Notes under the pieces: generated by a model
Told to the model about the DNA's origin: nothing
The model's database searches: none
What the model saw: the letters and a program-made list of their open reading frames with translations, nothing else
Program-made: the position numbers and the translations under genes
Source of the DNA: Formosa sp. Hel1_33_131
GTDB lineage: Bacteria; Bacteroidota; Bacteroidia; Flavobacteriales; Flavobacteriaceae
Assembly: GCF_001735745.1 (NCBI RefSeq)
Contig: NZ_CP017260.1
Span: 2,070,001-2,102,000 of the forward strand
DNA: 32,000 nucleotides
Reading direction: 5' to 3'
In this document: positions 1 through 32,000 of the stretch, one piece after another
How positions within the stretch are numbered: position 1 is the stretch's first letter
How the letters are laid out: each line of letters opens with the position of its first letter

Positions 1-356
1 ATAAAGTGGTAGAGCCTCAAAAAGAGACGGTTGCTTTTGAAGATTTTTCAAAGTTAGACCTCCGTGTGGGAACCATTATTTCGGCTGAAAAAATGCCTAA
101 AGCCAAAAAATTATTGGTACTTCAAGTGGATACAGGCATTGATGTGCGGACCATTGTTTCAGGGATTGCCGAGAGTTTCACTGCGGAATCTGTGATCGGG
201 AAACGTGTCACTGTTTTGGTGAATCTCGCCCCGCGTGCGTTGCGTGGCGTCGAAAGTCAGGGAATGATTTTAATGACCGAAACCCCCGAAGGAAAACTTG
301 TTTTTGTCAATCCAGATGTAGCACAGGAAACTGCGAATGGGTTGAAGATTAGTTAG
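1..356 (+). CDS. metG: methionyl-tRNA synthetase, C-terminal tRNA-binding (EMAP/Trbp111-like) domain; 5' part lies outside the window
   Basis: The translation KLDLRVGTIISAEKMPKAKKLLVLQVDTG...GMILM is the classic OB-fold tRNA-binding C-terminus of MetRS. The frame is open to the window edge and a strong terminator follows. Confidence 0.8.
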   Translation, partial: KVVEPQKETVAFEDFSKLDLRVGTIISAEKMPKAKKLLVLQVDTGIDVRTIVSGIAESFTAESVIGKRVTVLVNLAPRALRGVESQGMILMTETPEGKLVFVNPDVAQETANGLKIS

Positions 357-364
357 GGAAGTTT

Positions 365-403
365 AAAGTGAACGCCACGCTTTAGCGTGGCGTTCACTTT
401 TTT
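365..403 (+). terminator. rho-independent terminator of metG
   Basis: 16-bp perfect stem aaagtgaacgccacgc / gcgtggcgttcacttt with loop ttta, followed by a T-run. The core ccacgctttagcgtgg recurs at 2680 and, inverted, at 11261. Confidence 0.85.
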
Positions 404-495
404 CACCACCCCAGACCTCCGTAGCTCATGCGTTTCCCTTACCAAAAGTAAGGTAATAAAACGCTTAAAATCAGGGGTTTGAAAACAAAAAAATC

Positions 496-565
496 CCGTT
501 CCGTCCATTATTTGCCCGTTTATTACGTCAATCAGCTGTTTGTTACATAGTGTTTTTATATTTTG
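496..565 (+). promoter_or_regulatory. triple direct-repeat upstream site (copy A1) plus candidate -7 box
   Basis: ccgttccgtcc, ccgtttattac and ctgtttgttac start at 496, 516 and 536, an exact 20-bp phasing. The -7-like tatattttg at 557-565 is imperfect, with 3 rather than 2 nt between TA and TTTG. Confidence 0.5.
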
Positions 566-570
566 GATTT

Positions 571-653
571 AATTGCTTAATTGTACTTGAATTTGTAAGG
601 TAAATTCATTTCAGATAAAAAAGTCTCTCCATTAATTTGGAGGGGCTTTTTTT
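571..653 (+). ncRNA. candidate small RNA, A-type copy 1 (5' end approximate)
   Basis: There is no plausible ORF. It ends in a terminator aagtctctcca/tggaggggctt + T7 (621-653). That stem needs G-U pairs that form only in the + strand transcript. Confidence 0.45.
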
Positions 654-694
654 GTGGATTCCGTTTGGAGAAAGAGTCGCAAAAATTAACATCA

Positions 695-1086
695 GTCTTA
701 CGCTCTAGCTCTCTTTAGTCTTGATTCTTTGTTCTTTCCATTTTCATCTTCATACTTCATACTCGATACTTAGTACTCTTTAGTCTTTACTCTCTTTTCT
801 ATTCTCTCTTTTCTATTCTCTCTTTTCTATTTTCTATTTTCTTTGTTCTTTCCATTTTCATCTTCATACTCGATACTTAGTACTCTTTAGTCTTTACTCT
901 CTTTTCTATTCTCTCTTTTCTATTCTCTCTTTTCTATTCTCTCTTTTCTATTTTCTATTTTCTTTGTTCTTGATTCTTGATTCTTTGTTCTTTCCATTTT
1001 CATCTTCATACTCGATACTTAGTACACTTTACTCTATTTTCTTTCCTCCTCAAAATTCTTCATTTTTAACTTTTCGTTTTCCATTT
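695..1086 (-). repeat. heptanucleotide-periodic array (pyrimidine-rich on + strand) with higher-order repeats of about 114-141 bp
   Basis: Runs of 7-mers and 14-mers (tctcttttctattc x3, tttctat x2, cttcata ctcgata cttagta ...). The block ctttgttctttccattttcatcttcatact recurs at 727, 841 and 982. The strand field gives the purine-rich AGTnnnn strand. Confidence 0.85.
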
Positions 1087-1177
1087 ACCACCCCAGACCT
1101 CCGTAGCTCATGCGTTTCCCTTACCAAAAGTAAGGTAATAAAACGCTTAAAATCAGGGGTTTGAAAACAAAAAAATC

Positions 1178-1247
1178 CCGTTCCTTACACTATATGACCG
1201 TTTGTTACGTCAATCAGCCGTTTGTTACATAGTGTTTTTATATTTTG
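1178..1247 (+). promoter_or_regulatory. triple direct-repeat upstream site (copy A2)
   Basis: ccgttccttac, ccgtttgttac and ccgtttgttac start at 1178, 1198 and 1218 (20-bp phasing). Confidence 0.5.
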
Positions 1248-1252
1248 GATTT

Positions 1253-1335
1253 AATTGCTTAATTGTACTTGAATTTGTAAGGTAAATTCATTTCAGATAA
1301 AAAAGTCTCTCCATTAATTTGGAGGAGCTTTTTTT
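1253..1335 (+). ncRNA. candidate small RNA, A-type copy 2 (5' end approximate)
   Basis: Same body as 571-653. Terminator at 1303-1335. Confidence 0.45.
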
Positions 1336-1498
1336 GTGGATTCTGTTGGATGAAAGAGTCGCAAAAATTAGCAGGGGGGCTTGTCAAGTGGCTTAAGCCC
1401 CTTGTAATGGTTTAAGAATTTAGTCATCAGCTCAAGTCTTATGCTGAGGGACGTTGTTCGATAGGATGTCCATATTTGGCATATATAGATATTTTTAT

Positions 1499-1506
1499 TA
1501 TATTTG
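1499..1506 (+). promoter_or_regulatory. Bacteroidota -7 box (TAnnTTTG) for parDE
   Basis: tatatttg lies 24 nt upstream of the parD ATG. Confidence 0.55.
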
Positions 1507-1529
1507 ATACATCGCTAAAATGAAATAAA

Positions 1530-1763
1530 ATGAATGTAAGTCTCACACAAAAACAAAAAGATTATATCTCAAATCAAGTAGAATCTGGAGATTTTCAAAA
1601 TGCAAGTGAACTCGTTCGAGATGCTTTGCGTTTACATGAAGTCTATAGACACCGTGTTATTATGGATTTAAGAGCTGAAATTGAAAAGGGGTGGAATGGT
1701 CCCACAAGCAAGCGTACGGTTACAGATATAATTAATGAAAAACGTCAGAAAAAAGTACGCTAA
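1530..1763 (+). CDS. parD: type II antitoxin, ParD/CC2985 (ribbon-helix-helix) family
   Basis: 77 aa. The N-terminal MNVSLTQKQKDYI..SG.F.NASELVRDALRL pattern is typical of ParD. Its stop overlaps the next ATG (TAATG). Confidence 0.8.
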   Translation: MNVSLTQKQKDYISNQVESGDFQNASELVRDALRLHEVYRHRVIMDLRAEIEKGWNGPTSKRTVTDIINEKRQKKVR

Positions 1764-2071
1764 TGAGAAGCAAGATAACTCATTATCAACTGTCTCAAGA
1801 AGCCGATATTGATTTAGATGAAATTTTTGAGTATACTGAGAAAGCTCATGGATTTAATCAAGCTGTAGAATATCTTAACGCATTAGAAATTCTTTTTAAT
1901 ACATTGGTTTTAAATCCAGAAATAGGAAGAAAACGCCCTGAAATAAAGAGGGGTCTCTATAGTATTTCAGAACAATCCCGTAGTGTGTTTTATAGAATTA
2001 TGGAGACTTGTATTAGAATTGTAAGAGTGCTTCACGGACAAAAAGAGATCCCCAAACATTTTAAAAAATAA
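1763..2071 (+). CDS. parE: type II toxin, ParE/RelE family
   Basis: 102 aa. It carries A..DL..I..Y ... the IRIVRVLHGQKEI C-terminal pattern of ParE and is translationally coupled to parD. Confidence 0.8.
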   Translation: MRSKITHYQLSQEADIDLDEIFEYTEKAHGFNQAVEYLNALEILFNTLVLNPEIGRKRPEIKRGLYSISEQSRSVFYRIMETCIRIVRVLHGQKEIPKHFKK

Positions 2072-2082
2072 TATTTTGTTAC

Positions 2083-2147
2083 GTCATTGTTCGTACAGCG
2101 CGGCAATCTGTTCAGCACAAGTTTTAGATTCAACAGATTACTTCGTC
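2083..2147. repeat. solo copy of the palindromic 'gtcattg...cggcaatctg / cagattacttcgtc' element
   Basis: gtcattgttcgtacagcgcggcaatctgtt ... aacagattacttcgtc sits directly after the parE stop. It belongs to the same family as the arrays at 9447-10688. Confidence 0.8.
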
Positions 2148-2149
2148 TT

Positions 2150-2350
2150 AATACTTAATACTCTTTAGTCTTACGTCCCTTTAGTCTTACGTCTTACGTC
2201 TTGATTCTTGTAACTCGTAACTCATAACTCATAACTCATAACTCATAACTCTTCACTTTTAACTTATCATTTATCACTTATCACTTATCACTTATCACTT
2301 ATCACTTATCACTTATCACTTATCACTTATCACTTATCACTTATCACTTT
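2150..2350 (-). repeat. heptanucleotide array including 11 perfect ttatcac units (2271-2347) and 4 perfect ataactc units flanked by 2 gtaactc variants
   Basis: The 7-bp register is unbroken from 2210 to 2350 (20 units). tcttacg-type heptads lie upstream. Confidence 0.9.
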
Positions 2351-2376
2351 TAACTTATCCGTTTTGCCTCAAATTC

Positions 2377-2466
2377 CCGTTCCTTACACCATTGCCTTGT
2401 TTTATTACGTCAATGTGCCGTTTGTTACATGATGTTTTTAGTTTAGGAGATTAATAACTTTATTTG
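2377..2466 (+). promoter_or_regulatory. triple direct-repeat upstream site (copy A3) plus -7 box
   Basis: ccgttccttac is at 2377, a degenerate tgttttattac at 2398 and ccgtttgttac at 2418. tttatttg ends exactly 38 nt after the last TTAC. Confidence 0.55.
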
Positions 2467-2471
2467 TCATA

Positions 2472-2549
2472 ATTCGTTCAATTAAGTAGGTTCGAATTTA
2501 GTACTCAAAGGAAAAAAGTCTGTTCATTTATTTGGATGGGCTTTTTTTT
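2472..2549 (+). ncRNA. candidate small RNA, A-type copy 3 (diverged body, conserved terminator)
   Basis: Internal hairpin aattcg..cgaatt. The terminator aagtctgttca/tggatgggctt + T8 keeps pairing through G-U wobbles and a C-G to G-U change relative to copies 1 and 2. Confidence 0.5.
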
Positions 2550-2628
2550 ATGGACTTTTGGTAACTATGTCATTGGTCTGATTGTTGTTCGATCAGAATC
2601 GAAATCCTTAGTAATGACGTGTGTGTTG

Positions 2629-2704
2629 TCTATTTTCTATTCTCTTTTTTCTCACTTCTCACTTCTCGTTTTCCATTTACCACGCTTTAGCGTGGCGTCC
2701 ACTT
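2629..2704 (-). repeat. short heptad tract ending in the ttccatttaccacgctttagcgtggcgtccactt boundary hairpin
   Basis: The tract tctattt tctattc ... ctcactt ctcactt is followed by the same hairpin core as at 380-395 and, inverted, at 11252-11285. Confidence 0.7.
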
Positions 2705-2845
2705 CTTAAATCCATACATCTCCCTTACTAAAAGTAAGGCAAAAACAGACTTTTAGTAAGGATTTCCCTTACCTTCTCTGAGGTTTTTCTTCTTTTGAAC
2801 TGCTTTTTCCCTTTAAAAACCGCTCATTTTAACACCTCTTAAATC

Positions 2846-2935
2846 CCGTTCCTTACGCCTTTTGAACCGCTTATTACGTCAATGTGCCGTTTGTTACATG
2901 GTGTTTTGAACTGCTAGGGCTTCTCATTTTCTTTG
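2846..2935 (+). promoter_or_regulatory. triple direct-repeat upstream site (copy A4) plus -7-like box driving the CDS at 2957
   Basis: ccgttccttac at 2846, ccgcttattac at 2867, ccgtttgttac at 2887. tttctttg ends 38 nt after TTAC, and the ATG is 22 nt further on. Confidence 0.6.
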
Positions 2936-2956
2936 TCAAAGAAACATAAATATTAC

Positions 2957-3565
2957 ATGCGTCAAAACTTTACCTTACTTTTGGTTTTATTCAGTCTTTA
3001 TGGTTTTGCACAGTTGTATGTGCAGGAAGGCACGACCCTCAGTTTGGGAAGTCCACAAGCCGTTCTCAGTTCTCAAGAATCTAGCAATCAAATTAATGCC
3101 CCATTCCTTGGTGAGGGCGCACTTATACTCAACAGTGCATCCAAACAACGTCTGACCAGTAGCCAAGATGTTTTGGAACTTCCAACACTGCATATTGAAA
3201 ACGCCGATTTGGTACAACTCCAAACCGCCTTCAACATTCAAAACCAACTGCACGTTGCCCACGGACAACTGACACTGCTTCACCCCATAACACTTCCAAA
3301 TCCTACGTCGCTTGTTTTAGGTCAGTCTGCAGGAATTCTTACAACGCCACAAGGACCATTGGTGTACAACACCCAATTTGAAACTTCAAATCCTTTGGCG
3401 TTTCTGAACATACAACCCTTCTTACAATTTATAGAACCCAAAACACCTCCAACTACCAATTCTGTAGTGTTGGACTTTATACAGCGTTCCAACTTTGTAA
3501 CCTTCATACACACTAATTATAATTGGAACTTTAAACCCTCCACCCCTCCACCAAAAGCGGTTTAA
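2957..3565 (+). CDS. secreted hypothetical protein (signal peptide, no recognisable domain)
   Basis: The ORF-track frame begins at a TTG at 2933. The ATG at 2957 gives MRQNFTLLLVLFSLYGFAQ, a typical signal peptide. Function unknown. Confidence 0.6.
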   Translation: MRQNFTLLLVLFSLYGFAQLYVQEGTTLSLGSPQAVLSSQESSNQINAPFLGEGALILNSASKQRLTSSQDVLELPTLHIENADLVQLQTAFNIQNQLHVAHGQLTLLHPITLPNPTSLVLGQSAGILTTPQGPLVYNTQFETSNPLAFLNIQPFLQFIEPKTPPTTNSVVLDFIQRSNFVTFIHTNYNWNFKPSTPPPKAV

Positions 3566-3741
3566 TAGCAAGAATTAGGGAGTCAGTATTAAGCAAATCT
3601 AATTCTTTATGTCACGTAAAACGCCTCAAATGATAAATGAGAATCTGAAGTGCGTGTGTATTGAACAACAACCAAAAAAAACAAACAATTTTTTAACCCG
3701 AAGTCCAAAACTTCATACTTAACCATAAAACAATAATTATA

Positions 3742-4725
3742 ATGAAACATTTAAAACAACAACTATTAATGGTGCTGTTTGTAGCATCAGGGCTGATGTC
3801 CTTTGCGCAAGTAGGGGTAGGCACCACCGATCCCAAAGCCTCACTAGATGTTAGTGGTGATGCAGCTACTGCCACAAGCGTAGATGGTATCATAGCGCCA
3901 CGCCTTACAGGTGATCAGCTGAAAGCCAAAGATGCTGTGTACACCACAGATCAAAACGGAGCCATTGTCTATGTAACAGCAGCCGTCGGAACATCCACGG
4001 CTAAAACGATCAATGTGACTGCAGCTGGTTATTACTATTATGACAGTACAGTTCCTGTATGGAAGTCAATTGGTGGTGGAAGCGCTTCATCAGCTGGATT
4101 GGTTGCCAATCGTGTTGCTATCAGCAGTATTACTGCAGGAGCCAACGGCGTTTATACCGTTACCGATTCTAACACGCCAAGTGCAGCAGGTTCTCCTATA
4201 TTAGCAACCTATGAAGATGCTGCAGGGAATGTTACTTCTGTAAACATTAACAACCGAACTGCGGGTACTTCCTTTGATGTGACTTTTGCAGCCACACCCG
4301 ATGCCGCAGGATTTCTTAACTACGTATTTCCAACCGCCAATGTGAGTGTGGTTACAGGAGCCACAGGTCCAGCCGGAACAGCCGGAGCAGCCGCAACAGT
4401 CGCGGTAGGTACTGTATCTACATTAGCAGCAGGCGCCACGCCCACTGTTTCCAACTCAGGCACCACAGCCGCTGCTGTGTTAGACTTTGGGTTTGCAGTA
4501 GCCTCTGTATTAAAAGGCACACAAGCAACCGATGGTACCAATGCCGCATTTACAATTAGCAATACCAATATTAGTGCAACTTCTGTTGTCACCGTCAGCT
4601 ACCAAAATAGTAGCAACGAAATTATTAACCACGCCATTACGGCGATTGCAGCAGGTTCTTTTACAGTACAATTTGCAGCCACACCCGCTTCTGGTGGGAA
4701 GATCCTTTATACGGTAGTCAACTAA
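3742..4725 (+). CDS. secreted Ala/Thr/Gly-rich fibre-like surface protein
   Basis: Signal peptide ...SFAQ. The N-terminal module VGVGTTDPKASLDVSG...GIIAPRLTGDQ...GAIVYVT...YYYYD...WKSIGGG is followed by low-complexity GPAGTAGAAATVAVG segments. Confidence 0.7.
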   Translation: MKHLKQQLLMVLFVASGLMSFAQVGVGTTDPKASLDVSGDAATATSVDGIIAPRLTGDQLKAKDAVYTTDQNGAIVYVTAAVGTSTAKTINVTAAGYYYYDSTVPVWKSIGGGSASSAGLVANRVAISSITAGANGVYTVTDSNTPSAAGSPILATYEDAAGNVTSVNINNRTAGTSFDVTFAATPDAAGFLNYVFPTANVSVVTGATGPAGTAGAAATVAVGTVSTLAAGATPTVSNSGTTAAAVLDFGFAVASVLKGTQATDGTNAAFTISNTNISATSVVTVSYQNSSNEIINHAITAIAAGSFTVQFAATPASGGKILYTVVN

Positions 4726-4777
4726 ATTTTTAAACCCAATAAAAACAATAAAGAATTAATAATTAATAATTTAAACC

Positions 4778-5608
4778 ATGAAAAACAAGAACTTATTTTT
4801 AACCCTTTGCCTTATGGCAATGACGGTCTTTAGTTTTGCACAAGTGCAAAAAATAGACAACCTACAAGTAAATACAACGATGACTCCACCCGTTGTGACT
4901 AAAGTACAAATGGATGCCTTAACTCCCACAGCAGGCTTGATGGTGTATTGTACGGATTGTTCTCCAAAATGGCTTTATGTGGCTGATGGATCTAGCTTTG
5001 CAACTATAGGAGGAGGGCTAACTGCAGGAGTTATCCTTGCAGCGGGTGAGATATTTTCGCCTACCGGTAAAATATGGATGGACAAAAACCTTGGTGCAGC
5101 TTCTGTAGCAACAAGTTCTTCAGATGCAGCCTCTTATGGAGATTTATACCAATGGGGTAGAAAAGATGATGGGCACCAAATACGTACTAGCGCAACTGCT
5201 GCTGGCCCTGTAGCTGCGGGTGCAGAAGGTGCAAATTTTATTACCAGTATCACCATTCCTAATGATTGGTTATCTACACAAGATGGTAACCGTTGGTATG
5301 GAGAACTTTCTGTAAACGACCCTTGTCCTGCAGGCTATAGAGTACCTAGTGGTTCTGAGTGGCAAGCAGAACGTAATACTTGGGCAACAAAAAATAATGC
5401 AGGTGCTTTTACCGCACTTAAACTTCCAGTTGCTGGTTACCGCCACTTCATTAATGGTGCGCTCGGCAACTTGGGTAGCACCGGCGGCTATTGGTCAAGT
5501 ACGGTTAGTGGTACTTACGCTCGCCGCCTAGGCTTCAGTAGCAGTGATGCCACCATGTACAGTCTCCCTCGTGCTTACGGCTTTAGTGTACGTTGCATTA
5601 AGGATTAA
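4778..5608 (+). CDS. FISUMP-domain (Fibrobacter succinogenes major paralogous domain, TIGR02145-like) secreted protein
   Basis: IWMDKNLGA...YGDLYQWGR..DGH...DPCPAGYRVPS..EW...LKLPVAGYR...GGYWSST...FSVRCIKD is the family signature. A signal peptide is present. Confidence 0.8.
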   Translation: MKNKNLFLTLCLMAMTVFSFAQVQKIDNLQVNTTMTPPVVTKVQMDALTPTAGLMVYCTDCSPKWLYVADGSSFATIGGGLTAGVILAAGEIFSPTGKIWMDKNLGAASVATSSSDAASYGDLYQWGRKDDGHQIRTSATAAGPVAAGAEGANFITSITIPNDWLSTQDGNRWYGELSVNDPCPAGYRVPSGSEWQAERNTWATKNNAGAFTALKLPVAGYRHFINGALGNLGSTGGYWSSTVSGTYARRLGFSSSDATMYSLPRAYGFSVRCIKD

Positions 5609-5613
5609 TAAAA

Positions 5614-5655
5614 AAGAGACAAGAGTCAAGAGTCAAGAGTCAAGACTAAAAAAAG
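5614..5655 (+). repeat. heptad tract (agagtca x3 and relatives) in the 3' UTR of the FISUMP gene
   Basis: agagaca agagtca agagtca agagtca agactaa lies between the stop codon and the terminator. Confidence 0.75.
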
Positions 5656-5685
5656 ACTCAGCAGTCTTAAGTACTAAAATTAAAG

Positions 5686-5717
5686 ACCATCGCATTGAGT
5701 TGCGGTGGTTTTTGTTT
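5686..5717 (+). terminator. rho-independent terminator
   Basis: Stem accatcgca/tgcggtggt (one G-U pair, valid on the + strand) with loop ttgagt, followed by ttttgttt. Confidence 0.7.
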
Positions 5718-5721
5718 AAAA

Positions 5722-6030
5722 AGTATTAAGATGAAAGTGGAAAGTGGAAAGTGGAAAGTGGAAAGTTAAAAGTTAAAAGTGAAAAGTGAAAAGTGAAAAG
5801 TGAAGAGTTAAGAGTTATGAGTTAAAAGTTAAGAGTTAAAAGTGAAAAGTGAAAAGTGAAGAGTTAAGAGTTATGAGTTAAAAGTGAAGAGTTAAAAGTG
5901 AAGAGTTAAAAGTTAAGAGTTATGAGTTATGAGTTAAGAGTTACAAGACGTAAGACTAAAAAGTAATGAGTACTAAGTATTAAGTATTAAGAAAAAAGAG
6001 CATAGAGCATAGAAAATAGAAAAGAACACG
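5722..6030 (+). repeat. largest heptanucleotide array (purine-rich on + strand), about 44 units
   Basis: agtggaa x4, agttaaa x2, agtgaaa x3, agtgaag, agttaag, agttatg and so on. The register is kept for about 220 bp, then slips by 2 nt and continues as agtaatg agtacta agtatta x2 agagcat x2. Confidence 0.9.
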
Positions 6031-6049
6031 AATTTAAAACGATATTAAA

Positions 6050-7402
6050 ATGAAAATGATGAAGAAACAAATGATGCTGTTACTAATGGTGGTAACTACA
6101 AGCGGTAGTGTTCAATCGCAATCCATAAGCGCTACCCTTACAGCGCATGCAGGGCAACAGATCCGCTTAACAGGATTTAATTATGATGAAAGGTTAGAAT
6201 TGGCAACAACTGTTGCGGATAGTACAGGAAATTTTGTACTTGAGTACCCAAAAGACTATAAAGGAATGGGGGTTCTAAATACCCAAGATAATAATAGTTT
6301 GGTACTGATGCTTACAGAACCAAGCATACAACTAAAAGGCACTCATATAACAGAGTCAGACAGTTTGGTGTATCGCAATAGTAACAACAACACCTTGTTT
6401 TTAAACTATGCCAAAGCACGTGGTATTAGAGAAGCGGCTTGGGTAGCTTTAAAGTATTTGCAACCACTTTACCAAGACCAAAAAGAATTGCAAAACCAAA
6501 CCCAGTTGGCAAACCGAATAACTACAGAAATTGCACGCTTGGAGCAAAAAGACACCGATTTTTTAAAGCAATTAGATGCAGATAGTTATTTGCGTTGGTT
6601 TATACCTATGCGTACGCTGGTAAATGAAATGCCAAAAACCTACAACAAATACACAGAACGCATACCACAAAACATCCAACAGTTTAGAAGTATCGATTTT
6701 AAGCACCCAAATTTTAAAACATCTGGTTTGTTTAAAGAGCTGATAGAAGGGCACTATTTCTTACTAGAAAATATGGGGCAATCCATAGATAGTATTAATG
6801 TGCAAATGAATTTAAGTTCTAAATACCTTATAGACAACTTACAAGAAAATGATAGTTTGTTAAATACAGTATCTAATAATTTATTTAATTATTTTGAAAA
6901 ACGTAGTTTGTTTAAAGCTTCAGAATATGTATCGCTGTATTTATTAAATAATTCCTATGGGGTTTTAGACGCCAATTTAGTGTTGAAATTAGAACGCTAT
7001 CGCAAGCTAAAAGTGGGAGCTACAGCACCCGATATTACTTTTGAAAATAAACAAAAGTTAAGCGATTTGAAAACCAATAAATTAGTAGTGTTTGGTGCGA
7101 GTTGGTGTCCTTCTTGTAAAACCGATGCTTTAGAACTACTAAAACACTATGCTGCTTGGAAAACCAAAAATGTGGAAATTATTTATATCAGTATAGATAC
7201 AGACAAAGCTGCTTTTGAAACCGCCTATAAAAATGCGCCCTGGCAAACGTTTTGCGATTTTAAGGGTTGGGACACAGAAGCTGCAAAAGCGTATTGTATT
7301 TCGGGGACTCCCACCTATTTTTTGTTAGATGAAAACAACAAAATTTTGGTGCATCCCAATTCGGTAGGACATGCCAATGCGTGGATAGATACTAAGTTTT
7401 AA
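6050..7402 (+). CDS. thioredoxin-fold thiol:disulfide oxidoreductase (TlpA/ResA-like) with a long N-terminal domain
   Basis: C-terminal APDITFEN...VVFGASWCPSCK...GTPTYFLLD carries the WCPSC redox motif. An N-terminal signal sequence is present. Confidence 0.85.
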   Translation: MKMMKKQMMLLLMVVTTSGSVQSQSISATLTAHAGQQIRLTGFNYDERLELATTVADSTGNFVLEYPKDYKGMGVLNTQDNNSLVLMLTEPSIQLKGTHITESDSLVYRNSNNNTLFLNYAKARGIREAAWVALKYLQPLYQDQKELQNQTQLANRITTEIARLEQKDTDFLKQLDADSYLRWFIPMRTLVNEMPKTYNKYTERIPQNIQQFRSIDFKHPNFKTSGLFKELIEGHYFLLENMGQSIDSINVQMNLSSKYLIDNLQENDSLLNTVSNNLFNYFEKRSLFKASEYVSLYLLNNSYGVLDANLVLKLERYRKLKVGATAPDITFENKQKLSDLKTNKLVVFGASWCPSCKTDALELLKHYAAWKTKNVEIIYISIDTDKAAFETAYKNAPWQTFCDFKGWDTEAAKAYCISGTPTYFLLDENNKILVHPNSVGHANAWIDTKF

Positions 7403-7493
7403 AGTGATGAGTGATGAGTGATGAGTGATGAGTGATGAGTGATGAGTGATGAGTGATGAGTGATGAGTTGTGAGTGAAAAGAAAATAGAACCT
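7403..7493 (+). repeat. heptad tract: 9 perfect agtgatg units plus 4 degenerate units, starting at the nucleotide after the stop codon
   Basis: The perfect units span 7403-7465. They are followed by agttgtg agtgaaa agaaaat agaacct. Confidence 0.95.
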
Positions 7494-7572
7494 GTCATTG
7501 CGAGATTTCCTGCCGAAGGTAGGTTTACCTACCGGTAGGTAGGCGCAGTGCGGCAATCTGTTTATTAGGAGT
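7494..7572. repeat. solo left arm of the palindromic element, carrying an inserted 16-bp perfect palindrome
   Basis: The arm reads gtcattgcgag ... gcagtgcggcaatctgtttattaggag. The insert contains tacctaccggtaggta at 7526-7541. Confidence 0.75.
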
Positions 7573-7606
7573 TATTTTAAACCGAGTAAAAACAATAATT
7601 AAAATA

Positions 7607-9181
7607 ATGAAAAACAAGAACTTATTTTTAACACTTTGCCTTATGGCAATGACGGTCTTTGGTTTTGCACAAGTGAAAAAAATAGACAACCTACAAGTAA
7701 ATACAACGCTGATTCTACCACTTGTGACAAAAGTACAAATAGAGGCCTTAACTCCTACAGAAGGGTCAATGGTATATTGTACAGATTGTTCCCCGAAGTC
7801 GATTTATATATTTAATGGTTTTTCTTTTATGAGTCTTTCTGGTTCATATCAATTGTCATCCGTTTTTGTATTTACTGCTTTTCCAATAAATAATAAGATT
7901 TATAAAAGAGACAAGGCTCTTAATTCATCTGTAGTGCCAATATCTGGGAGAATTGCTTCGTCGTCTAGTATTAGCAGTATTTCATTAGAAGTGTTCAGGA
8001 ACAATTCATTGCTTTCTACAACAACAGAAGTTCTTAGCAATACAGATAATTTTGGTAATTATACATTTAGCTTTAGCCCAACGATTAATGCAGAACTGGC
8101 AAGTTATAAATTTGTTGTAAAATCGAATACAGGTCAAATCCTAAAGCAAGCAGATAACATCGCTTCAGGAGACATCTATATAGTAACTGGGCAATCTAAT
8201 ATCGTAACTCATAGTTCTAGTGTTGGAACCTTTCCATTTACCAACCCCTACATAAGAACTTTTGCTAGTCCTAACAATTTTACAAGTACCATTACAGTAA
8301 TACGCCCTGCTGCACTTGGTGGCATCGGGTATTGGTTTGCAGAACAGATTGTTACGAATGAGAACATCCCTGTGTTGGTCTTAAATGGCGGTGAAGGAGG
8401 AAGACCTATATCGTTCTTCCAAAGAAACGATAGTGATCCCGATAATACTGCTACCAATTATGGTCAATTATTAACTCGGTATAAGTACGCGGGTTATGAC
8501 CCCACAGATGTCACTTCTATTGTTTGGTATCAAGGTGAAAGTGATGGTTATCAAAGTTTAAGTTACTATACCAATTTATTTGATGCCTTGTACCAAGATT
8601 GGGAAGAAGATTACAACCCGGATAGCTATTATGTTTTTCAGGTGCATAAAGGATGTGGTGTTTCAATTACATCACAGATACCAGAAGCACATAGAGGTTT
8701 GCAAAACACGTATAGTAACCTAACAACGATTTCTACTAATGGGGCTTTACAAGGTTCCGATAATTGTCATTATTACAACACCAATGGATATGAGGTTTTG
8801 GCAGATCGTTTGTATGATATTTTAGATTTTAAATATTACGACGCTACATCAAGCGCTGGAATCTATTCTCCCAATGTGAGCAATGTGAAATTCGGTGATG
8901 CGAGTAAAACAACGATTACATTTCAGCTGGTACCTGCATCTGATACATATACCATGGGAAGTGGTATGGAAGATGACTTTTTAATAGAAAATAGTAGTTC
9001 AACCGTAACAAGCATAAGTCTTAGTGGTAATTTAGTGACGTTAACCCTCTCAACAGCAGCAACAGAAAGTAACGCTAAACTGACTTATTTAGGAGAGTCT
9101 CAGGCAACAGTGCCATATATTTTTAACCAAAACAACAATGGAATGTTAAGTTTTAAAGATGTTTTAATAGGTAATTTTTAG
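7607..9181 (+). CDS. secreted SASA/DUF303-type carbohydrate (sialate O-acetyl) esterase-like protein with a borrowed N-terminal module
   Basis: GDIYIVTGQSN and VWYQGESD motifs fit the SGNH-like SASA family. The first about 65 aa are about 80% identical to the N-terminus of the FISUMP protein. Confidence 0.7.
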   Translation: MKNKNLFLTLCLMAMTVFGFAQVKKIDNLQVNTTLILPLVTKVQIEALTPTEGSMVYCTDCSPKSIYIFNGFSFMSLSGSYQLSSVFVFTAFPINNKIYKRDKALNSSVVPISGRIASSSSISSISLEVFRNNSLLSTTTEVLSNTDNFGNYTFSFSPTINAELASYKFVVKSNTGQILKQADNIASGDIYIVTGQSNIVTHSSSVGTFPFTNPYIRTFASPNNFTSTITVIRPAALGGIGYWFAEQIVTNENIPVLVLNGGEGGRPISFFQRNDSDPDNTATNYGQLLTRYKYAGYDPTDVTSIVWYQGESDGYQSLSYYTNLFDALYQDWEEDYNPDSYYVFQVHKGCGVSITSQIPEAHRGLQNTYSNLTTISTNGALQGSDNCHYYNTNGYEVLADRLYDILDFKYYDATSSAGIYSPNVSNVKFGDASKTTITFQLVPASDTYTMGSGMEDDFLIENSSSTVTSISLSGNLVTLTLSTAATESNAKLTYLGESQATVPYIFNQNNNGMLSFKDVLIGNF

Positions 9182-9274
9182 AAATAAAGTATATTGTATA
9201 TTGATAAATTTTGCAATTGCAATTTCATGAAAAAACTCGAAATGAACGGATAAAAAAAATAAGTATACCAAACG

Positions 9275-9298
9275 GACCCCCTTCTGGGGGGGTGTTTT
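9275..9298 (+). terminator. possible terminator of the esterase gene
   Basis: ccccc ttct ggggg followed by ggtgtttt. The T-run is weak. Confidence 0.4.
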
Positions 9299-9446
9299 AT
9301 ACCCCAGCCCTTAGCGGTCTATTTTACAGCAACCTATAACCTCAAAATGTTATGTTTTTAAAAACCTTTACCAAACATTATGACCTACACCTATTACCCG
9401 CAGCCCATTCCAAAATACTGTTGGGAAATTTAATATGGAAGCCTTT

Positions 9447-9790
9447 TTGGGGCAAGCCAACGCTGCAATCCTACCTTCGGTAGGTAAGCTCATTAAAAGG
9501 ACTCGTAAGTGTTCAACAGATTACTTCGTCCTGCGTCCTCGTAATGACGGGAGTGTATTGTCATTGCGAACGAAGTGCGGCAATCTGTTTATAAGGAGTT
9601 GTATGTGTTCAACAGATTACTTCGTCCTGCATCCTCGTAATGACGGGAGTGTATTGTCATTGCGAACGAAGTGCGGCAATCTGTTTATTAGGAGTTCGAT
9701 GTTCAACAGATTACTTCGTCGTACCTCCTCGTAATGACGGGTGTGTATTGTCATTGCGAACGAAGTGCGGCAATCTATTTATAAAATCAA
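9447..9790. repeat. array of palindromic repeat units upstream of the GIY-YIG gene (about 3.5 units, period 84-96 bp)
   Basis: Left arms gtgtattgtcattgcgaacgaagtgcggcaatctg alternate with right arms cagattacttcgtc(c/g)t(g/a)c(g/c)tcctcgtaatgacggg. tcattgcgaa occurs at 9561, 9657 and 9741. Confidence 0.9.
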
Positions 9791-9795
9791 TAAAA

Positions 9796-10095
9796 ATGCA
9801 AAAATCACATGTATATTTTTTAACAAACAAGAATCATACGGTCATTTATATTGGTGTTACAAGCTATTTATTAAAACGAATCTACCAACACAAAACGAAA
9901 GTATATAAGGGCTTTACTTCCAGATACAATTGTGATCAACTGGTCTATGTTGAGGCTTTTGATAGTATTGTAGAAGCAATCGGTAGAGAGAAACAACTAA
10001 AAGCAGGAAACCGAAAACGTAAAGAAGCATTGATAAATTTAGAGAATCCAGATTGGTTGGATTTAAGTGAGGGTTGGGTGTTCTGTTTTGATTAA
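9796..10095 (+). CDS. small GIY-YIG nuclease-family protein (UPF0213-like)
   Basis: MQKSHVYFLTNKNHTVIYIGVTSYLLKRIYQHK...REKQLK..NRKRK..LI. The ORF-track frame extends upstream into repeat DNA, so the ATG at 9796 is taken as the start. Confidence 0.85.
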   Translation: MQKSHVYFLTNKNHTVIYIGVTSYLLKRIYQHKTKVYKGFTSRYNCDQLVYVEAFDSIVEAIGREKQLKAGNRKRKEALINLENPDWLDLSEGWVFCFD

Positions 10096-10098
10096 CGC

Positions 10099-10688
10099 GT
10101 GTATTGTCATTGCGTCTTTTGTGTATTGTCATTGCGAGCGCAGCGCGGCAATCTGTTCAAAAGGAGTTCGATGTTCAACAGATTACTTCGTCGTACCTCC
10201 TCGTAATGACGGGAGTGTATTGTCATTGCGAACGAAGTGCGGCAATCTGTTTATAAGGAGTTGTATGTGTTCAACAGATTACTTCGTCGTACCTCCTCGT
10301 AATGACGGGTGTGTATTGTCATTGCGAACGAAGTGCGGCAATCTGTTTATAAGGAGTTGTATGTGTTCAACAGATTACTTCGTCCTGCGTCCTCGTAATG
10401 ACGGGAGTGTATTGTCATTGCGAACGAAGTACGGCAATCTGTTCAAAAGTAGTTGTATGTGTTCAACAGATTACTTCGTCCTTCGTCCTCGTAATGACGG
10501 CAGTGTGTTACTTCGTCCTTCGTCCTCGTAATGACGGGAGTGTATTGTCATTGCGAACGAAGTGCGGCAATCTGTTCAAAAGTAGTTGTATGTGTTCAAC
10601 AGATTACTTCGTCGTACCTCCTCGTAATGACGGGAGTGTGTTACTTCGTCCTTCGTCCTCGTAATGACGGCAGTGTGTTACTTCGTCT
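10099..10688. repeat. array of palindromic repeat units downstream of the GIY-YIG gene (about 6 full and several partial units)
   Basis: Same arms as 9447-9790. Left arms are at about 10099, 10121, 10215, 10309, 10406 and 10540. Extra partial right arms (gttacttcgtccttcgtcctcgtaatgacgg) lie near 10505, 10639 and 10677. Confidence 0.9.
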
Positions 10689-10706
10689 TGGTTTTATCTC
10701 AAATTC

Positions 10707-10796
10707 CCGTTCCTTACACGAAACAGTACCTAGGTTACGTCAATGTGCCGTTTGTTACATGACGCTTTTAGGGGTCTGGTTTTATAGCTTTCTTTG
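10707..10796 (+). promoter_or_regulatory. triple direct-repeat upstream site (copy A5) plus -7-like box
   Basis: ccgttccttac at 10707, a degenerate acctaggttac at 10728, ccgtttgttac at 10748. tttctttg ends 38 nt after TTAC, the same box as in copy A4. Confidence 0.5.
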
Positions 10797-10959
10797 TTTA
10801 AGAAAATTAACATAAAAATTAACAAAATATAAATAAATTATTTCTTTTAACTCCATGGTTATAGAAAAGTTATATTAAGAAATAGACCAAAAGAGTGCTA
10901 GAATTAGAAATTATTTTGATGTAGTATAATAGTTAAATTTTAAACAGTATTAAGTTTTG

Positions 10960-11178
10960 ATGTTTAGAGACGGAGAAAGCCATGCATTTGAGGTGTTTGT
11001 TAAAATTCCTTCCATGTATGGTGACACTCTGAATTTTCAGATGGAACATTTAACCCAACCAACTCTAAAACGCGCTGTTACGGGATTTACACAAATAGAT
11101 GAATTTATGAATGATAAAAATAATGAAGCAGGAACTATGGGGCAAGTCCTCTGTACCGCGGGAGCGGGAATAGACTGA
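10960..11178 (+). CDS. doubtful small ORF (72 aa) downstream of copy A5
   Basis: It is the only open frame in 10,800-11,250 and has no recognisable family. It ends ...NNEAGTMGQVLCTAGAGID. It could equally be non-coding. Confidence 0.25.
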   Translation: MFRDGESHAFEVFVKIPSMYGDTLNFQMEHLTQPTLKRAVTGFTQIDEFMNDKNNEAGTMGQVLCTAGAGID

Positions 11179-11251
11179 CTAGACCCTGTTTCGAAAGCCG
11201 ATTCAAAATATTTGATTATAATGGAGAATCGGCACTGCCTGCTTTTGAAAA

Positions 11252-11285
11252 AAGTGAACGCCACGCTAAAGCGTGGTAAATGGAG
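11252..11285 (-). repeat. inverted copy of the boundary hairpin (ttccatttaccacgctttagcgtggcgttcactt)
   Basis: The reverse complement matches 2671-2704 and the metG terminator core. On the minus strand a T-run follows it, so it would terminate leftward transcription coming out of the heptad array. Confidence 0.7.
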
Positions 11286-11575
11286 AAGTGAAAAATGGGA
11301 ATTAGTAAATGGAAAATGGAAAGTGAAAAGTTAATAATGGGAAGTGATGAAGATAAAAGTGAAAAATGGGAAGTAGTAAGCACAAAGTTAAAAGTTAAAA
11401 GTGAAAAATGGGAAGTAGTAAGCACAAAGTTAAAAGTTAAAAGTTAAAAGTGAAAAATGGGAAGTAGTAAGCACAAAGTTAAAAGTTAAAAGTTAAAAGT
11501 GAAAAATGGGAAGTAGTAAGTGGAAAGTTAAAAGTGGAATATGACTTAAGACGAAAAGGGACGTAGGACGTAAGA
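11286..11575 (+). repeat. heptanucleotide array with 42/49/49-bp higher-order repeats
   Basis: gtgaaaaatggg recurs at 11359, 11401, 11450 and 11499. The spacings are 6, 7 and 7 heptads, and the units differ by one agttaaa. Confidence 0.9.
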
Positions 11576-11702
11576 TGAATGCGTATTAAGGCTTACATGT
11601 CTGACCTTTTAAATAATAATAAAGTAATGAACCAGGGTTCAAGATTTTTCACTTTCCGCTTTCCACTTATCAGTTTTTTTCTATAGTTTTAAATTTTGTT
11701 GC

Positions 11703-11710
11703 TACTTTTG
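11703..11710 (+). promoter_or_regulatory. -7 box (TAnnTTTG) for the lacI-family gene
   Basis: tacttttg lies 39 nt upstream of the ATG. Confidence 0.5.
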
Positions 11711-11748
11711 GTTATACTACCTTAGCCTTCATTATTTAAAATGCTTTT

Positions 11749-12747
11749 ATGGCGGGATCAAACATTACCTTAAAACAATTGTCATCTATCTTAGGGGTGT
11801 CTATTTCAACCATTTCCAAAGCGTTGAATGACAGCCATGAGATCAGTGATGTGACCAAAAAACGCATTGTGGAGATGGCAAAGTTGCACAACTATCAGCC
11901 AAATAAAATTGCAGTGGGTCTTAAATCTGGAAAAACCAATACCATTGCGGTGGTGATTCCGAGTGTTCAAAATAGTTTTTTTGCACGGGCTTTGTATGGC
12001 ATTGAAAGTCTGATTTCGGAAACTAATTTTAATATTATTGTGTGTCTCACCAAAGAATCCCATGCCAAGGAAGTGGAAACATTTAATATGTTGTCCAATG
12101 GTGTTGTGGATGGTTTTATAGTGGCGGTTTGTGAAGAAACACAGAGTTTACAAAATTACGATCATTTTACGAATGTGATGGAAAATGGCAAATCGGTTGT
12201 GATGTTTGACCGCGTGATTGATTCTGTAAACTGCGGAAAAGTGACCACCAATGATTTTACAGCTTTGTCCGAAGCCACTCAAAAACTGATTAGTTCGGAT
12301 CGAAAAAACATTGTGTTACTCTCTACAATTCATAAGTTGAACGTTGGAAAACAACGGACACAAGGCTATTTGAAAGCGATGAAAGCGGCTGGTTTTACGC
12401 CTACTGTTTTGGAGTCGGACGAACAGCAGGCAGGTGCCGTGATGGTGGAGTATTTAAATGCCCACCCTGTTGATGCCATTATTGCATTGGACACCGATGC
12501 GTCTTTGGCGGCCTTAAAAGCGGTGAAAATTTCTGGAAAGCAAATTCCAAAGGATGTGGCGGTGATTGGTTATGTTAGCGAGCGTATGGCACACAACCTT
12601 ACGCCAGAATTAACGACGATCAATCAACACAGTTATACGATTGGGAATGCAGCAGCACGCATGATTGTGGAGTCCATCAGAACCAAATCTAAGGAGATTC
12701 AGCAAGTGGTGATCAGTTCTACTTTGTCGGTACGCGATTCGTCTTAA
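11749..12747 (+). CDS. LacI-family transcriptional regulator
   Basis: N-terminal HTH ITLKQLSSILGVSISTISKALND...ISDVTKKRIVEMAKLHNYQPN plus a periplasmic-binding-protein-like sugar-binding core. Confidence 0.9.
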   Translation: MAGSNITLKQLSSILGVSISTISKALNDSHEISDVTKKRIVEMAKLHNYQPNKIAVGLKSGKTNTIAVVIPSVQNSFFARALYGIESLISETNFNIIVCLTKESHAKEVETFNMLSNGVVDGFIVAVCEETQSLQNYDHFTNVMENGKSVVMFDRVIDSVNCGKVTTNDFTALSEATQKLISSDRKNIVLLSTIHKLNVGKQRTQGYLKAMKAAGFTPTVLESDEQQAGAVMVEYLNAHPVDAIIALDTDASLAALKAVKISGKQIPKDVAVIGYVSERMAHNLTPELTTINQHSYTIGNAAARMIVESIRTKSKEIQQVVISSTLSVRDSS

Positions 12748-12760
12748 AAAACAGGATATT

Positions 12761-12937
12761 TCATTTTTCAGTTTCTAATGCCATTTCTTCGGGAGTAACT
12801 TCAATTACTTTTCCATTCTGGGAAATTACTATGGGCGTTTTTTTAAACTTCTTAAATTCAATCATTTTTGTATGCGCAATCTTCAACCCTTTAGTAACTT
12901 TAGCCTCTAAATCAGATAATTCTTTTTTAATTGTCAT
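12761..12937 (-). CDS. small hypothetical protein (58 aa)
   Basis: The start is taken at MTIKKELSDLEAKV. The longer GTG-initiated frame in the ORF track runs through promoter-like DNA. Its 5' end is duplicated at 14242-14295. Confidence 0.45.
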   Translation of the reverse strand: MTIKKELSDLEAKVTKGLKIAHTKMIEFKKFKKTPIVISQNGKVIEVTPEEMALETEK

Positions 12938-12971
12938 GATATGTTGTTTTGTTACTCTGATTGTGTTCTTA
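12882..12971. repeat. 90-bp direct repeat, copy 1 (5' end and upstream region of the small gene)
   Basis: Matches 14240-14329 at an offset of 1358 bp with only a few mismatches. Confidence 0.9.
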
Positions 12972-13129
12972 GTTGTTGTAAATATAAAAAATCTATATTT
13001 CGTTAGCAAATGCACTTTAGAGACGAAGTAGAAATTGATAAATTCATTCTAAAAAAACTTTTTGTTTTCGAGTATTCTATGATTACAAAAATTGTTATTT
13101 ATACGAGGGCTTTACTTCTCACAAAATCC

Positions 13130-13137
13130 TATATTTG
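13130..13137 (+). promoter_or_regulatory. -7 box (tatatttg) for rhuM
   Basis: The same tatatttgatac word as the parDE promoter, 64 nt upstream of the ATG. Confidence 0.5.
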
Positions 13138-13200
13138 ATACAATAAAACATAGACTATCTTTATCTTATGGAAAGATAATAACTTAAGAATAATAAACTT

Positions 13201-14183
13201 ATGCAATCAGAAATTATCATTTATCAAACTGAAGATGGGCAAACTAAAATACAAACACGTTTAGATAATGAAACGGTATGGCTCACCATAGAACAATTGA
13301 GTGAATTATTTCAAAAATCACGTTCTACCATTAATGAACATATTTTAAACATTTTTAAGGAAGGAGAACTTGAAAAAGAAGCTTCAATGAGAAAAATCGG
13401 AATTTCCGATTTTTCTACCAAACCAACCAATATATACAACCTTGATGTGATTATTTCAGTAGGCTATCGTGTAAAATCTCACAGGGGAGTACAGTTTCGT
13501 AAATGGGCAACCGCACGACTTAAAGAATATATCATCAAAGGTTTTACAATGAATGATGACCTATTAAAAGAAGCAGGAGGAGGTAATTATTTTGATGAGT
13601 TGCTAGAACGAATCAGAGATATTCGCTCATCTGAAAAAGTATTTTGGCGTAAGGTATTAGATATCTATGCAACCAGTATTGACTACGATTCACAAGTAGA
13701 AGAGTCAAAAACTTTTTTTAAGACCATTCAAAATAAAATGCACTGGGCAGTCCATGGCAATACTGCATCCGAAATTATTTATAAACGAGTAAATGCCAAT
13801 GCCAAGCAACTAGGATTAACCAATTACAAAGGAGAAAAACCAATTAAAAGTAAACGGAAATTGCAAAAAATTATCTTAATAATGAAGAACTCGATGTCTT
13901 AAATCGAATTGTTACTGCATATCTTGAAATCGCAGAGTTACAAGCTTTGAATCGCAAGCCTATGTATATGCACGATTGGATTGTACGTCTTGATGATTTT
14001 TTAAAAATGACAGGAAATAAGGTGCTTGATAATGCAGGGAGTGTTAGTCATAAAAAAGCCATTGATAAAGCACATGGCGAGTATGAAAAATTTAAACAAA
14101 AGGCTAAAGAAGCTTTAAGTAAGGTAGAGGAACATTTTATCAAACAAATAGATGCTACAACAAAACAGTTAAAGAAAAAATAA
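13201..14183 (+). pseudogene. rhuM: RhuM-family virulence-associated protein gene, disrupted by a 1-nt frameshift
   Basis: ORFs 13201-13902 and 13947-14183 are the N- and C-terminal parts of one RhuM-like protein. The IAKNYLNNEELDVLNRIVTAYLEIAELQALNRKPMYM frame opens right after 13854-13857 (aaacgg), which is consistent with the loss of one base. Confidence 0.8.
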
Positions 14184-14239
14184 ACTTTCTTTTGTATAAG
14201 GATCGTTTAATGAAGTGCTTTAAAGAGAATACTAAATAT

Positions 14240-14329
14240 TTTCACCCTATAGTAACTTTAGCCTCTAAATCAGATAATTCTTTTTTAATTGTCATGATAT
14301 GTTGTTTTGTTACTCTGACTGTGTTCTTA
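14240..14329. repeat. 90-bp direct repeat, copy 2 (contains a truncated 17-codon copy of the small gene at 14242-14295, minus strand)
   Basis: The minus strand reads MTIKKELSDLEAKVTIG-stop. Confidence 0.9.
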
Positions 14330-14343
14330 TGTGTTATAAAATT

Positions 14344-14375
14344 AAAAAGAGAGTCCCAGTGGAACTCTCTTTTTC
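14344..14375. terminator. bidirectional hairpin terminator downstream of ssb
   Basis: aaaaagagagtcc cagt ggaactctcttttt has an A-run and a T-run on either side. Confidence 0.6.
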
Positions 14376-14394
14376 TTATCAGAAGTAAACTTTC

Positions 14395-14733
14395 TTACTG
14401 TTTGTTTCCCAACATTAGAACTTCATTCACCACCACTTCTGTGATGTAACGTTTTTCGCCTTCTTTGGTTTCATAGCTTCTGGAAGTTAATTTGCCTTCA
14501 ACCGCAATTTCTTTGCCTTTGGTGACGTAGTTTTCAATGATTTCAGCAGTTTTGTTCCATGCAACGAGATTATGCCAATCTGTTTTGGTTTGTTTTTGTC
14601 CATCGGCATCTTTGTAATACTCGTTTGTTGCTAATGAAAATTTTGCTAATTTTTTTCCACTGTCTAAAGTGATAATTTCTGGGTCATTTCCCAAGTTTCC
14701 AATTAACTGTACTTTGTTTCTGAGTGTGTTCAT
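14395..14733 (-). CDS. ssb: single-stranded DNA-binding protein (short form, no acidic C-terminal tip)
   Basis: RNKVQLIGNLGNDPE...KFSLATNE...TDWHNLVAWNKTAEI..NYVTKGKEIAVEGKL..RSY is an OB-fold SSB. It ends in ...LMLGNKQ rather than D-D-D-I-P-F. Confidence 0.9.
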   Translation of the reverse strand: MNTLRNKVQLIGNLGNDPEIITLDSGKKLAKFSLATNEYYKDADGQKQTKTDWHNLVAWNKTAEIIENYVTKGKEIAVEGKLTSRSYETKEGEKRYITEVVVNEVLMLGNKQ

Positions 14734-14835
14734 GATAAAATAATTTTAAGGTTATAACAGTTTTACTATCGAACGATTCGACACTGCAAAGATGTGATGC
14801 TATCCAAATGTTAGTCGGTAATTACCTATTTAATT

Positions 14836-14867
14836 TCGTTTGTAATTACTTGTAGTCGTTTGTAATT
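14836..14867 (+). promoter_or_regulatory. two direct repeats tcgtttgtaatt with 20-bp phasing (variant of the CCGTTTGTTAC site)
   Basis: The repeats are at 14836-14847 and 14856-14867, upstream of the 91-bp repeat block. Confidence 0.4.
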
Positions 14868-14914
14868 GAATAAATTTTTAGTATATTTCGGGTCTGTAAC
14901 CAGAAATCAATTGA

Positions 14915-15187
14915 CATGAACCATCCATCACTAAAACTTGATACTCAATAAAAATGCTTAAAATGGATGCACCATGTGACCTTTGAAAAACAATAAATAG
15001 ATATACATGAACCATCCATTACTAAAATTTGATATTCAATAAAAATGCTTAAAATGGATGCACCATGTGACCTTTGAAAAACAATAAATAGATATACATG
15101 AACCATCCATCACTAAAACTTGATACTCAATAAAAATGCTTAAAATGGATGCACCATGTGACCTTTAAAAAACAATAAATAGATATA
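14915..15187 (+). repeat. 3 x 91-bp perfect-register tandem repeat abutting the start codon of the zinc-ribbon gene
   Basis: Units start at 14915, 15006 and 15097. Each begins catgaa, like the real start at 15188. The middle unit differs from both outer units by three C-to-T changes. Confidence 0.95.
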
Positions 15188-15188
15188 C

Positions 15189-15536
15189 ATGAAAAAGCAA
15201 TGCCCAGAGTGTAACGATCCAATTATTGGACGAACGGACAAGAAATTTTGTAGTGATGGCTGTCGCAATAGCTATAACAACCGTGTGAATAAAGACCAGA
15301 AAAACCTGATCCGAAATATCAACAACCGATTGCGAAAAAATTGGCGTATTCTGGAAGCTCTGAATCCGCATCAAAAAACAAAATCGACACGGGATAAACT
15401 TATTTCAGCAGGGTTTGACTTTAATTATTTCACCAGTATTTATACAACAAAGTCAGGGACGGTTTACTATTTTGTGTACGACCAAGGTTATTTGCCCTTA
15501 GAAAACCATTATTATGCGTTGGTGAAACGAGAATAG
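15189..15536 (+). CDS. zinc-ribbon protein of unknown function
   Basis: CPECN...17 aa...FCSDGCRNSYNN is a four-Cys motif at the N-terminus. The basic middle region suggests nucleic-acid binding. Confidence 0.7.
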   Translation: MKKQCPECNDPIIGRTDKKFCSDGCRNSYNNRVNKDQKNLIRNINNRLRKNWRILEALNPHQKTKSTRDKLISAGFDFNYFTSIYTTKSGTVYYFVYDQGYLPLENHYYALVKRE

Positions 15537-15560
15537 TGTAGTTCAAAACGATTCATTATT

Positions 15561-15650
15561 CCGTTTACCCCCCCAAAACCCCCGTTTGTTACGTCATTTG
15601 ACCGTTGGTTACATGAGCGTTGCGAGGAGTTTAAAGGCTGTATATATTTG
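15561..15650 (+). promoter_or_regulatory. triple direct-repeat upstream site (copy B1) plus consensus -7 box
   Basis: ccgtttac at 15561, ccgtttgttac at 15582, ccgttggttac at 15602. tatatttg ends 38 nt after TTAC. Confidence 0.6.
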
Positions 15651-15656
15651 ACGTAT

Positions 15657-15728
15657 GTAATTTAATATCTTACTTAAAAGTTAAATTGGTTAATTTTGAA
15701 AAAACATCACATTCGTGATGTTTTTTTT
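15657..15728 (+). ncRNA. candidate small RNA B1 (about 72 nt)
   Basis: Variable 5' part, invariant aaaagttaaattggttaatttt, then a terminator aacatcac attc gtgatgtt + T8. Confidence 0.55.
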
Positions 15729-15748
15729 GTTTTAAAACGAACACACGT

Positions 15749-15839
15749 TCCGTTTATACATTAAATACGTCCGTTTATTACATGAATTGTCCGTTCGTTA
15801 CATAGTGATTGTAAGAACTGTAAAGGGTATGTATATTTG
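15749..15839 (+). promoter_or_regulatory. triple direct-repeat upstream site (copy B2) plus consensus -7 box
   Basis: ccgtttatac at 15749, ccgtttattac at 15771, ccgttcgttac at 15791. tatatttg ends 38 nt after TTAC. Confidence 0.6.
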
Positions 15840-15845
15840 AAGTGT

Positions 15846-15918
15846 ATAATATCTTTATATTATTAAAAGTTAAATTGGTTAATTTTGAAAAACACCACAT
15901 TCGTGGTGTTTTTTTTTT
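15846..15918 (+). ncRNA. candidate small RNA B2
   Basis: Same invariant core. The terminator acaccac attc gtggtgt shows a compensatory T-A to C-G change relative to B1. Confidence 0.55.
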
Positions 15919-15938
15919 CTTAAAAGCGAACACGCATT

Positions 15939-16028
15939 CCGTTTATACATTAAATACGCCCGTTTATTACGTTAAACGTCCGTTCGGTACATGACGGTTG
16001 TAAGAACTGTAAAGGTTATATATATTTG
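15939..16028 (+). promoter_or_regulatory. triple direct-repeat upstream site (copy B3) plus consensus -7 box
   Basis: ccgtttatac at 15939, ccgtttattac at 15960, ccgttcggtac at 15980. tatatttg ends 38 nt after the repeat. Confidence 0.6.
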
Positions 16029-16034
16029 GTGAAC

Positions 16035-16108
16035 GTAATATCTACTTATTACTAAAAAGTTAAATTGGTTAATTTTGGAAAAACACCACCCTCGTGGTGT
16101 TTTTTTTT
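16035..16108 (+). ncRNA. candidate small RNA B3
   Basis: Same invariant core. Terminator acaccac cctc gtggtgt + T9. Confidence 0.55.
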
Positions 16109-16178
16109 GCTTAAAAGCGAATGAAAAATCAACTTACTTTCAAAAAATCGATTACTTTTGAATCAAAATTTTATAAAA

Positions 16179-16880
16179 ATGAAACAATTAAAATACACAA
16201 TCTTACTAGCCCTTTGTTTTTCAATGCAAATTCAGGCACAAAACCAGACGACCTTAGTAGCTCATTACAAGGCCTTTTATGCTCAGATGCAACAACAAGG
16301 CGATATCCAAGGTGTGATTAATGCGATGACTCACCTCGTTTTATTAGAACCCAACGTAAAACGTAAAGATACGTTAGCAGCGCTTTATATGAACGAAGGG
16401 AAGTATGTACAAGCTTTAAATCTAATTGGAGTTGAACTGTTAGAATCAGACACCAATTTAGCAACTGAAGTGAAAGCCGTTAGTTTGAAATCTCTCAACG
16501 AGCCCAAACGTGCCATTGAACACTATGAAGTTCTTTACAAGCAAAAACGAACTGTTTCTCTTGCTTATGAATTAGCGGATTTGAAAATCCAAACGGATGA
16601 TCTTACAGGGGCATCTTTAAACATAACCTACGGAATAGCCAATGCTACAACCGATATGATGAAGCCTTACTATGAAACACAAACGCCGTATCAAGTACCA
16701 GTTTTGGCAGGGTTTATGTATTTAAAAGCGATCGCTAAATTTAGAGAGAATCCAGAAACAAATCACGATGCTTCTATTTTAATCTTAAATGAAGCCTTAC
16801 AATTAGCGCCTAATTTTAATATGGCAAACTTAGCTATTGATGCGATACGCGCACAAAAAGAAGCTCCAAAAACAGAGTAA
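16179..16880 (+). CDS. secreted helical-repeat (TPR-like) hypothetical protein
   Basis: The ATG at 16179 gives MKQLKYTILLALCFSMQIQAQ, a signal peptide. The ORF-track start at 16158 is a TTG. Confidence 0.65.
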   Translation: MKQLKYTILLALCFSMQIQAQNQTTLVAHYKAFYAQMQQQGDIQGVINAMTHLVLLEPNVKRKDTLAALYMNEGKYVQALNLIGVELLESDTNLATEVKAVSLKSLNEPKRAIEHYEVLYKQKRTVSLAYELADLKIQTDDLTGASLNITYGIANATTDMMKPYYETQTPYQVPVLAGFMYLKAIAKFRENPETNHDASILILNEALQLAPNFNMANLAIDAIRAQKEAPKTE

Positions 16881-16901
16881 GTTTTTTTAAAAAATAAGCA
16901 T

Positions 16902-17048
16902 AAAAAAAGAGGCTGTCTGAAAAGTAAATAAACCTGTCATTCTGAATTTATTTCAGAATCTCAGAGTATTGGAAATCAATTTGTTTTGTCAATCTGAAAC
17001 AAGTTCAGATTGACAAAACAAAGTCTTTTCAGACAGCCTGTTTTTTTT
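16902..17048. terminator. bidirectional terminator: a 15-bp outer stem enclosing a two-hairpin repeat element
   Basis: The outer stem aggctgtctgaaaag / cttttcagacagcct is flanked by A7 and T8. Inside are attctgaa..ttcagaat and the 18-bp stem ttgttttgtcaatctgaa / ttcagattgacaaaacaa. Confidence 0.8.
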
Positions 17049-17061
17049 GTGGTATTAAAAA

Positions 17062-19119
17062 TTACCAAATCCGAACGCGTTGTTCTTCGGGTAGGTACAT
17101 TTTATCACCTTCTTTGATATCGAAAGCCTCATAAAAAGCATCAATATTTTTTAGCGGCTGCGTTGCGCGCTGAATCCCTGGCGAATGGGGATCGGTTTTT
17201 ATTTGTCGTCTTAAAGCATCTTCACGCGTCAAGGTTCTCCAAACGGTTGCCCAAGACATAAAGAAGCGTTGTTCTGCTGTAAATCCATCAATGTCTTCTG
17301 GTCGTCCATTGGCATCAAAAAAGAGTTGAAGTCCGTCATAGGCACCAAGTACGCCTCCTAAATCTCCAATGTTTTCACCCAAAGTAAATTTCCCATTGAT
17401 ATACACACTGTCCATTACTTGAATGGCACTGTACTGTTCTGCCAAGGCATTGCCACGTTTTTCAAATTCGGTTAAATCTTTGTCTGTCCACCAGTTGTTC
17501 ACGTTTCCATCGCCATCAAATCGCGCACCAGAATCATCAAACGCATGTGAAATTTCATGTCCAATTACGGCTCCAATACCACCATAATTAACGGCTTCAT
17601 CAGCGGTATAATTATAGAATGGAGGCTGTAAAATAGCTGCTGGAAATACAATTTCATTGTTTAAAGGATTGAAATAGGCATTCACTGTTTGTGGAGGCAT
17701 GCCCCATTCCGATTTGTCAACGGGCTGCCCAATTTCAGAAATATTTTTATTCACACTCCATTGAGAAACAGCCATCATATTTTCGGCGTAGCTATTGCCT
17801 TCTTTGATTTGCAATTCAGAATAATCTTCCCACTCGTCTGGGTAGGCGATTTTAACGGTGAATTTATCGAGTTTTTCAACGGCTTTGGCTTTGGTTTCAT
17901 CACTCATCCAATCCAATACTTGTATTCTATTTTGAAATGCCTTGATGACATTCGCAATCATTTTTTCAGCTTTTGCTTTGGCTTCTGGTGGGAATTTAGC
18001 TTCCACATACAGTTTTCCAATGGCTTCTCCTACAGATCCGTTAACGGTTCCGAGGGCACGTTCTTCTGCGGCGCGTTGTGCTTTGGATCCACTCAATGTT
18101 TTGCTGTAAAATTCCCAATTGGCAGTTTCAATCTCTGGACTTAAATAGCCCGCTGCATTGTCTAGAGTGCTCCAAATCATTAAGGTTTTAACGTCTTCAA
18201 TAGGCGTGGTGCTAAGGAAGGTGTTTAAAGCTTTCATATAGGTTGGTTGCATCACTAAAACAGTGTCTAAAGCTTGCGTAACTCCCATGTCCTTAATGAA
18301 CTTGTTCCAATCGATTTCTGGAGTGATGGTACTCAACTCTTCTATAGAACGTGGATTGTTAAAGTTACGAATGTCACGCCTTTGTACCTTGTCCAAACGA
18401 GGTTCTGCCAGTTGTGTTTCTAAAGCAAGTACGCGTTCTGCTGCTGCTTGAGCAGTGGCTTCATCATAATTTATAAATTGAAACATACGGGCAACATGAT
18501 CTAAATATTGGCCTCTAATTTCTTTTGTTTTTGAATCTTGATCTAAATAGTAGTCGCGTTGCAGTCCTAAGCCTCCAGGAAATACCCAAGCGGTATTCAT
18601 ACTGCTATCGTTCAGGTCTGCTTCAGCACCAATGCCTGCAAAAGGGGCTGAAACCCCGATTGTTTTTGCATAGACGGTTTGCATGTCTGCGATGTTTTGA
18701 ATGCTGTTAATCGCCTCTAAAAGGGGAACAATAGGAGTGATGCCCGTTGTTGTTCTGGCGACAGAATCCAGTTCTGATTCAAACATTAACAAGGCTTTCT
18801 TCTGATCGGAGCCTTCTTCATAAGTACCGAGTTCTTTAGAGGTTTTTATAATATCAAGCACATCTTTACGTGTTGATTTCCGAAGCACTCCAAAACCACC
18901 CCATCGCGATTCGTCATCCGGAATGGTATTGGTTTTCATCCAATTTCCATTGACATAGTCATAAAAGTTGTCTTTTGGATTCACAGAGGTGTCCATGTTT
19001 TCCAAGATGATTCCAGGAATTTTTTCAGCTTCTGAGAACTGATTTTTCGGTTCGTTCTTGCAGGCATGGAAGCTCAAGAGGCCAAATGCACAGAGTACGG
19101 TTAGGTGTTTTAAGTTCAT
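17062..19119 (-). CDS. M13-family zinc metallopeptidase (neprilysin/PepO-like) lipoprotein
   Basis: HEISHAFD (HExxH) and ENIGDLGG motifs, with a C-terminal ...RVRIW. The start is chosen at MNLKHLTVLCAFGLLSFHAC, a lipoprotein signal. Confidence 0.9.
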   Translation of the reverse strand: MNLKHLTVLCAFGLLSFHACKNEPKNQFSEAEKIPGIILENMDTSVNPKDNFYDYVNGNWMKTNTIPDDESRWGGFGVLRKSTRKDVLDIIKTSKELGTYEEGSDQKKALLMFESELDSVARTTTGITPIVPLLEAINSIQNIADMQTVYAKTIGVSAPFAGIGAEADLNDSSMNTAWVFPGGLGLQRDYYLDQDSKTKEIRGQYLDHVARMFQFINYDEATAQAAAERVLALETQLAEPRLDKVQRRDIRNFNNPRSIEELSTITPEIDWNKFIKDMGVTQALDTVLVMQPTYMKALNTFLSTTPIEDVKTLMIWSTLDNAAGYLSPEIETANWEFYSKTLSGSKAQRAAEERALGTVNGSVGEAIGKLYVEAKFPPEAKAKAEKMIANVIKAFQNRIQVLDWMSDETKAKAVEKLDKFTVKIAYPDEWEDYSELQIKEGNSYAENMMAVSQWSVNKNISEIGQPVDKSEWGMPPQTVNAYFNPLNNEIVFPAAILQPPFYNYTADEAVNYGGIGAVIGHEISHAFDDSGARFDGDGNVNNWWTDKDLTEFEKRGNALAEQYSAIQVMDSVYINGKFTLGENIGDLGGVLGAYDGLQLFFDANGRPEDIDGFTAEQRFFMSWATVWRTLTREDALRRQIKTDPHSPGIQRATQPLKNIDAFYEAFDIKEGDKMYLPEEQRVRIW

Positions 19120-19243
19120 GTGTTTACTTTTTAAGTGATCGTTATACATAGTAGTCTCCCAAATAACTAAAAATGTTACAGTTAAACAAAACAATTAACA
19201 TAAGTTTAATTTTACAAAATGCTGTATAGTATATTTTTTAGGA

Positions 19244-22200
19244 CTAATTTAAGATGAGCTTTCGAGTGGTTTGTTGGTTGTTTGCTTCAATTTGTAAAAA
19301 ATAGATCCCACTGGAGTAGGCTTCCATTTGCAATGGAAATGGCGCTCCAGAATTAATTTGTTTTTTAGTGTACACGACTTTTCCAGTGATGTCCGTGACA
19401 CGAAGATCAAAAGGAGTGCTGTTATTTAATTTAACATAAAACACATCTTTGGATGGATTTGGATATACTGAAATTTGGTCGATTTGAAAATTATCAGCAT
19501 CCAATGTAGTGCCATACACAAACAAGTCATCGATAACAACGCCTTCATTATTCACCATTTGGTCTGAATGAAATACCATTCTAAAAATCATATTAGATTC
19601 TGAGCTAAAAGCTGCTAGGTCGTAAGAGTATGGTGTGAGAGTGCTATCGGTTCCAGTCCATTGTTCGCCAACACAGTTAGCACAATTAGCTAAACTGCTA
19701 TTGTACCAGTTAAAATCTTCTGCGGTTCCTAGTACATTCCAATCAACTCCTTGGTTTGTTGAATACTGAACATAGGCGACGTCGTAGTCTGATTCTAAAT
19801 CGAACGCCATTTGAAAATTCAATTCTGGATTCGCAATGGTAGTCAAGTCGTAACAATTAGACACAAGGTAGCCTTTTGAGTTGTCTGCATAATTGCCACT
19901 CAAGTTAGTGGCATAGACATTTGTTCCGGATGCCGTTTCATTAAGTAGAGTTCCGGTAGGAGTTCCACGTTGCCAAACATCTCCAGACTCATTAATAACA
20001 ATAAGTTCGTCACTGGTATTTTCAAACATATTTACTGTTCCAGTTTCGCTAGTTTCATTCACATAAAACGTAATTTCAGCACTGTTGTTGTTGGTGAAAG
20101 AATCATTGTTAATGGTAGTTGTCGCAGATAGCGTATGGATTCCTGCGGCTAAAGTCATGTCACCTAAGTCCAAAATAGCGGTCGCTTGGGAGGCGATGGC
20201 TCCAAACCATGAGAGTGGTATCTCATTTCCACCGTCAAGAGTATAGGTAATGTCAACAGTGTTTATGCTATTTTGTCCATTATTTAGTACCCTTAATTGT
20301 GGAGCGACTGCTCCGCAATTGAGTTGCATACTTATTGGGTTCTCAATAGCAATTAAAAAAATATCGTTAGCTGCTAAAGCTTCGGTCTGCAAATCACTTC
20401 GCCAAATGCCACGTCCGTGAGTTGCCGCAGTAATATTATAGTCTGGGATGTTGATACTTAAATCTCTGACATCAGTATTTGGAAGGTTTGTTTCAAAAAG
20501 ACCCCAATCGTTTGTAGTGTCGTCGTATCTGTAAACGCCTAAGCTTGTCCCAAGGTATAGCGCATTAGTTGGGGAGAAAGGCTGGTGTTTGATAATGTTT
20601 TTTGTAACATTAGGAAGCGTTCCTGTGATGTCTGTAAAATTACTCCCTTGATCCGTAGATCTATAAACCTTTCCATCACCTCCGCTTGTGGTGATGTAAA
20701 GGATGGTATTGTCATTGTTATTAACTTCAATGGACGTGATATTACTTGTAAAATCTTGAATCAGTGAAAATGTAACACCATGATTTACACTTTTATGAAG
20801 TTCATGATGTACGCTACTATTCACATCGTCATAATAAGAAAAACTTACATACATAATATCTGAGTTGATAGGGTCGAGTTCTAAAACCTCAATATTAGCT
20901 TCAAAAGTATCTGAGATTTTGGTCCAACCGGCTGAACCAAAGTTGTAAACGCTGCCATAGCCGGCATACAATTCACTGTCTTTGTTTATTGAAAGTGGAG
21001 TAATCCAGTTTCCTACTTCATTAGTGGGAGCTCCATAACCATTCGTACTTCCATTTTGACCTGAATTAGTGTTTATGTTTAGACTACCACCGCGCTGCGT
21101 AAAACCATAATAGATGTTATCGTTGTTAGGATCAACCACTCCTTCCATCCCATCTCCTCCATGGTAATTACTCCATTGTTGATCCCGTCCAAAACCTCCA
21201 TTGTCCTGAAGTCCTCCTGCCATTTTATTTGAATCTTGTTTGGATACAGAAATTCTATAAAACTGACTAATTCCCAATCCTGGAGACAAATCCGTAAATG
21301 TGCTACCTGCATCTGTCGATTCAAAAATACCTCCATCGGAGCCTACAAATATGCTACCATTAAAAGCGCGGATGAAATGAATGTCAGCGTGGGTGTATGA
21401 TTCGGTTCGGCTGTACCACTGATTAAGTTGTGAAAATGAATCCCCTCCATCACTCGATTTCCAGACATTTAAACAGCCCACATAAATTTCATTTTCATTG
21501 GTGTTAGAAACAGCAATGGCTAAATCATACCAGGATTGATCTCCTTCAAAGATATTAACAGTGTTCTCCATTTGTGTAAAAGTTGTACCACTGTCAGATG
21601 ATTTGTAAATTCCTTGGTAGGTGCTATCTGAATTTGATGCCACCATATAAACAAGGTTGCCATTCGCTGGCGTGATATCAATAAAAAGACGTCCTGAAGT
21701 CGTTGGCAGTCCCTCTGTAATTTGTGTAAACGTTTCCCCTGCATCTGTGGATTTGTAAAATTCATCATTCGTAGTTGCATAAATGATATTTGAATTATTA
21801 GGTTTTACTTTGAGGTCTCTAAAACTACCAGATTGTTTGTTTGTCCAGTCATCACCACCATTTACAGATTTAAAAATCCCATTACTGGTTGCAACCCAAA
21901 GCATGTTGGTATTGTCTGGGTTTATATAGATTTCAGAGGTTCTGTATGGCGTGTTCGTAGGATTCATTCCTGTTTGCTGCCAATTGGCACCTGCATCTGT
22001 TGATTTCCAAATTCCTACACTTGTAGAACTGTTATAGTCATCATCGCCAGTGGCGATGTAAAGAATGTCTGTATTGCTTGGATCGATAGCGATTCCAGAA
22101 ACCCCAATTTGAGGTAAGAAGTCCGTCAAAGGAATGTACGTAGCCCCCGCATCTGTGGATTTCCAAATCCCACCTGCAGGCGATCCAACATAAATAACAT

Positions 22201-22639
22201 CTGAATTGTCTGGATCCACAATGATGGTATTGACACGACCAAGGTTTGCACTGTTAGTCGATCGATTTAAAAAATCAGTGGGCCCCATAGATTCCCAATC
22301 ACTTTCATCGGTTCTTACAGCCGTTGAACGTCGTTGTGATTTCTGAGAATTTTTAGCTTCCCATACGTCCCACAATTCTTGAGAGGTTGGTAAAAACCCA
22401 CCGGCATTCACATAATTTTGCCAAAAGGACTCCCAACGTTTGAAGGGTTTGTATCCACTTCCTTTAACGTCTGTGTCACGGGTTTCCCAATAGGTGTTTC
22501 CGGCATCGACAATTTCTTTGAATGTTAAAGGATTGGCTTTGGTGTTTTTCAGGCCTTTCATCCAAGGCGTTCCAGAATCGACTTGCGCATTGGAAAAAAG
22601 ACAGTAAAAGGTACAGAGTACAATAAGAAGAGTTCTCAT
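19244..22639 (-). CDS. large BNR/Asp-box (sortilin-like) repeat surface protein with a T9SS C-terminal sorting domain
   Basis: At least 8 S-x-D-x-G-x-T-F/W/Y Asp-boxes (KSTDAGATY, KSTDAGANW, KSTDAGETF and others). The C-terminus ISVYPNPSKDVFYV...GIYFLQIE...KLILN is a type A Por/T9SS tail. Confidence 0.85.
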   Translation of the reverse strand: MRTLLIVLCTFYCLFSNAQVDSGTPWMKGLKNTKANPLTFKEIVDAGNTYWETRDTDVKGSGYKPFKRWESFWQNYVNAGGFLPTSQELWDVWEAKNSQKSQRRSTAVRTDESDWESMGPTDFLNRSTNSANLGRVNTIIVDPDNSDVIYVGSPAGGIWKSTDAGATYIPLTDFLPQIGVSGIAIDPSNTDILYIATGDDDYNSSTSVGIWKSTDAGANWQQTGMNPTNTPYRTSEIYINPDNTNMLWVATSNGIFKSVNGGDDWTNKQSGSFRDLKVKPNNSNIIYATTNDEFYKSTDAGETFTQITEGLPTTSGRLFIDITPANGNLVYMVASNSDSTYQGIYKSSDSGTTFTQMENTVNIFEGDQSWYDLAIAVSNTNENEIYVGCLNVWKSSDGGDSFSQLNQWYSRTESYTHADIHFIRAFNGSIFVGSDGGIFESTDAGSTFTDLSPGLGISQFYRISVSKQDSNKMAGGLQDNGGFGRDQQWSNYHGGDGMEGVVDPNNDNIYYGFTQRGGSLNINTNSGQNGSTNGYGAPTNEVGNWITPLSINKDSELYAGYGSVYNFGSAGWTKISDTFEANIEVLELDPINSDIMYVSFSYYDDVNSSVHHELHKSVNHGVTFSLIQDFTSNITSIEVNNNDNTILYITTSGGDGKVYRSTDQGSNFTDITGTLPNVTKNIIKHQPFSPTNALYLGTSLGVYRYDDTTNDWGLFETNLPNTDVRDLSINIPDYNITAATHGRGIWRSDLQTEALAANDIFLIAIENPISMQLNCGAVAPQLRVLNNGQNSINTVDITYTLDGGNEIPLSWFGAIASQATAILDLGDMTLAAGIHTLSATTTINNDSFTNNNSAEITFYVNETSETGTVNMFENTSDELIVINESGDVWQRGTPTGTLLNETASGTNVYATNLSGNYADNSKGYLVSNCYDLTTIANPELNFQMAFDLESDYDVAYVQYSTNQGVDWNVLGTAEDFNWYNSSLANCANCVGEQWTGTDSTLTPYSYDLAAFSSESNMIFRMVFHSDQMVNNEGVVIDDLFVYGTTLDADNFQIDQISVYPNPSKDVFYVKLNNSTPFDLRVTDITGKVVYTKKQINSGAPFPLQMEAYSSGIYFLQIEANNQQTTRKLILN

Positions 22640-22704
22640 AATAGTTAAATTGGTTGGTTAATATAGTTTGTCTTCTTTTTAAGAATACGGTTTAGTGTAA
22701 AAAA

Positions 22705-23238
22705 TTAAATTGGTTTTGTAATGCGTTGCGCTTCTTTTTCGCGCGTTTTATTTATTTGAAATATTAAATTGGTATGTGATTTAATGAGATTGACTTTTGT
22801 CTGTTCGGCTTCCTTTAAGTCTGTATCCTCCACACTGTAAAGTTCGTGTAATTTACGAGCTAAGGTTTCGGTGACTTTAACACGTGCCAAAATACTGTTT
22901 GTTTTTAAGGATTTAGGGACGCTTTTTTTAATGTCTAAAAACAGTTGATTTATATCTTCAATGGGTTGTTTGAAAAAGATAGGATCGCCATTTTTAAGGT
23001 TTTTTATGGCGGTATCTAAAAGGGGGTAGTTGGGCCAGTCCGAAAATTCTTCGGGCACTGAACTGTTTGAAACAGGAGTATCTTGTTCTGGAGCTTCTTC
23101 TAGCGTATCGAGTACTCTATTAACCTGAGGTAGTGCAGGTGATTTAGCAGGTGCTTCTTTACAGCTTTGAATCCACAGAAGTGCACAAAAGCTTAGAATG
23201 GAATAAAGAACTCTGTTTTTTTTAAATTGTAAAATCAC
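22705..23238 (-). CDS. hypothetical lipoprotein
   Basis: GTG start. The lipobox-like LLWIQSC is present, but no recognisable domain. Confidence 0.55.
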   Translation of the reverse strand: MILQFKKNRVLYSILSFCALLWIQSCKEAPAKSPALPQVNRVLDTLEEAPEQDTPVSNSSVPEEFSDWPNYPLLDTAIKNLKNGDPIFFKQPIEDINQLFLDIKKSVPKSLKTNSILARVKVTETLARKLHELYSVEDTDLKEAEQTKVNLIKSHTNLIFQINKTREKEAQRITKPI

Positions 23239-23480
23239 TACGCTTTGTTAAGGTTTAATATCCATCACAAATATCCAACTAAATAATTGAAATACATAAT
23301 ATGGATATTGAATATAAAATAGCGTTGTAGATTATTTCACAGAAACCCTATCATTTGTGATAGGATTTAAGTAGATTTTTGATAGGCTATTTGTAAAAGA
23401 AGTTGTTCTGGTTTCCTGTTGTCAAAATCAGATAATTTTTCTTTAAAGTTTTTATAAGCACCTTGGTAAGCATCTATTAA

Positions 23481-23526
23481 AAACAAAAAACTCACAACTT
23501 TCTATAAAATAGATTGTTATGAGTTT
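23481..23526 (-). terminator. terminator of tRNA-Phe
   Basis: On the minus strand the stem acucauaac / guugugagu (one G-U pair) is followed by a U-run. Confidence 0.6.
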
Positions 23527-23532
23527 TAAAAG

Positions 23533-23605
23533 TGGTGCCTCCAGGAATCGAACCAGGGACACATGGATTTTCAGTCCATTGCTCTACCAACTGAGCTAAG
23601 GCACC
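23533..23605 (-). tRNA. tRNA-Phe (anticodon GAA), 73 nt, CCA not encoded
   Basis: The reverse complement ggtgcct ta gctcagttggtagagc a atgga ctGAAaa tccat gtgtc cctggttcgattcctgg aggcacc a folds as a cloverleaf. The T stem has one U-U mismatch. Confidence 0.9.
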
Positions 23606-23705
23606 TCCTCGCATAATGCGGTTGCAAATATAACGCAATTTTAATATTCGCAAAGTAAAATTTTATAAAAAATGGTTTTGTAGATTTACAGTCTAAATGA
23701 GAAAG

Positions 23706-24434
23706 ATGAATTTGATAATTGACATTGGAAATACAACAACCAAACTGGCTGTTTTTCAATTAGATAAAATAATAGAGGTTCAAACGATTTCCACTAAAGA
23801 GGTGGTTATGGAGGTTGAAAAATTACTTGAAAAGTTCTCTGAAATCAAACATGGTCTGCTGTCAACGGTAAAAACTATGGACAATTTGGAGGTGGAGACG
23901 CTCCAAAAGTTGCTACCCATCAAAATTTTAGAGGCTTCTTTTAAGGTGCCTTTTAAAAACTGCTACGATACGCCACTCACTTTGGGTGTGGACCGTTTAG
24001 CCCTTATGGCAGCGGTGGTCAAACAGTCTCCTAATAAGAACGTTTTGGTGATCGATGCCGGGAGTTGCATTACCTATGATTTTATGGATGCCGACCAAAA
24101 CTATCTAGGCGGCGCTATTTCACCTGGAGTAGAGATGCGTTATAAATCACTAGAAGCATTTACGTCAAACTTACCATCCCTCCAAAAAACCATCCCCAAT
24201 CAACGCATTGGGAGCTCTACCGAAGCCTCGATTCACTCTGGAGTTGTCCATGGAGTCTTACATGAAATAGAGAGTACTATTAAGGTGTATCAAAATAAAT
24301 ATCCAGATTTAACAGTTATTTTAACAGGCGGAGACACAGATTTCTTGTGTAAGCAATTTAAAATTAGCATATTTGCGAATTCAAATTTTCTTTTAGAAGG
24401 GCTTAATTTTTTACTAGAATTTAATTCAAACTAA
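23706..24434 (+). CDS. coaX: type III pantothenate kinase
   Basis: MNLIIDIGNTTTKLAVF ... TLGVDR ... VIDAGSCITYD ... GGAISPG ... TGG motifs. Confidence 0.9.
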   Translation: MNLIIDIGNTTTKLAVFQLDKIIEVQTISTKEVVMEVEKLLEKFSEIKHGLLSTVKTMDNLEVETLQKLLPIKILEASFKVPFKNCYDTPLTLGVDRLALMAAVVKQSPNKNVLVIDAGSCITYDFMDADQNYLGGAISPGVEMRYKSLEAFTSNLPSLQKTIPNQRIGSSTEASIHSGVVHGVLHEIESTIKVYQNKYPDLTVILTGGDTDFLCKQFKISIFANSNFLLEGLNFLLEFNSN

Positions 24435-25741
24435 TGATAAAAAAGTTTTTAATACTTATAACGGTTGTTTTTTCAAGTCTATCTTTTGCACAACAGGGTT
24501 CAAGTTCTCCTTATTCATTTTATGGCATCGGAAGTTTAAAATTTAAGGGCACAGTAGAAAACCAGTCCATGGGAGGATTAAGCGTGTATTCTGACAGTAT
24601 CCATATCAACCTTCGAAATCCAGCTTCCTTTGCTGGTAAAAATTTAAAGTCTTTTAATAATGAAGCCAAACCTATAAAATATACAATAGGGGGAAGTCAT
24701 TCTGAGGTAAAGCTTTCTAGCGGTTCACAAACTGATAAGTCAAGTACATCTTCGTTGGATTATTTGGCAATAGCCGTTCCGCTTGGGAAATTTGGAGCAG
24801 GATTTGGTGTCTTGCCTCATTCTTCCGTAGGTTATAAATTACAGTCAACGGATGCTGACGATGTTCTTCAATATAAATACAGAGGTGAAGGGGGATTAAA
24901 TAGAGTCTTTTTAGGATTTGGATACCAACTGTCTGAAGATTTTAGATTGGGAGTAGATGCCAGTTATAATTTTGGAAATATAAAAAATACGAATATTGCT
25001 TTTGGGTATAATACACAAGGTGAGTTGTTACAGTATCAGTCAAGAGAACAGAATAGATCAGATTTAGGCGGGCTTACTTACAACTTTGGATTGATCTTCT
25101 CAAAACTCATAAAGCCAAACTTAGAGGTGACCGCTTCGGCAACTTATTCGCCAAGCTCCGAACTGACTTCAGCCAATAGCCGAGCCTATTCAACAATCGT
25201 AATTGATCCTACAACGCAACAAGAATTTACAATTAATATATCAGAAGTTGATTTGTCTGTTTTTAATTTAGAGACCACTAAATTGACATTACCTTCTAAA
25301 ACATCTTTTGGTTTAGGGGTAGGAACCCCCAGAAAATGGTTTGCAGGGGTTGAATACACCTTCCTCAAAGCAAGTCAATTTTCCAATCGACTTCTATCTA
25401 TTGACAATGCAACTTATGAAGATGCCTCCACAATTGCTGTAGGAGGGTTTTATATTCCAAAATTTGATTCTTTTAATCGCTACTGGAAACGGATCGTTTA
25501 CAGAACAGGGATTCGTTTTGAAGATACAGGGTTGCGGATAAATAATGAAGACATCAAAGAGTTTGGCATATCTTTTGGAGTAGGACTTCCAGTTGGACGT
25601 ATATTCTCAAATGCAAATGTTGGTTTTGAGATTGGTACACGCGGAGTTAATACCGCCAATTTAGTGAAAGAAAATTTTGTAAAATTTCAGATGAGCTTAT
25701 CTTTAAACGATCGCTGGTTTGAAAAACGAAAATTTAATTAA
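24434..25741 (+). CDS. putative outer-membrane beta-barrel protein of unknown function
   Basis: Signal peptide, N-terminal SSPYSFYGIGS, an alternating beta-strand-like pattern and an aromatic C-terminal region. Confidence 0.55.
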   Translation: MIKKFLILITVVFSSLSFAQQGSSSPYSFYGIGSLKFKGTVENQSMGGLSVYSDSIHINLRNPASFAGKNLKSFNNEAKPIKYTIGGSHSEVKLSSGSQTDKSSTSSLDYLAIAVPLGKFGAGFGVLPHSSVGYKLQSTDADDVLQYKYRGEGGLNRVFLGFGYQLSEDFRLGVDASYNFGNIKNTNIAFGYNTQGELLQYQSREQNRSDLGGLTYNFGLIFSKLIKPNLEVTASATYSPSSELTSANSRAYSTIVIDPTTQQEFTINISEVDLSVFNLETTKLTLPSKTSFGLGVGTPRKWFAGVEYTFLKASQFSNRLLSIDNATYEDASTIAVGGFYIPKFDSFNRYWKRIVYRTGIRFEDTGLRINNEDIKEFGISFGVGLPVGRIFSNANVGFEIGTRGVNTANLVKENFVKFQMSLSLNDRWFEKRKFN

Positions 25742-25809
25742 TCAAGAATACAACCAAATGGCTTTATAAAATAGCCCAAAGTATCTGAAATAAATATAAA
25801 AACAGCCTA

Positions 25810-27189
25810 ATGAAAACGAAAATCACCCTTTTAATCGCATTCCTTTTTTTAAGCATCACTACAATCTCTGCACAGAACGAGCAGGATATAGAAACCCTTT
25901 CTATTTTTAGTGAATTAGCCAAGTCTAAAAACTACACAGCGGCATACACGCCATGGATGGAAATTAGAAAACGAAATCCAAAATTTAACAAAGCAATTTT
26001 TGTTTATGGAGAACGTATCCTAGATTATAAGATTGACAATTCTGAAGGCGAAGAGAAAATTAGCTTCGTCAACGATATGTTGAAACTTTGGGAAGAGCGT
26101 AAAGCTGTTTTTCCAAACGTCACTCCAACTGGTGCCTACATGGCAAAAGCCTGCCAGATGGAATATGATTACAGAAAAATTTTAAACAAAACAAACGAAG
26201 CGCTTTATACTGGTTTTGACACTGCTTATACGACCGATGCCAAAACGTTTACAAACCCAAAGAGTCTGTACACTTACTTTTCATTGATGGTGGACCTTTA
26301 CGATTCCGAAGCAAAAACGGCACAGCAATTGTTTTCCAAGTACGATGACATTAGCGAAAAAATTGAGTTTGAAGTTAAAAACTATACCAATAAGCGAAAC
26401 GCATATTTAGATGAAGAAGGTGTGGTTAAAGAATTGAGTAAAAAAGACGCACGTAAACTTAAATCGTATGATAGCTATTTAAGAGCTTATGATAAAATTG
26501 CGGGGAGTATTGACACCAAATTGGGTGCCAGAGCCAATTGCGAAAACTTGATTCCATTGTATCAAAGAGATTTTGAAGAATTTAAAAATGACGGAGTTTG
26601 GTTGCAGCGTGCCATGAACAGAATGTATGCAAAAGAATGTAACGACGATCCGTTGTTTGTGAAGATTGTAGAACAAAAAAATGCATTAGAACCAAATGCG
26701 GATACCGCATTTTATTTAGGAATCTTAAAAGACAAAGCAGGAAAGAGCTCAGAAGCTTTGAGTTACTACAACCAAGCTGTTGAGCTGGAATCTGATAACT
26801 TTGAGAAGTCAAGAATCTTATATAAAATCGCTACAAATTTCAAAAAGAAAGGGCGTTACGGTCAGGCAAGAACTTACTTTATGAAAGCCCTAAGAGCAAA
26901 CCCAAGTATGGGAAGAGCCCACCTTGCCATTGCAGCGATGTATGCTAAAAGTGCCAATAATTGTGGAACGGATAATTTTTCAAAAAGAGCTGTCTATTGG
27001 TTAGCCGCTAAAGAAGCTGCGAAAGCAGGACGCATAGACCCAACAATGAAGAAAAATGCTGCAAAATCTATTGCAAATTATGAAGCCAAGGCACCGACAA
27101 AAAGTGAAATATTTTCTTCGGGCCGTGCAAGTCAAGTCATCAAAGTTGGATGTTGGATTCAACGTTCGGTAACGGTACCTTCGCTTTAA
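25810..27189 (+). CDS. TPR-repeat secreted protein
   Basis: Signal peptide, with TPR-like segments (EALSYYNQAVELESDN, GRYGQARTYFMKALRANP). Confidence 0.7.
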   Translation: MKTKITLLIAFLFLSITTISAQNEQDIETLSIFSELAKSKNYTAAYTPWMEIRKRNPKFNKAIFVYGERILDYKIDNSEGEEKISFVNDMLKLWEERKAVFPNVTPTGAYMAKACQMEYDYRKILNKTNEALYTGFDTAYTTDAKTFTNPKSLYTYFSLMVDLYDSEAKTAQQLFSKYDDISEKIEFEVKNYTNKRNAYLDEEGVVKELSKKDARKLKSYDSYLRAYDKIAGSIDTKLGARANCENLIPLYQRDFEEFKNDGVWLQRAMNRMYAKECNDDPLFVKIVEQKNALEPNADTAFYLGILKDKAGKSSEALSYYNQAVELESDNFEKSRILYKIATNFKKKGRYGQARTYFMKALRANPSMGRAHLAIAAMYAKSANNCGTDNFSKRAVYWLAAKEAAKAGRIDPTMKKNAAKSIANYEAKAPTKSEIFSSGRASQVIKVGCWIQRSVTVPSL

Positions 27190-27743
27190 TGAAATTTGAT
27201 TCTAACATACTATTAAAAAATAGCGTTCCACTTGCTGTGGTAGCGATGTTTTTTTCTTGTAACAATACCCTAAAAGAAGTACAGGGGCTTGATATTGCCA
27301 CTTACGCCCCACTGTCGATCGCTCAGGACATCAACACAAAATACACAGACTCAGGCCGCCTCACAGTCATTTTGGTGAGTCCAAAAATGGTCAACTTTAC
27401 AAACCGTGAGTTTCCGTTTTATAAATTTCCAGAGGGCATCGACCTCACTCTTTTTGATGATGACCAAAATAAAAATACGGTAACTTCTGACCATGCGATT
27501 GTGTATGAGAAAACCGATCTAATCGATCTGAAAGGCAATGTGGTTTTGACAACATCCACCAACGATACCCTATTTACAGAACAACTTTTCTACGATCAAA
27601 AAAAGGAATGGCTATTTACCAATCAACCTGTAAAATTCAGAACCAAAGACTATATCACCAACGGAATTGGATTTGATTCCAACAAAAATTTCACCAACGC
27701 GCAAGTCCTTGAAGTGAATGGGCGCATCTTTATTGATGAATAA
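27189..27743 (+). CDS. lptC: LptC-like LPS export periplasmic protein (lipoprotein)
   Basis: The start at MKFDSN... overlaps the upstream stop (TAATG). It has the lipobox FFSCNN. Its size and its position before the CNNM/CBS and ppiD genes match conserved Bacteroidota synteny. Confidence 0.6.
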   Translation: MKFDSNILLKNSVPLAVVAMFFSCNNTLKEVQGLDIATYAPLSIAQDINTKYTDSGRLTVILVSPKMVNFTNREFPFYKFPEGIDLTLFDDDQNKNTVTSDHAIVYEKTDLIDLKGNVVLTTSTNDTLFTEQLFYDQKKEWLFTNQPVKFRTKDYITNGIGFDSNKNFTNAQVLEVNGRIFIDE

Positions 27744-27792
27744 TTCGTATATTTACTCCACTAATTTTGGTCGTTAACTTAACTCTATAAAA

Positions 27793-27984
27793 ATGAAAAT
27801 TCTTTCAATTCTACAGTATCTATATTTAGGGTTTGCTGCCTTGTTTCTTTTTGATGCCATTGACAAATGGAACAACGACCGAAATGCAGCCTATATATCT
27901 TTGTTCTTTTCTGTGTTAGCTGTCGCGATGTTTTTCTTTCGTAAAAAATTTAAGAAGCGATTTCAAGATCGCGGTAAATTGTAG
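27793..27984 (+). CDS. small two-TM membrane protein
   Basis: 63 aa with two hydrophobic segments and a basic tail. It is tightly packed against the next gene. Confidence 0.5.
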   Translation: MKILSILQYLYLGFAALFLFDAIDKWNNDRNAAYISLFFSVLAVAMFFFRKKFKKRFQDRGKL

Positions 27985-27986
27985 TC

Positions 27987-29276
27987 ATGACCGGAGACCT
28001 CTTGATTATTGTTTTTAGTTTGATTTTATCTGCTTTCTTTTCAGGAATGGAAATTGCGTATGTCTCCTCAAACAAAATTCATATTGAAATTGAGAAAAAA
28101 CAAGGGGGGTTACTGTCAACATTATTAACCAAAATCACAGCAAAACCGTCCAAGTTTATAGCAACCATGCTTATTGGAAACAATATAGCCCTTGTGATTT
28201 ATGGATTTTATATGGGAGATATGCTCGTAGAGTGGTTTGCATCCTATTTGCCATCTTCTAGTACACTTATTAACTATCTCTTTACGGAGTTAAGCTTACT
28301 GACGCAAACCGTCATTTCAACCCTTATTATATTGGTGACTGCGGAGTTTCTGCCAAAGGTATTTTTTCAGGTTTATGCCAACTCATTACTAAAGTTATTT
28401 GCGGTTCCTGCGTATCTGTTTTATGTTCTATTTTCTTTTGTATCCGATTTTGTAATATGGATTTCAGATGTCATCCTAAAATATCTATTTAAAACAGAAG
28501 GAGATCAGGTTCAATTAGCATTTACCAAAGTAGAGCTGGGCAATTATATTAGCGAACAAATGGAGTCCGTAGAAGCCCACGATACGATCGATAGTGAAAT
28601 TCAGATTTTTCAAAATGCCCTTGAATTTTCGGAAGTAAAATCCAGAGAGGTCATGGTCCCTCGTACAGAGTTGACTGCCATCGAAATTCATGATTCTATC
28701 AATAATCTTAACGAATTGTTTACCCAAACAGGCCATTCAAAAATACTGGTGTACAAAACAACCATTGACGATATTTTGGGTTACGTTCATTCATTTGATT
28801 TATTTAAAGATCCAAAAAATATAAAATCAATGTTAAGGCCAGTAGAATATGTGCCGGAAACCATGTTCGCAAAAGATGTGTTGAACGTCTTAATTAAAAA
28901 ACGCAAGAGTCTAGCCGTTGTTTTAGATGAATATGGCGGAACTTCGGGGATTATGACTGTGGAAGATGTTATTGAAGAATTAGTTGGTGAAATTGAAGAT
29001 GAGCACGATACGTTCGAGCTTATTGAAGAAAAAACGAATGAGAACACCTACATATTCTCAGCACGGATAGAAGTGGATCATATCAATGAAACCTACAAAC
29101 TTGAACTTCCCGAAAGTGAAAACTACGAAACTCTCGGAGGGTTTATTGTCAATCATACCGAAGAAATACCAGAGAAAAATCAAGAAATTAGAATTGAACA
29201 ATTTCATTTCACCATCAAGGAAGTATCCAATACTAAAATCGAATTAGTACAGCTTGAAATCTTAGAAGAAATTTAA
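27987..29276 (+). CDS. CNNM/DUF21 - CBS pair - CorC_HlyC protein (hemolysin-like; GldE-like)
   Basis: The N-terminal 4-TM DUF21 region, a CBS region (VMVPRTE...) and the C-terminal transporter-associated domain fit this family. Assigning it to true GldE cannot be done from sequence alone. Confidence 0.85.
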   Translation: MTGDLLIIVFSLILSAFFSGMEIAYVSSNKIHIEIEKKQGGLLSTLLTKITAKPSKFIATMLIGNNIALVIYGFYMGDMLVEWFASYLPSSSTLINYLFTELSLLTQTVISTLIILVTAEFLPKVFFQVYANSLLKLFAVPAYLFYVLFSFVSDFVIWISDVILKYLFKTEGDQVQLAFTKVELGNYISEQMESVEAHDTIDSEIQIFQNALEFSEVKSREVMVPRTELTAIEIHDSINNLNELFTQTGHSKILVYKTTIDDILGYVHSFDLFKDPKNIKSMLRPVEYVPETMFAKDVLNVLIKKRKSLAVVLDEYGGTSGIMTVEDVIEELVGEIEDEHDTFELIEEKTNENTYIFSARIEVDHINETYKLELPESENYETLGGFIVNHTEEIPEKNQEIRIEQFHFTIKEVSNTKIELVQLEILEEI

Positions 29277-29375
29277 TTTAACCCCCTTCGTTGAATTATA
29301 TTCTTTTCTCCTTTTATTATTTCAAAGAAATTGGTATTTTCGTCCACTATATTAAAAAAATAACACACACTACAA

Positions 29376-31523
29376 ATGGCAGTTTTAAATAAAATTAGAC
29401 AACGCTCTATATTCTTGATCATTATCATCGCTCTTGCATTATTTTCATTCATTATTGGAGATATATTTCAAAACCTAGGGTCTTCAGGTAAATCGCAAAC
29501 CGTTGTCGCAACGATTAATGGCGAAGACATTGAACGGGATGCATTCATGAATCAAGTTGAAAACATCCAACGCCAGTCTGGTGGTTCTGTATCAAACACC
29601 CAAGCAATGAACCGCGTTTGGGATCAAGAAGTAAGAAACAAAGTCATGCAAACGCAATACGATGCTGTTGGAATCTCCATTGAAAGAGACTATATGCGTC
29701 AATTGTTAAAACAAAACTTAGGATCTTTTGAAGAATTCAAAAATGAAGCTGGTTTATTTGATGAAGACAAGCTCAACGAATTTATTGCAAACCTAAAAGC
29801 CATAGCTCCAGAAACAACCACGCTGAACGGAAGTGCTGTGAACTATAAAGCATGGACTGATTTTGAACAAAGTATTTCTCAAACAGGCGTTCAACAAACG
29901 TATTTTAACCTTGTGAAAGCAGGTGTTATTGGAACCCTTACAGAAGGTGAGTTAGAGTATGTGTTAGAAAATGACAAAGCAGATATTAAATATGTTCAAA
30001 TTCCTTTTACGTCTATTGCAGACAGTTTAGTGTCGGTTAAGAAATCGGAAGTTGCAAGCTATGTCAAAGCAAATCCAAGCAAATACAAGGTTGAAGCTTC
30101 AAGAGATTTAGTCTATGTTCAGTTTAAAGAAGTAGCTTCTTTAGAAGATGAGCAGCAAATCCAAGCGGATTTAACAGCCCTTATTGCTGATAAAGTAGAA
30201 TTTAATGAAGCTGCCAAAGCCAACGAAACAGTGGTAGGCTTTCAAAATACAACAGATGTAAAAGCCTTTGTAAATGCCAATTCATCAGTTAAATATAACG
30301 ATGCATATGTGTTTGCATCTAGCTTTCCAACGACTGTTGCAGATCAAATCACAGGGTTGAAATCAAATGAAGTTTTTGGACCTTATAAAGATGGAGCAGC
30401 GTACAAGTTGTCAAAACAAGTGGCTAAAAAAATGATGTCAGATTCTACGAAAGTTCGTCACATCCTGATTCCATTTGTTGGGACGGTTCGTGCAGATGCC
30501 TCAGTTACCAAAACAGATGCACAAGCAAAAACGACTGCCGATAGTATTTATAAAGTGATTCGTTCTAAACGTTCTAAATTCAAAAATTTACTGTCTTTAT
30601 CATCTGATAAAGTGAGCAACGAAAAAGAAGGCGTTATTGAATTTGCTTATACAGACGCATTTGCAGAAGAATTTAAAGCCTATGCTTTTGAGAACCCTAA
30701 AGGAAGTTTAGGCGTTGTAAAAACAGACTTTGGATATCATATTATTGAAATCTTAGATCAAGGAAAAAAACAAGAAGCATTTAAAATCGCAACGATCGTA
30801 CAAGAGATTGAGCCATCAATTAAAACAATAGATGGCGTCTTTACAGATAAATCTAAATTTGAAATCGCGGTTGCCAATGCGGATTTCAATGAAGTTGCAA
30901 AAGAAAATAACTATACAACATCCCCAGTAAGCAGCATTAAAGAATTGGACGAAACAATTCCAGGTCTTGGTGTTCAGAGAGCTATTGTAAGATGGTCTTT
31001 TGAAGAGGGTGTTGAAGTAGGAGACTTTAAAAGTTTCAATACATCAGGAGGTGGTTTTGTAGTTGCTAAGGTAACAGCTGTCAATGAAGCCGGATTAATG
31101 AGTGTTGAAAAAGCATCCATTACAGCACTTCCAGAAATCAGAAAAGAAAAGAAAGCGGAACTTATCAAAGACCGTATTACTGCAACCACTTTAGAAGCGA
31201 TTGCTTCTGACGAAGGACAGACGGTTAAAACAGCCCTGGCTGTAAACATGAAAAATCCAACGCTTTCAGGAGCAGGAAGAGAGCCTAAAGTCATCGGAAC
31301 GGCTTTTGGTTTAGCAGAAGGAGCCACCTCAAAATTAATCGTTGGTGCCAACGGCGTCTATGCAATTCAATTGACAAAGTTAACACCTGCTGAGCCGTTG
31401 CCAAATTATCAAGCATCTGCAAACCGTGTAGGTCAAGCCAAGTCAAGTGCTGTCAATACACAACTTTACAATGCACTGAAGGAAGCATCTGATATCGAAG
31501 ATAACAGAGCGACGTTTTACTAA
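29376..31523 (+). CDS. ppiD: PpiD/SurA-like periplasmic peptidyl-prolyl isomerase chaperone
   Basis: N-terminal membrane anchor and a parvulin core (VRHILIPF ... DFGYHIIEI). Confidence 0.85.
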   Translation: MAVLNKIRQRSIFLIIIIALALFSFIIGDIFQNLGSSGKSQTVVATINGEDIERDAFMNQVENIQRQSGGSVSNTQAMNRVWDQEVRNKVMQTQYDAVGISIERDYMRQLLKQNLGSFEEFKNEAGLFDEDKLNEFIANLKAIAPETTTLNGSAVNYKAWTDFEQSISQTGVQQTYFNLVKAGVIGTLTEGELEYVLENDKADIKYVQIPFTSIADSLVSVKKSEVASYVKANPSKYKVEASRDLVYVQFKEVASLEDEQQIQADLTALIADKVEFNEAAKANETVVGFQNTTDVKAFVNANSSVKYNDAYVFASSFPTTVADQITGLKSNEVFGPYKDGAAYKLSKQVAKKMMSDSTKVRHILIPFVGTVRADASVTKTDAQAKTTADSIYKVIRSKRSKFKNLLSLSSDKVSNEKEGVIEFAYTDAFAEEFKAYAFENPKGSLGVVKTDFGYHIIEILDQGKKQEAFKIATIVQEIEPSIKTIDGVFTDKSKFEIAVANADFNEVAKENNYTTSPVSSIKELDETIPGLGVQRAIVRWSFEEGVEVGDFKSFNTSGGGFVVAKVTAVNEAGLMSVEKASITALPEIRKEKKAELIKDRITATTLEAIASDEGQTVKTALAVNMKNPTLSGAGREPKVIGTAFGLAEGATSKLIVGANGVYAIQLTKLTPAEPLPNYQASANRVGQAKSSAVNTQLYNALKEASDIEDNRATFY

Positions 31524-31550
31524 GTAGCACATTAAAATACTAGATATAAG

Positions 31551-31577
31551 AGGACTCAGAAATGGGTCCTTTTTTTT
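31551..31577 (+). terminator. rho-independent terminator of ppiD
   Basis: aggactc agaaat gggtcct + T7. Confidence 0.8.
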
Positions 31578-31644
31578 ATGCTTTAAAATCTAGTAGAGAG
31601 TCTAGCCACATAGGTAATTTTTAAGCTGTCTAAAAAGTAGAAAA

Positions 31645-31732
31645 TCTGTCATTCTGGATTTATTTCAGAATCTCAATTTTTTGAAATTTATTTTGTTTTA
31701 GAATCTGAAATAAATTCAGATTGACAAAGCAA
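31645..31732. repeat. second copy of the two-hairpin 'gtcattctg.atttatttcagaatc ... aatctgaa..ttcagattgacaaa' element
   Basis: Same architecture as the inside of 16902-17048, and again placed just after a gene terminator. Confidence 0.8.
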
Positions 31733-32000
31733 CCCCCTTTCCTATAGTCTTAGTTTCGATAGTTAGAAATATTTATTTCTTGGCGAATAGTAATTGAGAA
31801 TACAGAAAAAGCTTAGTTTTTATAAAACCATTTTAGATTCATCTATTAAAATTAGACCCTATTTTTTTGTTATCTCAAAAAATCGTGTAAATTTGATAAC
31901 ATTGGACCCCAAATCTAAATCTTCAATACGCAATTTAACCGAAGTTTTAGATCTAATTTTATTGAAATACGTTTTATAAACTACAGAGGTTTATAGTTGT

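Follow-up and report, generated by a model that had tools for sequence, protein, structure and literature searches.

The 32,000-nucleotide stretch of Formosa sp. Hel1_33_131 analysed here (the window) carries a phased triplet of short direct repeats at several sites, which raises the question of what such a triplet controls and which protein reads it. Marine Flavobacteriaceae are key degraders of algal-bloom polysaccharides, and their regulation is almost unexplored beyond the regulators of polysaccharide utilisation loci (PULs); a literature search found no characterised LytTR regulon for Bacteroidota and no trans-acting small RNA (sRNA) for marine Flavobacteriaceae. The repeat triplet probably serves as a docking site for an activator protein that responds to a signal, and the evidence for its layout, outputs and likely binder is set out below.

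Within the window, the repeat word CCGTTNNTTAC is matched exactly 15 times, each time on the + strand, against a mean of 0.23 and a maximum of 2 in dinucleotide-preserving shuffles. These matches group into eight modules of three direct repeats each. All 24 repeat positions listed in the preliminary description hold the word or a copy with few mismatches, the weakest distal repeats having at most four; examples are CCGTTCCGTCC at 496, CTGTTTGTTAC at 536, TGTTTTATTAC at 2398, CCGCTTATTAC at 2867 and CCGTTCGGTAC at 15980. When the window was scanned with a position weight matrix (PWM) derived from related genomes, the scan returned the same eight modules, all on the + strand, the sole extra hit being a one-repeat-shifted echo of the module at 1178.

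Module 1: 496..546, + strand, repeats at 496, 516 and 536, degenerate -7 box TTAATTG at 577-583, PWM score 56.4
Module 2: 1178..1228, + strand, repeats at 1178, 1198 and 1218, PWM score 64.4
Module 3: 2377..2428, + strand, repeats at 2377, 2398 and 2418, -7 box TTTATTTG at 2459-2466, PWM score 37.7
Module 4, the subject of the preliminary description: 2846..2897, + strand, repeats at 2846, 2867 and 2887, PWM score 47.9
-7 box of module 4: 2928..2935, + strand, TTTCTTTG, ending 38 nt past TTAC
Module 5: 10707..10796, + strand, repeats at 10707, 10728 and 10748, -7 box TTTCTTTG at 10789-10796, PWM score 38.4
Module 6: 15561..15650, + strand, repeats at 15561, 15582 and 15602, -33 TTG, -7 box TATATTTG at 15643-15650, PWM score 58.8
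Module 7: 15749..15839, + strand, repeats at 15749, 15771 and 15791, -33 TTG at 15809-15811, -7 box at 15832-15839, PWM score 55.4
Module 8: 15939..16028, + strand, repeats at 15939, 15960 and 15980, -7 box at 16021-16028, PWM score 54.0

The spacing first described for these modules was reproduced throughout. All eight share a proximal spacing of 20 bp, and the distal pair is 20 bp apart in the modules at 496 and 1178, 21 bp in those at 2377, 2846, 10707, 15561 and 15939, and 22 bp in that at 15749. In six of the eight, a TTTG-ending -7 box ends exactly 38 nt past the last TTAC (at 2466, 2935, 10796, 15650, 15839 and 16028); the two exceptions, modules 496 and 1178, have the degenerate TTAATTG ending at +37, a variant also found in the orthologous unit of L047. 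Module 2 lies within a local ~260-bp duplication of module 1 and sRNA A (see below). Module 4 is placed in front of a gene as claimed, with its -7 box ending at 2935 and the ATG at 2957, and its orthologues stand before the same gene in L039 and L030; in L039 a module precedes the MRQ-protein gene. A two-repeat variant had also been proposed at 14836-14867; the element exists and is kept in eight genomes, but its geometry differs and it does not count as another copy of the module; the second of its repeats overlaps the -33 TTTG of another, conserved promoter.

A search of 185,579 species genomes for the exact pattern retrieved 67 stretches; approximately 54 of these, several to a genome, come from about 22 genomes of marine Flavobacteriaceae (Formosa and its relatives). 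The viral contigs scanned contained no module match. The canonical module comprises three copies of the 20-bp unit CCGTTTATTACGTCAAATGG. Across a geometry set of 79 modules from 57 loci, the fixed spacing reported for the window extends to every member: the middle and proximal repeats are 20 bp apart in 79/79, with the distal pair at 20 bp in 38 modules and 21 bp in 26. A -7 box matching at least five of the six specified bases is present at a fixed offset in 60 of the 79 modules, ending 38 nt past TTAC in 49 of these 60, as had been claimed for the window; a -33 TTG ends 10 nt past TTAC in 42/79, so that it starts 8 nt past the 11-mer and 10 nt past its 9-mer core. In loci fetched by protein, not by DNA pattern, successive single repeats most often lie 20 bp apart (21 cases), with 21 bp next (7 cases), and the phasing is thus independent of how the loci were found. 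All three repeats preserve CC(G) at the start and TTAC at the end, and in the distal repeats of canonical modules ATTACGTCA, rather than CCGTT, is the most conserved part. The idea that the 20-bp unit is a palindromic site (CCGTTT...AAATGG) bound by a helix-turn-helix dimer was discarded, as the AAATGG half is not conserved in the lineage of the window.

In Bacteroidota, the sigma-A promoter has a -7 box, TAnnTTTG, at positions -12 to -5 (PMC9723704), with a -33 TTG about 19-21 nt upstream. The predicted module promoters fit this arrangement. Taking the -7 box as -12 to -5 (PMC9723704) puts the predicted repeat centres at about -48, -68 and -88, in keeping with the -49, -69 and -89 first proposed.

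What these promoters would drive is in most cases a predicted sRNA or a surface-protein gene, and on this basis the repeats mark a putative regulon. The short terminator-ended units pointed out downstream of several modules belong to two conserved families of predicted small RNAs, termed sRNA A and sRNA B:

sRNA A copy 1: 590..653, + strand, 5' hairpin GAATTT/AAATTC, A-rich stretch, terminator hairpin and T-run, 5' end inferred
sRNA A copy 2: 1272..1335, + strand, 5' end inferred
sRNA A-like copy 3: 2472..2549, + strand, diverged, with the 5' hairpin kept through changed bases and the terminator kept
sRNA B copy 1: 15656..15728, + strand, 5' hairpin, invariant AAGTTAAATTGGTTAATT and terminator, 5' end inferred
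sRNA B copy 2: 15845..15918, + strand, sRNA B family
sRNA B copy 3: 16034..16108, + strand, sRNA B family

The sRNA A structure is kept in L017 and L047, with the hairpin and terminator conserved in five copies. The three sRNA B units of the window form a 189-bp tandem array, and AAGTTAAATTGGTTAATT is invariant across 34 distinct copies, which contain a perfectly conserved 18-nt seed, while five of the nine terminator pairs covary. Like base-pairing sRNAs, the units combine a predicted promoter of their own, an intrinsic terminator and a conserved unpaired region, and they contain no ORF. An Rfam search of the window at the gathering threshold, and of the sRNA regions by E-value, returned only tRNA-Phe and sub-threshold noise; the sRNA tables of F. 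psychrophilum list no sRNA with the seed, and literature string searches with the repeat word and the seed gave nothing relevant.

One putative target of sRNA B lies within the window:

Candidate sRNA B target AACCAATTTAACT: 22643..22655, - strand, 13-nt perfect seed complement ending 3 nt before the ATG

The gene concerned (19244-22639) encodes a type IX secretion (T9SS) Sortilin/BNR protein, and the predicted duplex has an energy of -15.5 kcal/mol, compared with -6.4 (sd 2.5) on average over 23 start regions. Assigning this site as a target of sRNA B is speculative. Two further candidates were dropped: the leader of the neighbouring SulP transporter contains ten-nucleotide matches whose duplex energies are no better than those of shuffled seeds, and a seed match overlapping a start codon in L022 belongs to a protein unrelated to the window candidate, and hence gives no evidence of a conserved sRNA B target.

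The protein genes downstream of or near modules in the window are as follows:

2957-3565, + strand, 202-aa signal-peptide protein, downstream of module 4
3742-4725, + strand, 327-aa protein, downstream of module 4
4778-5608, + strand, 276-aa FISUMP/Fib_succ_major protein, downstream of module 4
10960-11178, 72-aa ORF, the next feature downstream of module 5, no family match, gene status uncertain
16179..16880, + strand, 233-aa TPR-like protein with signal peptide and its own -7-like box TACTTTTG

The three genes spanning 2957..5608 presumably constitute one operon. The TPR-like gene is the downstream neighbour of sRNA B and is conserved in that position in all lineages. In related genomes, modules precede genes for outer-membrane proteins of the OmpA/TSP3 type, for T9SS cargo and for further proteins with signal peptides. 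A LacI gene (11749-12747) that recurs near modules by synteny was considered as the source of the binder and set aside, since LacI proteins bind palindromes.

Regarding the identity of the binder, the module probably comprises three binding sites for one activator, and its sequence features point to a LytTR-family response regulator as the most likely candidate. Known AlgR sites include CCGTTCGTC, CCGTTTGTC and CCGTTTGGC (PMC4064291), and the module sequences CCGTTTGTT and CCGTTCGTT agree with footprinted AlgR 9-mers at eight of nine positions (PMC4064291). LytTR direct repeats have a spacer mostly of 12 bp and sometimes of 11 or 13 bp, and the sites are biased to 10 bp upstream of the -35 element (PMC6193735). 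The LytTR resemblance first suggested is borne out by the word, by the 11-12-bp spacer and by the location about 10 bp upstream of the -35 equivalent; spacing between the 9-bp repeats stays within the 11-13 bp (period 20-22 bp) of LytTR sites. Members of this family of sites (AlgR; AgrA at agr P2/P3; the ComE, PlnC/D and VirR boxes; HdrR/BrsR) consist of imperfect direct repeats, about 9-13 bp long and built on a (C)GTT core, as in the modules, and LytTR systems share with the modules the 11-13-bp spacers and, in 10 related loci, a linked sensor kinase and LytTR regulator (PMC4064291, PMC6193735, PMC4227749). The modules differ in that nearly all have three phased repeats, whereas characterised sites are usually dimer-bound pairs with a 12-bp spacer, and in the strict 11-bp spacer of the proximal pair (20-bp period) and the Bacteroidota -33/-7 promoter. 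The ATTACGTCA block of the distal repeats occurs in no published LytTR consensus.

Pfam scans and a six-frame phmmer probe of the window detected no LytTR domain, in agreement with the preliminary description. In 10 related loci (L014, L066, L072, L104, L105, L110, L111, L113, L115 and L116), a Response_reg+LytTR protein with an adjoining opposite-strand PF06580 kinase stands among the modules, and these regulators form one orthologous group. L023 displays a kinase fragment beside three modules, and N-terminal TPR repeats are present in at least the kinase homologue of L066. A predicted module-driven sRNA starts 20-140 nt past the regulator stop codon in L014, L066, L072 and L104, and the OmpA and T9SS genes neighbouring the regulator have modules of their own. 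Across the orthologous group, conservation of the DNA-binding domain equals or exceeds that of the receiver domain (71-76% versus 57-67% in the distant members); a PDB sequence search with the regulator matched receiver domains only. No modules lie near paralogous LytTR regulators at 43-50% (L106, L107 and L114) or 23-38% (L073-L103), and 272 kb around the latter (23-38% identity) contained no PWM hit of 20 or more. In the related loci no module precedes the regulator or kinase genes, and autoregulation is therefore not evident, unlike in the autoregulated agr, com and blp systems.

The linkage is not universal. At the syntenic site, seven genomes of species level (L006, L028, L029, L032, L034, L049 and L063) have no OmpA-kinase-regulator cassette, yet each of them has 3-8 well-conserved modules; the linked regulator is consequently not the sole binder there, unless a copy exists elsewhere or the metagenome-assembled (MAG) contigs are deletion variants. 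One such variant is L067, in which only the last 45 regulator codons are left and the sRNA B modules of the same MAG are intact. Recombination between modules apparently deletes the intervening cassette.

The retention of intact modules in genomes devoid of the linked cassette is also what would be expected if the modules were activator sites for an unlinked regulator outside the LytTR family, for example of the AraC/XylS or OmpR/PhoB type. AraC-type half-sites, like the modules, are direct repeats with a period of about 21 bp just upstream of -35, and the strongly conserved ATTACGTCA in the distal repeats is foreign to the published LytTR consensus. We nonetheless consider such a binder unlikely. 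The two helix-turn-helix motifs of one AraC monomer need blocks 10-11 bp apart, whereas the starts of a unit's two conserved blocks are just 7 bp from each other, too close for the internal structure to fit them. Across approximately 60 loci, neither AraC nor OmpR-type genes recur beside modules, and no AraC gene was found linked to them; the modules agree with LytTR in their CCGTT core, in their spacing and in how far they lie from -33. A neighbouring regulator is a far weaker contender, even though at SulP-TetR loci (type 1), including their cassette-less version, a TetR-family gene is always divergent from a module and a Y_Y_Y/GerE gene (a Y_Y_Y/LuxR-type one-component regulator) always lies downstream of the module-driven sRNA, here sRNA B. 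TetR proteins are dimeric repressors with palindromic operators, at odds with direct repeats placed as for an activator; the interval from Y_Y_Y to the adjacent SusC/SusD genes, its expected targets, contains no module; and neither gene is near most modules, including all eight in the window.

It is very improbable that the module is merely the inner part of a duplicated or mobile repeat that travelled together with its cargo and lacks a dedicated regulator. Local amplification does occur, as in the ~260-bp duplication holding modules 1 and 2 and the array of sRNA B units, and the apparent removal of the cassette by recombination between modules would likewise suit repetitive DNA. The flanks differ, however, and so do the downstream units, which represent two families of sRNAs and no fewer than eight families of proteins unrelated to one another; only the repeats and promoter boxes are conserved, with exact spacing in about 22 genomes. 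There are no inverted termini, no transposase and no viral copies, and in contrast to a MITE-like element the shared part always stands at a fixed distance upstream of a (predicted) transcription unit.

Under the preferred reading, an activator of the LytTR family, a PF06580-type sensor kinase would phosphorylate the regulator, which would then fill the repeats cooperatively. Its sites would lie on one helix face, at about -48, -68 and -88, directly upstream of an ordinary Bacteroidota sigma-A promoter, and the bound protein may recruit or stabilise RNA polymerase at otherwise weak promoters. We infer binding by a LytTR protein and activation rather than repression, together with the transcription start points and sRNA targets, from sequence comparison. 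Within the window, the predicted output is six small RNAs (three sRNA A and three sRNA B), one secreted-protein gene cluster and one further transcript. Since modules also precede OmpA/TSP3, T9SS cargo and signal-peptide genes, the regulon would remodel the cell surface, partly via base-pairing RNAs. The modules would accordingly mark a LytTR-like activator regulon in Bacteroidota that is undescribed so far yet conventionally built.

Close parallels are the AgrA-RNAIII and VirR-VR-RNA circuits, in which a LytTR gene stands beside a regulatory RNA gene with that regulator's repeats in its promoter, as is predicted at L014, L066, L072 and L104. Unlike in those circuits, the sRNAs here are short (about 65-80 nt), exist in several scattered copies and follow the regulator in the same orientation instead of diverging from it; genes for peptide pheromones were not seen. 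Multi-copy sRNAs under one two-component system are known from Qrr1-5/LuxO, RsmX/Y/Z/GacA and OmrA/B/OmpR. The present families resemble these in being paralogous sRNAs with one invariant single-stranded region and a putative activator site for each copy, and differ in regulator family and promoter type, with no GGA motifs and no sigma-54 promoter.

The cis-element is sharply defined, so the whole regulon should be findable by a simple PWM, and the module yields a candidate sensor-regulator pair and two unreported sRNA families. If the linkage holds, the module would also explain the recurrent presence/absence polymorphism of the sensor cassette. A broader proposal, which we advance tentatively and regard as doubtful in its entirety, is that in abundant marine Flavobacteriaceae a LytTR two-component system, so far undescribed, sets cell-surface composition (OmpA/TSP3, T9SS cargo), largely through multi-copy sRNAs with an invariant 18-nt seed, and that its cassette, bracketed by two module copies, is repeatedly deleted by recombination, giving an agr-like on/off polymorphism in natural populations. 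In the L040/L054 MAG, which at 92-95% identity is the closest relative of the window, the left part of the linked locus is retained.

The motif CCGTTNNTTAC has 15 exact matches in the 32-kb window, on the + strand only, against a mean of 0.23 and a maximum of 2 in dinucleotide-preserving shuffles. It recurs in modules of three phased direct repeats followed by a −33 TTG and a −7 box, eight of which lie in the window (named by the first base of the distal repeat). Reading of the sequence and alignment of the eight regions recovered all 24 repeat positions listed in the preliminary description; nine are imperfect copies, the weakest distal repeats differing from the motif at up to four positions. 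The spacings reported there were reproduced as well: the interval is 20 bp for the proximal pair in 8/8 modules and 20–22 bp for the distal pair, and in six of the eight the last base of a TTTG-ending box falls exactly 38 nt past the last TTAC. The other two, modules 496 and 1178, are local duplicates of each other (~260 bp) and carry the −7 box variant TTAATTG, ending at +37. The short terminator-ended units already noticed behind modules are seen as three copies each of two predicted small-RNA families, sRNA A and sRNA B (5′ ends inferred).

Modules in the window and the units downstream
496, 1178 and 2377 (+ strand): each ahead of sRNA A, a ~65–80 nt unit with a 5′ hairpin, an A-rich stretch and an intrinsic terminator
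2846 (+ strand; repeats at 2846, 2867 and 2887): just ahead of a signal-peptide gene, as first described, at a distance of 21 nt; two further genes follow, the final one encoding a FISUMP-domain protein
10707 (+ strand): AT-rich leader, then a 72-aa ORF, doubtful as a gene
15561, 15749 and 15939 (+ strand): tandem array with a 189-bp period, each module ahead of sRNA B, an RNA-like unit of ~75 nt

Between the second and third copies of sRNA A is a ParD/ParE toxin–antitoxin pair (1530–2071). The two-repeat element at 14836–14867 does exist and is kept in eight genomes, but it is not the module variant it was taken for: its second repeat and the −33 TTTG of that promoter overlap, it has no score with the module matrix built from related genomes, and it is a different element, located 5′ of a Zn-ribbon gene. 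The region 14836–15193 holds the conserved promoter element TTTCGTTTGTAATTAyTTGTAGTCGTTTGTAATT before this gene (8 genomes); in the window and in L040, a metagenome-assembled stretch labelled uncultured Formosa sp. with 92–95% identity to the window, three 91-bp units (15189–15536) are inserted between promoter and gene.

An exact-pattern scan with the proximal two repeats, covering one genome per species (185,579 species), retrieved 67 stretches, of which ~54 come from ~22 genomes of marine Flavobacteriaceae, each contributing several. The remaining stretches look like chance matches in unrelated coding sequence, and a scan of viral contigs for the module gave 0 matches. Most relatives have a cleaner form of the module than the window does: the 20-bp unit CCGTTTATTACGTCAAATGG occurs three times, and its final copy ends CCGTTTGTTACAT. 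Geometry was compared across 79 modules from 57 loci, anchored on the proximal repeat with the other positions free to float. The distal and middle repeats are 20 bp apart in 38 of these modules and 21 bp apart in 26, a TTG ends 10 nt past the TTAC in 42, and a TAnnTTTG box (at least 5/6 specified bases) ends 38 nt past it in 49/60 and 39 nt past it in 5/60. Middle-to-proximal spacing is 20 bp in 79/79, most of the 57 loci having come from a pattern with that spacing built in; spacing was therefore re-tested on loci fetched via protein, where successive single repeats are most often 20 bp (21 cases) or 21 bp (7 cases) apart. Because the sigma-A −7 box of F. psychrophilum lies at −12 to −5 (PMC9723704), the repeat centres are computed at ~−48, −68 and −88, close to the −49, −69 and −89 originally proposed and directly 5′ of a normal −33/−7 promoter. 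This predicted placement is upstream-activator geometry. Flanks and cargo are unrelated between modules and promoter geometry is fixed, which excludes the possibility, raised at the outset, that the modules are the inner part of one mobile repeat.

No LytTR gene is encoded in the window, as previously stated (domain scans and a six-frame probe). In relatives, a six-frame probe followed by Pfam identified a 253-aa Response_reg+LytTR protein with a PF06580 histidine kinase adjoining on the opposite strand. In two loci, L014 and L066, this pair lies between two modules, one that lies within ~20 nt past the regulator stop codon and would drive an sRNA, the other belonging to the OmpA gene beside the kinase. 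Regulator orthologues fetched from metagenomes and assemblies revealed two versions of one locus.

Versions of the regulator locus in relatives
Version 1 (L014, L066, L072, L104): SulP-TetR-[module, OmpA]-kinase-regulator-[module, sRNA]-Y_Y_Y-SusC/D
Version 2 (L105, L110, L111, L113, L115, L116): FA-desaturase-[module, OmpA]-GT4-[module, T9SS protein]-kinase-regulator-Y_Y_Y-SusC/D

L023 has the version-2 modules with a kinase fragment, and L054, the nearest relative of the window, retains the left part of version 2. Wherever the flank of an orthologue locus extends as far as the OmpA promoter, at least one module is present; none was found in 272 kb around paralogous LytTR regulators. Across the regulator orthogroup, conservation of the DNA-binding domain equals or exceeds that of the receiver domain. 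The suggested resemblance of repeat word and phasing to LytTR sites is borne out by the fit to the AlgR words CCGTTCGTC, CCGTTTGTC and CCGTTTGGC (PMC4064291) and to LytTR repeats, which are separated by 12 bp, at times 11 or 13, and tend to sit 10 bp 5′ of the −35 (PMC6193735).

We consider it reasonably probable that the module repeats form an activator-site array, most likely for a LytTR-family response regulator, and propose the linked regulator as its binder and activator. The module would then function in the manner of LytTR-regulated promoters such as those of the AgrA, AlgR, VirR or HdrR type. It shares site word, spacing and position with them and is set apart by its third site and by the lack of evident autoregulation. 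Binding by the neighboring TetR or Y_Y_Y/LuxR gene product is unlikely, since the sites are direct repeats in activator position and neither gene is near most modules; moreover, no module precedes the SusC/D genes, the expected targets of Y_Y_Y. An activator of another family is a considerably weaker contender than a LytTR regulator, and it enters through a complication: TetR-[module, sRNA B]-Y_Y_Y occurs without the OmpA-kinase-regulator cassette in seven species-level genomes, which still retain many intact modules. The explanation would be a regulator gene located elsewhere in those genomes, a paralogue with the same specificity, contigs that sample deletion variants, or another binder, and this range of readings is why our confidence in a LytTR regulator is set no higher.

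The cassette lies between two modules in direct repeat (L066 1433–1465 and 5888–5913; L072 3977–4033), and exactly one module stands at the junction in cassette-less relatives. Homology of L066 with L028, L032, L049 and L063 breaks at both modules, and L072 and L034 share 91.7% identity from the module onward. At least three sub-lineages (defined by sRNA terminator subtype) include both states, so the cassette would have been repeatedly gained or, more likely, lost via recombination between modules. This suggests recurrent deletion through the regulator's own putative binding sites. In a deletion variant (L067 2870–3140; intact counterpart L115), the LytTR regulator is reduced to its last 45 codons, which are joined to an OmpA-type module and leader immediately 5′ of the Y_Y_Y gene. 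Intact regulators with an identical C-terminus (P0031, P0053) and OmpA::LytTR fusion ORFs (P0064, P0081) are present in public data.

The predicted module-driven units comprise both sRNAs (A and B), T9SS cargo proteins, OmpA-family outer-membrane proteins bearing thrombospondin-3 repeats, and several families of signal-peptide proteins. Among the last are the family of window gene 2957 (MRQ...FAQLYV), proteins whose N-terminus reads QVGIGT, and a lipoprotein that gives a weak SprT-like match. An export signal is present on every protein of the set but one, a 136-aa membrane-like ORF (L060), so the predicted regulon concerns the cell surface. T9SS sorting domains are also encoded in the window and mark it as Bacteroidota DNA. 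No description of the regulon, the regulator or either sRNA was found in the literature; the predicted regulon is readily testable in cultured Formosa strains.

Across many genomes, 34 distinct copies of sRNA B share an invariant AAGTTAAATTGGTTAATT between a variable 5′ hairpin and the terminator, of whose pairs 5/9 covary. Its neighbor is always a 233-aa TPR-like protein (window 16179–16880) or the Y_Y_Y/LuxR regulator. In sRNA A, hairpin and terminator are kept in five copies from three genomes. Neither family matched Rfam or the published F. psychrophilum sRNA list. Upstream of the T9SS Sortilin/BNR gene 19244–22639, a 13-nt stretch that stops 3 nt short of the start codon is perfectly complementary to the sRNA B seed. 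The duplex is put at −15.5 kcal/mol, against an average of −6.4 (sd 2.5) over 23 start regions from the window; this is a single candidate target site. The SulP leader, considered as a second, failed a shuffle control. Three copies of (A)ACCAATTTAA, ~58–60 nt apart, lie 5′ of the Sortilin/BNR gene (22643–22780, − strand), the last being the 13-nt seed complement.

Many intergenic regions, often beside modules, contain 7- and 14-nt simple-repeat arrays (TCTATTT, TCACTTA, AAAGTGA, AAAGTTA and similar; 741–963, 2239–2359, 5734–5947, 7403–7477 and 11350–11535) that are pyrimidine-rich on one strand. Tandem 96- and 133-bp units with the hairpin-forming core GTCATTGCGAACGAAGTGCGGCAATC span 9508–10687 and overlap ORFs, of which 9640–10095 encodes a GIY-YIG nuclease domain. 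An apparently split RhuM-family gene (13201–14183; ORFs 13201–13902 and 13947–14183) adjoins an SSB gene (14395–14733, − strand), and together they may be the remnant of an integrated element. The GC-rich hairpin GTGAACGCCACGCTTTAGCGTGGCGTTCAC and its variants, found at gene ends on both strands (369–398, 2686–2705 and 11247–11275), may be a terminator or REP-like element.

Follow-up and report, generated by a model that had tools for sequence, protein, structure and literature searches.

A single-domain GIY-YIG nuclease gene amid hairpin-repeat arrays in Formosa: a probable further member of the Ssn/NTS family with a flavobacterial repeat variant

Site-specific single-stranded DNA (ssDNA) nucleases (Ssn) were described in March 2025 by Chenal et al. 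(Nat Commun 16:2388, PMC11893778): they are single-domain GIY-YIG proteins (CDD cd10448) that bind hairpin repeats flanking their genes (NTS/SRM) and cleave immediately 5' of these repeats. The starting point was a Neisseria repeat, redefined as the NTS, CGTCATTCCCGCGMAVGCGGGAATCYRG; SsnA, whose 94 aa form a lone GIY-YIG domain (cd10448), binds this repeat only as ssDNA and cleaves on its 5' side, at a distance of a few nucleotides (PMC11893778). Cutting depends most on the 3 nt 5' of the palindrome and binding on the C just 3' of it, and the substitutions Y6A, Y17A, and E64A abolish cutting by SsnA (PMC11893778). The enzymes tested, from Neisseria, N. elongata, N. wadsworthii, and Wolbachia, use neither double-stranded DNA (dsDNA) nor RNA as a substrate; in meningococcus, SsnA reduces transformation by NTS-bearing DNA (PMC11893778). 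Across phyla, ssnA is flanked by such repeats, with at least one SRM at 71% of homologue loci and SRMs on both sides at 42%; the Discussion likens NTS-ssnA-NTS to insertion sequences (IS) and to REP/RAYT, and the authors themselves raise the hypothesis of a spreading element (PMC11893778). The main text of that paper contains no discussion of Bacteroidota.

Repeats of a similar kind were described earlier. Di Nocera, De Gregorio & Rocco (BMC Genomics 2013) distinguished two REP superfamilies, one GTAG-tagged, with RAYT as partner, and one CGTC-tagged, whose hosts are alphaproteobacteria, Neisseria (dRS3), Rickettsia, Chlorobi, and Bacteroidetes including Gramella forsetii; the CGTC REPs have a stem of 8-9 bp, a loop of 4-5 nt, and a CCA-like tail, and were concluded to be without a dedicated enzyme (PMC3733652). 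The portion of the Ssn paper's text available to us does not cite this work (PMC11893778).

Here, we describe a locus within a 32,000-nt stretch of the genome of Formosa sp. Hel1_33_131 (the window; contig NZ_CP017260.1). An initial annotation, made from the letters of this stretch, reported a 99-aa GIY-YIG gene with repeat arrays on both sides, and sequence, Pfam, and Tandem Repeats Finder agree on this arrangement. The features, numbered from the first letter of the window, are as follows.

2082-2147, + strand: solo dimer remnant after parE, with B arm CGTCATTGTTCGTACAGCGCGGCAATC at about 2082-2108, a spacer, and a partial A arm at 2134-2147
7494-7558, + strand: solo B arm before the esterase gene, with a 39-nt insertion in its loop (7505-7543), then the usual spacer start tttattaggagtt
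9460-9507, + strand: degenerate start of the upstream array (read directly and compared with the spacers of intact units), comprising a B-arm tail remnant, acgctgcaatc (9460-9470), a small hairpin, cctaccttcggtagg (9470-9485), and a spacer-like stretch
9508-9784, + strand: upstream array, 96-nt unit x2.9 (Tandem Repeats Finder, arm search)
9519-9548, 9615-9644, and 9709-9738, + strand: upstream A arms
9560-9585, 9656-9681, and 9750-9775, + strand: upstream B arms
9796-10095, stop included, + strand: ssn-type gene for a single-domain GIY-YIG nuclease of 99 aa (translation, Pfam, homology)
10099-10114, + strand: shortened B-arm head, gtgtattGTCATTGCG
10121-10688, + strand: downstream array (Tandem Repeats Finder, arm search)
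10128-10153, 10222-10247, 10318-10343, 10414-10439, and 10547-10572, + strand: downstream B arms
10181-10210, 10277-10306, 10373-10402, 10469-10498, 10506-10535, 10602-10631, and 10639-10668, + strand: downstream A arms
10676-10688, + strand: downstream partial A arm

PF01541 (GIY-YIG) matches residues 4-76 of the window protein (E 2e-14) and is the sole domain found, and the length of the protein lies inside the Ssn norm (~90-110 aa). As SsnA reference we used the gonococcal 94-aa protein with flanking NTS, which we infer to be the SsnA orthologue; it is 48% identical to the window protein (E 7e-26, pairwise BLASTP), within the limit of E < 1e-10 against SsnA that the Ssn paper uses to define homology. 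A tblastn search of a 7.3-Gb database with the window protein likewise recovered the N. gonorrhoeae chromosome (E 4e-16). In an alignment of 20 sequences from 4 phyla, Y7, Y18, R28, H32, and E65 of the window protein are invariant; Y7, Y18, and E65 are the counterparts of catalytic Y6, Y17, and E64 of SsnA, so that the catalytic residues, which the initial annotation had proposed to check on an alignment, are present. The closest homologues (~80% identical) occur in Polaribacter, Algibacter, Kordia, Tenacibaculum, and other marine Flavobacteriaceae.

Other models gave little: the NCBIfam search returned only a weak sub-threshold match, a group I intron endonuclease model scored 17 bits against a cutoff of 56, and PADLOC matches on the window were all weak and sub-threshold, so that we assign the locus to no known defense system. 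UPF0213 proteins (YhbQ; BH0048, PDB 1zg2) share the GIY-YIG catalytic fold, and among solved structures BH0048 comes closest in sequence (E 0.009); our literature search found no reported repeat partnership for UPF0213/COG2827/YhbQ relatives. The start codon at 9796 agrees with the N termini of homologues. A longer ORF (9640-10095) was rejected as the gene, because it is an extension into the repeats and the homologues begin at the 9796 ATG; the ORFs at 9435-9734, 10067-10531, 10398-10664, and 10531-10815 were also rejected as genes, being mere frames through repeats. Neighboring genes are ordinary chromosomal ones, among them parDE and genes for a thioredoxin-like protein, a SASA esterase, a LacI-type regulator, RhuM, and an M13 peptidase, and none of the window ORFs scanned is a transposase or Y1 (RAYT-type) gene. 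One protein encoded in the window carries a type IX secretion sorting tail.

The repeat unit is 96 nt long and consists of two inverted arms, B (GTCATTGCG..GCAATC) and A (GATTAC..CGTAATGAC), defined for searching as GTCATTGCGAACGAAGTGCGGCAATC and GATTACTTCGTC-N5-TCCTCGTAATGAC, respectively, with ≤3 mismatches allowed. Eight B and 10 A arms surround the gene, every copy on the + strand, and the number expected by chance is 0 (100 dinucleotide shuffles). Tandem Repeats Finder placed the 96-nt unit 2.9 times at 9508-9784 and 4.0 times at 10121-10506, from which 37- and 133-nt periodic copies continue the array to 10688; upstream there are three A and three B arms plus the degenerate remnant, and downstream there are five B and seven A arms plus partial copies. 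The distances between gene and arrays required correction: the last upstream unit, first placed 6 nt before the start codon, stands 20 nt before it (the last arm ends at 9775), and where the downstream array had been said to begin 4 nt after the stop codon we found the shortened B head from 10099, 3 nt after the stop. Dispersed solo or partial copies, also claimed, are confirmed after parE (2082-2147) and before the esterase gene (7494-7558). A CRISPR-like array was considered and discarded: the "spacers" that separate the arms belong to the conserved repeat sequence too. At gathering thresholds, Rfam identified one tRNA-Phe gene in the window and no RNA family over the repeats; literature searches for the window repeat sequence itself, for REP/RAYT in Flavobacteria, and for GIY-YIG proteins with MITEs found no relevant report.

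Association between gene and repeat was examined by scoring the strict tag GTCATTRCG and its complement in 79 genome loci that encode relatives, each taken with 10 kb of sequence to either side. The co-localization that the initial annotation had suggested examining held: the tag lies within 500 nt of the gene in 57 of the 79 loci, on both sides in 43, and its density within 500 nt is 49 times that found >1.5 kb away. The two bins adjoining the gene contain 126 and 113 tags, against a background of 0 to 8 per 250-nt bin. The spacing is fixed in most loci: 21 to 24 nt separate the end of an inverted A-type arm from the ATG, and 1 nt beyond the stop a forward B-type arm starts. The window departs from this layout by rearrangement, with a B arm upstream and a shortened B downstream. 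Dispersed copies away from the gene are most often head-to-head B-loop-A units with outer ends GTCATT...AATGAC, and single arms occur too. A metagenome scan for the exact 26-nt arm found at least 119 stretches, and only 4 of the 80 loci analyzed (480 kb, GC 30-65%) encode an Ssn homologue: repeats are thus many and genes few, as with REPs.

More distant homologues, at 41-52% identity, were found by tblastn in a plasmid collection (some of its entries being misfiled chromosomes), in Rhizobium, Sinorhizobium, Shinella, Sphingobium, Novosphingobium, Azospirillum, Neisseria gonorrhoeae, Planktothrix, Aeromonas, Photobacterium, and Spirosoma. In all five distant loci that we read (other phyla or classes), a (C)GTCAT-tagged palindrome particular to that genome directly flanks the gene, and the layout of an inverted arm before the ATG and a forward arm after the stop recurs in the Neisseria and Azospirillum loci. 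The flanking palindromes are as follows.

Neisseria: CGTCATTCCCGCGCAGGCGGGAATC
Azospirillum (gene between sufB and sufC): CGTCATCCCCGCGAAGGCGGGGATCC
S. meliloti: CGTCATCCTCGGGCTTGACCCGAGGATCC
Novosphingobium: CGTCGCCCCGTGCTTGACACGGGGC
Planktothrix: TGTCATTCTGAGTGAAACGAAGAATC

The enrichment of the tag beside the gene, the presence of the tag within 500 nt in 57 of 79 loci, the five distant homologues, and the published biochemistry (PMC11893778) together bear out the claim that nuclease and repeats are partners in a REPtron-like arrangement. As in REP/REPIN-RAYT systems, short palindromes form inverted doublets in hundreds of dispersed copies, one or few nuclease genes have inverted flanking repeats, single-stranded hairpins are recognized, and inheritance is mostly vertical. 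Unlike those systems, the window enzyme is a GIY-YIG hydrolase rather than an HUH tyrosine transposase, the tag is GTC/CGTC rather than GTAG, and transposition is not a demonstrated Ssn activity. The implication that the nuclease transposes its repeats in the manner of a RAYT goes too far, as what has been demonstrated for the family is ssDNA binding and cutting only. The initial annotation also considered this logic undescribed for the GIY-YIG family; it was right about the logic, yet the logic was not new, since the Ssn/NTS system had been published and tested in 2025 (PMC11893778).

Each arm palindrome has a 5-bp stem, ATTRC/GYAAT, and a loop of 11-20 nt. Its ends, 5' GTCATT and 3' AATC(Y)(R), match the outer parts of the NTS and include the sites on which cutting and binding by SsnA are reported to depend most; B arms read tTGTCATT, and the complement of A arms reads cCGTCATT. 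The locus thus shares with Ssn/NTS a single-domain GIY-YIG protein of ~94-99 aa with the same catalytic Y, Y, and E, the NTS-ssn-NTS layout, the 5' (C/T)GTCATT and 3' AATCYR repeat ends, and many dispersed repeats alongside one or few genes. It differs in that the NTS has an 8-bp stem and a 4-nt loop, and in that the window arms form asymmetric dimers of AT-type and GC-type arms, lie in long 96-nt tandem arrays, and do not match the SRM string. With CGTC-tagged REPs the arms have in common an unpaired CGTC/TGTC end tag, a stem starting with AT, a predominance of head-to-head dimers, and copies inside gene ends; unlike those REPs, they have the short stem and long loop just described and a CTG tail.

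Of the 18 arms flanking the gene, none matches the published SRM pattern, HGTCWYN(0-2)YYVSBRHN(0-5)WNVSBRGN(0-2)RNCYNB, whose sole match in the window is the solo copy at 2082-2111; the same script found nine matches in the Neisseria locus and four in the Azospirillum locus. Single arms have predicted folding energies of -2.8 and -2.0 kcal/mol, at the level of shuffles (z ~0), as against -8.9 kcal/mol for the NTS. Doublets folded as ssDNA reach -15.9 kcal/mol for B-A (z -3.3) and -14.5 kcal/mol for A-B (z -3.7), and since they fold well in both registers, the statement that any arm can pair with either neighbor is correct and a ladder of alternative hairpins is borne out. The mutual complementarity claimed for the arms stands as regards pairing; it is imperfect, with one G.T, one A.C, and indels. 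Some of these observations count against an Ssn-type partnership: the stable ssDNA form is an inter-arm hairpin, which is duplex-like, and duplex DNA is no Ssn substrate; the gene-flanking arms fall outside the SRM pattern; and lone arms fold like shuffles.

Nevertheless, the short 5-bp stem looks maintained. At its R/Y pair, 502 of 550 arms have a Watson-Crick combination (328 G-C and 174 A-T, with 32 G.T and 12 A.C); as repeat copies are related by descent, this count exaggerates how many independent events there were. Cleaner covariation evidence is the comparison of one orthologous site just upstream of lhr, which reads ATTGC/GCAAT, ATTAC/GTAAT, or ATTCC/GGAAT depending on the genus. Within a locus, forward and inverted arms are opposite in type (16:0 in the window and 0:22 in locus L010), so that every dimer joins an AT-type to a GC-type arm and is asymmetric; one G.T and one A.C occur in the long inter-arm pairing without exception. 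We rejected the idea that arm type (cfg1, +GC/-AT, versus cfg2, +AT/-GC) follows the protein tree: no locus mixes the two configurations, yet their distribution over the tree is patchy, and the configuration is simply the orientation of the gene relative to the asymmetric dimer.

Relatives differ in the number of units. Three congeneric pairs have the gene at the same site (L001/L020, L021/L028, and L016/L030), which points to mostly vertical descent, and arm numbers up- and downstream are 9/8 in L021 versus 11/5 in L028 and 1/1 in L016 versus 2/3 in L030; unit gain or loss between relatives, which had been proposed as a check, is therefore seen at shared sites. The metagenome contig L088, which codes for a protein identical to that of the window, has two tandem gene copies with one and a half units between them, followed downstream by two units only and then by a neighbor gene differing from that in the window. 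Among closer relatives generally, genomic contexts are mostly unique. These comparisons fit an element that would be mostly vertically inherited, with arrays that expand and contract and occasional duplication or relocation, and whose mover need not be the nuclease.

A sister clade has a different setting. In 15 loci whose proteins are 56-63% identical to the window's, the gene occupies one conserved slot between a cisplatin-damage-response ATP-dependent ligase and a DEXH (Lhr-type) helicase, adjoining a ligase-associated exonuclease and PdeM. Arm-like sequences are present there, one inside the 3' end of the ligase gene and another abutting the helicase start codon, and they lack the GTC tag (strict tag in 0 of 15 loci). 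The fixed slot may reflect function or a frozen insertion. In the main text of Chenal et al. we found no mention of the ligase-Lhr operon (PMC11893778).

We conclude, with a probability of about 0.88, that the locus is an Ssn-family (cd10448) nuclease gene with its cognate NTS-like repeats, which would also fit the "CGTC-tagged REP" superfamily. The basis here is homology, catalytic residues, co-localization across genomes, the kept tag, 3' C, and stem, and differences in unit number; nuclease activity, cut site, and physiological role in this organism we infer. In such a system, an arm in ssDNA would present the short palindrome ATTRC...GYAAT between a 5' GTC tag and a 3' C, and the Ssn protein would bind this palindrome and cut a few nucleotides 5' of the GTC tag, the recognized reading being the + strand for B arms and the - strand for A arms. 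Substrates would be single-stranded only, with dsDNA and RNA spared, and the expected effect would be the cutting of motif-bearing ssDNA (incoming DNA and replication or repair intermediates), by which recombination may be modulated. The repeat-gene-repeat arrangement is IS-like, with repeats dispersed as solos and dimers, and the arrays adjoining the gene would change length through recombination between 96-nt units.

That the gene and arms form an active selfish element, in which the nuclease spreads the repeats and itself as a GIY-YIG counterpart of RAYT/IS200-IS605, seems to us rather unlikely; this idea extends the Ssn explanation rather than excluding it. The IS-like layout, in which inverted arms keep a set distance to the start and stop codons, speaks for it, as do the mostly unique contexts of closer relatives, the tandem gene copies and different downstream neighbor in L088, and the many dispersed solos and dimers; the Ssn authors voice this hypothesis too (PMC11893778). 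It accords poorly with the congeneric species that have the gene at the same site and with the clade fixed in a conserved operon slot. GIY-YIG enzymes, moreover, hydrolyze DNA without a covalent intermediate, and we know of no Ssn for which strand transfer has been demonstrated.

We consider it very improbable that this is a free-standing homing endonuclease gene, which would cut the duplex arm junction and be copied in by repair, the repeats being its homing sites. The gene does lie exactly at the A/B arm junction in most loci, and the A and B arms of gene-less units are 0-11 nt apart; however, the window gene is off that junction, as a B arm lies upstream of it. Known GIY-YIG homing endonucleases such as I-TevI, despite the shared catalytic fold, cut duplex DNA and have an extra, separate DNA-binding domain, whereas the window protein is a catalytic domain only, of 99 aa; tested Ssn family members are inactive on duplex DNA (PMC11893778). 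The repeats might, finally, stand beside the gene by chance, as ordinary regulatory or terminator hairpins of intergenic regions or as RNA elements: copies do occur far from any such gene, and no Rfam family matched them. This reading, extremely improbable in our view, is already contradicted by the 49-fold enrichment beside the gene in 79 loci, by the different lineage-specific tagged palindrome flanking the homologue in 5 of 5 other lineages, and by an expectation of 0 arm copies by chance.

Read as Ssn/NTS, the locus is a further member of that system and no new principle. A tiny nuclease amid hairpin repeats that it recognizes is an established principle, one with value as a tool because site-specific cutting of ssDNA is, to our knowledge, rare. 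What is new locally is a repeat variant that escapes the SRM pattern, the asymmetric dimers, the 96-nt arrays, the clade in the repair operon, and the link to CGTC REPs. The locus extends the pairing of nuclease and repeat to marine Flavobacteriaceae, and since the published search pattern misses the flavobacterial arms, the reported 71% association is probably an underestimate. The locus also helps to link Ssn repeats to the 2013 "CGTC-tagged REP" superfamily, whose partner enzyme had been missing and is supplied by the Ssn association, and the short stem, long loop, and asymmetric dimers offer a natural variant for mapping what the enzyme reads. The stems are too weak alone and AT-type and GC-type arms are constantly paired, so it is conceivable that the flavobacterial enzyme reads a split or inter-arm structure; the ligase-Lhr clade, whose flanking arms have lost the cutting tag, may have been recruited into ssDNA repair. 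We regard this pair of ideas as distinctly unlikely, but, if true, either would give the Ssn family a second recognition mode or a second cellular role.

A homologue of ssn, the Ssn-type single-domain GIY-YIG nuclease gene of the window, is fixed between the genes for an ATP-dependent ligase and an Lhr-type helicase in 15 Flavobacteriaceae genomes (loci L057, L058, L060-L063, L065-L068, L071, L072, L075, L076, and L078), where it forms part of the ligase-associated DNA-damage-response operon (TIGR04120-04123); in most of these loci, it lies at about 10001-10290. The arm-like sequences found there, resembling the mutually inverted halves (arms) of the 96-nt repeat unit, have no GTC tag, and the stem of the arm directly upstream of the helicase start occurs in three compensatory variants across genera.

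We found ssn duplicated in the metagenome contig Ga0115563_1042605 (L088, 1-760), in which two tandem copies are separated by 1.5 repeat units. This contig derives from an organism closely related to that of the window and encodes an identical Ssn protein; compared with the window, the contig has a much shorter downstream array and a different downstream gene. In S. meliloti (locus L082, about 2650-2760), the 3' end of the ssn homologue recurs as a fragment (gaatggaagatcgagctcatcgagaagttgaaccccgattggcgcgac...tggtga); located about 240-340 nt upstream of the homologue, between two of the (C)GTCAT-tagged palindromes of that lineage, this fragment looks like the remnant of a second gene copy. Many ssn homologues in the match list come from contigs of just 500-1000 bp, which fits assemblies that broke within the flanking repeat arrays; therefore, short-read assemblies probably under-report both ssn loci and their repeat counts.

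The window contains other repeats in addition to the arms. The loop of the solo arm at 7494-7558 carries a 39-nt insertion (7505-7543) with a small hairpin of its own, cctacc...ggtagg, which recurs at 9470-9485 beside the degenerate arm that opens the upstream array; this hairpin sequence may be a nested mini-element. A second dispersed repeat of ~65 nt (core, TCCCGTTCCTTACAC-N13-16-TTACGTCAATGTGCCGTTTGTTACATG), unrelated to the arms, has five copies in the window, all on the + strand, one of which adjoins the downstream arm array where it ends. This repeat may be a promoter/operator or some other small element.

Copies of the ~65-nt dispersed repeat
478-565, +, copy 1
1160-1250, +, copy 2
2355-2450, +, copy 3
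2825-2920, +, copy 4
10680-10775, +, copy 5
L088 755-850, further copy in the metagenome contig

Many intergenic gaps are filled by long stretches of tandemly repeated heptanucleotides, such as AGTGATG, AAAGTGA, TCACTTA, and TCTATTT. These repeats recall the short tandem heptamers of cyanobacteria and, to our knowledge, are unusual for a flavobacterium. Two tandem repeats of longer period share a single gap, between a RhuM-like gene and a TPR protein gene.

Tandem repeats in the window
743-993, heptanucleotide run
2147-2359, heptanucleotide run
5614-6023, heptanucleotide run
7403-7477, heptanucleotide run
11274-11668, heptanucleotide run
14914-15193, 91 nt x3.1, 96% match
15665-16121, 189 nt x2.4, 86% match

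As for the arms themselves, our metagenome scan placed the exact 26-nt arm GTCATTGCGAACGAAGTGCGGCAATC in at least 119 stretches. Because the DNA around it (contigs L085-L164) ranges from 30 to 65% GC, with unrelated flanks, these data suggest that one arm sequence is common to very different organisms.

Follow-up and report, generated by a model that had tools for sequence, protein, structure and literature searches.

The 32,000-nt stretch of DNA analyzed here (the window) carries three head-to-tail units of ∼189 bp each on the + strand (15541-16120), which are probably sibling genes of one family of trans-acting small RNAs (sRNAs), activated by a LytTR-type regulator and pairing with the start regions of mRNAs. 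Judging from their homologues in other genomes, the units are a conserved family, which we call FAM1, rather than a mere local duplication, and FAM1 is a group of previously uncatalogued, predicted sRNA genes, new siblings of a known kind of RNA.

An initial annotation of the window had proposed three tandem 189-bp units at this place, and the repeat structure agreed with it: Tandem Repeats Finder reported a period of 189 with 2.4 copies and 86% matches over 15665-16121, and the mean column identity was 84% in an alignment of the units, designated B1, B2 and B3. Each unit contains the three CCGTT motifs that had been described (starting at 15560/15581/15601, 15749/15770/15790 and 15938/15959/15979, with a spacing of 21 and then 20 bp) and a perfect TAnnTTTG box (TATATTTG at 15643-50, 15832-39 and 16021-28). 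The invariant 22-mer AAAAGTTAAATTGGTTAATTTT occurs exactly three times in the window, at 15676, 15865 and 16055, always on the + strand, compared to a chance expectation of 0.01. A GC hairpin with a T8-9 run closes every unit; a terminator scan called two of the three hairpins, and all three fold as 12- to 13-bp stems. The absence of an ORF from the units was likewise borne out, since the mechanical ORFs of 21-51 aa start with TTG or GTG, cross the terminators and have frames broken by 1-nt indels, both between units and between homologues. The transcript starts were revised to near 15655, 15844 and 16033, ∼2 nt upstream of those first proposed, because we took TAnnTTTG as lying at -12 to -5 (PMC9723704). 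The predicted features of the array are the following.

15560..15609 (+): unit B1, putative activator sites; 9-bp direct repeats TCCGTTTAC (15560-68), CCCGTTTGT (15581-89) and ACCGTTGGT (15601-09), with spacers of 12 and 11 bp; position weight matrix (PWM) score of 62 bits; LytTR repeat pattern (PMC6193735)
15620..15650 (+): unit B1, core promoter; -33 TTG (15620-22), 20 nt, -7 box TATATTTG (15643-50)
15655..15728 (+): sRNA B1, ∼74 nt, "type A"; 5' segment GUAAUUUAAUAUCUUAC (conserved), core 15676-15697, terminator 15698-15728 (stem ACAUCAC/GUGAUGU, U8); covariance-model match of 94.1 bits, E 6.5e-15
15749..15839 (+): unit B2, promoter module; repeats 15749-57, 15770-78 and 15790-98, -33 TTG 15809-11, -7 box 15832-39; PWM score of 54 bits
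15844..15918 (+): sRNA B2, ∼75 nt; 5' hairpin AUAAUAU-CUUU-AUAUUAU, core 15865-15886, terminator 15887-15918 (ACACCAC/GUGGUGU, U9-10); covariance-model match of 85.6 bits
15938..16028 (+): unit B3, promoter module; repeats 15938-46, 15959-67 and 15979-87, -33 TTG 15998-16000, -7 box 16021-28; PWM score of 57 bits
16033..16108 (+): sRNA B3, ∼76 nt; 5' hairpin GUAAUA-UCUACU-UAUUAC, core 16055-16076, terminator 16077-16108; covariance-model match of 90.0 bits

The array sits between two co-oriented genes, for a Zn-ribbon protein and a TPR protein (16179-16880), leaving 70 nt between the end of its last terminator and the TPR start codon. Repeats are dense over window positions 400-16100 (heptamer arrays as well as tandem repeats of 91, 96 and 107 bp), a region where 11 kb are inserted compared with close relatives. 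Reading of the sequences revealed no stretch of the sRNAs that is complementary to the repeats. Five of the 20 window ORFs that were scanned gave no Pfam match.

Folding of the whole units yielded z-scores of -3.6 to -4.8. Among homologues we found 40 distinct 5' segments, 29 of which form a hairpin of differing sequence, and covariation was also seen in the terminator stem, with pairs showing 11, 6 and 3 double changes. Within the array, the compensatory double change in the terminator stem that had been noticed at first is real (ACATCAC/GTGATGT in B1 versus ACACCAC/GTGGTGT in B2 and B3), but taken alone it is weak evidence for selection on structure, for which the 5' hairpins and the conservation of the family argue more strongly. 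The core between these two elements is A/U-rich and near-invariant across the family (AAUUGGUUAAUU; also written UUAAAAGUUAAAUUGGUUAAUUUU). Its description as single stranded held only partly in our predictions, which place the 22-mer of B2 and B3 in a weak 8-bp A-U/G-U hairpin (SL2) with the loop AUUGG exposed. As a structural element SL2 was rejected: it shows no covariation within a core that hardly varies, and variants keep only the self-complementary UUAA/UUAA. We treat this hairpin as weak or optional.

Altogether, we counted ∼65 FAM1 copies at ∼60 loci in genomes and metagenomes of Flavobacteriaceae, standing singly or in arrays of up to four. The covariance-model search of relatives that the initial annotation had recommended gave 65 matches of ≥48 bits over a noise of ≤34 bits, including arrays of up to four copies. 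The sequence AATTGGTTAATT is kept in nearly all of these ∼65 strong matches, a sample partly keyed on the core itself; one of them, L183:9874-9962 (54.8 bits), reads AATTGGTTAGTA. Scanning one genome per species with a 20-mer produced 54 loci, ∼26 of them (42 units) with true units that have both module and terminator; nearly all of these are labelled Flavobacteriaceae/Bacteroidota, and a few are apparently mis-binned. Two or three tandem copies are present at L012, L018, L035, L037, L039, L042, L049, L050, L053 and L063. A metagenome scan keyed on the promoter, with the RNA unused, returned 150 module instances, and in 55 of them the FAM1 core AATTGGTTAATT came next, while the bases around it in the 17-mer varied little. 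Both the core and the terminator pairing are conserved in relatives, where no conserved protein frame covers the region, and this comparison supports the earlier view of each unit as a complete small-RNA gene, present in multiple copies and carrying a conserved seed.

The location of FAM1 is syntenic in most genomes, and its copy number ranges from zero to four. The first copy was of type A in every multi-copy array examined, and array units are closer to their positional counterparts in other genomes than to one another. No Rfam 15 family matched the units, and the only match in the window at gathering score was a tRNA; sub-threshold matches to RNAI (26 bits, threshold 47) and GcvB (21.5 bits, threshold 42) were discarded as noise, and those to tsr26 and rimP were far below their thresholds. 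One FAM1 locus, L048, has a single unit and comes from a genome labelled Formosa sp. Hel1_33_131, a cultured strain. FAM1 carriers are bloom-associated marine polysaccharide degraders.

Each unit appears to be under the positive control of a LytTR-type two-component regulator, as suggested by the sites upstream of its promoter. The promoter module consists of three 9-bp direct repeats (family consensus NCCG(T/C)TT(A/G)T; window examples TCCGTTTAT, CCCGTTTGT and TCCGTTCGT), separated by spacers of 12 (distal) and 11 bp (proximal). The distance from the third repeat to the -33 TTG is exactly 10 bp in B1, B2, B3 and the aligned homologues, and the repeats, -33 element and -7 box are held in strict register in 40 homologous units. 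The core promoter of every unit, TTG-N20-TATATTTG, is of the Bacteroidota sigma-A type, which has TTG near -33 and TAnnTTTG at -12 to -5 (PMC9723704). Known LytTR sites have, for instance, the arrangement ACCGCTTAT-12 bp-ACCGCTTAT, located 10 bp before the -35 element, with spacers of 11 or 13 bp in a minority (PMC6193735), and their repeats are imperfect direct repeats of the pattern [TA][AC]C[GA][CT]TT[AG]T (PMC6193735, Tables 2 and 3). The unit repeats match in sequence, in the 12- and 11-bp spacers and in the 10 bp to the -35 equivalent, the proximal 11-bp spacer belonging to the minority class.

The triple CCGTT site, which had been regarded as a part of these sRNA genes, is indeed present but not specific to them, being a regulon-wide LytTR-type site found before unrelated RNA bodies and ORFs. 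The same module also precedes two other sRNA-like families in the window and, in relatives, genes for OmpA-like outer-membrane, secreted and type IX secretion system (T9SS) proteins. In the second family, TTTAATTGCTTAATTGT (at 568 and 1250) was considered as a diverged core with 3 mismatches; it was rejected as a shared seed and read as promoter sequence, because it occupies the place of the -7 box in the module geometry.

The window is devoid of LytTR genes, and the assignment of the regulator rests on site architecture together with gene neighborhood in other genomes. At L060, a Response_reg+LytTR gene (1532-2290) lies directly upstream of a module and FAM1, and a His_kinase gene is oriented divergently. 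Orthologues of this regulator adjoin modules or FAM1 at L117, L151, L166, L114, L089, L150 and L131. Searching from the regulator gave the corresponding picture: orthologues with 83%, 67% and 64% identity were all near modules with triple or paired repeats, and L183, found in this search, contains two FAM1 copies, while no modules were seen near a paralogue with 44% identity. In relatives, searches from either the module or the regulator pointed to one orthologous Response_reg+LytTR group with its PF06580 kinase among the module-driven genes; the putative regulator is a LytTR response regulator working with a PF06580-type histidine kinase. The intergenic region between regulator and kinase contains no module, hence no sign of autoregulation. 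A Y_Y_Y plus LuxR-type regulator also recurs beside FAM1. LytTR systems are numerous in Flavobacteriaceae.

The core appears to pair with an mRNA encoded nearby, that of a BNR-repeat T9SS protein, in its start region. The candidate site is the following.

22637..22655 (-): candidate target site; the 13-nt AACCAAUUUAACU at 22643-22655 is a perfect complement of AGUUAAAUUGGUU in the core

The 13 nt span -16 to -4 relative to the AUG at 22637-22639, the start codon of a gene (19244-22639, - strand) that encodes a 1131-aa T9SS-secreted protein with BNR/sortilin repeats, 6.5 kb from the array. Within the window, the sRNA genes themselves and 22643-22655 are the only places with the 13-mer complement (chance expectation, 0.15). 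When 920 unique start regions were ranked against the core, those of orthologous BNR/T9SS genes came near the top. A perfect complement of 10-13 nt is present at the BNR/T9SS start in four FAM1-bearing lineages, whose target proteins share 51-100% identity, and the site is absent in two lineages that lack FAM1 in the 19-20 kb of the syntenic locus covered by this comparison. One compensated change between sRNA and mRNA was seen, G (sRNA)-C (mRNA) in the window versus A (sRNA)-U (mRNA) in L005/L181. The Zn-ribbon homologues P0035 and P0059 have no M13 or BNR genes at the locus and were uninformative for the target comparison.

This was the only robust candidate target that we found. Complements of 10-mers of the core were counted 27 times near start codons, compared to 19, 11 and 7 for composition-matched controls, but we do not claim a general enrichment because this count is confounded by A-rich 5' untranslated regions (UTRs). 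The core is A/U-rich, and Bacteroidota 5' UTRs are likewise. The TPR gene was rejected as a target: its start region forms a low-energy duplex with the core (-15.9 kcal/mol), but perfect complementarity extends over no more than 7 nt, and the pairing involves A and U only and is not conserved in L005. The 5' UTR of the ammonium transporter gene amt was rejected as a general target, being weak in L014, L052, L065 and L181. In one lineage its signal is strong, with perfect complementarity over 19 nt in L085 and similar sites in L100 and L113, and we retain amt as a lead for that lineage.

From the anatomy, conservation, covariation, synteny and complementarity that could be observed directly, we infer transcription of the units, binding of the regulator and repression of the target, including its sign. 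Each unit would be an independent transcription unit, whose activator would bind the three phased 9-bp repeats, the last of them 10 bp before the -33 TTG. Transcription would then yield an RNA of ∼75 nt that ends at the intrinsic terminator and is laid out as variable 5' hairpin, invariant core and terminator, with the AUUGG of the core predicted to be exposed. The core would pair with translation-initiation regions, the best candidate being -16 to -4 of the BNR-repeat T9SS mRNA, and pairing at the start region would block ribosome loading. To our knowledge, initiation in Bacteroidota is not based on Shine-Dalgarno sequences. The several copies would add dosage, and the differing 5' hairpins might add specificity.

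An sRNA with these features could instead bind a protein and pair with no mRNA, the hairpin UUAA/UUAA with its loop AUUGG serving as recognition element and the copies titrating the protein in the manner of CsrB/RsmY. We consider this unlikely, even though the core is conserved as a sequence without covariation and can form a small hairpin, and multi-copy arrays would fit titration. One candidate partner would be the conserved Zn-ribbon protein whose gene precedes the array. FAM1 directly follows the stop codon of this 115-aa gene in most genomes, and some sources name its product a "predicted nucleic acid-binding Zn ribbon protein"; but the gene is present without FAM1 at the locus in L001/L179, L007/L182, L187 and L188, and FAM1 is also found apart from it, beside TetR/Y_Y_Y genes or a LytTR regulator. 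Moreover, each RNA has one motif, in contrast to the repeated motifs typical of sponge RNAs, and titration leaves unexplained why start-region complementarity tracks the lineages that carry FAM1.

It is quite improbable that the units act purely in cis, as leaders or attenuators or terminator-promoter cassettes that serve the TPR gene or insulate it from the Zn-ribbon gene. The position of the array between two co-oriented genes, 70 nt ahead of the TPR start codon, is compatible with such a role, as is the -15.9 kcal/mol duplex of the TPR start region with the core, though its longest perfect complement is 7 nt. Yet every unit has a strong terminator and its own promoter, predicted to be activator dependent, and the downstream gene varies by genome (TPR, Y_Y_Y regulator, a 108-aa ORF, or none). 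The close relatives L001/L004 hold both flanking genes without any unit between them, and conservation resides in the core rather than at the junction with the next gene. Slightly less probable still are selfish or neutral repeats, that is, a mobile promoter-plus-terminator cassette duplicated locally with functionless transcripts, which would suit the repeat-crowded region, its 11-kb insertion and the variable copy number but not the match of units to positional counterparts with type A first, the invariance of the core next to diverging flanks and compensated stems, the synteny, or the lack of terminal inverted repeats and target-site duplications at the units.

Among described systems, the preferred reading of FAM1 as trans-acting siblings has several analogues. 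Resemblance to the Qrr/PrrF pattern, suggested at the outset, stands as far as multiple copies and a conserved core are concerned, but these RNAs are analogues only, and OmrA/B, the csRNAs and Bacteroides FopS are nearer in logic. Like FAM1, Qrr1-5 of Vibrio and PrrF1/2 of Pseudomonas exist in several copies that keep their core faithfully (32 nt in Qrr); the Qrr genes are activated by the response regulator LuxO, and PrrF1/2 are tandem in P. aeruginosa (PMC4211561). The Qrr genes are dispersed and sigma-54 dependent and PrrF is Fur repressed, whereas FAM1 is tandem with a sigma-A-type promoter, and the units gave no Rfam match to the Qrr or PrrF families. OmrA/OmrB of Enterobacteriaceae (RF00079) are adjacent tandem sibling genes of ∼80-90 nt each, with identical seed and terminator regions and a divergent middle, similar to FAM1; they depend on a response regulator (EnvZ-OmpR) and target mRNAs of outer-membrane and surface proteins, as we propose for FAM1 (PMC4211561). 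The two share no sequence or Rfam similarity, the Omr seed lies at the extreme 5' end rather than between 5' hairpin and terminator, the regulator is of the OmpR type rather than the putative LytTR type, and FAM1 arrays reach four copies. We also know of no Hfq in the host phylum, Bacteroidota.

In the CiaRH regulon of Streptococcus, each csRNA promoter is immediately preceded by a direct repeat that CiaR recognizes. The csRNAs comprise two to six siblings, some of them tandem, which count among the genes that a response regulator controls most strongly and use a conserved unpaired region to pair with start regions, as proposed for the FAM1 core (PMC4211561). They differ in having the OmpR-type CiaR instead of a presumed LytTR regulator, two repeats instead of three, unrelated sequences, and an anti-Shine-Dalgarno seed in contrast to the A/U-rich core with GG of FAM1. 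Within the same phylum, FopS/GibS of Bacteroides thetaiotaomicron are a multi-copy sRNA family of 14 members; FopS shares the succession of conserved seed and terminator and represses translation of SusC-like surface proteins by pairing near the start codon, similar to what we propose here (PMC11697453). FopS copies are dispersed and FAM1 copies tandem, FopS promoters are plain sigma-A promoters, for which no activator site is known, as opposed to the three-repeat module, and the single-stranded FopS seed is at the 5' end, unlike the internal FAM1 core. FopS belongs to Bacteroidaceae and FAM1 to Flavobacteriaceae, and FopS is deposited in Rfam but gave no match in the window.

The module itself resembles agr P3 of Staphylococcus and other LytTR-activated promoters; at P3, a LytTR regulator drives the regulatory RNAIII by binding imperfect 9-bp direct repeats with 12- to 13-bp spacers just upstream of the promoter (PMC4227749, PMC6193735). 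This promoter has two repeats versus three in FAM1, and no autoinducing-peptide genes were seen at FAM1. A single RNA of 514 nt, RNAIII also codes for a peptide.

Very little is known about post-transcriptional regulation in Flavobacteriia; we know of neither Hfq nor ProQ in this class, and of functional data on only a few of its sRNAs, such as Rfp18. Here, sequence alone yields a proposed circuit, complete and testable, that runs from a sensor kinase with its LytTR regulator through a recognizable promoter module and one to four sibling sRNAs to the start region of a T9SS target, and the module offers a genome-based reading of the regulon of an abundant, uncharacterized class of two-component systems (LytTR). 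FAM1 is found in marine Flavobacteriaceae, Formosa and its relatives among them, and the bloom-associated, polysaccharide-degrading lifestyle of these carriers would give the circuit ecological relevance. We further raise, tentatively, the possibility that a LytTR system of marine Flavobacteriaceae has as a main output at least three unrelated sRNA families, FAM1 and the two other sRNA-like ones, behind the same three-repeat module. If true, agr-RNAIII or LuxO-Qrr signaling would have a Gram-negative counterpart that works without Hfq, and the very numerous Bacteroidota LytTR systems their first defined regulon; T9SS cargo, porin composition and, in some lineages, ammonium uptake would all respond to a surface or population signal.

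The segment at 15541-16120 is made up of three units (B1 to B3) of ~189 bp each, placed head to tail. Tandem Repeats Finder assigned the array a period of 189 with 86% matches, and a three-way alignment of the units gave a mean column identity of 84%. Every unit has three CCGTT-containing repeats, a TAnnTTTG box, a body of ~74 nt and, at its 3' end, a GC-containing hairpin of 12 to 13 bp followed by eight or nine T residues; this layout, described in the initial annotation, was borne out by the repeat search, the alignment and the predicted folds. The bodies share the 22-mer AAAAGTTAAATTGGTTAATTTT, which occurs three times against 0.01 expected.

15643-50, 15832-39 and 16021-28: TAnnTTTG boxes, all perfect, each with a TTG 20 nt before it

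Unit fold energies lay 3.6 to 4.8 standard deviations below those of shuffled sequences, and the compensatory double change previously pointed out in the terminator stem (T-A in B1, C-G in B2 and B3) is real in the sequence. Also as stated earlier, there is no credible reading frame: the frames over the array are mechanical, 21 to 51 aa long with non-ATG starts, run across terminators and are interrupted by 1-nt indels. Two points needed correction. The start sites of the proposed transcripts probably lie ~2 nt further upstream, since the TAnnTTTG box occupies positions -12 to -5 (PMC9723704). The 22-mer is invariant as claimed but not predicted to be fully single stranded; a weak A-U hairpin forms in B2 and B3, leaving only AUUGG fully exposed. 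The finding is real, and its interpretation as small-RNA (sRNA) genes is supported.

In syntenic relatives the genes run in the order metG, lacI-type regulator, ssb, Zn-ribbon, TPR, M13 peptidase and BNR/T9SS. In the relative whose Zn-ribbon protein is closest (91% identity), the Zn-ribbon and TPR genes have no unit between them; a more distant one (82%) has exactly one, with the three repeats kept, the 17-nt core unchanged, and different 5' hairpin and terminator stem sequences in which pairing is kept. A 20-mer scan that sampled each species by one genome returned 54 loci, about 26 of which hold true units (42 units, in one to three tandem copies); nearly all of these are labelled Flavobacteriaceae/Bacteroidota, e.g., Formosa, and a few look mis-binned. 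Because that scan fixes the core, a metagenome scan was added whose pattern came from the promoter repeats alone. The core AATTGGTTAATT followed 55 of its 150 module instances, with only slight variation in the bases flanking the 17-mer (TTAATTTG, TTAATTGG and TTGAATTGG). A covariance-model search, as the initial annotation had suggested, used a model built from 40 units and gave 65 matches of at least 48 bits, with noise at or below 34 bits and up to four copies per array. Terminator stems covary, and the 40 distinct 5' segments form hairpins of differing sequence in 29 cases, often with UCUU within the loop. Type A, the 5' segment of B1 (GUAAUUUAAUAUCUUAC), is the first copy in all multi-copy arrays examined, with other hairpins in later copies, and the array is therefore old and ordered rather than recently duplicated. 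No Rfam 15 model matched, either at the gathering score or at E up to 10. These comparisons argue that the units are a conserved RNA family, here FAM1, and not a local curiosity; its members are very probably sRNA genes, and the family appears to be uncatalogued.

Across 40 aligned units, the register between the repeats, the -33 TTG and the -7 box is strict. The 9-mers, NCCG(T/C)TT(A/G)T, have start-to-start distances of 21 and then 20 bp, which leaves spacers of 12 and 11 bp, and exactly 10 bp separate the end of the third from the TTG downstream. LytTR-regulated promoters carry 9-bp direct repeats, such as ACCGCTTAT-12 bp-ACCGCTTAT, ~10 bp upstream of the -35 element (PMC6193735, PMC4227749), sites with 11- or 13-bp spacers being a minority (PMC6193735). 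By this geometry, we take the site upstream of FAM1 to be a regulon-wide promoter module of LytTR type. Other modules in the window precede two terminator-ended sRNA-like bodies, one secreted-protein gene and one degenerate region.

515, 1197, 2397, 2866 and 10727: further modules, each followed at the same offset by a -7-like box
495-654 and 1177-1336, + strand: second sRNA-like family, same three-repeat module
2375-2549, + strand: third sRNA-like family, same module, body of ~80 nt (roughly 2471-2549)
2845-3565, + strand: module and gene of a 202-aa secreted protein, ATG at 2957
10700-10830, + strand: module before 10770-10960, a downstream region without a convincing ORF
14813-14866, + strand: three direct repeats between ssb and the Zn-ribbon gene (GTCGGTAAT, TTCGTTTGT, GTCGTTTGT)

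Three clusters recur downstream of metagenome modules, namely, 20 secreted proteins, 17 homologues of ORF 2957-3565 (which itself has no match in Pfam or NCBIfam) and 12 OmpA-like proteins with thrombospondin-type repeats; several genes for T9SS-tail proteins also follow such modules.

The second family has bodies of ~65 nt (roughly 588-654 and 1270-1336) with the hairpin GAAUUU-GUAAGGU-AAAUUC, the terminator CUCUCCAUUAAUUUGGAGG plus U7 and TTAATTG at the -7 position; it has homologues in L042 and L082 and a tandem pair of them in L155. The third has the hairpin AAUUCG...CGAAUU and a terminator with U8, with homologues in L137 and L165. The repeats at 14813-14866, kept in L001 and L005, start 21 and then 20 bp apart as in the sRNA modules; their main departure from the module 9-mer is a single position (TCG for CCG), and their geometry to the promoter is unlike that of the sRNA modules; they may be a site for the module's regulator or a related one.

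At locus L060, a Response_reg-LytTR gene ends 45 nt before a module and FAM1; divergent from it is a gene for a PF06580 histidine kinase, and beyond lies an OmpA-like gene with its own module. Seven further loci, all fetched through the module, have an orthologue of this regulator (65 to 100% identity) next to modules or FAM1. A regulator-first search found orthologues at 83%, 67% and 64% identity in a conserved block (OmpA-like, T9SS protein, kinase, regulator, Y_Y_Y regulator, SusC/D), with two FAM1 copies nearby in one genome. The OmpA-like and T9SS-protein genes of the block have triple repeats upstream, except for a pair at the L185 T9SS gene. A 44% paralogue of the regulator has no block, modules or FAM1 nearby. 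An alternative activator would be the Y_Y_Y/LuxR-type regulator, which is also recurrent beside FAM1; promoter architecture and gene neighbourhood together suggest that it is quite probably the LytTR system that activates the module.

The FAM1 core AGUUAAAUUGGUU has a perfect complement, AACCAAUUUAACU, at 22643-22655 (- strand), which spans -16 to -4 relative to the start codon of a gene for an 1131-aa protein; this protein combines Sortilin/BNR repeats with an InhA-like MAM domain and a T9SS sorting tail. Apart from the strand antisense to the three sRNA genes, this is the only occurrence of the 13-mer in the window (0.15 expected); 60 nt upstream there is a copy with one mismatch. When 920 unique start regions, drawn from 1.36 Mb of fetched DNA, were ranked by duplex energy, the orthologous ones came out near the top. 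Four FAM1-bearing lineages carry the site (the window group, L116/L068, L181 and, with three tandem sites, L015), and their target proteins are 100 to 51% identical; the site is absent in L179/L180 and L182, where FAM1 was not found within 19 to 20 kb at that locus. L005/L181 have A for G in the sRNA just 5' of UUAAAUUGG and U for C at the opposite mRNA base, which reads as one compensatory sRNA-mRNA change. Seed complements could not be shown to be enriched near start codons in general. The BNR/T9SS mRNA is a candidate target that we moderately favor; pairing over -16 to -4 would occlude ribosome loading, presumably with a negative effect.

In the 5' untranslated regions of amt (ammonium-transporter) genes, perfect complements reach 19 nt in one sub-lineage and are weak elsewhere; amt may be a lineage-specific second target that would link the sRNA to nitrogen uptake. 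Long core complements were seen in amt paralogues of L085:-396 (19 nt), L100, L113 and L045, among them AAAATTAACCAATTTAACT at -54 in L085 and, at -37 of the second amt gene, AACCAATATAACTTTTAA.

The surrounding region is rich in other repeats.

14914-15193, + strand: 91-bp repeat, 3.1 copies, 96% matches, directly upstream of the Zn-ribbon gene
741-993, 2147-2359, 2629-2667, 5614-6023, 7403-7477 and 11274-11536: long intergenic 7-bp tandem arrays
9508-9784 and 10121-10687: 96-bp tandem repeats, 92 to 93% matches (short copy at 2080-2147)

The 91-bp array, absent in L001 and L005, runs into the Zn-ribbon start codon, and each full copy starts with ATG and encodes the mini-ORF MNHPSLKLDTQ*. The 7-bp arrays (TCTATTT, TCACTTA, AAAGTGA, AGTGATG, GAAAAGT and others) reach 32 copies, some nested inside 42- to 107-bp higher-order repeats. 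The 96-bp repeats contain an inverted repeat (GCAATCTGTT...AACAGATTAC) and lie on both sides of ORF 9796-10095, whose translation looks like a GIY-YIG (UPF0213-type) nuclease. Compared with the close relative L001/L179, ~11.4 kb (357-11748) carrying parDE, secreted proteins, a thioredoxin-like protein and a SASA esterase is inserted between metG and the lacI-type gene, and a RhuM-family gene is inserted between lacI and ssb (12750-14390); this is a variable, repeat-rich island. The 20-mer also occurs, in sense, in six Vicingaceae/Flavobacteriales genome bins (L021, L022, L029, L041, L056 and L059), where it lies in a conserved stretch of ~150 bp that precedes a gene and has neither module nor terminator; it is oddly well conserved and probably unrelated to FAM1.

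FAM1 belongs, by sequence or Rfam model, to none of OmrA/B, csRNAs, FopS/GibS, RNAIII, Qrr and PrrF; the Qrr/PrrF pattern invoked initially holds as an analogy and not as family membership. Its predicted logic is that of sibling sRNAs under two-component control acting on surface-protein mRNAs. Among the closest in this respect are OmrA/B (EnvZ-OmpR), which are tandem, share seed and terminator and have outer-membrane targets, and the CiaR-controlled csRNAs (PMC4211561). Closest within the phylum is FopS/GibS, with 14 dispersed copies and repression of SusC translation near the start codon (PMC11697453); the probable control of FAM1 by a LytTR regulator is reminiscent of agr P3/RNAIII, where such a regulator drives a regulatory RNA. 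The whole chain, from regulator through module and sRNA array to target, appears fairly probable, and the value of the finding is that the sequence allows a full circuit to be proposed, with sensor and regulator, promoter module, sRNA array and target.
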